From the IMG/VR virus record IMGVR_UViG_3300031565_000174: a stretch of 35,933 nucleotides of DNA; one strand, given 5' to 3'. The number at the start of each line of letters is the position of its first letter. Positions within the stretch are counted from its first letter, which is position 1. The position numbers and the translations under genes were made by a program. Below the pieces are notes generated by a model. The model was not told the origin of the DNA and searched no databases. It saw only the letters and a program-made list of their open reading frames with translations. This DNA is from a virus. This document shows positions 1 to 35,933 of this stretch, in pieces.

Positions 1-40
1 AAAACCTCATATAGGGGGTTTTTGGGTACCCCAAAACCTC
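1..40. repeat. Terminal direct repeat; bases 1-40 are identical to 35894-35933 (overlap of a circular or terminally redundant genome)
   Basis: Read directly: aaaacctcatatagggggtttttgggtaccccaaaacctc occurs at both ends of the window. Confidence 0.95.
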
Positions 41-130
41 CCAAAACTCCCTTTTTTGACCACTTTTTAACTTTTTTTCAAAAAAAATCAGGTCTAAGTC
101 CTTAAAAAACAGATGTCATTTTGCTTGCTA

Positions 131-144
131 GTTTTGGGGTACCC
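131..144. repeat. GTTTTGGGGTACCC, perfect inverted copy of GGGTACCCCAAAAC at 24-37
   Basis: Read directly; 14-bp arms separated by 93 nt of A/T-tract-rich DNA, about 55 nt upstream of the gpW-like start. Confidence 0.9.
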
Positions 145-198
145 AGATATTCAGGGTTTTGCAATAGTATATTATGGGCAAACCATTTTGAGGACTAT

Positions 199-438
199 AT
201 GGCCTGGACCATTGAAGACTTGCAAACGCATATCAGCGCAATCGAATCATTCATCGCCGGACGTATTACATCGGACGTGGAAAATTATTCCATCGCCGGC
301 CGCCAGATAACAAAAATCCCGATCACAGAATTAATGGATCTCAAAGACCGATTAAAAAGGGAATTAAATAATCTGAAAGTTAAAGAAAATGTAAAACTGG
401 GATTGGATAATCCGAGAAAAATTCTGGTAAGGTTTTGA
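199..438 (+). CDS. Head-tail joining protein, lambda gpW-like (79 aa)
   Basis: ATG at 199 preceded by GAGGA (190-194). It lies between terminase and portal, as W does in lambda. The pattern NYSIAGRQITKIPITELMDLKDRLKREL recalls the gpW family (memory only). The 121 start in the ORF track has no RBS. Confidence 0.55.
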   Translation: MAWTIEDLQTHISAIESFIAGRITSDVENYSIAGRQITKIPITELMDLKDRLKRELNNLKVKENVKLGLDNPRKILVRF

Positions 439-449
439 GGTAATTACCT

Positions 450-1952
450 TTGATGATAGATAAAATATTAAAGAGGCTCGGCTATTCCAAAATGCGCCGG
501 AGAAATTTCAGCGGTGCGAATACAGGCAGGCTTTATTCATCCTGGCCCTCAACCAGTTATTCCGCCGATGCTGAATTAAGGAATGATTTACGGGCGCTGC
601 GGGCCAGGAGCCGGGAACTTGCCAATAATAATGATTATGCAAAGAAGTTTATCCGTATGGTAAAAACAAATGTTATCGGACAGAATGGGATCCGCCTGCA
701 GAGCATAGCCAAAACCGATAATAATAAGCCCGATCAATTAGCCAGAATTAAAATCGAGGAGGGATTTGATTCCTGGTCTAAAAAAGGGATCTGCGAGATA
801 TCCGGAAAGTATTCATTCCGTGATGTCCAGAACCTGGTGATGGGTTCCACGGCCAGGGACGGTGAAGTTCTGGTGCGTTTTATTCGGAAAGTAGATAACG
901 ATTTTGGATTCGCTCTTCAGCTTTTAGAAGCCGATCATTTGGATGACAGATATAATGACACCAGACCAAATGGAAATAAGGTTAAGATGGGTATCGAATA
1001 TAATGAATGGAACCGGCCGGTAAGATACTGGATCCATCCGAGTCATCCTGGCGATTTGTTTTTTACCCAATCCTATGGCGAGAGGATTCCTGTTGATGCC
1101 AATGATATGCTTCATATTTTCCTTCCCATCCGGATCAGCCAGGGAAGGGGAATACCCTGGATGCATGCCGCCCTTACCCGTCTGAATATGATCGGCGCCT
1201 ATGAAGAAGCAGAACTGGTTGCAGCGCGAATGGGAGCTGCAAAAAACGGTTTTTATTATTATGAAAAAGGAGAAGGGGAAGGTGAATATCCCGGAGATGA
1301 TACGACGGAAGAGGGTGGCCAAGGTAGCCCGATCCAGGAGGCGGAAGCTGGTCATTATGAGTTATTGCCCTATGGTCTGAGATTTAAAGAAAATGATCCT
1401 CAGCATCCGACAACAGCTTATAAGGATTTTATTAAGGCGCTACTCCGGGGAATCGCCTCCGGGGTAGATGTCAGTTATAATTTTTTGTCCAATGATTTAG
1501 AGGGTGTCAATTATTCCAGCATTCGAGCCGGTGTCCTGGATGAAAGGGATGTTTGGCGGGATATCCAGGCCTGGATATCAGAACATTTTCACCAGGTTGT
1601 TTTCGAAAAATGGCTGGAGATGGCAATATTGACCGGCGCCGTGAAACTTACTTTCAGGGATTTCGATCGCTGGATCCAGACCAGATGGCAGCCGCGGGGA
1701 TGGCAGTGGGTTGATCCCCTAAAAGATTCCATGTCAACCATTAACGAAATAAAGGCCGGATTAAAAACCGGTTCGATGGCAGCTGCCGAGAAGGGCTTAG
1801 ATCTTGAAGAGACTTATCAGCAATTATCTTATGAGGAAGAGCTGCGAAAAAAGTATGGTATTAAAGTCAGTTATGATCTGGATTTATTGGAAACACTGGC
1901 AAAAATACAAGAAACATTGGAAAAAATAGAGGTCCAAAATGAAAAAAATTAA
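450..1952 (+). CDS. Portal protein, lambda gpB family
   Basis: 500-aa ORF directly after the gpW-like gene and overlapping the protease/capsid gene start. Size, position and sequence character fit a lambda-family portal. TTG at 450, alternative ATG at 453. Confidence 0.85.
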   Translation: MMIDKILKRLGYSKMRRRNFSGANTGRLYSSWPSTSYSADAELRNDLRALRARSRELANNNDYAKKFIRMVKTNVIGQNGIRLQSIAKTDNNKPDQLARIKIEEGFDSWSKKGICEISGKYSFRDVQNLVMGSTARDGEVLVRFIRKVDNDFGFALQLLEADHLDDRYNDTRPNGNKVKMGIEYNEWNRPVRYWIHPSHPGDLFFTQSYGERIPVDANDMLHIFLPIRISQGRGIPWMHAALTRLNMIGAYEEAELVAARMGAAKNGFYYYEKGEGEGEYPGDDTTEEGGQGSPIQEAEAGHYELLPYGLRFKENDPQHPTTAYKDFIKALLRGIASGVDVSYNFLSNDLEGVNYSSIRAGVLDERDVWRDIQAWISEHFHQVVFEKWLEMAILTGAVKLTFRDFDRWIQTRWQPRGWQWVDPLKDSMSTINEIKAGLKTGSMAAAEKGLDLEETYQQLSYEEELRKKYGIKVSYDLDLLETLAKIQETLEKIEVQNEKN

Positions 1953-3816
1953 AGAACTTGAACTTCCGGTTCAACGGATATATTCCCAGATCAGGAAAGA
2001 AGATATTGACGAGGAAAATCGCATAGTCAATATGACTTTTTCAAGTGAATTCAAAGTTGATAGATGGTGGGGAAAGGAAATATTGGATCATTCTCCCGGA
2101 GCGGTGAGACTGGACCGGCTGCGCACAGCAGGTCCACTCCTGGTAATGCATGAGAGAGCCAAACAGGTGGGCGTGATCGAAGGTGCAGAGATAGGCTCTG
2201 ACCGGCGCGGTCATGCTAAAGCACGTTTTGGTAAGTCGTCTTATGCGGAAGAAATCTTTCAGGACGTGAAAGATGGAATCAGGAGAACTACTTCGACCGA
2301 TTACAGAATTCACGAAATGATTCTGGAAAAAAAGAGTGATGAAGGTCTGGATGAATATCGGATAACCGATTGGGAGCCTGTTGAAATTTCCCTTGAACCT
2401 ACGCCCGCCGATATAACGGTAGGAGTGGGCAGATCCGAAGATCCGGAAGGTAAAAAGTATAAAGTTAAAATTATAAACAGGAGGAACTTTGAAATGACTG
2501 AAGAAGAAAGAAAACAAATCCAGGAAGAAGAGCGCGCAAAAGTGGTCGCAACCGCGGAGGCGGATAAAAAGAAAAAAGATGAAGAAGCCCGGGTAAAAGC
2601 CGATGCGGACAAGGCGATTGAAGATACGCGGAAAACGGAAGCGGAAAGAGCCATCGAAATAATTGCGATCGGTGAGCAATTCAATATGCGCGACGAAGCC
2701 TTAAAAGCGGTCAAAGATGGAACGATCGTCGATAATTTCCGAAAAGTAGCCATGGATAAACTGGTCTCGGAAAAGCACATCGATACGACCATGGGTACCA
2801 TAGGCTTGACCGAAAAAGAGATCAAGAATTACTCTTTTTTCCGTGCCGTCGAGGCGCAAATAAAAAAAGACTGGACCAAGGCGGGATTCGAACGGGAATG
2901 CAGCATTGAACTGGCCAAGAAGTTGGGCAAAGAACCGCGTGGTTTTTATGTTCCCGATGATATTCTGGTACGTTCAGATCTACTTTATGCCAAACGTACC
3001 ATTACCAAGACGGGAGCGCCGGGATTGGTCGGTACCGAGCATCTGGCCGGTAGTTTTATCGATTTGCTCCGGACCAGGACCGCCGTCATTGAATTGGGAG
3101 CGCTGACCCTTACAGGATTAGTCGGAGATATCAGCATACCGAAACAGATCGGGGCGGCGACCGGACACTGGATTACCGAAGGAGGCGATACGACCCCAAG
3201 TACACCGGCATTCGGAACACTGGCCATGGGCCCCAAAACAGTGAGTGCGCGTGTGGATATTACCCGGAGAATGCAGATCCAATCCAGCCCGGCCGTTGAA
3301 GCTTTAACACTGACTGATATTGTTAACGTTTTATCCCGGTTGATAGATTTGGCCGCCCTTGCGGGAACCGGGCTTTCCGGCCAGCCGACAGGAATATTGA
3401 ATACATCCGGGATCGGAGATGTTATCGGTGCATCACTTGATTGGGGTGCGATCGTGGAATTTGAAACGGACGTGGCTGAAGCCAATGGTGATGTCGGTTC
3501 GATGGCTTATCTTACCCGGGCATCGGTGAATGGGATTTTAAAAACCAGGGAAAAATCAGCGAACACGGCAGAATTCCTGCAGAAAGATGGAGCGATGAAC
3601 GGATATCCAGTAAAGGTTTCTAACCAGGTACCGGCAGCTACGATGATATTCGGTGTATGGAGCCAGATCCTGATCGGATTCTGGTCCGGGCTTGATATTA
3701 AACTGGATGAAGTGACACTCGGCGATTCCGGTGGTCTGGTGGTCCGCGCTTTCCAGGATGCCGATATCGGCGTGCGCCATGCCGCAGCCTATTCGGCTTC
3801 CGATGATATCGATTGA
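1939..3816 (+). CDS. Prohead protease / scaffold-like coiled coil / HK97-fold major capsid protein fusion (625 aa)
   Basis: The N-terminal ~165 aa resemble an HK97-family (S78) prohead protease. Residues ~186-250 are a charged coiled coil (EEERKQIQEEERAK...KADADKAIEDTRKTEAERA). The C-terminal ~330 aa resemble an HK97-type capsid (GLVGTEHLAGSFIDLLRTRTAVIELGA...). Motif recall only. Confidence 0.8.
   Translation: MKKIKELELPVQRIYSQIRKEDIDEENRIVNMTFSSEFKVDRWWGKEILDHSPGAVRLDRLRTAGPLLVMHERAKQVGVIEGAEIGSDRRGHAKARFGKSSYAEEIFQDVKDGIRRTTSTDYRIHEMILEKKSDEGLDEYRITDWEPVEISLEPTPADITVGVGRSEDPEGKKYKVKIINRRNFEMTEEERKQIQEEERAKVVATAEADKKKKDEEARVKADADKAIEDTRKTEAERAIEIIAIGEQFNMRDEALKAVKDGTIVDNFRKVAMDKLVSEKHIDTTMGTIGLTEKEIKNYSFFRAVEAQIKKDWTKAGFERECSIELAKKLGKEPRGFYVPDDILVRSDLLYAKRTITKTGAPGLVGTEHLAGSFIDLLRTRTAVIELGALTLTGLVGDISIPKQIGAATGHWITEGGDTTPSTPAFGTLAMGPKTVSARVDITRRMQIQSSPAVEALTLTDIVNVLSRLIDLAALAGTGLSGQPTGILNTSGIGDVIGASLDWGAIVEFETDVAEANGDVGSMAYLTRASVNGILKTREKSANTAEFLQKDGAMNGYPVKVSNQVPAATMIFGVWSQILIGFWSGLDIKLDEVTLGDSGGLVVRAFQDADIGVRHAAAYSASDDID
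2479..2496 (+). promoter_or_regulatory. Internal in-frame translation start: AGGAGGA (2479-2485), 8 nt, ATG (2494) = codon 186 of the fusion ORF
   Basis: Read directly. The ATG is in the 1939 frame and sits exactly at the protease / coiled-coil boundary. Confidence 0.5.
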
Positions 3817-3890
3817 TAATATCGGTTGATGTGCGGCTTTTAATAAAAGAAAAATAGAAAAACGATTCTATACCAGAGGAGGTATGTCTG

Positions 3891-4424
3891 ATGAAATTAT
3901 TCAAATATTCATTTATTGTTCTGGCTATTCTGCTGATCCTGGCGGGCCAGTCCTTTGCTGGCAGTACCTATTATGATCAAGATGTCAGTGAGATCCAGAG
4001 GCCGGGGAAGCTTCTGTATTATGGGACTGTCACGTTCTCGGACAGCGGAACCGGCACGATTTACTATACCCAGGCATTTTATATCGGCGGTGTCAATACG
4101 GCTTATGGCCTGGGACGTTTTATATGTTCCGAGGCAGGTGTGGAAGATGTTAATGTATTTGTTGAGTACTCCATGGATGCCGAAACCTGGGTAGCAGGTA
4201 CGACAGACACAGATCTCGATGCTGTCGGAACAACTGCTGTAATAGATACTTTTGGTCTCGTTCGGGGAGTTGATCAATTACTTTATTCCACCTGGCTTTT
4301 TATGCGTTATGAGTTTTTGGCCGGGCAGGCTATAGGATCCACGACTTTGACCTGGAGTGTTGCCTTTACAAAACCTTCCGGTCTTGAATATAGGGATCTG
4401 GCAATAATAAAAGATACACAATAA
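3891..4424 (+). CDS. Exported protein of unknown function (177 aa) within the head module
   Basis: Strong RBS GAGGAGG (3876-3882), 8 nt before the ATG. The N-terminus MKLFKYSFIVLAILLILAGQSFAGS looks like a cleavable signal peptide. No family recognised. Confidence 0.7.
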   Translation: MKLFKYSFIVLAILLILAGQSFAGSTYYDQDVSEIQRPGKLLYYGTVTFSDSGTGTIYYTQAFYIGGVNTAYGLGRFICSEAGVEDVNVFVEYSMDAETWVAGTTDTDLDAVGTTAVIDTFGLVRGVDQLLYSTWLFMRYEFLAGQAIGSTTLTWSVAFTKPSGLEYRDLAIIKDTQ

Positions 4425-4454
4425 AACGGATTCTTATTGATAACTAAAAAAAAC

Positions 4455-4484
4455 AGCGCCGGTTTAATTTCCGGCGCTTATTTA
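4455..4484 (+). terminator. Candidate intrinsic terminator (possibly bidirectional)
   Basis: AGCGCCGG (4455-4462) and CCGGCGCT (4471-4478) form an 8-bp GC-rich stem with an 8-nt loop. An A-run lies upstream and TTATTT downstream. It lies 30 nt after the 3891-4424 stop. Confidence 0.5.
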
Positions 4485-4511
4485 AAATTAAAAAATATCA
4501 AGGAGTTTCAA

Positions 4512-4691
4512 ATGGCTGACAAAAAAATTGATATAACGGTTACCCGCAGATTCAGATATGAAGGCAAGAAAATAGAACCAGGAAAATATCTGACGGTTGA
4601 ACGGCATTTTGCCAATGAAATGATCAGTGCTTCCAAGGCTGTTGAAGGGCATGTTAAATTAAAAGATGAACCCAAAAAACCGGCTGCTTAA
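4512..4691 (+). CDS. Small hypothetical protein (59 aa)
   Basis: ATG at 4512 preceded by AAGGAG (4500-4505). The upstream part of the 4437 ORF covers the terminator hairpin and is unlikely to be coding. Confidence 0.6.
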   Translation: MADKKIDITVTRRFRYEGKKIEPGKYLTVERHFANEMISASKAVEGHVKLKDEPKKPAA

Positions 4692-4716
4692 ATAGAATTC
4701 GAATCTTTAATTTATC

Positions 4717-5037
4717 ATGACTATAAATGAGCAGATTTTAAGTGATCTCGATGCGATTTTTACCGATGGTCTGACAATCGATATTACCCATACTTACAAC
4801 GGCGGTGAGTCCAGTGAAACATTGAAGGCGTTCTTTGACCGATCATATGGAGTGGCTCTGCAGGAGGGTGTGGGAATCGAATCAGCGAGTCTATCGATAT
4901 TAATCAGAACATCAGAGGTAGGAAATATTGATAGAGACAGTGAATTTACAATCCAAGATACTACTTATTATGTCATTGAAAATCAAGGAGATGATCAGGG
5001 TGTGACACGAATATTAATCAGTGAGGACAAGGTCTGA
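4717..5037 (+). CDS. Head-tail joining protein, lambda gpFII-like
   Basis: 106 aa. TLKAFFDRSYGVALQEGVGIESASLSILIRTSEVGNIDRDSEFTIQDTTYYVIENQGDDQGVTRILI parallels the recalled FII sequence (VIRGVFDDPENISYAGQGVRVEGSSPSLFVRTDEVRQLRRGDTLTIGEENFWV...). Confidence 0.55.
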   Translation: MTINEQILSDLDAIFTDGLTIDITHTYNGGESSETLKAFFDRSYGVALQEGVGIESASLSILIRTSEVGNIDRDSEFTIQDTTYYVIENQGDDQGVTRILISEDKV

Positions 5038-5474
5038 TGTCAAAACGGCAAGAAATAATGGATTTGGTTGATGCTAAATTTAAAACAATATCTATTGCAA
5101 AAGGATTTAGTTCTGATTTGGGAAATAATGTATTTGAATTTAGGGATTCACCTATCGCTGATGAAGAATTACCGGCATTGTCATATGGGGATATATCTGA
5201 TGATATTAATGATGAAGAGACGGGAAACCATAATCTTAATCTTGATGTTGAAATTTCTGCCACCGGTTCAACTAGTCCAGCGGCCATGCGTGAAATGATA
5301 CAAGATGTTCTTACTGCGTTTGCGCCGAAGAAAGCTGATTCAGCATTAAGAGCCTTAATTATCGGAGCTGCGTATCTTGGCTCTGATATGTTTATAGAGC
5401 ATGAGAAAAAGAAATATATGAAGTCGAGAATAACATTTGAGATTTCATATCAAACAGATGACTGGGATATCTGA
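5037..5474 (+). CDS. Putative tail terminator / head-tail completion protein (gpU- or DUF3168-like)
   Basis: 145 aa with an ATGA start-stop overlap with the FII-like gene. Position and loose pattern similarity to lambda U. Weak. Confidence 0.4.
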   Translation: MSKRQEIMDLVDAKFKTISIAKGFSSDLGNNVFEFRDSPIADEELPALSYGDISDDINDEETGNHNLNLDVEISATGSTSPAAMREMIQDVLTAFAPKKADSALRALIIGAAYLGSDMFIEHEKKKYMKSRITFEISYQTDDWDI

Positions 5475-5780
5475 ATGAATTTTGATTTTCATTTATTACA
5501 GTTAATAATAATCATTGTAGTCAATATTGTTTTGGTAACCGGAGCCTACTGGAAATTAAAAAACGATATTAATGAACGGCCGCAATATCAAAAAGTTGAG
5601 GAAATGATTAAAAGAGATACGATAAAAGAAAGAAGAGTGGAAGAGATAGTGAACCGGGATTCATTCCCAAAGGGTGACGGTCAAGTATTGCTTTCTAAAA
5701 TGGAGGGTCTTGAGAAGGCATTAAATATTATTTCGGAAAAGTTAGATTCATATTTTAAACCACGAAAGGATATATCATGA
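5475..5780 (+). CDS. Membrane-anchored coiled-coil protein (holin/antiholin or i-spanin-like), first gene of the lysis cassette
   Basis: N-terminal TM segment LLQLIIIIVVNIVLVTGAYW followed by a charged helical region. It directly precedes the holin-like and endolysin genes. Confidence 0.45.
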   Translation: MNFDFHLLQLIIIIVVNIVLVTGAYWKLKNDINERPQYQKVEEMIKRDTIKERRVEEIVNRDSFPKGDGQVLLSKMEGLEKALNIISEKLDSYFKPRKDIS

Positions 5781-5959
5781 ATTTTAATTGGAAGTATTTT
5801 ATTTATGACCTGTTTAAGGTCGGGGTACCAATTCTGGTAGGTGCTCTTCTTCCGGAGACAGCTCCCCAGGTTGAAATCATTTCAGTTGCATTGTATATAT
5901 TCGCCGCTGTCCTGGGCATCGATGCGATAAAGAAAACAGCTGTTTCTTTAAAAAAGTAA
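5777..5959 (+). CDS. Putative holin (60 aa, two TM segments, basic C-terminus)
   Basis: TM segments YFIYDLFKVGVPILVGALL and IISVALYIFAAVLGIDAI, C-terminus KKTAVSLKK. It ends 2 nt before the endolysin start. Confidence 0.5.
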   Translation: MNFNWKYFIYDLFKVGVPILVGALLPETAPQVEIISVALYIFAAVLGIDAIKKTAVSLKK

Positions 5960-5960
5960 A

Positions 5961-6416
5961 ATGCAACTGACGGAGAATTTTTTCCTCAAGGAATTTGTTT
6001 TCTCTCCCACGGCGGCCAGAATGGGCGTTGATAACTATCCTGGCCCGCGGGAGATTGCCGCCATCGATGCACTCTGTGACGAAGTTTTGCAGCCATTGCG
6101 CAACCGGTATGGCAAACCGGTATATATAGTCAGTGGATTTCGCAGTCTGGCGCTGAATTCCATTATACCAGGTGCCGCTAAAAACAGCCAGCATATGGAC
6201 GGGGAAGCGGCAGATCTGGACACGGTCAATGATAATCATATATTATTTGAAATTATAAAGAATGAACTGGGATTCGATCAATTGATCTGGGAACACGGAG
6301 ACGATGAAACACCGGACTGGGTGCATGTTTCATATAAGGCCGACGGTAATAACCGCCGGGAAATATTAAAGGCGTACAGGGATGAATACGGGATGCATTA
6401 TGCTAAAGTTTCTTAA
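5961..6416 (+). CDS. Endolysin, peptidase M15 (D-Ala-D-Ala carboxypeptidase-like, Peptidase_M15_3 type)
   Basis: LTENFFLKEFVFS...SGFRSLALNSIIPGAAKNSQHMDGEAADL...WVHVSY matches the zinc-ligand pattern of M15A phage endolysins (SxHxxGxAxD ... H). Confidence 0.85.
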   Translation: MQLTENFFLKEFVFSPTAARMGVDNYPGPREIAAIDALCDEVLQPLRNRYGKPVYIVSGFRSLALNSIIPGAAKNSQHMDGEAADLDTVNDNHILFEIIKNELGFDQLIWEHGDDETPDWVHVSYKADGNNRREILKAYRDEYGMHYAKVS

Positions 6417-6867
6417 AATAATATTTTTGATTTTTGTACTGGTTTCATGTACCACGAAAATTATAAAAAAGGATATCGTTACTGAGATCCGCGATGTGGA
6501 GATTGCCTCCGATCACGCCGGCATAAAAGACACAGTGGACTTATCCGATATTTCAAAGGAATGGTATATTAAAGGTTATATTTCCGATTCAACGCCCGTG
6601 AAAATCGAAATCCCCAAACGCATTAATTTGCCTAAAAAGAAGGAAACAATTCAGATCAATAAGAGCACGTCAGTGGGACTGGAAATCTCTACAAGCATTG
6701 ATTCCGGCCAGGTGATTCATGATATCGAGGTTACAAAAGTCGCTTACCAGGAATCGACGGTTACCGAAACGATCGAGATTGATACATCACCTAGTTATAT
6801 AAGATGGATCATTATCATCGTTATAGGATTCCTGGCGGTTTTATTATTTACAATATTGAGAAAATAA
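6400..6867 (+). CDS. Putative unimolecular spanin (N-terminal lipoprotein signal plus C-terminal TM anchor)
   Basis: MLKFLKIIFLIFVLVSC carries the lipobox LVSC, and the C-terminus has the TM segment WIIIIVIGFLAVLLFTILRK. It overlaps the endolysin 3' end. This is the architecture of T1 gp11-type u-spanins. Confidence 0.5.
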   Translation: MLKFLKIIFLIFVLVSCTTKIIKKDIVTEIRDVEIASDHAGIKDTVDLSDISKEWYIKGYISDSTPVKIEIPKRINLPKKKETIQINKSTSVGLEISTSIDSGQVIHDIEVTKVAYQESTVTETIEIDTSPSYIRWIIIIVIGFLAVLLFTILRK

Positions 6868-7200
6868 ATGCTGACATTTTATAAATATTTAGACGAGAGT
6901 ATCCGGACCAGACTGTTTAAAAAACAGAGCGATGAAACTATATCTATCAAGGCTGATTTTACAAACGCGATCGAATCCGGAGAAGTAATTCTTGCAACCA
7001 GTATTGTCACTGCCTACGATTCATCGGATATTGATGTGACTTCAACTATTATTTCCGGGGATCCTACAATCTTAAATCCGGCAATCACCATCAAGATCCA
7101 GGGCGGGGAAGACGGAAAAAAATATAAAATTACATTCCAGGCGATAACGACTGAACATACCTATGAACTGGATATTTTTATGCTAATTAACGACATCTAA
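6868..7200 (+). CDS. Small beta-rich virion protein, possibly fiber-tail adaptor-like
   Basis: 110 aa. The pattern ...ITIKIQGGEDGKKYKITFQAITTEHTYELDIFMLI resembles a phage family I recall as fiber-tail adaptor proteins. Low certainty. Confidence 0.35.
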   Translation: MLTFYKYLDESIRTRLFKKQSDETISIKADFTNAIESGEVILATSIVTAYDSSDIDVTSTIISGDPTILNPAITIKIQGGEDGKKYKITFQAITTEHTYELDIFMLINDI

Positions 7201-7223
7201 CTTATTTTTAAGGAGTATTAATT

Positions 7224-7697
7224 ATGGATCGCGATTTAACAAAAATTTTAAAAAGACATTACCGGGTGCTTCACCGGACACCGGAAGCCTATACCCAGCC
7301 TCCCGATGCGGCCACCTTTGCCACATTTTTGGCCACATTCACCGAACTGGGTTATTGCCGGGATAAGACGATTAAATTAACTATGGTCTCGACGGAAGAG
7401 GAACCATTGGATGACGGAAAGAAAAAACACATGGGTTGGAATGGACATATAGAAGGTATTTTACTTCAATCTGCTGCAGAAGATTTTACGGCCTATGAAG
7501 CGATCGAGAATATCGAACAGGATTTATTTTTCTATTCTGAAGTTTCCGGTATGTGTATTTTTCTGCCGAATGCCATTCTGATATTTAACGAGTCTGTTTC
7601 TTCCGGTGATACTGAAACGGTGCCTTTTGAATATGATGCTGAAAATCTGGCCACAAAAGCGGCATTCAGAGACAGATTCGAAGAGCCGCTTACCTAA
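7224..7697 (+). CDS. Hypothetical structural protein; candidate major tail (tube) protein by size and position
   Basis: 157 aa, RBS AAGGAG (7210-7215), no recognisable motif. The call rests on position only. Confidence 0.3.
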   Translation: MDRDLTKILKRHYRVLHRTPEAYTQPPDAATFATFLATFTELGYCRDKTIKLTMVSTEEEPLDDGKKKHMGWNGHIEGILLQSAAEDFTAYEAIENIEQDLFFYSEVSGMCIFLPNAILIFNESVSSGDTETVPFEYDAENLATKAAFRDRFEEPLT

Positions 7698-7711
7698 CGG
7701 GGCGGTCTCTT

Positions 7712-8011
7712 GTGAGTATTAAAACAAATTTCATCCGTTTGCGCCGGAAATCCGATGATGTAAAACTGTCCGGTTTGTCCGCTTCTCTGCTTCCTGAGGG
7801 CGGATCCGCTCCGGGGGATCTTATTTCACTGGTACAAAATTCCGGTATAAACTGGCAGTATGACTTTCCGGGGCAGGTCACAAACGGAACTTATATTTTG
7901 TATGTGAACGGAGTGCCGGTTTTAAACGATGGTGAACCGCAGGAAGTGAGGATAATCCGCAACGGGATTATCAGTGCCGGCGATACGGATTTTGCAAAGG
8001 ATTCATGGTAA
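7712..8011 (+). CDS. Hypothetical protein (99 aa), GTG start, directly upstream of the tailspike
   Basis: ORF track. The stop at 8009-8011 is followed by the tailspike ATG at 8013. Confidence 0.55.
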   Translation: MSIKTNFIRLRRKSDDVKLSGLSASLLPEGGSAPGDLISLVQNSGINWQYDFPGQVTNGTYILYVNGVPVLNDGEPQEVRIIRNGIISAGDTDFAKDSW

Positions 8012-8012
8012 T

Positions 8013-10370
8013 ATGAGAATCATAATTATCACATTATTTCTTTTAATCTCTTCGATCTTAAATGCCCAGCCTTATCGGCTTCGCCTGGATTCGCTCAAAA
8101 TTGATTATAAACTTTATTTAGATGGTATTGACAGGATGCCGTTTTTTGAAGGTTTGGGCGATTCCAATCTGGTGCACTGGAATCAGTTATCAGATGCGGT
8201 TAAACAGCAATTGGGAGCGGGGACAGTTTATAATGCGCCGGATGATTTGACGTTGGAATTAAAGATTGAGGGTTCTGATACCACCATTGGGATTAAAGAT
8301 GAAGGTGTTTTCGGATCGGCTTTTTCCCAGTCTGCCATTGATACGATAATGAAATATGGTGGTGATTCTATTTCGGTAGTTAATGATACAATTGCTTTAC
8401 AAGAAAAAGATCTGGGCGTGGGTGGAAGATGTTTCTTAAAACAATTATCAACTGGTAATAAGTCTGGCGCAGGAATGCTTGTAGGCATCGATTCCTCGGA
8501 TTTTGGTATTGAACCAAATAGCATCGTTATTTTTGATAATCCGAATACGGATGTTATCTGGGTCAGAGATGAATTCCTGCAATTTGGGATAATCAATGTC
8601 CTGGCTGCCGGGGCAAAGGGGGACAGTATTAATGATGATACCCAGTCCATACAGGCCTGCATGGATCTTGCCCGCGACCTTCAGATTGATATTACGGATA
8701 ATTATACAGGGTTTGCTTCCGATCGCCGCGTAATCAGATCTCCTAAAATAATTATTCCATTCGGTAAAAAGGGGAAATACAGAATAACATCTCCGATTAC
8801 GATTTATAACGGCCAGGATATCGAATTCCAGAAAAGCGCTTTGGTTGCCGGCACCCAGGGAATGGTCATGGTCACAACCTTACATACGTCTGCAGGGAAC
8901 CCGGTCGCGACTTATGGGACGCGAAATCTCCGGGTTAAAGACATGATTTTATTCGGGAACGGCCTCGCTGAAAAGGGATTGTTCCTCAGGAATACCGGGG
9001 ATGGAAGTACAATATCAAACCTGGCGGTTTACGGGGTTAAAGGAAAGACGTTCGCCGATGGAACCAGGGAATGCGATATCCCGGATCTCTCCTCTAATAC
9101 AATTATAGTAGATAATGCGACCGGGCTTTTGCCTAACCAAATTATAGAGATAGAAAACTACAGCGGCTTTTTTGTGATCGAGACAATCTCCGGAACTACT
9201 GTAACCTTAAACAGGAATATAAGCGCATCTGGAGGAGTTGGAAATGTTTCAGAATTTTATTCGAGGCCGACCGGTCTACAGATCGGGCGGTGTATAGGGC
9301 TGAATATTTTCTCGCCTGAGGTCCGGTTAAATACCCTGGGGGTATATGTCGGCGATGACTCGACGGTCGGAAGATCCGCAAAGGTTCAGTTTTATGGCGC
9401 CTTTATTGAAGATAACGATTACGGGCTTTTACTCGACCGGGCGGATGCCTGTAGTTTTTACGGCCCGCTGGTTCAGCACTCGCGCCGGGGCTGGGATATT
9501 TGCATCACGAACGGGACCTGGAACAATGATTTTTATAGCCTTTATTGCGAAAGTATAAATTCAGACACGCTCGATACATACGGGACCAGAACCTTTCCGG
9601 TTATAGATATATTATGGAATTCTTTCGGGACTTCATTTCACAACCTCAGATACCCGCAAAATCCGTCTGCAGTCGGATGGCGCCGTCTTATGAGAAATTA
9701 CGGGGAAAACACTTTCGTCAGTGGGCTAAAAGTTACGGACGACGATTTAATCGAGAATCCCAGCGCGGATAATGATTATGCTCTAATCGAACAGAACCAA
9801 TCGAATGGCACTATCACGGTCCAATCATCATCCGGGTCCGCGAATATTCACAACCCATATTTATATGTTGTCGGGTCTGACGGATCTTACCCGAACGATC
9901 GGGCGTCTGTCTCTTTTCAATGGGCAAACGGACAAAGATTAAGCGGGAGATATAATTTTTATAGCGATACCGGGAGCGACCCTTTACTTTCTTTTTATAA
10001 GAGCGATACGACCTGGACCTCGACAGCGGCTCGGCTCTATCTGGCGATCAATGGTCTGCACCTGGGACATGACGACATTAGCTTTGCGAGTACGAGAATT
10101 TATAGCGACGCGACGAATCGTGTAAGGCTGGAAACCGGGGACACTTTTTATATAAATACCTCCTGGGATGGCGGTCAATTAAGGCTTGATTCCTGGCGAA
10201 TGTGGGAAGATGAAGCCGGTTATTTACGGGCGGTCGGGACCGGAGATCCGGCCAGTGACAGCGATGGATATGAATTCTTTTTAGGCGATTCAATAAGATC
10301 AGATGCCGACTCTGTATATATTTATATTCACGGAAAGTATAGCGCATTAGAATTGAAGGCAATACCATGA
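8013..10370 (+). CDS. Tailspike / polysaccharide depolymerase with right-handed beta-helix (pectate-lyase-3-like) domain
   Basis: The start is moved to ATG 8013 (MRIIIITLFLLISSILNAQ, signal-peptide-like). The motif NVLAAGAKGDSINDDTQSIQACMDLA is the classic cap of Pectate_lyase_3 / tailspike beta-helices (GAxGDGxxDDTxAIQxA). Confidence 0.7.
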   Translation: MRIIIITLFLLISSILNAQPYRLRLDSLKIDYKLYLDGIDRMPFFEGLGDSNLVHWNQLSDAVKQQLGAGTVYNAPDDLTLELKIEGSDTTIGIKDEGVFGSAFSQSAIDTIMKYGGDSISVVNDTIALQEKDLGVGGRCFLKQLSTGNKSGAGMLVGIDSSDFGIEPNSIVIFDNPNTDVIWVRDEFLQFGIINVLAAGAKGDSINDDTQSIQACMDLARDLQIDITDNYTGFASDRRVIRSPKIIIPFGKKGKYRITSPITIYNGQDIEFQKSALVAGTQGMVMVTTLHTSAGNPVATYGTRNLRVKDMILFGNGLAEKGLFLRNTGDGSTISNLAVYGVKGKTFADGTRECDIPDLSSNTIIVDNATGLLPNQIIEIENYSGFFVIETISGTTVTLNRNISASGGVGNVSEFYSRPTGLQIGRCIGLNIFSPEVRLNTLGVYVGDDSTVGRSAKVQFYGAFIEDNDYGLLLDRADACSFYGPLVQHSRRGWDICITNGTWNNDFYSLYCESINSDTLDTYGTRTFPVIDILWNSFGTSFHNLRYPQNPSAVGWRRLMRNYGENTFVSGLKVTDDDLIENPSADNDYALIEQNQSNGTITVQSSSGSANIHNPYLYVVGSDGSYPNDRASVSFQWANGQRLSGRYNFYSDTGSDPLLSFYKSDTTWTSTAARLYLAINGLHLGHDDISFASTRIYSDATNRVRLETGDTFYINTSWDGGQLRLDSWRMWEDEAGYLRAVGTGDPASDSDGYEFFLGDSIRSDADSVYIYIHGKYSALELKAIP

Positions 10371-10594
10371 ACAGGTTCTTTTATGATCTAACAAAAAGAA
10401 ACTGGGGATTACCCTGGCATATTATAATAGCATGGGGAATTACTGATATAGCAATGATTTGGGTGCATTGGTTCTGGATTTTATTTGGCATTACTCTCAT
10501 CGGTTTTGCTTATGAAAGATATCAAGATTCAACTGGTACAGTTGAGGATATGGTAGCAAATACTGTTGGATTTATCTTTGGGGTACTGTTATGA
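10367..10594 (+). CDS. Small integral membrane protein (75 aa), VanZ-like flavour
   Basis: Two or three TM segments. The end pattern EDMVANTVGFIFGVLL recalls VanZ-type proteins. First gene of the low-GC block. Confidence 0.5.
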   Translation: MNRFFYDLTKRNWGLPWHIIIAWGITDIAMIWVHWFWILFGITLIGFAYERYQDSTGTVEDMVANTVGFIFGVLL

Positions 10595-11262
10595 AATATT
10601 TAATAGAAATTATGTCTATACTATTGTTATTGTTCATATCAACATTGTTTATTGGCACAGATTATTACGTTGATAAGAATAAAGGTTCTGATGCTGCCAA
10701 TGGTTTAACCCCTGCAACGGCATGGGAGACTATATCAAAAGTAAATTCCGTAACATTTGATCCTGGAGATGTTGTACATTTTCGTACCGGAAATATATGG
10801 AGAGAAACACTAACAGTTCCCTCAAGTGGTATTCCAATAGAAGCTCTAATTTTTGAATTAGATGTTATATCTACTCAGACGATTGACGGTGCTTTTCAGA
10901 CATCATCAACATCAGATACAGTCTATGTCTATTGGGGCGATGGAACATCCGGCAAATATGTAGGAACAACAGATCAGGCGTATTCCAAAAATTACGGCAG
11001 CCCAGGAAACAGAAAAGTTAAGATATACGCGGATGATGAATCTGTATTGACGAAATATACTATGGCAACGGTGGGTGCCAACGTACAATTTGCATTGTCA
11101 GATTTGCCATCTGGCTTGACTTCTTTTTATTGTGCTGGATCAAATACTGTGTCTGGGGCATTGTCAGATTTGCCATCAGGATTAACTTATTTTTTTTGTC
11201 TTGGGTCAAATACTGTGTCTGGGGCATTGTCAGATTTGCCATCTGGCTTGACTTCTTTTTAA
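10591..11262 (+). CDS. Exported protein with beta-helix N-terminal cap and leucine-rich repeats, N-terminal segment ending at an in-frame TAA (11260-11262)
   Basis: Hydrophobic N-terminus, then DYYVDKNKGSDAANGLTPATAWETISKVNSVTFDPGDVVHFRTGNIW (typical cap of parallel beta-helix proteins), then 22-aa LRR units. The same frame continues open to 11790. Confidence 0.65.
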   Translation: MKYLIEIMSILLLLFISTLFIGTDYYVDKNKGSDAANGLTPATAWETISKVNSVTFDPGDVVHFRTGNIWRETLTVPSSGIPIEALIFELDVISTQTIDGAFQTSSTSDTVYVYWGDGTSGKYVGTTDQAYSKNYGSPGNRKVKIYADDESVLTKYTMATVGANVQFALSDLPSGLTSFYCAGSNTVSGALSDLPSGLTYFFCLGSNTVSGALSDLPSGLTSF

Positions 11263-11553
11263 TGTACCGGGACTAATACTATATCTGGGGCATTATCTGA
11301 TTTATCATCTGACGTAATTTATTTTAAATGTTATGGATCGAATACTCTTTCGGGTACGTTGTCAGATTTGCCATCTGTCTTGACTGTTTTTTATTGTGCC
11401 GGATTAAATACTGTGTCTGGAGCATTGTCAGATTTGCCATCAGGATTAACTTATTTTTTTTGTCTTGGGTCAAATACTGTATCTGGAACGTTATCAGATT
11501 TGCCATCTGACGTAATTTATTTTTATTGTGCCGGATCAAATACTATAAGTGAT
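11092..11553 (+). repeat. Seven tandem 66-bp (22-aa) coding repeats, consensus aLSDLPSGLTyFyCaGSNTVSG (LRR-like)
   Basis: Counted directly. Units begin at 11092, 11158, 11224, 11290, 11356, 11422 and 11488. Units 2 and 6 are nearly identical at the DNA level. Confidence 0.9.
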
Positions 11554-11790
11554 TTTACACCGCCGCACACATGGGCAAATAATTTTAATATGATGAATTC
11601 TAGTCCCGCTCTCGAATCGGGATTATCTTCATCAGAAGTAGATGATTTGCTTATTTCACTTGCGGCAGCAACCTGGGGTGGGAGTTCAAGGTCTTGTTGG
11701 CTTGCCGGAAATAATGCGGCAAGAACGGCTGCCAGTGATGATGCAGTTTCAACGCTTCAAGGTAAATCAGTTAACGTCACAACAAATTAA
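11359..11790 (+). CDS. C-terminal segment of the same LRR protein (same frame as 10591; callable alone only from TTG 11359)
   Basis: 10591 and 11359 share a reading frame, and there is no stop between 11263 and 11358. The repeats continue across the gap. Confidence 0.55.
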   Translation: MSDLPSVLTVFYCAGLNTVSGALSDLPSGLTYFFCLGSNTVSGTLSDLPSDVIYFYCAGSNTISDFTPPHTWANNFNMMNSSPALESGLSSSEVDDLLISLAAATWGGSSRSCWLAGNNAARTAASDDAVSTLQGKSVNVTTN

Positions 11791-11804
11791 TCGGAGTGTT
11801 AGAG

Positions 11805-12146
11805 ATGAAAATATTATTTTTATTACTTTTTTCCTTTTCTCTTTGTTACGCACAAAACACAACAGATAGAGAAGATGAATTTAAGGCAAAAAACTGCAAA
11901 CAGGTAACCAAGGCAGACATTAAGGTCAATGTAATTTCAGGAAAAGCACGTGTTATATGGGATAAATACGGCAATATTACTTATCGGCATGAAACATACA
12001 AGGGCGATGTATCAATGACATATCCGGGCTTATTTAATTTTTTTGCTGATTATGATACTAAGATAAAAGCAGATTCAGCAATAACCAAATTAAATCTTAA
12101 GGATAAAACAAATGAATATAAATTAACCGGGGATGTAAATAGATGA
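11805..12146 (+). CDS. Small exported protein (113 aa)
   Basis: ATG 11805 preceded by GGAG (11793-11796). N-terminus MKILFLLLFSFSLCYAQ looks like a signal peptide. Confidence 0.6.
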   Translation: MKILFLLLFSFSLCYAQNTTDREDEFKAKNCKQVTKADIKVNVISGKARVIWDKYGNITYRHETYKGDVSMTYPGLFNFFADYDTKIKADSAITKLNLKDKTNEYKLTGDVNR

Positions 12147-12958
12147 AGAAAATATTATTTATTTTGTTATTATTGTCTTCTCCAAATTTGAACAGTGCAG
12201 GGCTTCCGATTACATTCAGCGTATATGATTCGGCTACGGGGCTGACAGGGACGGACGCATCAGGAGCAAAGCCGATTATAGACTCTACCGGAACAGCAAT
12301 TGATTTTAATGGTAAAAGTTATATCACTCTGGAAAAGATCGAGATAAGAAATGGGTTGACTAAACTTAATCTTGGCATAAATAATATAATAAGATACTGC
12401 AAATTCGACAGCGCAGATGCAAACGCACTTCTTTTAGATGGGAAAACCAATTCCGTATATTATAATTTATTCTTAAATGGCACTACTGATGCGATAGAAG
12501 TTGATTCATCGGCGAATACAATTTATAATAATGTTATTTACGCAAATGGAAACGGATTTGACGTGGATGCTGCTGTGACTATTAAGAATAACATTGTAAA
12601 TACATCGGGGACAAATGATATAAATATTGCAGCCGGAGTAACGGTGACAGGTGGCTATAATGTTTATGAAGATGCCGCAAAAGCAGGAGACGGTACGTAT
12701 TCTGGCACTTCATTGTGGGCGGCTGATCCCCTATTCACCAATGCAGCCGGGGGTGATTTCACATTGACTGCATTGTCACCTTGTATAAATGCAGGTACTG
12801 GTGTTGGATTGGTATTAGATTACATTGGCATCACAGTACCATCACCGACAGGGACTAACCCGGATATCGGAGCGTATGAATATAGTCAGTCGGCAGGAAC
12901 AATTATAAAAAATTACTGGCCAATCTGGCCAATCTGGCCGGTTTACCCGGAACATTAA
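12143..12958 (+). CDS. Exported right-handed parallel beta-helix (PbH1) repeat protein
   Basis: Signal-like N-terminus MKKILFILLLLSSPNLNSAG, then repeated NxIxN beta-helix rungs. The C-terminal signature ADPLFTNAAGGDFTLTALSPCINAGTG...NPDIGAYEY is typical of PbH1 proteins. It ends with WPIWPIWPVYP. Confidence 0.7.
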   Translation: MKKILFILLLLSSPNLNSAGLPITFSVYDSATGLTGTDASGAKPIIDSTGTAIDFNGKSYITLEKIEIRNGLTKLNLGINNIIRYCKFDSADANALLLDGKTNSVYYNLFLNGTTDAIEVDSSANTIYNNVIYANGNGFDVDAAVTIKNNIVNTSGTNDINIAAGVTVTGGYNVYEDAAKAGDGTYSGTSLWAADPLFTNAAGGDFTLTALSPCINAGTGVGLVLDYIGITVPSPTGTNPDIGAYEYSQSAGTIIKNYWPIWPIWPVYPEH

Positions 12959-12976
12959 ATTAAGGAGAAATAGATA

Positions 12977-13432
12977 ATGAAGAAATTTTTAATATTATTT
13001 TTAATCTTAATCCCGCTCTGCCTGCCGGCCCAGATCTATGACCGGGGTATATTCGGGACCGAATCCGTAATCCTCGATCTGGATACCTGCGCAGTCTCTG
13101 ACGACAGTTTAACTTCCCGGATAGTCAACTGGCCACAATGGCGTTCGATGCGCGGTACGCTCAAGATCTGGGGCGAAATGTGGGTATTATCGGGCAAGGT
13201 TCGGACATTCACGGTCAATTTAAAACCTTTGCATGATTATGATACAAGTGAACTGGGGATTTCCAGGGAACTGGGCACGATTACCGTCACCGATTCGGTA
13301 AAATATGAATTCAGTGTGGGAAATATCGGCGCCGGTGACTGGTGGGATATTATAAAGGGTTACCAGGTAAATTTCGTTCCTGATTCAACTACTTCAGGGG
13401 TAAAAATTAAGGGGAGGGAGCTGGCAAAATGA
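12977..13432 (+). CDS. Hypothetical exported protein (151 aa)
   Basis: RBS AAGGAG (12962-12967). N-terminus MKKFLILFLILIPLCLPAQ is signal-like. No family recognised. Confidence 0.6.
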   Translation: MKKFLILFLILIPLCLPAQIYDRGIFGTESVILDLDTCAVSDDSLTSRIVNWPQWRSMRGTLKIWGEMWVLSGKVRTFTVNLKPLHDYDTSELGISRELGTITVTDSVKYEFSVGNIGAGDWWDIIKGYQVNFVPDSTTSGVKIKGRELAK

Positions 13433-13638
13433 ACTTAGAGAATAAACGTAAATTCTATATCACTGCTTTAAGTCTGATATTTTCGGCTGTATTATCAGGC
13501 ATAGTGATCTGGCAGATCCCGGCCGATGCCGTAACTCTGATCGCAGCGATCGGGGCCAATGTCACGGCCGTGAATACACCGTTCATGCTATCCAATTACG
13601 GAGAGAATAAAGTAAAGGCCCAGAATGGAAAGGTCTGA
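13429..13638 (+). CDS. Small membrane protein (69 aa)
   Basis: Two hydrophobic segments. Its ends overlap both neighbouring genes. Confidence 0.55.
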   Translation: MNLENKRKFYITALSLIFSAVLSGIVIWQIPADAVTLIAAIGANVTAVNTPFMLSNYGENKVKAQNGKV

Positions 13639-14050
13639 ATACAGGATCGGGCATCTGACTTACTTCCAGGAAGAACTGACCTATGGCCAGGATAAAAAAC
13701 TCTTAAAATTCTATAATAGTATAAGGAATAAATCGTTTAAAAATGAAGAGCTAAAACTTAAAGATCTCCCTGAGATTTTAGAAAAATACAATCTCCTGGA
13801 TTCATTCTTTGGTATACTTTTAAAGCCGAAATGGAACCTGGTTTATTTATTAAGTTTTAAATGGATCCGGTATTTATTATATGGCCAGATCGCCATTGAT
13901 AAGGCCAAAAATACGGAGATCGGAGAGATCTTCAACGATTTTTTTTTATGGAACAGGAAGTACGTGACAATATTAAAAGAATATCTGAATACCTTGGGCT
14001 TAACAGCGATAGCGATGGAGAAAACGGCGCCGGCGGAAAAGAAGGAATAA
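13625..14050 (+). CDS. Tail assembly chaperone (gpG-like, zero-frame product)
   Basis: 141-aa ORF immediately upstream of the tape measure, overlapped at its 3' end by a -1 frame ORF. This is the canonical G/GT layout. Confidence 0.65.
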   Translation: MERSEYRIGHLTYFQEELTYGQDKKLLKFYNSIRNKSFKNEELKLKDLPEILEKYNLLDSFFGILLKPKWNLVYLLSFKWIRYLLYGQIAIDKAKNTEIGEIFNDFFLWNRKYVTILKEYLNTLGLTAIAMEKTAPAEKKE

Positions 14051-14223
14051 TACGGGAATCTTTTATTATCGGTGAGGAAGAGGATTTTGAAGGCTGGCTC
14101 AATTTTAAACTGATAGAAGTCAATGCATTGAACGGAGAATTTAATCATAAAAAATCTAAAAAATTGGATAAACTGCCGGTTGTCGAAGTTTATCTCCGGG
14201 CATATTCAAATTTGAAGAGGTAG
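13625..14223 (+). CDS. Tail assembly chaperone -1 frameshift fusion product (gpGT-like)
   Basis: Zero-frame codons start at positions 2 mod 3. The overlapping ORF (13948-14223) is in frame 1 mod 3, which is -1. The slippery heptamer T TTT TTA at 13942-13948 lies in the overlap. Confidence 0.55.
13942..13948 (+). other. Candidate -1 programmed ribosomal frameshift site TTTTTTA within a T9 run
   Basis: Zero-frame codons are GAT TTT TTT TTA TGG (D F F L W). Slipping back 1 nt continues with ATG GAA CAG... (MEQEVRD...). Confidence 0.55.
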
Positions 14224-14268
14224 TTACCTCAGAGATAATTACCTCAGAGTTAATTAACTCACAGGAAA
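14224..14268 (+). repeat. Three tandem 15-bp repeats (TTACCTCAGAGATAA, TTACCTCAGAGTTAA, TTAACTCACAGGAAA) in the chaperone-tape measure intergenic gap
   Basis: Read directly. They end 8 nt before the tape measure ATG (14276). Confidence 0.85.
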
Positions 14269-14275
14269 TAATAAA

Positions 14276-16495
14276 ATGGCATTAAAGGGAAGTCAAATAG
14301 ATCTGATACTCGGATTAAAATTGTCCGAGTTTTTTAATGCCAATAAAAAGGCCTGGGTTGAATATTCCAAAACCAAGGGAAAGATAGAAAAGGATCCGGT
14401 TCGTTTCAGGGAAACAGGAAGTAAGAGCCTGCTCGCCACCATGGCAAAGATGGGCGCCCTTTATCTTGTCATAACCAGGGCAATCCCTGATATGATCCGC
14501 GTGTCGAACGAGCAGGAAAAAGCCGATACCAGGCTTGCCCAGGCGCTAAAAAACGTAAATGAATATTCCGAAGAGAATTTCCGATTGTTCAAACAACAGG
14601 CATCGGCCATTCAGAATATTACGATAGTCGGTGATGAACAATCCGAAATGCTTCAGACCCTGGCGCTTAATATGGGAATTAATACGAAAAGACTTGATGA
14701 GGCAACCAGGGGAGCGATAGGTTTATCATCCGCCTTTAGTTCCGCCGGACTTTCCCAGGAAACGGCCATGAAGGGAGTCGCCCTGGCCTACCAGGGGAAT
14801 TTTGAACAGCTGCAAAGATATATTCCCGCCTTAAGAACTACCAAAGATGTAACTGAAAAAATGGCCATCCTTCAAAAAGCGATGGCCGATGGATTTAAAA
14901 TGGCGACTGAGGAGGCAAAAAGCGGCGCCGGTCAGATGCAGCAATTCTCAAATCTGGTGGGTGATTTTAAGGAAGAGATCGGGGATCTCATAAAAAGCGC
15001 TCTCATGCCCATGATTCAGACCGGCAAGCCGATCGTTCAATGGCTTAATGATATGGATGAGGGTACCCGGAATACAACGCTGGCCATGTCCGGGTTTATT
15101 CTTATTACGCCCAAACTAATTACAGCGCTTCGGGGTTTAAGCATTGCCATTGGACCTGCAGGTTGGTTAACCCTGGCCCTGGGAGTGATTATTACTTTGT
15201 GGCTTGAAAATGAATCCGCCGCAGAAAGAGCGGCGACAGCCATAAGAAATTATAAAAAAGCCGCCGATGAATTAAATACGGATCAAATAGAAAAAGAGAT
15301 TAAAGAATTAAATGATGAAATAGAGCGGACTAAAAAATTAATTACGGAAGAGTTGGAAGAAGGTCCTAGTATATTTGATGTAATTTTAGCCGGTGCCCGA
15401 TCTGTTATCGGGGGATTTTCCGCTGTAGAATTACCCGTTGAAAGATACATTGATCAGTTGGGAGAATTAAATAATAAGGAAAAAGCTTATAACGAAATAT
15501 TAAAAGAGAGAAATGAAATAAAAGCAGGTGCAAAGCCCGTAATACCGGAGATCCCGGGAACTCCGGGTGCTAGAGCTCCCGCTGAAATTCTAACTCCTGA
15601 CATTGAACCATTAAAAGCCATTCATAAAGATATGCTGGGTGAAGAACAGCAATTCCGATTTAAAATGCTTGATATCAGCACGCAATTTGATGAGCTGGGG
15701 ATGACTGGGTTAAATGATGAATATGCGCGGAAAACAATGCTGCTCGATGATCAATTGGACCAGGTCCGGGAGCATTTAGGCGAAGAATCACAATTATACC
15801 AGGATCTGGCATTAAAAAAACTGGTCACAGAAAAGAACTATCAGAAACAGAAAAATAAGCTCGCGGAATTAGCGATTAAAGAAGCGGCAGCGTTGGGCGA
15901 TGAAGTGATGCAGACTTTCCAGGCCCAGAGCAGTATTTTGTTTGGTATCGGAAAAGCGCTGGCCATGGCCAACCTGGCCATAACCAAGGGTGAAGCGATC
16001 GCCCGGGCATATAAGGATTATCCCTGGCCCTTCAATCTTATAGTTATGGGAATCCAGGCGGCCCTTGTCGCTCAACAGATCGCCAATGTTTCTAAAGTAA
16101 ATTTTAAACCAACGGGTAAAAAAGAGGGCGGAGTTTTAACTTCCAGGGATATTATCGGCCGTTCATTCCTGCCTCCGGAAGAAGACGGATATTTTGCTGG
16201 TCAATTGGGCGAAATGGTGATGAACCGTTATGCGACCAGGAAATATTTTCCGGTCTTAAATCAGATGAATCGGGAAAAGAGAAGGGGATTCGCGGAAGGG
16301 GGTATTATTCAAAACGGAGATCTGTCGACACCGATCGCATCGGAAGATTTGACACTGCTTTCCGCAGTGGTTGAAAATGCTATTATATCCGGTTTTAGTA
16401 AGTCATCTATAAAGGTTAAAGGTGAATTCAGGCAATCCGGTAGAGACATGAGAGCTGTTCTTGATAAAATAGAAGAATTAAAGGAGCAGGCTTAA
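14276..16495 (+). CDS. Tail tape measure protein (739 aa)
   Basis: Longest helical ORF, directly downstream of the G/GT chaperones. It has internal hydrophobic segments, coiled-coil regions and a TP901-type core-like N-terminal half. Confidence 0.8.
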   Translation: MALKGSQIDLILGLKLSEFFNANKKAWVEYSKTKGKIEKDPVRFRETGSKSLLATMAKMGALYLVITRAIPDMIRVSNEQEKADTRLAQALKNVNEYSEENFRLFKQQASAIQNITIVGDEQSEMLQTLALNMGINTKRLDEATRGAIGLSSAFSSAGLSQETAMKGVALAYQGNFEQLQRYIPALRTTKDVTEKMAILQKAMADGFKMATEEAKSGAGQMQQFSNLVGDFKEEIGDLIKSALMPMIQTGKPIVQWLNDMDEGTRNTTLAMSGFILITPKLITALRGLSIAIGPAGWLTLALGVIITLWLENESAAERAATAIRNYKKAADELNTDQIEKEIKELNDEIERTKKLITEELEEGPSIFDVILAGARSVIGGFSAVELPVERYIDQLGELNNKEKAYNEILKERNEIKAGAKPVIPEIPGTPGARAPAEILTPDIEPLKAIHKDMLGEEQQFRFKMLDISTQFDELGMTGLNDEYARKTMLLDDQLDQVREHLGEESQLYQDLALKKLVTEKNYQKQKNKLAELAIKEAAALGDEVMQTFQAQSSILFGIGKALAMANLAITKGEAIARAYKDYPWPFNLIVMGIQAALVAQQIANVSKVNFKPTGKKEGGVLTSRDIIGRSFLPPEEDGYFAGQLGEMVMNRYATRKYFPVLNQMNREKRRGFAEGGIIQNGDLSTPIASEDLTLLSAVVENAIISGFSKSSIKVKGEFRQSGRDMRAVLDKIEELKEQA

Positions 16496-18006
16496 TGGCT
16501 TTTCTTCTTCAAAAATGGGATTCATTAACCGAAACCTGGGATGATTTAAGCCAGCAGGCTCAGAAATTCGACCTAGACGTCCATTTGGATATTTTTAATG
16601 TCAGAGAGATCGAATACAACGGCCAGACACTTGTTTTGGATGATGAGAATGCGATCGAGAACGGGGATTATATGCGTTACCGAACAGACGGTTCCGCGGA
16701 GAATTTCGGGAACATGCTTTCTGATATAGATTCGGAGATGTCCCAGGCTTCAGGGCATAACTGGATTGCCGGATCCGGATCGCCGACATTCGATGTCAAT
16801 ACGACTGTTGCTGGTAAAATGTATTATGATGCGGCGGTAGGGTCCGCTAATCAGATTAAGCTGGATCTTCCAAATTTTTTAACGGTCGGAAAGACTTACC
16901 GGATTAAGGTTAAATTGAGATTGAACGCTTCTGGGGGAACAAATGTGATCCGGTTCGGATCCGGGATAGGTGTTGCATCCGATCATTATGTTGAATTTAC
17001 GCCAACTGGAAGCGAAGTAGAATACGAAGATACTTTCACGCCGGTTTCGGGTACCGGGCATGATCAGGATTTTTTTATTTATACCTTGGCTGATTCCAGT
17101 GGCGCTTTTGAGATTGATGATCTGCAGATATATTTGGAAAGTGATCCCGTTCTTTTTTCCGGATATGTGAGCAAGCTTGTTCATAAATTAAAAGCTCAGA
17201 AATATGAATTTGATTTGGTTAATGAAATTGCCGATTTAAAAACAATGGATATACCCAGGGTATTGAGCGGCGCGGATATTAAAGAGCGGCTTTTATATGG
17301 TTTGCCTGATGATTATTCACTGGTAATTATGGATGATATTGCAGAGTTAATGATAGAATCTGCCCCGTCAGGTTATGATTCTATAACATATCCGGGAGAT
17401 GAGGTAACCGGTACCGATTCGAATATTTATACCTGTAAGGCAACCCATGAAGCAGCGGCGGCCAATAAACCGATAACCGGCGGCAGTTGGTCAACATACT
17501 GGGAACTGACCGGCAGTACCGGCGGAACCTGGGAAGAGGGAAAAGAATATTCACCGATGCGTTTTAACGATCTTCTATATGATACCCTGCTGATAGGCAA
17601 TGGAAATGTATCACCGGCCGGTTTGTATGTTTTATATTGTGTCGTCGTTAATCATGAATTAAGATTTTATGGTATCGATACCACAGATTCTCCGACCATT
17701 ATCGATAATCAACATATAGAAGAATGTGAGGAAAGTTTAACTAACGAATTTGTATTTTTAAGCCAGAGCAACAGCATCAATGAAGATCTAAGGGGGGCCG
17801 GCGGATTAACAACCGGTGCTTATGGTTATGTAAAATGGCAGATCAAAACACATAAAATAATGACCACTTACGGGGCCGAAATAATGGACAATATCGGTTG
17901 TGCCCGTCCGGGCGGCGGAGATCCGATAAGTGGTATTATTACTGGTATCGAAAAAGATGGTTCGATGTTTACTTATGAGTTGATTTATATGGAAGAGGTA
18001 CCATAA
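16495..18006 (+). CDS. Distal tail / receptor-binding protein with carbohydrate-binding-like modules
   Basis: ATG overlaps the tape measure stop. Residues ~85-215 look like a CBM4/9-type beta-sandwich. YPGDEVTGTDSNIYTCKATHEAAAANKPITGGSWSTYWELTG resembles a CBM5/12 chitin-binding-type module. Confidence 0.45.
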   Translation: MAFLLQKWDSLTETWDDLSQQAQKFDLDVHLDIFNVREIEYNGQTLVLDDENAIENGDYMRYRTDGSAENFGNMLSDIDSEMSQASGHNWIAGSGSPTFDVNTTVAGKMYYDAAVGSANQIKLDLPNFLTVGKTYRIKVKLRLNASGGTNVIRFGSGIGVASDHYVEFTPTGSEVEYEDTFTPVSGTGHDQDFFIYTLADSSGAFEIDDLQIYLESDPVLFSGYVSKLVHKLKAQKYEFDLVNEIADLKTMDIPRVLSGADIKERLLYGLPDDYSLVIMDDIAELMIESAPSGYDSITYPGDEVTGTDSNIYTCKATHEAAAANKPITGGSWSTYWELTGSTGGTWEEGKEYSPMRFNDLLYDTLLIGNGNVSPAGLYVLYCVVVNHELRFYGIDTTDSPTIIDNQHIEECEESLTNEFVFLSQSNSINEDLRGAGGLTTGAYGYVKWQIKTHKIMTTYGAEIMDNIGCARPGGGDPISGIITGIEKDGSMFTYELIYMEEVP

Positions 18007-18338
18007 TGGAAACAGTCGGTTTTAAACATGCATCCGGGGATCCTTCCTTCACGGAATTCGATGCGGTTTTGGTTATTCCGGACTGGGATGTTCAAAATAC
18101 AATATATAGTGATATCAATGATAATTTAAGAAAGATTGTAGATGTCAAGCATAAGGTCTGGAAAATTACATTCGCCGCCATCGATGTTAGTGGACAAGAT
18201 TTTCTTATTGATATGAAGGGTGAGGAAGCGCCGCAAATGTATTATGATTCGGCGACTTATAATATCCGGGTACTTGAATCTAACATAAAACATATCGGTT
18301 CAATGATAACGGTATCAAAGGTTGAAAAAACAACATGA
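18006..18338 (+). CDS. Hypothetical tail-associated protein (110 aa)
   Basis: Start-stop overlaps (ATAATG / ATGA) couple it to both neighbours. Confidence 0.6.
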   Translation: METVGFKHASGDPSFTEFDAVLVIPDWDVQNTIYSDINDNLRKIVDVKHKVWKITFAAIDVSGQDFLIDMKGEEAPQMYYDSATYNIRVLESNIKHIGSMITVSKVEKTT

Positions 18339-18712
18339 AAGGGAGACTCCAATATTGTGATACTGAACTGGGGACCTATGAAGATGTCGGGACCATCAGG
18401 ACAAAGAAAAATCAGGATTATAAGATTGAAGCGATTACCGGTAAAAATCGTATTGAAGAGGTTGAAGTTCTTGGTTTTCGTGTCTCCGTACGGGCTCTGG
18501 CACTTGAATTAGATCCGAATTTCCTGGATCAGAATATTTGGTATTTTAAGGTTTGTTTTCCAGACATATCAATTAAATTTGGGCAGCGTCCTTATACGAT
18601 TGATTATGACGGGCTGCTCCGAATTCATGAAATTGAATATCATACGGTTGAGATCAGTTTTACAATTGATGCTGATGAATATTCATCATATGCACTTAGC
18701 CGGCATCCTTAA
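18335..18712 (+). CDS. Hypothetical protein, paralog A of a tandem pair (125 aa)
   Basis: Roughly 60-65 percent identical by eye to the next ORF (MKGRLQYCDTELGTYEDVGTIRTKKNQDYKIEA... versus MKGILQYCATEDGTYKNVGTIRSAKNQDYRIEA...). Confidence 0.65.
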   Translation: MKGRLQYCDTELGTYEDVGTIRTKKNQDYKIEAITGKNRIEEVEVLGFRVSVRALALELDPNFLDQNIWYFKVCFPDISIKFGQRPYTIDYDGLLRIHEIEYHTVEISFTIDADEYSSYALSRHP

Positions 18713-18741
18713 ATAAATATTTTTTTAAATGGAAATTAATA

Positions 18742-19176
18742 ATGAAAGGAATATTACAATACTGTGCAACCGAAGACGGAACATATAAAAATGTGGGAAC
18801 GATCCGATCGGCTAAAAATCAGGATTACCGGATTGAAGCAGTTACCGCTAAAAACCGCATTGAGGAAGTTGAGGCGCTGGCCAGTCGTGTTTATGTCCGT
18901 GCCTTGTGCCTTGAATTAAATGATGATTTTTTAGACCAGGATGAATGGTTCTTCCGGATTGCTTATTTTGATGACCTGGTCATGGTTAAATTGGGAGAGC
19001 ATCCTTATACTATTGATTATGATGGATTACTCCGTTTTAACCAAATTGAATATCATACGGTTGAAATCAGTTTTACTATTAATTTTGATGAATATGATTA
19101 CTATGGAGATACGGAACCGCTACCGGAAGAGGAGGGCGGTATTATTGTTGAGGATGATGATATTTATATAGAATGA
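18742..19176 (+). CDS. Hypothetical protein, paralog B of a tandem pair (144 aa) with acidic C-terminal extension
   Basis: See paralog A. The tail is TEPLPEEEGGIIVEDDDIYIE. Confidence 0.65.
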   Translation: MKGILQYCATEDGTYKNVGTIRSAKNQDYRIEAVTAKNRIEEVEALASRVYVRALCLELNDDFLDQDEWFFRIAYFDDLVMVKLGEHPYTIDYDGLLRFNQIEYHTVEISFTINFDEYDYYGDTEPLPEEEGGIIVEDDDIYIE

Positions 19177-19184
19177 ATCTAACT

Positions 19185-19817
19185 TTACCAATTTCTAGGT
19201 TTTGAAATTCTTTTACCATTGCTTAATATAAATGGATTTTTGAATTGAAAATTTATATATTTTGTTGGTTTTATTAAGAAATAATTACCATCAACAAGTT
19301 GACCCAATTCTTTGTTTTTTCTTCTATATGGGAAGATAAAGTAAGTAATTTTACCTGGATAAACATCCTTTGCTAATTTTATTATAGGGACCAAGTCAGT
19401 ATCGCCTGAAACAATTACTGCCGATTCACATTCATTTTTCATATATATTTCTATTAATTTTGCTGCTACTGCTACATCTGTTTCTTTTTCTTCATGACGT
19501 AAAATAGTTGAAGCACAGTTTGGGCAAGTAATTTCTTTTTCTTTAAATCTATTCTCCTCACAAATTACACCGGTTTCTTTTAAGCATCTAATATATTTTC
19601 TATGCTTATGAACATTTCGAGGACCTGTATGGTGAGCTAGGGCTGTAAAATAGTAAACATTATTAATCACTGCGTCTTTTGAAATATGTGGTAGATAAGA
19701 TTGGACAAGAGATTTAATATCAAGCCATTTCGTTGAAGCGCCGGCTAAATATTTACCGGCTTCCCTCAAGGAGTGATAAAGATTAAATCCGTCGATTATG
19801 AAATTTATTCTATTCAT
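19185..19817 (-). CDS. NYN-domain (LabA/DUF88-like) putative ribonuclease with Cys-rich insert
   Basis: From ATG 19817: MNRINFIIDGFNLYHSL...EKETDVAVAAKLIEIYMKNECESAVIVSGDTDLVPIIKLAKDVYPGKITYFIF matches the NYN/PIN-like acidic motifs (IDGxN ... D ... SGDxD). The insert carries CPNC. Confidence 0.65.
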   Translation of the reverse strand: MNRINFIIDGFNLYHSLREAGKYLAGASTKWLDIKSLVQSYLPHISKDAVINNVYYFTALAHHTGPRNVHKHRKYIRCLKETGVICEENRFKEKEITCPNCASTILRHEEKETDVAVAAKLIEIYMKNECESAVIVSGDTDLVPIIKLAKDVYPGKITYFIFPYRRKNKELGQLVDGNYFLIKPTKYINFQFKNPFILSNGKRISKPRNW

Positions 19818-19819
19818 AA

Positions 19820-19871
19820 TAAAAAACCCTTTGGATCGTAACCCAAAGGGGGCCAAGTGTGAACCACTTGG
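19820..19871 (-). terminator. Leader with two hairpins; the proximal one is terminator-like and sequesters the RBS-like AAAGGG just upstream of the NYN start
   Basis: Minus strand reads CCAAGTG-gttca-CACTTGG, then CCCTTTGG-gttacgat-CCAAAGGG, then TTTTTTATT, then ATG (19817). Confidence 0.5.
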
Positions 19872-19883
19872 GGATGATGGCTA

Positions 19884-19913
19884 AATATAATAGAATTACT
19901 TAACATATGTCAA
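19884..19913 (-). promoter_or_regulatory. Sigma-70-like promoter on the minus strand (TTGACA, 17-18 nt spacer, TTATAT/TATATT)
   Basis: Reverse complement of 19908-19913 is TTGACA. Reverse complement of 19884-19890 contains TATATT/TTATAT. Confidence 0.45.
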
Positions 19914-19964
19914 GTAATAAAATGACATCGTGCAATTTTCTAGTTATAAAGCACATCTGAATTA

Positions 19965-20507
19965 TTAATGAGCTTTCGATATTTTTTCATAAAATTCCCT
20001 AAACCCTGGTCTTGCCGTCGTAGGAGCATCAGAGGAAAACTCTCCTTCAACAAATTCTTTATCTAAATCAATTTTAACTAATACCTTTTTACCTTCGATT
20101 AATTGCTTTATAAATTTTTTAGATATTAAATAATCTTTTGAAGACCAACTTGTCGAGGATACATGTGTATATTTATCATAAATTCCTGGATCTATTTCTA
20201 TATCAGTAATTTCATCAAATGATTCCATTGAAATAAATTCGCCATCAATATTAAAATGTAATGATTTACCTTTTGAAAAATTACTTATGCCTTTAACAAT
20301 TGCGGTTAATATTACTGAAGAATCAGGCATTTTACTCGAATGGAATAGGCCTAATTTCATAGGACTACTATATAACCATGCCGGTTCCATTTGTATCATT
20401 CTTGTACCATCAAAATCCGAGACACTTTCAGATACCCAGCCTGGACCCCCAGGTATTGTATAACATGAAAATATAAAAGGAATTATTAAAATAATTAAAA
20501 ATTTCAT
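19965..20507 (-). CDS. Lipoprotein (180 aa), candidate lysogenic-conversion / superinfection-exclusion factor
   Basis: MKFLIILIIPFIFSC has a lipobox-like IFSC. It lies immediately downstream of the repressor on the same strand. Confidence 0.6.
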   Translation of the reverse strand: MKFLIILIIPFIFSCYTIPGGPGWVSESVSDFDGTRMIQMEPAWLYSSPMKLGLFHSSKMPDSSVILTAIVKGISNFSKGKSLHFNIDGEFISMESFDEITDIEIDPGIYDKYTHVSSTSWSSKDYLISKKFIKQLIEGKKVLVKIDLDKEFVEGEFSSDAPTTARPGFREFYEKISKAH

Positions 20508-20522
20508 GATTTTAACTTTAGT

Positions 20523-20966
20523 TTAATCCATATATTTTTTGTTTTTCCCATCACCATCATCGAGGTAAATATTTTCTTTTTCGATATCAAACATGGCGCA
20601 TGTAACTCTTAATAATTTTTCTCTATGGTCCGGAGGAAGACTTGAAACGATATGTAATATCTCTTCCACATATGGTTTTCTAAAAACACCGCGTTTTTCA
20701 TTTTCACTAAAGGGAGAAAATGGCTCAATTACAATTAAAGTTTTTTCATTATTAATTTCCGGGGATCCTTCACCGGTAATCAACCAGTTAAAATTTATAT
20801 TCTCGCATTTGGAAAATATTAAATTCCAATCAATTTTATTTCTTTTTTTCCAGGACGATAAAGTATTTGATGCTAATCCTAGAAATTCACTTAATTTATT
20901 GTATTTTTTAAATTTATATATTTGCATCAAACGATCAATTACCAATTCAGCTAATACTTTTTCCAT
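20523..20966 (-). CDS. CI-type phage repressor (Phage_CI_repr HTH family), no S24 peptidase domain
   Basis: KKYNKLSEFLGLASNTLSSWKKRNKIDWNLIFSKCENINFNWLITGEG matches the recalled CI-repressor HTH family signature (...S.W..R...P......dWLl.G.G). It is divergent from the early operon. Confidence 0.7.
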   Translation of the reverse strand: MEKVLAELVIDRLMQIYKFKKYNKLSEFLGLASNTLSSWKKRNKIDWNLIFSKCENINFNWLITGEGSPEINNEKTLIVIEPFSPFSENEKRGVFRKPYVEEILHIVSSLPPDHREKLLRVTCAMFDIEKENIYLDDGDGKNKKYMD

Positions 20967-20994
20967 AAAATCTCTCTATATGCGAATATTTATC

Positions 20995-21023
20995 TTGACT
21001 TTCTCGCATGATGCGATTATATT
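20995..21023 (+). promoter_or_regulatory. Rightward early promoter candidate: TTGACT (20995-21000), 17 nt, TATATT (21018-21023)
   Basis: Read directly. A minus-strand TATAAT (reverse complement of 21016-21021) overlaps it, as expected for a divergent switch. Confidence 0.5.
21004..21016. promoter_or_regulatory. Operator candidate: perfect 13-bp palindrome TCGCATgATGCGA inside the promoter spacer
   Basis: Read directly. A degenerate copy (TCTCTATATGCGA) lies at 20973-20985, 31 bp away centre to centre. Confidence 0.5.
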
Positions 21024-21083
21024 TATCCAGTCTTATTTAATTCCTTGACCCATTTGGGTTACGAATTGATCTTTGAAAATAAA

Positions 21084-21345
21084 GCCGGCAGGAACAGCCT
21101 GTGTCATTCGTTTTAACAGCTAGGTTCACTAACAAATGCGACCAAGCATTTGCTAAACCTATGATCATGCTGCTAATCGGTAACTCTAAAAAACCATTCC
21201 GAAACCTATCTCAGAGTATTAATACTCTTCGAGGAGCCTGCCATTCATTCCTATTGATAAAGGGTAGGGCGACCGGGAGATTATTTTATAGGACGGATCC
21301 TATAAAAGGTGATCCCCTTCAAGTCCACTTCCGGTTCCTGCCGGC
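21084..21345 (+). ncRNA. Candidate structured RNA (independent ncRNA or long 5' leader of the early operon); class not recognised
   Basis: A 12-bp closing helix pairs GCCGGCAGGAAC (21084-21095) with GTTCCTGCCGGC (21334-21345). Internal perfect hairpins lie at 21133-21152 (7 bp), 21213-21228 (8 bp) and 21284-21307 (9 bp). The only ORF is GTG-started (21101-21367), and the segment is GC-richer than its flanks. Confidence 0.3.
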
Positions 21346-21419
21346 GCTAAGGGCTTCGCTATTTTAGATCATCGGCATATAGGATATTGAATCAATTAAC
21401 AATTTTTAAGGACCATCTT

Positions 21420-21638
21420 ATGGACGAAATAAAAAAATTCAGAATCGCTTTACTCTATTCCGATCTTGATTATGAAACTTTCGGCAAGATCCATGGCGTT
21501 GGAAAACAGAATGTATATGCAACGGTACGGGCCATGAAGATTGGTATACCGCAATCTGCCAGGATCCGGGAAGCGATCAAGAATTTTACCAGGGAGCAGT
21601 TAATCCTTCTGCGTTATGCCATCGATAAGGCTGCCTGA
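21420..21638 (+). CDS. Cro-like small HTH regulator (72 aa from ATG 21420; TTG 21387 also possible)
   Basis: AAGGA lies 8 nt upstream of ATG 21420. YETFGKIHGVGKQNVYATVRA looks like an HTH. First gene of the rightward operon. Confidence 0.55.
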   Translation: MDEIKKFRIALLYSDLDYETFGKIHGVGKQNVYATVRAMKIGIPQSARIREAIKNFTREQLILLRYAIDKAA

Positions 21639-21646
21639 TACCCGTG

Positions 21647-21664
21647 AATATAATATATTATATT
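21647..21664. promoter_or_regulatory. Perfect 18-bp AT-only palindrome AATATAATATATTATATT
   Basis: Verified by reverse-complementing by hand. It lies in the intergenic gap between the cro-like and CII-like genes. Confidence 0.3.
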
Positions 21665-21757
21665 TACGCTGTCAATATTAATCGGGAAGTTTCCACCTTA
21701 GTAAAAGGTAAGACAGCTTCCGTTAAAATGAAATTATAATTTTGGGAGAGATTATAA

Positions 21758-22213
21758 ATGGATTATGAAAATCTGGCTGAATGGCAGGTCGTCAGCGAGA
21801 TCCTGCACAACAACCCCGAAAGTTTAACCGTACTTCAAATTGCCAACCGCCTGGGTATTACCGACATTAACGTATACAAATGGGGCCAGGATCCGGAGTT
21901 TTCTGGTACTGTGATGCCTAAAAAGTATGAAATCCCATTCTCAAATGTAACCGGCGATAAACGTCTATTCGAATGGAAGGCCTCACAGATCGGATACCGG
22001 TTAAAGCCGCTTGAGATCGGCGCCGTAAATAAAGATGATATTTTTACCCAGTTCCTCGATGCCGGCAATCTCTTAGGTAAAGCAATGGGCGAACTTAAAA
22101 TATCTCTGGTTGACGGGAAATTAGACGATAGTGATAAGATGAAATTGCGGACCGTGCTTGATGTACTGATCAGGCACTGCCAGGGTATAAAAGATTCAAT
22201 CGGAGCATTATAA
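21758..22213 (+). CDS. HTH regulatory protein, CII (CP76)-like
   Basis: N-terminal HTH LTVLQIANRLGITDINVYKWGQD. C-terminal LVDGKLDDSDKMKLRTVLDVLIRHCQGI resembles the DGxIxxxE helix of the Phage_CP76 family. Memory only. Confidence 0.4.
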   Translation: MDYENLAEWQVVSEILHNNPESLTVLQIANRLGITDINVYKWGQDPEFSGTVMPKKYEIPFSNVTGDKRLFEWKASQIGYRLKPLEIGAVNKDDIFTQFLDAGNLLGKAMGELKISLVDGKLDDSDKMKLRTVLDVLIRHCQGIKDSIGAL

Positions 22214-22890
22214 TGCCCTTAAAATACAACCTAAATTTACTAAAAGAAAAATTCTCACTCACCACCGCTGAAATCGAAAGTTTTATCGATAACGGTTTGC
22301 TGATACCGGACGGCTGGAATCAGCTCAAACCCACGGTCCAGGATCTGATCATAAAGGATGGATTCGTAAGCCAGATCTGGTCCGCTAAAGAAGTTGAAAG
22401 ATTCGATCGCATTATCAATCAAGTCAAAGATAAACACCTCCATTTTTATCATATCGTAAATACCAGGCTGAATGAAATTGACGCCGGTTTCCAGGATAGT
22501 TATGAACAGATTTACAAATCAATCAATAAACTCCGCTATGATTTTAATAAACTGCGATCGAGAATCGAACGTAAAGAAATTATGATTGATATAGAATATT
22601 TTTGCCAGATGACCGGAATGTCCAAACAGACATTTTATAACACGAAGGTATATCTCGATAATAAAAAGCTCGTCTGCAGATTAAAAAAGACAGTTTACAA
22701 AGATCTGATATGGTACAAAATCAAAGGGACCTGGCAGACACCACTTATAAACTTTGAAGAGATCCGCAGCGGGTTTACTTATGAACTCTGGCTGGATGAG
22801 AAAAAAAGGCGCGGGGAATTTATCCCAGCCTTAAATGCCAGCATCGAGGAGATTATAAAACTGGATAAGAACATCGGTAAAAGTGAGTAA
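22213..22890 (+). CDS. Hypothetical DNA-binding protein with two HTH-like segments (225 aa)
   Basis: LTTAEIESFIDNGLL and IEYFCQMTGMSKQTFYNTKVY look like excisionase/MerR-type HTHs. It has an ATAATG overlap with the upstream gene. Confidence 0.5.
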   Translation: MPLKYNLNLLKEKFSLTTAEIESFIDNGLLIPDGWNQLKPTVQDLIIKDGFVSQIWSAKEVERFDRIINQVKDKHLHFYHIVNTRLNEIDAGFQDSYEQIYKSINKLRYDFNKLRSRIERKEIMIDIEYFCQMTGMSKQTFYNTKVYLDNKKLVCRLKKTVYKDLIWYKIKGTWQTPLINFEEIRSGFTYELWLDEKKRRGEFIPALNASIEEIIKLDKNIGKSE

Positions 22891-22907
22891 CTAAATAAAT
22901 AAATCAA

Positions 22908-23080
22908 GAGGTATATTTTAAAGAGAGGTTTAAAAGGGGAATCTTATTTAAGAGACTTAAAATCAATTAGATAGGCGGAAATAAAGAAGATTGTATACTA
23001 TGAAAATTGTTACATAATATACAATCCGTTAACACCAAACAAATCCCCTTTTAACCTCTTTTAAATCATAAGTATACCTC
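22908..23080. repeat. Nested imperfect inverted repeats in a 237-bp intergenic region
   Basis: Outer pair: GAGGTATA (22908-22915) with TATACCTC (23073-23080). Middle pair: AGAGGTTTAAAAGGGGA (22924-22940) with TCCCCTTTTAACCTCT (23044-23059). Inner pair: GATTGTATA (22989-22997) with TATACAATC (23018-23026). Confidence 0.8.
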
Positions 23081-23127
23081 AGAATTTCTAAAAATTTTTA
23101 AGCTAGTATAGCAGGAGGGTTTTACTT

Positions 23128-23370
23128 ATGACACTACTCCGTGTCTATATTGATGAGCAAAAAAAAGATTACGAAACGGCCGTTTCTATCTTAAAAAATA
23201 CCCTGGAAAAAATAAATCAAAAAGGTATAATCCTAGACAGCGATCAGGAAGAATTAATAATTCATGCCGTCGGTCATTTTAATGAGGATGCTATCTCTAT
23301 TAAAGAATTTCAAGAATTACTCGCTGGATTATTCAGGGATTTCAGCAAAAACCAAAAAGGTGATAAATGA
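23128..23370 (+). CDS. Hypothetical protein (80 aa)
   Basis: RBS AGGAGGG (23112-23118). Confidence 0.6.
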   Translation: MTLLRVYIDEQKKDYETAVSILKNTLEKINQKGIILDSDQEELIIHAVGHFNEDAISIKEFQELLAGLFRDFSKNQKGDK

Positions 23371-23696
23371 AACGTCAGACTATCGGAATTTCGGATGCGG
23401 AAGATTTAGATCTCCAATTAATCACTTATTTCAAATCAAGATTCGGATTTGATATGGCGATCCGTCCGATGAGTAATATAAATATCGGAACGAAGGAAAA
23501 ACCAATATTGGTTGATTGTGATATCAGTAAGCCAGGGAGGTATTACGATCATTTTGCCTGGATTGGGAAACTTGCAGATCAGATCGAAGAGGATCCGGAC
23601 CGGATAGTTTACATTGTTCAGAACGCAGAAGGTGAAAGAGCGGTCGGCGTTAATAGGGTCACTGGTACACGACGACCCGGGAAGGGGGTATCATGA
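23367..23696 (+). CDS. Hypothetical protein (109 aa)
   Basis: ATGA overlap with the upstream gene. No motif recognised. Confidence 0.6.
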   Translation: MKRQTIGISDAEDLDLQLITYFKSRFGFDMAIRPMSNINIGTKEKPILVDCDISKPGRYYDHFAWIGKLADQIEEDPDRIVYIVQNAEGERAVGVNRVTGTRRPGKGVS

Positions 23697-23917
23697 GTTT
23701 ATGGATATATGGTTTAATCTGGATTATTACCGCTATCATTCTGGCTTTATTTTTCGGCCGCTTTATGGCGAATCAGAATAAAATGATAAAAAAAATGTTT
23801 CTTGAAGAGTTCAGGCGGCAGCGTGAATTTAATGAATATATGAATAGGCAGTTGCACCAGACTTTTAACAGAATTTCAAAGAAGAAAGAAGATATGGTCC
23901 ATGGCAAAAATAAATGA
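23693..23917 (+). CDS. Small membrane protein (74 aa)
   Basis: N-terminal TM segment LWIYGLIWIITAIILALFFG. ATGA overlap. Confidence 0.55.
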   Translation: MSLWIYGLIWIITAIILALFFGRFMANQNKMIKKMFLEEFRRQREFNEYMNRQLHQTFNRISKKKEDMVHGKNK

Positions 23918-24188
23918 CGATTCTTTAGGTATTTTTATGATGTTAATCGCAATTGTATTAATTATCGTACTTTTTATACAAAACAATGAACTCAATGATG
24001 AAATTAAAGAAATCACATCCGCCAATGAAAATGAATTTATGATGATTTCAGATATTCAATTCAAAACACTAGTTAGGGTTGCTGAATATTACGGGGATAT
24101 CGATTCAGTCGAAGTTGATGTTAAGATGAATTCCATCAAGTTCTATTTTAAACATAAAACCGATGAAAGAGATCTGACCAGTTTTTAA
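23901..24188 (+). CDS. Small membrane protein (95 aa)
   Basis: TM segment LGIFMMLIAIVLIIVLFI. Confidence 0.55.
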   Translation: MAKINDDSLGIFMMLIAIVLIIVLFIQNNELNDEIKEITSANENEFMMISDIQFKTLVRVAEYYGDIDSVEVDVKMNSIKFYFKHKTDERDLTSF

Positions 24189-24195
24189 GGATATT

Positions 24196-24540
24196 ATGAA
24201 TATTATATTTGATCCGGTTGAAACAGATACACGCCTGGTAATTCCGCCCAGGTGCCGGGGCTGCCTTATAACCTGCCAGCACAACGGCCGTACGATGGCC
24301 GCCTGGAAGGCTGATGAGGAATTAATCCGATTAAGTTTAACCGGACTTAATAAATGCAATACGAAATACCGGGTGGTGGTAAAAGAAGATAATTCATTGA
24401 TGGAGATAATCAAATATGCTTTCTATTCAAAATTACTTAGAGGCGCGATACGAAGTATACAACAGGATACTAAGAAGGGTCGTATTCCAGGCGCCGGAAA
24501 GAAAAGACTGCCGGCAGTGGCTCGGAAGTCTGATAAATGA
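24196..24540 (+). CDS. Hypothetical protein (114 aa); the 3' third may be non-coding read-on
   Basis: ORF track. The basic low-complexity tail overlaps a better-looking 52-aa ORF in another frame. Confidence 0.45.
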   Translation: MNIIFDPVETDTRLVIPPRCRGCLITCQHNGRTMAAWKADEELIRLSLTGLNKCNTKYRVVVKEDNSLMEIIKYAFYSKLLRGAIRSIQQDTKKGRIPGAGKKRLPAVARKSDK

Positions 24541-24574
24541 TCCGGATCTTGAGATGAGAAAGATTAAAGATTAA
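24416..24574 (+). CDS. Unlisted small ORF (52 aa, MLSIQNYLEARYEVYNRILRRVVFQAPERKDCRQWLGSLINDPDLEMRKIKD)
   Basis: Hand translation. GGAG (24402-24405) lies upstream, and its TAA overlaps the next ATG as TAATG (24572-24576). Confidence 0.4.
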   Translation: MLSIQNYLEARYEVYNRILRRVVFQAPERKDCRQWLGSLINDPDLEMRKIKD

Positions 24575-24741
24575 TGAATACGAATCAATTAATCAAAGAT
24601 CTGGAAAAAATGAAGGTAAACCTGGATAAAACTGTGGCTAATTTTCCTCTGCTTCAAGTGTTTACGCCTATGAAAGTGGTAAGGTCTGTTTTAGATAATA
24701 TGATCGATTCACTAAAGACAAAGGAGGCTCTTGAAATCTGA
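24574..24741 (+). CDS. Unlisted small ORF (55 aa, MNTNQLIKDLEKMKVNLDKTVANFPLLQVFTPMKVVRSVLDNMIDSLKTKEALEI)
   Basis: Hand translation. It fills an otherwise empty 225-bp gap and is below the 60-aa track cut-off. Confidence 0.45.
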   Translation: MNTNQLIKDLEKMKVNLDKTVANFPLLQVFTPMKVVRSVLDNMIDSLKTKEALEI

Positions 24742-24764
24742 AGCAACTTCGGAAAGGACTTAAT

Positions 24765-25304
24765 TTGAATACACCCGACGGAAAATTCAAGAAAGGAAGA
24801 AGAGCCAGCCCGGCCACGGAATTTAAGAAAGGAATCATTCCCTGGAATACCGGAAGGAAAGGAGTTCATTACAGCCCGGCTACGGAGTTTAAAAAAGGTC
24901 ACGTGCCGGCCAGCATGAAATATGACGGCTGTATCTCGGTCCGGGTCAAAAGAACAACCGGCGAGAAGTACAAGTTTATCCGGATATCAAAAAATAAATG
25001 GGTTCAATATCACAGATATATCTGGGAAAAACATTATGGAAAAATTCCGGAAGGAATGATTGTCCGGTTTAAAAATGGCAATTCACTGGATGTCCGGATA
25101 GAAAATCTTGAGATGATATCAAAAAATGAAAATCTAATCCGGAACAGAAATTACAATACGGATAAAATGATCGCCGGATATATTACCAGGGATCCGGAAC
25201 TTAAAAAACTGGTTGTTTTAAATCCGCACTTGCTGGAGATAAAACGGCTGCAGTTAAAACTTGGGAGATCCTTGAATGGGAGAAAGATTAAGTCAGTATC
25301 TTAA
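24765..25304 (+). CDS. HNH (HNH_3-type) homing-like endonuclease
   Basis: TTG start. A tripled SPATEFKKG(H/I)xPWN-like N-terminal motif, then WVQYHRYIWEKHYGKIPEGMIVRFKNGNSLDVRIENLEMISKNEN, typical of phage HNH_3 proteins. Confidence 0.65.
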   Translation: MNTPDGKFKKGRRASPATEFKKGIIPWNTGRKGVHYSPATEFKKGHVPASMKYDGCISVRVKRTTGEKYKFIRISKNKWVQYHRYIWEKHYGKIPEGMIVRFKNGNSLDVRIENLEMISKNENLIRNRNYNTDKMIAGYITRDPELKKLVVLNPHLLEIKRLQLKLGRSLNGRKIKSVS

Positions 25305-25677
25305 AGACATGGTGGGTAAAACCTTCATGTATGAAACACACCTTCACCGGATATTATCCTATGAGATCCAGGATGGAATCTGCACTGTTGTCACCGATAA
25401 GAAATGGATAAAATTTCCGGAATCCAGAGGATTAAAAAAGCTGCGGGAATTTCTGGAAGCTCCTGATGAGGAAAAACAGGAACTGGCCCTTAAAATCCTT
25501 CCCAAAAACGGAGAATTAACAGATCTGAAAAAGATTTTAGTGGAAAATATAAAAAGGGTCCAGAATGATGAAAAATTCGTCCAGCAGGCTAATGCTATCA
25601 ATAAATCAGTTAATGCCGTAATTAATCTCGGGAAACTTGAAATAAGTTTTTTTAAGGCGCAAAGAGAAGAATTATGA
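25276..25677 (+). CDS. Hypothetical protein (133 aa)
   Basis: ORF track. GGGAG lies about 9 nt upstream. Confidence 0.55.
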   Translation: MGERLSQYLKDMVGKTFMYETHLHRILSYEIQDGICTVVTDKKWIKFPESRGLKKLREFLEAPDEEKQELALKILPKNGELTDLKKILVENIKRVQNDEKFVQQANAINKSVNAVINLGKLEISFFKAQREEL

Positions 25678-25958
25678 CAGATCTACACCAGGAAATACAG
25701 GATAAGATCCTATTTCTCATCCGGGAAAAAGGAAAAAGCAAAGGAATATACTCCATCCTGGAATATAATAGATTCCACATAACCTATGCCAGTTATCACA
25801 GATTATTGACCGTATACAATGATCTGGACATCGTTTTTCAGACTCTTGAGAATGAATTGATAACATTTACCGATGGAAACTGGATCCATTTGATCAATAA
25901 TTATTACCGGGAGGTTTACAGGAATGCAGAGAAGAACCAGAAAGCACTCCATACTTGA
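25674..25958 (+). CDS. Hypothetical protein (94 aa)
   Basis: ATGA overlap with the upstream gene. Confidence 0.55.
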   Translation: MTDLHQEIQDKILFLIREKGKSKGIYSILEYNRFHITYASYHRLLTVYNDLDIVFQTLENELITFTDGNWIHLINNYYREVYRNAEKNQKALHT

Positions 25959-26310
25959 ATATCTCTGTCAGAATGGACGTACATCGCTCTACACGCTGCG
26001 TGAGCCGCATATCGGCGGATCCTCTGCAGATACACAGATCCGGAAACTGAGGACCGTCCACGGTATTCCGATTGACTGGGCATACAGGAAGGATTCACAG
26101 GGCAAAATCACCAGTACAACAGAATATTTCCTGGTCGTGGATCCCGAGCGCATCGATATCGATAATTTATGCCTCAAAAATGTTAAACCGGTCCAGGGTA
26201 TACTGGATTTGAATGTCGAACCTAAAATTGAATTATGTCCGGTTTGCGGCGGGGTTAAAGGCCGATTGGGGATTGACGGTTGTCTATGTAATAATCTGGG
26301 AATGATATGA
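25924..26310 (+). CDS. Putative winged-helix DNA-binding protein with C-terminal Cys cluster (128 aa)
   Basis: SILEYLCQNGRTSLYTLRE looks wHTH-like. The Cys cluster is CPVCGG...GCLC. Confidence 0.45.
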   Translation: MQRRTRKHSILEYLCQNGRTSLYTLREPHIGGSSADTQIRKLRTVHGIPIDWAYRKDSQGKITSTTEYFLVVDPERIDIDNLCLKNVKPVQGILDLNVEPKIELCPVCGGVKGRLGIDGCLCNNLGMI

Positions 26311-26345
26311 TGAAAATACATAAATGAAATGAAGGAGGAAATAGG

Positions 26346-26561
26346 ATGCAAAGTTACAAGGAAGATGAATTATTTAAGACACAACAGGGAACGATTGACA
26401 AATTAGCAGAAGCAATGAAGAATGATAAAGAATCTACTCATCATGTAATTGGTAAAATTCCGAAGGTTGGGAAAGAATTTACTTTAAATGGATTGATTTA
26501 TAAGGTGATATCAGTCAATCCATTTAAAGGAATATTTATTTCTAAAATCAAAGGAGAATAA
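26346..26561 (+). CDS. Hypothetical protein (71 aa)
   Basis: RBS AAGGAGG (26331-26337). Confidence 0.6.
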   Translation: MQSYKEDELFKTQQGTIDKLAEAMKNDKESTHHVIGKIPKVGKEFTLNGLIYKVISVNPFKGIFISKIKGE

Positions 26562-26746
26562 AAGCAAAGTTATTATCTTTTAACCGTTTAACTCTATTCG
26601 AATTGGAACACATAAAATTTTTAGAGGGCATCGAACTTTATGGTGAATATGAAGAGTATGAAATGCTGAATAAATTATTTAAAGTTATTTTGAATTAATA
26701 TAGATAAACAACTATACAAGTAAAACGGTCATGAAGGGGGTACTAG

Positions 26747-27670
26747 TTGCCTTTAAGATTTACAGATACTGAAAAGTGGAAAAAAGCCTGGTTTCGGAAA
26801 TTGCCACCGATTTATAAATTATTTTGGGATTATTTATGCGATATGTGCGATCATGCCGGTATGTGGGATGTAGATCTGGAACGCGCGGAATTCGAAATCG
26901 GGGGAAAAATAGCCATTGATGATATCAATAAATATTTTGGTGATCAAATAAGGGTTATAAAAGAAGATAAATGGTTCTTTGAGCCGTTTATTCCTTTTCA
27001 ATATAAACATGAGATAGAAGATCTTAATCCGGAAAGTAATGTTCATCTGGGAGTGATTAAAGTATTAAAGCGTTATAACCTATACTTAAATGGGAGCGGT
27101 AAATCTTTAACAAACCCTTGCCTAACTCTTAACGAATGGTTAACTAATCTATCTGAACCCTTACCCAACCCTTGCCCAACCCTTAAGGAACCCTTACCCA
27201 ACCCTTCCTTAACCCTTATGGATATGGATAAGGATAAGAATAAAGAAAAACTAGAAACTAGTAATATAAATAATAATAATACTAGTATTAATAATATTAA
27301 AAGCAAAAAGTTTAAAAAACCTACGATTGAAGAAATTGAAGAATATGCAGAAAAAATAAAATACAACCTGGATCCTGAACAGTTTTTTGAATTTTACGAG
27401 CAAAAGGACTGGATGGTTGGAAAAAATAAAATGAAAAACTGGAAGGCGGCGATAAATAACTGGAAGGCTCATGGCTGGGGAATAAGAGAAGGTCCTCCGG
27501 CCAAAGAGAATAAACCAGTGACATTGATTAAAAAGTTTGATGAATTCTGCAGCCTGTGTCCGGAGCTGAGCAGGGAAGAGGCTTTAAATTCGATAGATTT
27601 AACGTCTGATGATAAGGTTTTGCTTAAGGATGCTCTGAATAAACGGGCTATGCCAATTCCCGGGGGATAG
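26747..27670 (+). CDS. Putative replication initiator / replisome-organizer protein containing the origin iterons
   Basis: TTG start after GAAGGGGG. The C-terminal motif KKPTIEEIEEYAEKIKYNLDPEQFFEFYEQKDWMVGKNKMKNWKAAINNWKAHGW is common in phage replication-organizer proteins (memory). Internal iterons plus an AT-rich tract mirror lambda O/ori. Confidence 0.5.
   Translation: MPLRFTDTEKWKKAWFRKLPPIYKLFWDYLCDMCDHAGMWDVDLERAEFEIGGKIAIDDINKYFGDQIRVIKEDKWFFEPFIPFQYKHEIEDLNPESNVHLGVIKVLKRYNLYLNGSGKSLTNPCLTLNEWLTNLSEPLPNPCPTLKEPLPNPSLTLMDMDKDKNKEKLETSNINNNNTSINNIKSKKFKKPTIEEIEEYAEKIKYNLDPEQFFEFYEQKDWMVGKNKMKNWKAAINNWKAHGWGIREGPPAKENKPVTLIKKFDEFCSLCPELSREEALNSIDLTSDDKVLLKDALNKRAMPIPGG
27113..27217. 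repeat. Origin-like iterons: AACCCTT x7, six of them exactly 11 bp apart
   Basis: Copies begin at 27113, 27156, 27167, 27178, 27189, 27200 and 27211 (counted by hand). They are followed by a very AT-rich stretch to about 27330. Confidence 0.8.
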
Positions 27671-27710
27671 TATAAAATTTAAACCTGGTTAATTTTAAAA
27701 TTGAGGGTAA

Positions 27711-28013
27711 ATGGGACATAAAGTTATCAGTAGAAATTACAAAATGCAGGCGCATGTAAACAGGATACTTATTGGACGGGCCGATGTATTGACAATGGCC
27801 AGGGAAAAATTTCCGGTTAAGGAAAAATGGCAGACAATCGATACATCAAAAATGCGTGTTTGTGAGGTTAGAAATAAAATAAATAATCCAAATTGCCTTA
27901 GACTTGCCTATCGAAAAGTGAAATCAAAATATGGCGATATATATACCTGTGACAACTGTGCTATGAAGATTGCCAGGGAAAATGAAATGAATTGGAACCC
28001 TGATGATCTGTGA
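27711..28013 (+). CDS. Hypothetical protein (100 aa), CxxC near the C-terminus
   Basis: ORF track. Confidence 0.55.
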   Translation: MGHKVISRNYKMQAHVNRILIGRADVLTMAREKFPVKEKWQTIDTSKMRVCEVRNKINNPNCLRLAYRKVKSKYGDIYTCDNCAMKIARENEMNWNPDDL

Positions 28014-28191
28014 TATCTGTAAGGCCGAGATAAAGGGAAAAGTTAAGAGCAGGTATTGCCCTAAATGTTCATCGGAAATTAAAAAATGTTATCAGTATTA
28101 CATCGGAACTGCCTGGAAAAGAGCGGTTGAATTCGTAAGAGGGGCGCATGAAAGTGACTTACGTGAAAAACAAAAAAGCGATAAGAAATAG
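28003..28191 (+). CDS. Small zinc-ribbon protein (62 aa)
   Basis: Paired Cys motifs CDIC ... CPKC. Confidence 0.5.
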   Translation: MICDICKAEIKGKVKSRYCPKCSSEIKKCYQYYIGTAWKRAVEFVRGAHESDLREKQKSDKK

Positions 28192-28531
28192 ATCCGGATT
28201 ACAGCGTACTTCATCTATCCGGGCGAAACAATTGGAGGAAGCAGTCGGCCGGACTTTATCCTTGCTCGATATTTCTTTTATGCGTGTTTCCAATTATCGC
28301 TGTTTCAAATGCGGCCAGGTTCAAAATGCGCCTGCCAAGAACTGGCCTGATTTTTTTTGCTATCATCCGTTTTTACTGGCAATTGAATGCAAAACAGGAT
28401 CCGGCGCGTTAACCAGCGGACAGCACGATGTAATATATAAATTAAAATCATCCGGGGTGAAGACTTTGATTGTTCGTGATACGGTTGATTCGCTGTTTCT
28501 CTGGTTGAAAGAAAAGGGATATAATATCTGA
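28148..28531 (+). CDS. VRR-NUC / PD-(D/E)xK-type nuclease (possible junction resolvase)
   Basis: NWPDFFCYHPFLLAIECKTGSGALTSGQHDVIYKLKSSGVKTLIV fits the VRR-NUC core (PD ... ExK ... Ls..Q ... G). The true start may be downstream of 28148. Confidence 0.55.
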   Translation: MKVTYVKNKKAIRNRSGLQRTSSIRAKQLEEAVGRTLSLLDISFMRVSNYRCFKCGQVQNAPAKNWPDFFCYHPFLLAIECKTGSGALTSGQHDVIYKLKSSGVKTLIVRDTVDSLFLWLKEKGYNI

Positions 28532-29325
28532 TGGGAACATCAAAAATAGAATGGACGGATAAGGTCTGGAATCCAGTAACTGGTTGCACTAAAGTTTCGG
28601 AAGGATGCCGGAATTGTTATGCTGAATCCTTTGCGAATAGATTCTGGATTGATAAAATCAGATATCAGGATACTGGGAAAAAAGTAAAGCGTCCATTTGA
28701 TGCTATATTGTGTCATCCGGAAAGATTAGAGCAGCCGCTGCATTGGAAAAAGCCATGTAAAATATTTGTATGCAGTATGGCTGATTTATTTCATGAAAGT
28801 ATTTATTTCTCTGATATTGATTGTGTGTTTAATACGATGTTAAATGCTGATCAACATATTTATATGATTCTAACAAAAAGACCTAAAAATTTAAAAAATT
28901 ATTTGCATGATAATGAATGGATTATGAGAAATGTTGGTCATATCTGGCTCGGTGTTTCGGTTGAAGATCAAAAAACAGCGGATGAACGGATACCAGTTCT
29001 CCTGTCGATTCCAGCAAAAGTACATTTTGTTTCCTGTGAGCCGTTGCTTGAAACGATAGATCTTGAATTGTCCGGGAGAAATTATGGCATCGATCATAAA
29101 GATTGGTCAGAAAGACTTGATTGGGTGATTGTCGGAGCGGAATCCGGGCCAAAACGTAGAAAATGCCAGCTTTCCTGGATTGATTATATCATACGTCAAT
29201 GCCGGGAATCGAGTATCCCAGTTTTCATTAAGCAGATTCATTATTGCGGTGAATTAATACATGCTAAAGATTTTAATAATTTTTTTTCTAAGGGATTATT
29301 TCCGACTGAATTTCCAAAGGAGTAA
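28531..29325 (+). CDS. Phage Gp37/Gp68 family protein (DUF5131)
   Basis: The N-terminal signature IEWTDKVWNPVTGCTKVSEGCRNCYAESF is characteristic of this family. Confidence 0.8.
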   Translation: MGTSKIEWTDKVWNPVTGCTKVSEGCRNCYAESFANRFWIDKIRYQDTGKKVKRPFDAILCHPERLEQPLHWKKPCKIFVCSMADLFHESIYFSDIDCVFNTMLNADQHIYMILTKRPKNLKNYLHDNEWIMRNVGHIWLGVSVEDQKTADERIPVLLSIPAKVHFVSCEPLLETIDLELSGRNYGIDHKDWSERLDWVIVGAESGPKRRKCQLSWIDYIIRQCRESSIPVFIKQIHYCGELIHAKDFNNFFSKGLFPTEFPKE

Positions 29326-29328
29326 AAA

Positions 29329-29751
29329 ATGAAAAATATACTTTTATTATTTGCAATATTGTGGATATTCTTTGATTGCAATTTACAGGCACAAAATCAT
29401 ACTTACAAACTGGTATGGGATTATAATACCGATGATATAACCTATGAATATATGATTTTTGTCGCAGAAGTATCCGATACATTACAATCACCATTTTATG
29501 TACCAATTGATTCTTTAAGTAACTGGACTCCATATTTATTTAAAGCCGTTAATCATGATACATTGTTTTCAATGAATCCTGATTCGGCCGTTTTTTTATA
29601 TGAAACAATTGAAGATGGGAAATGGCTTTGTGGAAGAATAATTGCCAGAACAATAGGCAGTGTCTATTCAGGTCCTAGTAATCAAGCGTTTTATCATAAA
29701 CCAATGCTATTAAAACCACAAACGCCTGGCGGAGCGAGATGGGAGAGATAA
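29329..29751 (+). CDS. Exported protein (140 aa)
   Basis: MKNILLLFAILWIFFDCNLQAQ is signal-peptide-like. Confidence 0.6.
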   Translation: MKNILLLFAILWIFFDCNLQAQNHTYKLVWDYNTDDITYEYMIFVAEVSDTLQSPFYVPIDSLSNWTPYLFKAVNHDTLFSMNPDSAVFLYETIEDGKWLCGRIIARTIGSVYSGPSNQAFYHKPMLLKPQTPGGARWER

Positions 29752-29758
29752 TTAGAGA

Positions 29759-29819
29759 ATGAAATCATTATTGTGGTATGTTATCTTTTTTGCCCTGGCA
29801 TCTTTCACTAAAGGTTTTG
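29759..29819 (+). repeat. Copy A of a 61-bp direct repeat (58/61 identical to 31438-31498); forms a truncated 23-codon ORF
   Basis: Aligned by hand. atgaaatcattattgtggta(t/c)gttatcttttttgc(c/t)ctggcatctttcactaaagg(t/c)ttt. Confidence 0.9.
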
Positions 29820-29826
29820 AGGGGAA

Positions 29827-30051
29827 ATGAAAATAAAACAAAATATCGATGATTTAATCGGAGACCCGGATTGTCCTATTTGTGAAGGTGGGGGCTGGTA
29901 TTGGGATTATGGACCAATGGGAATTGAGATAAATAAAATTCCATGTTGGCGCTGTAATACATTTTGGAAAAGAATAAAAAGAAAATTCAAATTCCGGACT
30001 TATGATAAAAATAGTACAGTTCCATTCAGGGGAAAATTGGAGGATAGATGA
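29827..30051 (+). CDS. Small zinc-ribbon protein (74 aa)
   Basis: Paired Cys motifs CPICEGGG ... CWRC. Its ATG overlaps the stop of the truncated repeat ORF (ATGA). Confidence 0.55.
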   Translation: MKIKQNIDDLIGDPDCPICEGGGWYWDYGPMGIEINKIPCWRCNTFWKRIKRKFKFRTYDKNSTVPFRGKLEDR

Positions 30052-30254
30052 AGGTAAAAGTTGGTAATAAAATATATGATGGTAATAAAGAGCCGGTGAT
30101 GGTGATTTTATCTAAGGGCGAGAAAGAGTAAATCGCGAATATGCATCCGGATGCAACTAAATATTGTGTTTATCCAGATACCGAAAAATGGACACAGAAT
30201 AATTATGCAGGGATAAAAGTGTGGATGGACAGTAATGTCTCCGGTTTACTTTAG
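30048..30254 (+). CDS. Small ORF interrupted by an in-frame TAA (30129-30131): 27 codons, TAA, 40 further open codons
   Basis: Hand translation: MKVKVGNKIYDGNKEPVMVILSKGEKE*IANMHPDATKYCVYPDTEKWTQNNYAGIKVWMDSNVSGLL. ATGA overlap with the upstream gene. It could instead be two micro-ORFs. Confidence 0.35.
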
Positions 30255-30263
30255 GAGGATAAG

Positions 30264-30530
30264 GTGAGTATTACAGTATTAAGAGAAGAATATCCAATCG
30301 CCAGAAAAGACTATAATTGTTCAGCGTGTGAATGGATAAGAGAAGATATTAGTGGTTTTGAATTCGCCGAATTAAGAAAAATTGTCATGGCAAGAAAAAA
30401 TGGTTGGAAAATTAAAAAAGGGCAAAGATACATAAAGCAGATTAATATTTGTGACGGTGATTTTTATGTATACAAAGCCATCCCAGATATACATGATATC
30501 TGCATAGAGCATGATATATTTGATTCTTAA
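30264..30530 (+). CDS. Hypothetical protein (88 aa), GTG start
   Basis: RBS AGGAGGA (30253-30259). Confidence 0.6.
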   Translation: MSITVLREEYPIARKDYNCSACEWIREDISGFEFAELRKIVMARKNGWKIKKGQRYIKQINICDGDFYVYKAIPDIHDICIEHDIFDS

Positions 30531-30540
30531 AGGAGAAGAA

Positions 30541-30723
30541 ATGAGTAATATAAGGAAAGAGGTCATTAGGGCTGAATGGATGGGAATTAATTTGGGGGGT
30601 CTTTCGTGGGAGTTAGAATTGGAATGTGGTCATAGTAAAACTTTTACTACGCATTCTAAAGATCTTAAAACACCACAAAAAGTTATTTGTGAAAAGTGTA
30701 AAAAAGTATTGGAGGAGAAATGA
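30541..30723 (+). CDS. Small Cys-containing protein (60 aa)
   Basis: ATG 30541 preceded by AGGAGAAG. Contains CGH ... CEKC. Confidence 0.55.
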   Translation: MSNIRKEVIRAEWMGINLGGLSWELELECGHSKTFTTHSKDLKTPQKVICEKCKKVLEEK

Positions 30724-31073
30724 GTTTACGAGTGCCTATAAAATTGGGAGATACAACATATTTAATTCATCAAGTTGTTGGCGATTATATAAACAAACTG
30801 GAAAAGGATTGTGAAGATTTCAGGGAAGCTGCAAAGATTGCCCTTAAAGATAGAGACAAACAAGTGATCAAAGTCAAACAACTGGAAGAAGAACGAAGGA
30901 TGTATCTTGATGAGAAGGCAACATTCAAAGAGCAAATCAAACAACTGGAGGATGGCATACGAAGGATTAAAAAATGGGTTGTATCTAAATCTAACACTTA
31001 TGATATGAAAATGGCTATAGAACAAGAATGCGAGTTTTTTTTAGATAAAGCAATGGCAAACTACTGGATTTGA
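30720..31073 (+). CDS. Coiled-coil protein (117 aa)
   Basis: ATGA overlap. Heptad-like segment KQVIKVKQLEEERRMYLDEKATFKEQIKQLEDGIRRIKK. Confidence 0.6.
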   Translation: MSLRVPIKLGDTTYLIHQVVGDYINKLEKDCEDFREAAKIALKDRDKQVIKVKQLEEERRMYLDEKATFKEQIKQLEDGIRRIKKWVVSKSNTYDMKMAIEQECEFFLDKAMANYWI

Positions 31074-31154
31074 TGCAAAAGGAACCTACACATAGGAAAA
31101 ACAAATCGAATGGCATCAAAGACAGGATGATGCACAAAAAGCATTGGAGCAGAA

Positions 31155-31400
31155 ATGATGGCCACTAATAAGTTTGACCAACTTGTTGAGGATTTAGACA
31201 ACGGAGATCTTGGTTTCCGCCACATTTGTAATGCCATTCGTCAGCATATTCGAAACAAATATCCAAAAGAATATACAGATATATTATGCGGTAAAAGCGA
31301 GCATAATTCTGGGTTAATTGCAATACAATTCCGACTAATCAGAGAAATGATTGGATCAATGGAATTACTTTATTTAAGAATGAAGCAGGAGCAGAAATGA
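31155..31400 (+). CDS. Hypothetical protein (81 aa)
   Basis: RBS GGAG about 6 nt upstream. Confidence 0.6.
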   Translation: MMATNKFDQLVEDLDNGDLGFRHICNAIRQHIRNKYPKEYTDILCGKSEHNSGLIAIQFRLIREMIGSMELLYLRMKQEQK

Positions 31401-31437
31401 TAGACGCTGAGGAATATAGAAGGCAATTTGAAGAAAA

Positions 31438-31498
31438 ATGAAATCATTATTGTGGTACGTTATCTTTTTTGCTCTGGCATCTTTCACTAAAGGCTTTA
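31438..31498 (+). repeat. Copy B of the 61-bp direct repeat (see 29759-29819)
   Basis: Aligned by hand. Confidence 0.9.
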
Positions 31499-31734
31499 TG
31501 GATTATATTCATTTCCAGAGGCCTCTGAATAGTGGTTATTTTAGTATTCATACAAAGGATACCCGGGATGCCTGGCATGACGGCTCCAGGCTTATGTGGT
31601 TTTTTATAGCAGTAGGTATGATCGGTGTTAGCTTGTATCTGTTGTTGTTTGCGTTTATAAATTACTTAGTCCACGAATTAAGTTACCATGAGATATTTAA
31701 GAGGATCCTAAATAAAATCACCAGAACAAAATAA
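31438..31734 (+). CDS. Membrane protein (98 aa)
   Basis: Hydrophobic N-terminus plus a second TM segment, MWFFIAVGMIGVSLYLLLFAFI. Its first 61 nt are repeat copy B. Confidence 0.6.
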   Translation: MKSLLWYVIFFALASFTKGFMDYIHFQRPLNSGYFSIHTKDTRDAWHDGSRLMWFFIAVGMIGVSLYLLLFAFINYLVHELSYHEIFKRILNKITRTK

Positions 31735-31753
31735 ATTAAGAGAGGGTAAGACA

Positions 31754-32029
31754 ATGGCAAAGAAATTTGAAGTTACCGGATTAAAGAAAAAGCAGTACCG
31801 TGGATCATCGGTGCCAACGGTTGATAAGAAAATCATCAGCGCGGATAATGCTGAGAAGGCTAAGCAGAAGTTTGAAAAGGAAAATCAGTATTACAATGCT
31901 GTTGGGGCAGTAGAATTGGGTGAATTGGATCAGCAAATACGAACTCACGATGCGAAATCAGAAAAAGTAAAAGAAGAGGAAAAGGAAAAACCAGAGAAGG
32001 GGAAGAAAGATGCCGGGCCAACCGAGTGA
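31754..32029 (+). CDS. Lys/Glu-rich hypothetical protein (91 aa)
   Basis: RBS GAGAGGG upstream. Confidence 0.55.
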   Translation: MAKKFEVTGLKKKQYRGSSVPTVDKKIISADNAEKAKQKFEKENQYYNAVGAVELGELDQQIRTHDAKSEKVKEEEKEKPEKGKKDAGPTE

Positions 32030-32516
32030 GTACCGAAGTGCTTTCGAGAAGGCGATCCTGCGGACCGTCAACCGTTTAATCGTTACCGGCCGGAAGCGGG
32101 CGACCCAGAAGGTGAGGGAAGTCTATAACGTTAAGGCTGGTGACTTAAAGCAGAGTACGCGCATATACCGGGCACGGAGAGCGAAACCAGAAGCATTGCT
32201 TGTCATCAGCGGTAAGAAGATGCCTGTTATTCTATTCGGTGCCAGGCAGAGGGCTAAAGGCACATCCGTGCGGATAAAGAAAACAGAGGGACGTAAGCTC
32301 ATTCGCCATGCTTTTATCGCTACCATGAAGAGCGGGAAAATCCAGGTATGGATGCGCAAGGGAACGGCCCGGCTGCCGATCAAGCAATTGTTTACCGTAT
32401 CCCCGCCTAAGATGTTCGAGAAAGAAGGGGAGAAAGCATTCCAGGATATCATCGAAAAGGAGATGAGCCCGACATTTAAACGTGAATTGGAATTTTATTT
32501 AAGCAGGATCACATGA
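32010..32516 (+). CDS. Tail completion protein, lambda gpZ-like
   Basis: VNRLIVTGRKRATQKVREVYNVKAGDLKQSTRIYRA...MPVILFGARQ...HAFIATMKSGKIQVWMRKGTARLPIKQLFTVSPPKMF parallels the recalled lambda Z sequence (INRVASSAISQSASQVARETKVRRKLV...LPVIKLGNARV...GAFIQQLKNGRWHVMQRVAGKNRYPIDVVKIPMAVPL). Confidence 0.6.
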   Translation: MPGQPSEYRSAFEKAILRTVNRLIVTGRKRATQKVREVYNVKAGDLKQSTRIYRARRAKPEALLVISGKKMPVILFGARQRAKGTSVRIKKTEGRKLIRHAFIATMKSGKIQVWMRKGTARLPIKQLFTVSPPKMFEKEGEKAFQDIIEKEMSPTFKRELEFYLSRIT

Positions 32517-32563
32517 ATATTCCATAAGTTGTTTTTGTATGACATGGTAAGGATAGGAGTAAT

Positions 32564-33100
32564 TTGAACACACATAGGGATTTTGTTATTGAATTTGCGA
32601 GAGCAAAGAAAACACCTTATTTCGAAGTTCCGCTCGGTTCTATTTGGGCTAATTATTATAGAAAAAATGGTGTACCAATTGCTGATGTGCTTATTGTTAG
32701 ACCTTCATATACAAAATTCAATATTGATATATTTGAATGTAAGATAAGCCGGGGAGATTTGTTGCACGATATTAGATCAGAAAAATATAAAAAATATTTA
32801 CCATGTTGTAATCGTTTTTATTTTGTTGTGCCGAAGGGGCTAACTGATAAAGAAGAAATCCCCGAAGAGTGCGGGTTGATATTAAAATCTGAGAGATCAT
32901 TTTATACACGAAAATCTGTAATAGCGAGATATCCTGAAATTGATGTTGAGATGTTAATGGCACTAATTTTTTTTAGAGGAAGAACAGATAAAAATTTCGA
33001 ACATAGACGTTGGTTGTCCCATAGGGATTCGAACGAGCTGAAAAAATTAGGTAAGAAAATAAATATTGCATTAAATGAATATAACCACAGACAAGGATGA
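32564..33100 (+). CDS. MmcB-like PD-(D/E)xK nuclease family protein
   Basis: TTG start after AGGAG. ADVLIVRPSYTKFNIDIFECKISRGDLLHDIRSEKYKKYLPCCNRFYFVVPKGL fits the MmcB-family core (D ... E.K.S..Df..D ... Y ... f). Confidence 0.55.
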   Translation: MNTHRDFVIEFARAKKTPYFEVPLGSIWANYYRKNGVPIADVLIVRPSYTKFNIDIFECKISRGDLLHDIRSEKYKKYLPCCNRFYFVVPKGLTDKEEIPEECGLILKSERSFYTRKSVIARYPEIDVEMLMALIFFRGRTDKNFEHRRWLSHRDSNELKKLGKKINIALNEYNHRQG

Positions 33101-33273
33101 TTTAGAGGTAATAAATGGATAGACGTGGATTTATAAAGAACATATATTTAAATCAGTAACGCGGGTCCTTCCTGGCAAAAGAGCCGTACGGGTCAACATG
33201 AGCGCAGAATAGCCTCAGTTATGCACCTTTTTAAAAAGGCAGTTCCGGTTCCGGTTTAATAATAAAAAAATAT

Positions 33274-33786
33274 ATGATAAATGAGAAAAAAAAGAAAATA
33301 CAAGATATTGAAATTACTCAACTTGAGTTGGCTGAAATTCTTAATCTTTCAATTAAAAGAATATATGAATTATCGGAACTGGATATTTTGGATCACAGTC
33401 CCAGGGGTAAATATAATTTAAAGAAGTCAGTTCAAAAATATATTAATTATAGAATTGAATATGAAAGAAATATTTGGGGGGACATAGATAAAGAAGCCAA
33501 AAGGGCGAGGCGAGAAAAGGAAATTGCAGAAGCTGAATTAAAGAGAATAGATGTTCAAATTAAAGAAATTGATCTTGATGTCCTTAGAGGTAAATTGATA
33601 CCTATTGATAAAGTTATTGAAGACGATCAGAAAATTATCAGTTTGGTTAGAACCAGAATATTGGCGATTTCAGCAAAAGTTGCGCCGCTTTTAATTGGAC
33701 TCCGTTCAATTAAGAGGATTAAAACAATCATTGATCCGGAATTACATGAAGCATTAAATGAATTATCAAGGATAAAAAAAGTTTGA
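33274..33786 (+). CDS. terS: Terminase small subunit, Nu1-like
   Basis: N-terminal HTH ITQLELAEILNLSIKRIYELSE, a central coiled coil, and position immediately upstream of and overlapping terL. Confidence 0.7.
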   Translation: MINEKKKKIQDIEITQLELAEILNLSIKRIYELSELDILDHSPRGKYNLKKSVQKYINYRIEYERNIWGDIDKEAKRARREKEIAEAELKRIDVQIKEIDLDVLRGKLIPIDKVIEDDQKIISLVRTRILAISAKVAPLLIGLRSIKRIKTIIDPELHEALNELSRIKKV

Positions 33787-35627
33787 ATTATATAGCAGAA
33801 CGAACAAAAATATTCAAGTCGCCACCCATGCTAAAAGTTTCGGAGTGGGCGGATAAATATCGAGTCCTTTCTTCCAAGGCATCGGCGGAGCCCGGGAGAT
33901 GGCATACGTCCCGCGCGGAATATCAGCGCGGTATAATGGATGCCATCAATGATCCGGACATCGAACAGGTGGTGGCAATGACCTGCGCCCAGATCGGGAA
34001 GACGGAGACACTCGGAAATATCATCGGTTATTTTATTTCCCAGGATCCGGCTCCGATCCTGGTCATACAGCCTACTCTGGAAATGGCGATGACCTGGTCA
34101 AAGGACCGGTTTACGCCAATGATCAGGGATTGTGATATCCTGAAGGGAAAAATAAAAGAATCAAAAACCAGGGATTCAGATAATACGATTCTTCATAAAT
34201 CATTCCCGGGTGGTCACGTTACGATATGCGGCGCCAATTCTCCGGCATCGCTGGCATCCCGGCCGATCAGAGTGGTCTTGTGTGATGAGATTGACAAGTA
34301 TCCGCCCAGCGCCGGCAGCGAAGGAGATCCGGTCAGCCTGGCGCTTAAAAGATCGGCGACATTCTGGAACCGGGTAAATCTTCTTATTTCAACCCCAACC
34401 GTAAAAGGTTTGAGCCGTATAGAGGCAGCCTGGGAAGAATCGGACCAGAGAAGATTTTTCGTTTCCTGTCCTAAATGCAAAAAAACGCAATTTTTAAAAT
34501 GGTCAAATATCGCTTGGTTAAAAGACGATGACGGAAAAAACCTGCCGCATACAACTAAATATAAATGCGAATTTTGCGGGAACTTGTGGGATGATGCCAA
34601 ACGCTGGAATGCCATAAGACATGGCCAGTGGCAGATAACCAGAAAAACTCCGGAACAGAATCTTGTCGCCGGTTTTCATTTGAATGAAATCTATTCTCCC
34701 TGGATACGATTAAGTGAGATGGTTTCAAATTTTTTAAAATCAAAAGACAATCCGGAAATGTTGAAAGCATTTGTCAATACTTCCCTGGGAGAAACCTGGG
34801 AAGAGGAAGGCTTTAAATTAAGCGAAATGGATCTATATGCCAGGCGTGAAAAATATAAGGCCCCGGTACCTAAAGGTGGACTTGTTTTGATAGCCAGCGT
34901 TGACGTCCAGGATGATAGATTAGAAGGCGAAATCGTTGCCTACGGTGAAGGGGAGGAATCCTGGGGAATCGAATATTTTATTATCCACGGGGATCCGGGA
35001 AGGCGAAGGGTATGGGATGACCTGGACAGGAAACTGGCCTCAACTTACAGACATGAGGATGATCTTGAATTGAGAATTGCCTGCACGTGCATAGATTCCG
35101 GCGGCCATTTTACTAATCAGGTATATGCATTTTGTAAGGGTAAGGAATTCCGGAGGATTTATGCGATTAAAGGAGCGAACACACCGGGAAAGCCGATTGT
35201 TTCCCGGCCGTCAAAATCAAATAAAGCCCGGATTAAATTATTTACCGTCGGTACCGATACGGCAAAGGAATTGATTTTTTCCAGGCTAAAAATGAAGGAT
35301 CCCGGGCCTGGATATATGCATTTTCCCAAAGGTTATGATGATGAATATTTCTCCCAGCTAACCGCGGAAAAGGCAACGACGAAATATACCAGGGGATTTC
35401 CGCATAGGGTATGGGTAAAAAAACCGGGCCAGCGCAATGAAGCTCTGGATATTAGAGTTTATAACCTGGCAGCATTGATTATCTTGAATCCAATGTTCAA
35501 GAAGATTGCCGAAAGTTTTTCCAGGAAGAAAAAAACAAAAGAAGATCCGGAGATAGTCACTAAAAAATCTAATACAGTAAAAAGACCCAGGCGGAAAAAC
35601 AGCTGGGCTTATGGCTGGAAAACATGA
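33783..35627 (+). CDS. terL: Terminase large subunit, lambda GpA family
   Basis: 614 aa, TTG start overlapping the terS stop. Walker-A-like AQIGKTE, a VVLCDEIDKY acidic box, and the zinc-finger-like CPKC...CEFCG typical of GpA-family terminases. Confidence 0.85.
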   Translation: MNYIAERTKIFKSPPMLKVSEWADKYRVLSSKASAEPGRWHTSRAEYQRGIMDAINDPDIEQVVAMTCAQIGKTETLGNIIGYFISQDPAPILVIQPTLEMAMTWSKDRFTPMIRDCDILKGKIKESKTRDSDNTILHKSFPGGHVTICGANSPASLASRPIRVVLCDEIDKYPPSAGSEGDPVSLALKRSATFWNRVNLLISTPTVKGLSRIEAAWEESDQRRFFVSCPKCKKTQFLKWSNIAWLKDDDGKNLPHTTKYKCEFCGNLWDDAKRWNAIRHGQWQITRKTPEQNLVAGFHLNEIYSPWIRLSEMVSNFLKSKDNPEMLKAFVNTSLGETWEEEGFKLSEMDLYARREKYKAPVPKGGLVLIASVDVQDDRLEGEIVAYGEGEESWGIEYFIIHGDPGRRRVWDDLDRKLASTYRHEDDLELRIACTCIDSGGHFTNQVYAFCKGKEFRRIYAIKGANTPGKPIVSRPSKSNKARIKLFTVGTDTAKELIFSRLKMKDPGPGYMHFPKGYDDEYFSQLTAEKATTKYTRGFPHRVWVKKPGQRNEALDIRVYNLAALIILNPMFKKIAESFSRKKKTKEDPEIVTKKSNTVKRPRRKNSWAYGWKT

Positions 35628-35836
35628 ATAGATCAAATGATAATGGACGGGGAGGAAGACCGAAAACCGATAATCCGAAAGTACATCTCCCGCGGGTGAA
35701 ATGTTATCAAAATACTCTGACGGGAATGGAAAAAATTGCCCGTAAAAAGGAAAGAAATTTAAGTGATGTTTACCAGGAAGCACTTGATTTTTACCTTCGC
35801 ATGGAAGAAAAAAGCGGTTTATCCGTCACATTATGA
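35624..35836 (+). CDS. Ribbon-helix-helix (CopG/Arc-like) DNA-binding protein (70 aa)
   Basis: ATGA overlap with terL. VHLPRVKCYQNTLTGMEKIARKKERNLSDVYQEALDFYL has a strand-helix-helix pattern. Confidence 0.5.
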   Translation: MNRSNDNGRGGRPKTDNPKVHLPRVKCYQNTLTGMEKIARKKERNLSDVYQEALDFYLRMEEKSGLSVTL

Positions 35837-35884
35837 TAAAAAGTGAACTTTTTTTAAACTTTTTTTAATCTGCATCTAGTTTTA

Positions 35885-35924
35885 GGGTACCCAAAAACCT
35901 CATATAGGGGGTTTTTGGGTACCC
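35885..35924. repeat. Perfect 15-bp inverted repeat GGGTACCCAAAAACC / GGTTTTTGGGTACCC with a 10-nt spacer
   Basis: Read directly. The 3' arm (35910-35924) equals window positions 17-31. Confidence 0.9.
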
Positions 35925-35933
35925 CAAAACCTC
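35894..35933. repeat. Terminal direct repeat, second copy (identical to 1-40)
   Basis: Read directly. Confidence 0.95.

Follow-up and report, generated by a model that had tools for sequence, protein, structure and literature searches.

A probable recent nonsense allele in the variable LRR array of a candidate adhesin gene from a tailed phage

Bacterial LRR surface adhesins of the internalin/SDS22-like class are built from 22-residue repeats, and natural premature-stop alleles of Listeria inlA are well known. The phage gene described here resembles this class in the repeat length, the N-terminal export-type signal and the polymorphism of repeat number between strains, but its product differs in repeat consensus, is phage-encoded and lacks the cap, Ig-like inter-repeat and LPXTG domains. 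A likeness was also found to LRR ectodomains, the plant-type BRI1 (4m7e) and RGFR1 (5hz1) together with SDS22 (6obn), with which the protein shares its predicted fold (Foldseek E=8e-5 to 7e-3 over 200-290 columns), short repeats, a hydrophobic/Cys/Asn core, an N-x-x-S-G turn and alternating variable residues on the strands. In contrast to these ectodomains, the array is carried by a phage between a PKD-like domain and a distinct C-terminal domain, has no sequence match in the PDB and scores below the cut-off of Pfam LRR_4.

Closer to phage biology, the head spike fibre of RcGTA binds capsular polysaccharide (PMC10218006). One homologue of our protein, P0004, shares the head-spike-fibre domain, and the module common to the family is likewise C-terminal and found in structural gene clusters, whereas the protein studied here has no recognisable fibre-anchor and carries a hydrophobic helix and a beta-helix-like remnant instead. 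With phase-variable and DGR-diversified receptor-binding genes the locus has in common variation at a putative binding surface and the presence of multiple alleles in a near-clonal phage, but it lacks a reverse transcriptase, a template repeat, an invertase and a frame-shifting simple repeat. The best viral structural matches were found in BFVD (A0A6J5NQL4, M4QPG4 of Synechococcus phage S-SKS1 and G8EY18 of S-CAM8; E=5e-9 to 3e-8). These proteins from uncultured and cyanobacterial phages, named PKD-domain or LRR proteins, likewise combine a PKD-like sandwich with repeats; they are known from predicted structures and differ from ours, with 18-21% identity and TM-scores of 0.19-0.34.

The window, which is the whole stretch of DNA analysed (35,933 nucleotides), is probably a complete phage genome of about 36 kb, since a 40-bp exact direct repeat lies at its termini and other assemblies contain collinear contigs of 35.8-36.0 kb. 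Genes called on near-identical contigs include a portal, a capsid, a head-tail connector, an M15 peptidase, a tape-measure protein (window 14276-16495) and a CI-type repressor, and this gene content is that of a temperate tailed phage. It probably infects a bacterium of the Bacteroidota, because distant relatives of the LRR gene occur on contigs binned as Bacteroidota and Flavobacteriales and several genes adjoining the LRR gene begin with Bacteroidota-style signal peptides. PHROG scans of the neighbouring genes gave few matches. No match was returned by a distant-mode search of GenBank phage DNA, by an IMG/VR search with the single LRR protein, or by searches of JGI metagenome contigs with the protein and with the exact DNA pattern (N at the variable base).

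The LRR-protein gene lies on the plus strand at 10591-11790 (399 codons and a terminal TAA), and the features located within it below are on the same strand. Translation from the ATG at 10591 meets exactly two stops, an internal TAA at 11260-11262 and the terminal TAA at 11788-11790, which agrees with an earlier reading made from the letters of the window (hereafter the sequence-only reading) that this frame runs open to 11790 with a sole interruption. The internal TAA is codon 224 and occupies position 12 of repeat unit 3, the x of F-x-C, and lies midway along the unit's first beta-strand (DSSP strand 222-227 in the AlphaFold2 model). The 3' remainder (11263-11790) continues in frame for 175 codons and is undegraded. 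Because these codons encode the rest of the array, units 3b-7, and a C-terminal domain whose conservation extends over more than 100 homologues, the frame is not open past the TAA by chance. Gene calling on the window yields two pieces of 223 aa and 125 aa, both of which cluster with intact proteins.

The array itself spans 11092-11553 and comprises seven 66-bp units, each of 22 residues, with the consensus LxxLPxGLTxFxCxGSNT[VI]SG. Tandem Repeats Finder called a 66-bp period at 11092-11544 (6.9 copies, 76% matches, 0% indels) as well as higher-order periods of 132 and 198 bp, and printing the sequence in register gave seven 22-codon units in phase with the ORF. The seven repeats and their continuation in phase past the stop were thereby recovered as first described, as were the codons found elsewhere at the stop position (TAT in units 1, 5 and 7, TTT in units 2 and 6, AAA in unit 4) and the near identity of units 2 and 6, which differ at 2/66 bases; units 1 and 5 differ at 8/66. 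Unit 3 is composite in its similarities: its first 38 bases equal those of unit 1, and its last 28 bases have 8-10 mismatches to each other unit, 8 of them when compared with unit 1. Neither the window nor the retrieved loci yielded a donor of this second half; its closest counterpart in the window has 8/30 mismatches. Exact repeats inside the array of the window reach at most 59 nt. Two T8 homopolymers, one in unit 2 (11190-11197) and a second copy in unit 6 (11454-11461), are in frame and unchanged in the ENA contig L001.

The intact allele was modelled with AlphaFold2 from 120 homologues; the mean pLDDT was 86.7, with values above 90 from about residue 85 onwards. The model begins with a hydrophobic, signal-anchor-like helix at residues 2-19 (10594-10647; DSSP helix, hydropathy 2.81), and a comparable hydrophobic N-terminus occurs in only 11/116 family members. 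Next comes a short segment similar to the initial rungs of a beta-helix glycosidase (10651-10797; pLDDT 45-64), where phrog_16653 matched residues 22-51 (E=5.6e-6) and the NCBIfam LnbX model matched residues 21-69 (E=1.4e-4, far under its cut-off). Given this weak sequence likeness and low model confidence, residues 21-69 are probably a chimeric remnant or a linker, which suggests that the N-terminus of the window LRR protein is chimeric. Residues 85-167 (10843-11091) form an all-beta, PKD-like sandwich with pLDDT above 95; its WGDG motif (W115, G116, D117, G118) is invariant in the homologue alignment A2, and Pfam PKD gave no match to the window LRR protein at E<=0.1. After the repeats, a conserved alpha/beta domain (residues 322-399; 11554-11787; pLDDT 95-99) closes the protein; it ends in TVTTN in most relatives and contributes conserved columns to alignments A1 and A2.

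Between these two domains, residues 168-321 were modelled as seven strand-turn-strand-3/10 repeats with pLDDT of about 90-98, and the top PDB matches in Foldseek were the LRR proteins named above (probability 1.00). At the sequence level the assignment is weaker: Pfam LRR_4 (PF12799) scored 19.4 bits (E=0.0012) and did not reach the gathering cut-off of 27, and a family profile searched against PDB chain sequences gave no match; several homologues carry precomputed PF12799 matches. The array is thus predicted to adopt an LRR fold, a curved solenoid with a parallel beta-sheet, and the description of the repeats as LRR-type holds in the model.

Variation along the repeat was examined across 373 family units. 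L4, P5, L8, F11, C13, G15 and N17 were near-invariant, and among the 21 repeat positions analysed the entropy was highest at the stop position, the x in F-x-C (3.41 bits), followed by the x after Cys (3.27 bits). In the model, residue 224 sits mid-strand and is flanked by the conserved core residues F223 and C225; by analogy with known LRR proteins, in which this sheet binds ligands, the residue is expected to face outward. A nonsense hit at codon 224 is unsurprising, since this is a freely varying codon, often TAT and here presumably GAA, one step from TAA.

Targeted hypermutation was considered as a source of the changes in unit 3. Phage receptor-binding proteins are known targets of DGRs (PMC10743442), and the 8 substitutions in 28 bases that separate unit 3 from unit 1, in an otherwise near-identical genome, lie at predicted surface positions, as would be expected if a DGR had produced the changes in unit 3, the stop included. 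The substitutions are not adenine-specific in either direction, however, and the target is neither of the C-type-lectin nor of the Ig-type VR. In addition, no Pfam match to a reverse-transcriptase domain was present in the L001/L002 gene lists (window positions ~590-30,544), and the window holds no template repeat for unit 3. We consider an origin by DGR highly improbable.

A full HMMER scan of 1.84 billion representatives, clustered at 50% identity, placed the protein in a family of 296 clusters at E<=1e-30 and 1,364 at E<=1e-10. The LRR array and C-terminal domain usually come last, at the C-terminal end of the chain, in proteins 300-1,900 residues long. One family member lies directly 3' of a tape-measure gene on a contig with a Mu-like capsid, another lies near an adaptor on a contig with a P22-type portal, and P0004 adjoins a T4-type portal on a 157-kb myovirus-like contig; in P0004 an NCBIfam 'GTA head spike fiber' domain (E=1e-31) precedes the PKD-LRR-C-terminal module. 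Contigs of siphoviruses, podoviruses and myoviruses widely carry this module in their structural regions, and the view that LRR proteins are uncommon in phages was overstated as far as the PKD-LRR family is concerned. Because of the C-terminal placement, the structural gene context and the head-spike-fibre fusion in P0004, we read the module as a putative distal binding module of phage fibres or spikes, and it is reasonable to regard the window LRR protein as a candidate adhesin or receptor-binding protein. An alternative is suggested by its hydrophobic N-terminal helix and by the block of neighbouring genes with signal-peptide-like starts: the product may possibly be an exported surface protein expressed by the lysogen rather than a part of the virion. 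Signal-like N-termini occur in about 10% of the family.

Three further alleles of the gene, all intact, were recovered from near-identical genomes, giving four array alleles in total. In P0001 (one JGI contig of 23,957 bp; 399 aa) only residue 224 differs, with Glu for the stop, and the residues after it are identical one by one to those of the window. In P0121 (four JGI contigs of up to 35,906 bp; 399 aa), residues Y224, A226, S228 and V231 make unit 3 an exact protein copy of unit 1. P0002 (six ENA contigs; 355 aa) is shorter by 44 residues; it equals the window protein minus units 2-3, and also P0121 minus any of 28 equivalent 44-residue windows. At the DNA level, the five-unit allele of the ENA contig L001 lacks 132 bp at 11152-11283 (equivalently units 2-3, 11158-11289), and over 21 kb of pairwise alignment the window and L001 are separated by this indel and one SNP (21013). 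Four loci of other samples, L003-L006, match the window at 100% identity over 3.7-11.9 kb. As judged from sequence, the genomic background is essentially clonal (~99.99% identical) and the array appears to be the variable spot of the phage, in keeping with the proposal that it is recombination-prone and heterogeneous.

The TAA was seen in one contig only. Relatives' loci were found with a 10-sequence alignment of homologues, and none of the 20 more distant ones has an in-frame stop in the aligned gene (0/20), so that, with P0001, P0121 and P0002, the ORF is intact in orthologs. The sequence-only reading was right that TAA is one step from TAT, yet the likelier source is GAA: since P0001, the closest intact allele, differs only at residue 224, where it has Glu, an exchange between GAA and TAA is more parsimonious than a change of TAT to TAA. 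The opposite direction could also apply, with TAA ancestral and GAA a reversion.

From the above findings, the TAA is probably an unprogrammed single-base nonsense substitution that arose recently and cuts short an accessory protein of adhesin type. By the simplest route, a GAA (Glu) to TAA substitution would have arisen in one haplotype of a polymorphic PKD-LRR adhesin-type gene. Translation from the ATG at 10591 would then stop at codon 224 and release a 223-residue fragment that has the hydrophobic helix, the PKD-like domain and 2.5 LRR units, and is without the remaining solenoid and the C-terminal domain. Because the fragment lacks these conserved parts, the gene is most likely inactivated in the window genome. 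The undegraded state of the downstream part would be explained by the recency of the change, as reflected in genomes that are ~99.99% identical. A fresh nonsense mutation, one of the explanations first listed, thus remains among the best fits, given the intact alleles, the lack of decay downstream and the absence of the stop from the relatives. We infer that the phage tolerates the truncation and that the protein serves as an accessory binding module rather than as an essential virion component; it is the existence of an assembled TAA haplotype, and this only, that speaks to dispensability.

In the same model, the array would evolve fast by intragenic recombination, with gene conversion and unequal crossing-over between 66-bp units. 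The four alleles could be ordered in three steps: a divergent unit-3 allele with Glu and its nonsense derivative, one base apart; conversion of unit 3 by unit 1, which would give P0121; and unequal recombination of units 1 and 3, by then identical, which would give the five-unit P0002. The directions assigned to these steps are our own reading of the alleles.

Heterogeneity of the population or of the assembly had also been put forward, and with several alleles in a near-clonal background it too is among the best fits. On this view the TAA would have been introduced by sequencing or assembly, or would be a minor variant that entered the consensus when repeat alleles of a mixed population were assembled together. 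The array does break assemblies: the neighbouring 75-aa and 113-aa proteins led only to Logan contigs that stop where the array begins or ends (L005 and L006, one at each edge), and the contigs of 7/20 relatives end inside the LRR gene. Mixtures are likely given that several alleles exist, the TAA variant is confined to one contig, and TAA can be composed from the first base of TAT and the last base of GAA, so that an allele switch within the codon would make it. Such a switch point would, however, have to fall within 1-2 bases. The exact repeats of at most 59 nt can be resolved with 150-nt reads and a large k, and de Bruijn assemblers invent no k-mers, so reads with TTTTTAATGTACC must exist. 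We consider an artefact or threaded variant of this kind rather unlikely, though worth keeping in view, and an error of sequencing or assembly less likely than a recent nonsense allele.

The same set of alleles was considered in terms of a contingency locus, in which gene conversion or deletion within the gene would turn OFF alleles, those with a stop at the hypervariable codon, into ON alleles and back. P0121 and P0002 match the products expected of recombinational repair: in P0121 the second half of unit 3 has been overwritten by unit 1, and P0002 corresponds to P0121 with two units removed, where the 28 equivalent junctions point to long perfect repeats as the substrates of recombination. 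The concentration of variation in the array, within a genome that is otherwise near-clonal, points the same way. The OFF state, on the other hand, stems from a point substitution and not from a repeat mechanism; the 66-bp unit is frame-neutral, so that a change in copy number never shifts the frame, and crossing-over inside the 38 bases common to units 1 and 3 retains the stop. One OFF contig is known, and the array is interrupted in none of the 20 relatives. No invertase or cassette was found, unit 3 has no donor for its second half, and the T8 runs are in frame. The proposal of an on/off switch by repeat recombination thus found no direct support, and we judge a contingency locus improbable. 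If anything less probable is its specific version, in which nonsense OFF alleles in a temperate Bacteroidota phage are rescued by unit-1 conversion (P0121) or removed by a two-unit deletion (P0002). If it were true, the locus would let the population keep switching both the presence and the specificity of an accessory adhesin.

A full-length product could in principle also be made by programmed readthrough or by reassignment of the stop codon, and the open, undegraded frame of 175 codons past the TAA is what such a mechanism would leave. Against this, TAA ends 20 of the 46 genes of the window (TGA 25, TAG 1), and ARAGORN found no tRNA gene, and so no suppressor, in the window. The base after the internal stop is T, and in E. 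coli TAA terminates strongly when the next base is U. The 90 nt downstream offer no stimulatory structure; their MFE of -9.8 kcal/mol is weaker than that of shuffles (-13.7 +/- 2.9), and they also fold less stably than the matching stretches of other units. The stop is missing from the three other alleles and the 20 relatives. Programmed readthrough, which had been among the initial suggestions, is unsupported on each of these counts, and we attach hardly any likelihood to it or to reassignment.

Restart was considered as well. The ATG that overlaps the stop (TAATG) was rejected as a site of translational restart, being out of frame and closing after 4 codons. No in-frame ATG follows the stop through the rest of the array to 11560, and the start candidates before 11560 are TTG or GTG only, without obvious ribosome-binding context. 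Judging from the sequences compared here, the nonsense allele is most likely neither a recoding signal nor a switch; it would be an ordinary knockout, or a base error, of an otherwise intact gene.

The stop, as an ordinary event, matters chiefly for annotation: the 223-aa and 125-aa pieces should be annotated as one disrupted gene, and not as two genes or as a case of recoding. The PKD-LRR-C-terminal module defines a large uncharacterised family that extends over all three tailed-phage morphotypes and is a candidate receptor-binding or adhesion module. With four array alleles in a genome that is otherwise ~99.99% identical, the locus provides a clean natural example of fast change by intragenic recombination.

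The window carries an exact 40-bp direct repeat at its two termini (1-40 and 35894-35933), and contigs related to it are 35.8-36.0 kb long; it is probably a complete phage genome, circular or circularly permuted. Comparison with the near-identical ENA contig L001, which carries a five-unit allele of the LRR gene, revealed a sole SNP over 21 kb, at position 21013, where the window has G and L001 has T. This SNP is intergenic, immediately 5' of the minus-strand gene for the CI-type repressor (20523-20966), and possibly lies within the lysis-lysogeny control region. A second near-identical ENA contig, L002 (36,037 bp), matched window positions 18531-30544 at 99.97% identity and diverged from position 30545 onward: when L002 12016-14940 (its final 2.9 kb) was compared with the window by blastn, 61 bp matched and nothing else. 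The divergence past 30544 looks like a mosaic module swap between phages that are otherwise identical.

The LRR gene (10591-11790) is part of a block of genes (7974-13638) whose products have signal-peptide-like or membrane-spanning N-termini. The block encodes a pectate-lyase-like protein (785/798 aa), a 75-aa membrane protein, the LRR protein, a 113-aa protein, a beta-helix or "choice-of-anchor Q" protein (271 aa), a 151-aa protein and a 69-aa membrane protein. It is located within the structural module, 5' of the tail chaperones and the tape measure, and such N-termini are unusual among virion proteins. Downstream of the block and immediately 5' of the tape-measure gene, ORFs 13625-14050 and 13948-14223 overlap, and the run TTTTTTTTTA (13939-13948) is found there. 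This run is a candidate frameshift site of the classical tail-assembly-chaperone type. On the 3' side of the tape-measure region, the adjacent genes 18335-18712 and 18742-19176 were identified as tandem paralogues, with about 71% DNA identity over 355 bp.

Within the LRR protein itself, residues 21-69 (window 10651-10797) are similar to the rungs at the N-terminus of beta-helix glycosidases (phrog_16653 and LnbX), in a stretch where model confidence is low. This resemblance suggests that the LRR gene is a chimera in which the start of a beta-helix gene has been joined to a PKD-LRR module. Further downstream, LRR units 2 and 6 each contain a T8 homopolymer (11190-11197 and 11454-11461, respectively), both in frame in the window and the same in L001; these runs are potential slippage sites.

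The interior or edge of an LRR array coincides with the contig end in many metagenomic contigs, both those of more distant relatives (L016, L019, L020, L021, L022, L025 and L026) and Logan contigs of the window's own phage (L005 and L006). The LRR arrays of the PKD-LRR family are systematically difficult to assemble, and therefore the copy numbers of LRR units recorded in databases may be unreliable. In the JGI homologue P0003 (394 aa, from a 1,943-bp contig), a C-terminal domain copy stands at the start of the protein, and a complete PKD-LRR-C-terminal module comes straight after it; modules of this family can therefore occur in tandem within a single protein.

Follow-up and report, generated by a model that had tools for sequence, protein, structure and literature searches.

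Structured stems occur in phage early transcripts, as in the lambda N leader and at the RNase III sites of T7 early mRNAs. Leader-peptide attenuation is known from pyrBI and trp, and the hok-type mRNAs of type I toxin–antitoxin systems are marked by a long-range fold-back between their 5′ and 3′ ends. Promoter-proximal attenuators, in which a leader is governed by terminator read-through, are exemplified by IsrK of Gifsy-1 (PMC4825925). For a large structured RNA between a repressor gene and cro, a single literature search found no described precedent. Such a position is occupied by a 262-nt element (21084–21345) in the window analyzed here, by which is meant the whole 35,933-nt stretch of IMG/VR record IMGVR_UViG_3300031565_000174. 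The element can reasonably be put forward as a candidate phage leader RNA of a new kind, with comparative support limited to its closing helix.

A folded element between the rightward promoter and cro

The window represents nearly the whole genome of a lambda-like temperate phage that is uncultivated. Besides the portal and terminase genes (Table 1), it encodes a capsid/protease fusion and a GpZ-like tail protein; no integrase, recombinase, reverse transcriptase, or RNA-guided protein was found among the ~35 ORFs scanned against Pfam and PHROG. By tblastn, the CI repressor gave distant matches to cI genes of the 186/PSP3 type, and the cro-like protein had no match in Pfam.

Table 1. Features of the window, with those of the CI–cro region in order of position
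Feature	Position	Strand	Details
Lambda-family portal	450-1952		Pfam/PHROG scans
CI-type repressor gene, 147 aa	20523..20966	-	Pfam PF07022 Phage_CI_repr, E=2e-13; PHROG transcriptional repressor
Operator-like direct repeats, a pair at 31-bp spacing	20971-20989, 21002-21020		core ATGCGA; repeat search
Rightward early promoter (PR-like)	20995..21023	+	TTGACT-17-TATATT; 10/12 consensus matches
Small 5′ leader hairpin	21037..21069	+	core GACCCA-uuug-GGGUUAC; within a 32-nt insertion relative to phage B
Outer helix P0, 5′ strand	21062..21081	+	UGAUCU 21067-72, AAAAUA 21076-81
U-run UUUAUUUUC, directly 3′ of P1 on the minus strand	21075..21083	-	terminator-like for leftward transcripts
P1 5′ arm GCCGGCAGGAAC	21084..21095	+	contains AGGA, 7 nt ahead of the ORF88 GTG
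Multi-branched interior, 238 nt	21096..21333	+	H1, H2, and H3 plus two weaker stems
ORF88, GTG start, 88 codons	21101..21367	+	spans the element
Hairpin H1, CAAATGC/GCATTTG	21133-21152		extendable to 9/10 bp over 21130-21155
Hairpin H2, AGAGTATT/AATACTCT	21213-21228		palindrome; CTC..GAG extension gives 21210-21233
Hairpin H3, TTTTATAGG(A)/(T)CCTATAAAA	21284-21307		loop ACGGAU (21292-97)
P1 3′ arm GTTCCTGCCGGC	21334..21345	+
Outer helix P0, 3′ strand	21360..21374	+	UAUUUU, AGAUCA; ORF88 stop TAG (21365-21367) within
cro ribosome-binding region	21402..21422	+	Shine–Dalgarno AAGGA 21408-21412, ATG 21420
cro-like gene, 72 aa	21420..21638	+	called in all assemblies; first conventional gene of the rightward operon
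Leftward promoter-like site, between cro and cII	21647..21675	-	TTGACA-17-TATATT; 11/12 matches
CII-family activator gene	21758-22213		Pfam/PHROG
Large terminase	33783-35627

The CI–cro intergenic region, put at about 450 bp by a reading made from the sequence alone, measures 453 bp (20967–21419). As that sequence-only reading had it, the element lies 3′ of a rightward promoter, beginning ~55 nt beyond it and ahead of cro. With transcription starting at an inferred position of ~21030, the stretch from start to cro would be ~390 nt. The second operator-like repeat and the promoter spacer share a palindrome, TCGCATgATGCGA (21004–21016). Promoter-like matches in general are no more frequent in the window phage than in shuffled sequence, and in phage B, the relative described below, they reach ~2-fold the shuffle mean.

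The inverted repeat, the three hairpins, and the ORF reported previously were checked, and all of their coordinates were correct; the 12-bp repeat that closes the element (P1) is indeed perfect. A further helix, P0, extends this closure outward around a 14-nt bulge and is part of the minimum free energy (MFE) fold of 21060–21380. All four helices are pure Watson–Crick in the window phage, and folding is therefore nearly as good on one strand as on the other. The pentamer CCTAT is present four times on the plus strand at spacings of 45–49 bp; counted together, CCTAT and ATAGG amount to 6 copies in 391 nt where 0.56 would be expected, a tenfold excess. Inspection by eye also picked out the H3 loop, AUAUAGGAUAU (21376–86), and the cro Shine–Dalgarno sequence as candidate A(N)GGA motifs, of the type that marks leaders under CsrA/RsmA control when at least two lie in hairpin loops and one overlaps the Shine–Dalgarno sequence.

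The element folds far better than chance. Its MFE is −85.5 kcal/mol, compared with −62.5 ± 4.9 kcal/mol in 200 dinucleotide shuffles (z = −4.67), none of which folded as well, and its centroid fold is near the MFE fold. When the genome was tiled in 163 segments of 262 nt, z averaged −0.48 (sd 1.28) and one other segment was equally extreme, so the strong structure suggested by the sequence-only reading makes the element a genome-wide outlier. The minus strand of the same segment has a slightly better MFE of −90.5 kcal/mol (z = −4.45). When the intergenic region was shuffled, 13 of 1000 sequences (1.3%) contained a perfect inverted repeat at least 12 bp long; inverted-repeat pairs of 8-mers numbered 11 against an expectation of 2.6 ± 2.1, a count reached in 4 of 1000 shuffles. 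The GC content of 45% lies above the genome mean of 39.8%. That the element is richer in GC than its flanks holds on the CI side (23–35%) but not against cro and cII (37–47%).

The GTG-started ORF reported for the element exists and, judged by codon usage, homologue searches, and AlphaFold, does not behave like a gene. Its codon score of −0.14 falls inside the range of spurious ORFs (−0.10 ± 0.135), the 49 genes scoring 0.177 ± 0.083 with a minimum of 0.012. Searched exhaustively with phmmer, 1.84 billion representatives gave no homologue (two weak multi-stretch matches were returned), nor is ORF88 itself present there as a predicted protein. It was not called as a gene in any of the three assemblies, and its AlphaFold model is poor (pLDDT 47). 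On the plus strand, 94 codons pass without a stop, a run that 96% of dinucleotide shuffles fail to reach (p = 0.038). ORF88 was judged not to be a conventional gene.

No match to the window was obtained with Rfam 15 (4227 models) at gathering thresholds. Relaxing the threshold to E≤10 over 20950–21450 added merely two junk matches, to mir-1545 (E = 1.3) and H19_2 (E = 2.5), and neither a tRNA nor a tmRNA was found by ARAGORN. These results agree with the earlier suggestion of an RNA outside the known families. The hint of a B12 box was not sustained, the cobalamin family (RF00174) being unmatched even at E≤10, and the proposed P4/P1-type immunity RNA was likewise unsupported, as there was no C4-family (RF01695) match at E≤10 and no tRNA-like fold by ARAGORN. 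A tRNA/tmRNA attP fragment was rejected on the same ARAGORN result, a type I toxin for want of a suitable small ORF, and a retron or an RNA associated with a reverse transcriptase, TnpB, or recombinase because the Pfam/PHROG scans revealed no such protein. The P1 3′ arm resembles a type I-F CRISPR repeat, and one 10-mer resembles the 3′ terminus of 16S; both likenesses were judged coincidental. Of the features of a MITE or small non-autonomous transposon, inverted repeats are present, but no target-site duplication accompanies either the 12-bp or the extended repeats, there is no further copy in the window, and the same frame surrounds other content in phage B. An inverton was also rejected, with no recombinase in the ~35 ORFs searched with Pfam and PHROG and one orientation in the assemblies from three samples.

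The closing helix in a related phage

The 17–18 public contigs that carry the window phage are clonal. Assemblies from three samples agree at every position of the element (100% identity) and differ nearby by a single SNP alone, at 20976 in operator O1 and the cI ribosome-binding region. Among 5.8 billion clustered proteins, CI and cro had no relatives but themselves, and exact-protein look-ups yielded clonal copies alone. Searches with the element DNA gave no match by blastn against phage and plasmid collections and none in IMG/VR, where the closing-helix pattern was also not found. For the frame pattern, 25 matches in IMG/VR were set aside as chance, having no 3′ arm and no related proteins. 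Scans of IMG/VR with CI, CII, p225, and window–phage B alignments produced nothing real; locus L001 from the protein scans was a spurious tail-protein match. The 12-bp arm-pair pattern retrieved 13 loci from GTDB genomes and JGI metagenomes, which are taken as chance matches because their interiors are high in GC and unalignable, and the 78 loci reached via a DUF5131 protein have no immunity genes in common with the window phage. With no homologue in phages, plasmids, IMG/VR, or the genome and metagenome pattern scans, the interior is without covariation support.

The only relative found, phage B, was reached through its CII (P0004, 64% identity; L098–L107), and its copies are all identical to one another in this region. 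Gene order is the same, running from CI through PR with two operator repeats to cro, cII, and a 222-aa protein that is 69% identical between the two phages; the cro counterpart occupies the same position and is visibly similar by eye, without alignment. The PR-like promoter aligns with TTGACA-17-TATATT of phage B, and the two operator repeats there are found in the same place at 30-bp spacing, with a different sequence. The PR–cro interval is 812 bp and its content is unlike that of the window phage: it holds a 94-aa minus-strand ORF with a gene-like codon score of 0.177, the remaining 327 nt before this gene are unstructured (z = −0.7 and −0.1), and no counterpart of the 238-nt interior is present. 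From these two sequences the PR–cro slot appears variable in content. An Acb2/Tad1-like anti-defence gene is carried in the phage B operon, and the phage B leader gave no credible Rfam match.

Directly after PR, a block of the two phages can be aligned, 21064–21093 of the window (AATTGATCTTTGAAAATAAA-GCCGGCAGGA) with 4922–4950 of phage B (AAATGATATTT--AAATAAAGGGCGGAAGGA), and the P1 5′ arm with 4941–4952. The same A-rich lead-in and purine/pyrimidine closing helix are kept, the latter as a 9-bp helix, GGAAGGAGG/CCUCCUUUC, that closes a 39-nt loop as compared with 238 nt in the window phage. Across the nine aligned pairs of P1, 5 are identical, 1 goes from GC to GU, and 3 are changed on both sides with pairing kept; from window to phage B, these three compensatory changes are CG to AU, AU to GC, and CG to GC. 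A motif common to both phages in inverted form, TTGATCTTTGAAAA in the 5′ region of P0, is explained by both frames being themselves extended inverted repeats. Alignment and pairing thus indicate conservation of the helix frame with which the PR transcript begins, but not of the 238-nt interior, so the closing helix proposed earlier has, in its sole relative, a positional counterpart with compensatory changes. Only two sequences enter this comparison, and inverted repeats conserved as DNA sites would mimic the compensatory pattern.

The phage B helix is followed by a second hairpin, GGCGGGC-ugaauu-GCCCGCC (−17 kcal/mol), and then UUUUCAAAGAUCA; with its UUUU it forms an intrinsic terminator of canonical type (phage B 5008–5031), on the plus strand alone, ~110 nt after the promoter. 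At the equivalent point of the window phage, the plus strand offers a hairpin of −3.9 kcal/mol only. On the minus strand of the window, P1 is followed by UUUAUUUU, with the helix enclosing 238 nt, and where this minus-strand U-run stands phage B has CCUCCUUCC-GCCC-UUUAUUU. A second intergenic region of the rightward operon (22891–23127) also contains a long-range helix (z = −5.7), whose phage B counterpart (z = −5.5) shows six compensatory pairs, so long-range RNA helices seem to be a habit of the rightward transcript.

A proposed leader RNA and its alternatives

The element probably belongs to the lytic-operon leader as a non-coding RNA. The more specific reading that we favor, tentatively and at somewhat under an even chance, is that of a cis-acting structured leader RNA of the PR–cro transcript, an expanded version of the conserved leader hairpin. 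A near-consensus promoter with operator repeats lies directly upstream on the same strand and is kept in phage B, which favors this model. The element would form the body of a ~390-nt structured 5′ leader of the transcript that encodes cro, with the nested long-range helices P0 and P1 closing a 238-nt multi-hairpin domain. The helix frame would be ancestral. In phage B, where it is followed by the strong intrinsic terminator, it may attenuate transcription close to the promoter or serve as a small leader RNA; in the window phage the loop may have been expanded or replaced by the large domain and the terminator may have decayed.

We infer that the fold acts on the plus strand, in cis on cro expression, by occluding the cro Shine–Dalgarno sequence. 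The segment 5′ of P1 could pair alternatively with the P0 3′ strand or with that sequence: in folds of the full leader, 21070–21080 pairs with 21402–21412 at a predicted probability of ~0.77, in competition with P0, so the fold could gate cro translation. The occluding helix is AU-rich, contains two G·U pairs, is easily obtained by chance, and is unconserved in phage B. Folding of the domain, binding to it, or its cutting would then decide whether cro is translated, one candidate for the cutting being RNase III, for which the composite stem of ~24 bp would be a plausible substrate.

Counting against a plus-strand leader, the only U-run that abuts P1 directly is on the minus strand. This opens a reading we consider unlikely though not far-fetched, that a leftward transcript starting between cro and cII has the element as its 3′ part. 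The 12-bp helix and UUUAUUUUC would serve as terminator or 3′ stabilizer, ending or attenuating the transcript before PR, the operators, and cI, and the body could be a discrete antisense or immunity-modulating RNA. Its start would lie where a PRE/pE-like or antisense-cro promoter is expected, and the site at 21675–21647 is strong and would direct antisense-cro transcripts into the element. The presence of a CII-family activator fits as well, since in analogy to 186 and lambda an establishment promoter directed leftward would be expected with it. The phage B slot has a similar arrangement of helix, GCCC, and UUUAUUU, and its gene-like 94-aa minus-strand ORF means that leftward transcription certainly occurs there; folding of the minus strand is at least as good as that of the plus strand. 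However, a helix enclosing 238 nt makes a poor intrinsic terminator, the hairpin that forms locally at the 3′ end reaches a weak −6.5 kcal/mol, and an establishment transcript that stopped just ahead of cI would miss its purpose. Nor are the leftward promoter-like sites conserved in position between the two phages, that of phage B (10/12 matches) being offset by ~25 nt. On the minus strand, moreover, P1 of phage B has an A/C mismatch, and the strong terminator exists on the plus strand alone. The G·U pair and this strand-specific terminator argue for the frame acting as plus-strand RNA.

The same two features of phage B bear on a reading at the DNA level, which we regard as clearly unlikely, in which the inverted repeats and palindromes are protein-binding or recombination sites and not RNA helices. 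Candidates would be AGAGTATTAATACTCT, a palindrome of 16 bp without a loop, TTTTATAGGAcggaTCCTATAAAA, of 24 bp, and the CCTAT/ATAGG motif in its six copies, acting as accessory repressor, Cro, or CII sites for looping or wrapping as with 186 CI, or as boundaries of a swappable or invertible cassette. Every helix is a perfect Watson–Crick palindrome, one of them without a loop; the excess of CCTAT/ATAGG is considerable; and the inverted-repeat frame is kept while the cargo is wholly different between the two phages. The repressor, in addition, belongs to the 186 CI family, which is known to use distant flanking sites, and the copy at 21372–21386 resembles operator O1, inverted. That distal O1-like site, though, has more than 3 mismatches in 14, and three unrelated palindromes would require three different proteins. 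For a mobile or invertible cassette, neither a recombinase nor an invertase was seen in the ~35 ORFs, the orientation is the same in three independent assemblies, and a target-site duplication and a second copy in the window are lacking. The G·U pair and the strand-specific terminator of phage B point to RNA.

Quite improbable, in our estimate, is a translated leader ORF, for which the P1 5′ arm would be the Shine–Dalgarno sequence and translation itself (of 88 codons, or 29 in phage B) would remodel the leader. A ribosome in phage B would mask the terminator in the manner of pyrBI, coupling cro to translational capacity; alternatively, ORF88 would be a real but odd orphan protein. Spacing is apt in both phages, with AGGA 7 nt ahead of GTG in the window phage and a perfect AAGGAGG 7 nt ahead of TTG in phage B, where the 3′ arm ACCUCCUUUCC mimics the 16S anti-Shine–Dalgarno sequence and the 29-codon ORF crosses the P1 3′ arm and the terminator. 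Stop-free runs on the plus strand exceed those of dinucleotide shuffles, at 94 codons in the window and at 102 codons (p = 0.011) in phage B, but these p values are modest and that of phage B becomes 0.12 when the whole leader is taken. Codon scores of −0.14 for ORF88 and −0.16 for the phage B ORF100 are in the spurious range and below every real gene; the peptides of the two phages have no similarity to each other; ORF88 has no homologue, a low pLDDT, and no gene call; and the window phage has no terminator for a ribosome to mask.

Two readings concern the interior. It is highly doubtful that it represents a new class of phage sensory or decoy RNA, such as a riboswitch-like aptamer or a module binding a protein or defence factor, placed in the ancestral hairpin loop where transcription of the lytic operon begins; were this so, a cellular signal would directly set cro expression and hence the lysis–lysogeny decision. 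The weakest proposal, which we find most improbable, makes the interior a trans-acting accessory RNA, cargo in a variable slot that is expressed first after infection, freed from the leader by processing, and able to engage a host factor or a defence system as an RNA decoy or sponge: the slot is hypervariable and holds a 94-aa gene in phage B, an anti-defence gene of the Acb2/Tad1 type lies in the same operon there, the domain is compact with a closing stem suited to excision and a centroid near the MFE, and the H3 loop ACGGAU presumably resembles CsrA/RsmE-binding GGA hexaloops, but no second occurrence was found anywhere searched, no promoter or terminator of its own and no target or partner were found, and a single GGA loop is unlike real sponges.

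To return to the cis-acting leader, a functional RNA here would add an RNA layer to the protein–operator lysis–lysogeny switch, at the first lytic transcript. The comparison with phage B would then show how a leader evolves, with modules exchanged or enlarged inside a closing helix that acts as their socket. Because the phage B leader is so much smaller, the large domain may be cargo that the phage could do without. As an orphan of one lineage, the element comes from an uncultivated phage, and its value is that of a well-defined candidate and not of an established discovery.

Comparison with known systems

Among the systems outlined at the start, hok-type mRNAs are alike in that pairing from end to end closes a highly structured RNA, a few hundred nucleotides long and carried by a mobile element; the present element differs in having no small hydrophobic toxin ORF, and no antisense RNA gene was found. 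The CI RNA of P4, c4 of P1/P7, and the corresponding RNA of N15 (RF01695) are also structured RNAs embedded in a leader that could act on the downstream transcript. Unlike them, the element has neither a C4 match nor a tRNA-like fold, and the phage has a protein repressor with operators.

Attenuators provide a closer parallel for phage B than for the window phage. In phage B a hairpin precedes a strong terminator, one arm is Shine–Dalgarno-like, and a short ORF runs across the terminator, whereas in the window phage the plus-strand terminator is essentially gone (−3.9 kcal/mol) and a 238-nt domain fills the loop.

The element has no similarity in sequence to the lambda N leader and the T7 early mRNAs, neither a nut boxA/boxB nor an N homologue was found, and its cleavage by RNase III is hypothetical; the element is also larger, at 262 nt with five internal stems as opposed to ~60–90 nt. 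What it has in common with them is a promoter-proximal, non-coding long stem in an early transcript, ahead of the ribosome-binding site of the first gene, where processing or refolding can alter translation; here, a second stem is found in a downstream intergenic region of the same operon.

Structured regions and a repeated motif in the rightward operon

A second strongly structured intergenic region was found in the rightward operon of the temperate phage, following the gene for a 225-aa protein, with an equivalent in phage B, the sole relative located (CII 64% identical). Folding energies relative to shuffled sequences were similarly low in the two phages (z = -5.7 in the window's phage and -5.5 in phage B), and pairing of its long-range helix was maintained across 6 two-sided changes between them; this helix encloses the conserved block ATTGTTAYATAATATAYAATCCGTT. 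A search of the region against Rfam gave no credible match. As judged from sequence comparison, its comparative support is better than that of the 262-nt element between the CI repressor and cro-like genes (21084-21345). Third in the ranking of 262-nt tiles by structure (z = -4.15) is a stretch within the region of the HNH endonuclease gene.

Within 21150-21390, CCTAT/ATAGG occurs in 6 copies, against about 0.56 expected. Two of the copies, 47 nt apart, have AAACCTAT in common, and because UAGGUU (21121-21126) is able to pair with either of these, alternative pairings may form here, or the repeats may serve as binding sites.

Features of the window and of phage B (L098 coordinates)
Feature	Window	Strand	Phage B	Location
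Second structured intergenic region	22891-23127		7134-7414	Between 225-aa gene and following rightward-operon gene
Third most structured 262-nt window	24861-25122			HNH endonuclease gene region
CCTAT copies	21158, 21205, 21250, 21299	+
ATAGG copies	21288, 21379
Leftward promoter-like site	21647-21675	-		Between cro and cII
PR leader			4920-5049
PR-cro slot			5063-5651
Acb2/Tad1-hairpin gene			10098-10307	Early operon

The PR leader and PR-cro slot of phage B

In phage B, the leader downstream of PR, the rightward early promoter, resembles an attenuator or a discrete RNA about 110 nt long. Its perfect Shine-Dalgarno (SD) sequence, AAGGAGG, pairs with the anti-SD-like ACCUCCUUUCC; 7 nt past this SD starts a 29-codon TTG ORF, which crosses an intrinsic terminator of -17 kcal/mol and whose stop, UAA, overlaps a following SD-like UAAGGA.

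The cargo of the PR-cro slot differs from that of the window's phage. On the + strand, a 100-codon open frame is preceded by the SD AAGGA; its length gives p = 0.011 and its codon usage is spurious-like. The - strand carries a gene-like 94-aa ORF, without a family match, starting just 18 bp from cro, and the + strand open frame in the shadow of this ORF overlaps the 100-codon frame at its stop. Further into the early operon, an anti-defence-like gene of the Acb2/Tad1-hairpin family (PF24729) was observed.

Variation at the switch and a leftward promoter-like site

Over the 10.8 kb in common with a 36,037-bp ENA contig (ERZ27256847), the window differed solely at 20976 (C to A) and in a cluster at 30536-30539. 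Position 20976 falls in the operator-like repeat O1, within the cI SD region, and the change could represent a variant of the operator or of expression. A metagenome contig (JGI Ga0307375_10005277) starts at window position 21014, inside the PR operator palindrome, perhaps because the assembly broke at the switch, which population variation there could have caused. The phage has CI, cro and CII, yet the window ORFs scanned yielded no integrase, recombinase or transposase domain.

The leftward promoter-like site is near consensus (TTGACA-17-TATATT) and would yield RNA antisense to cro; it occupies a PRE/pE-like position. In phage B, a site with 10 of 12 matches is offset by about 25 nt.
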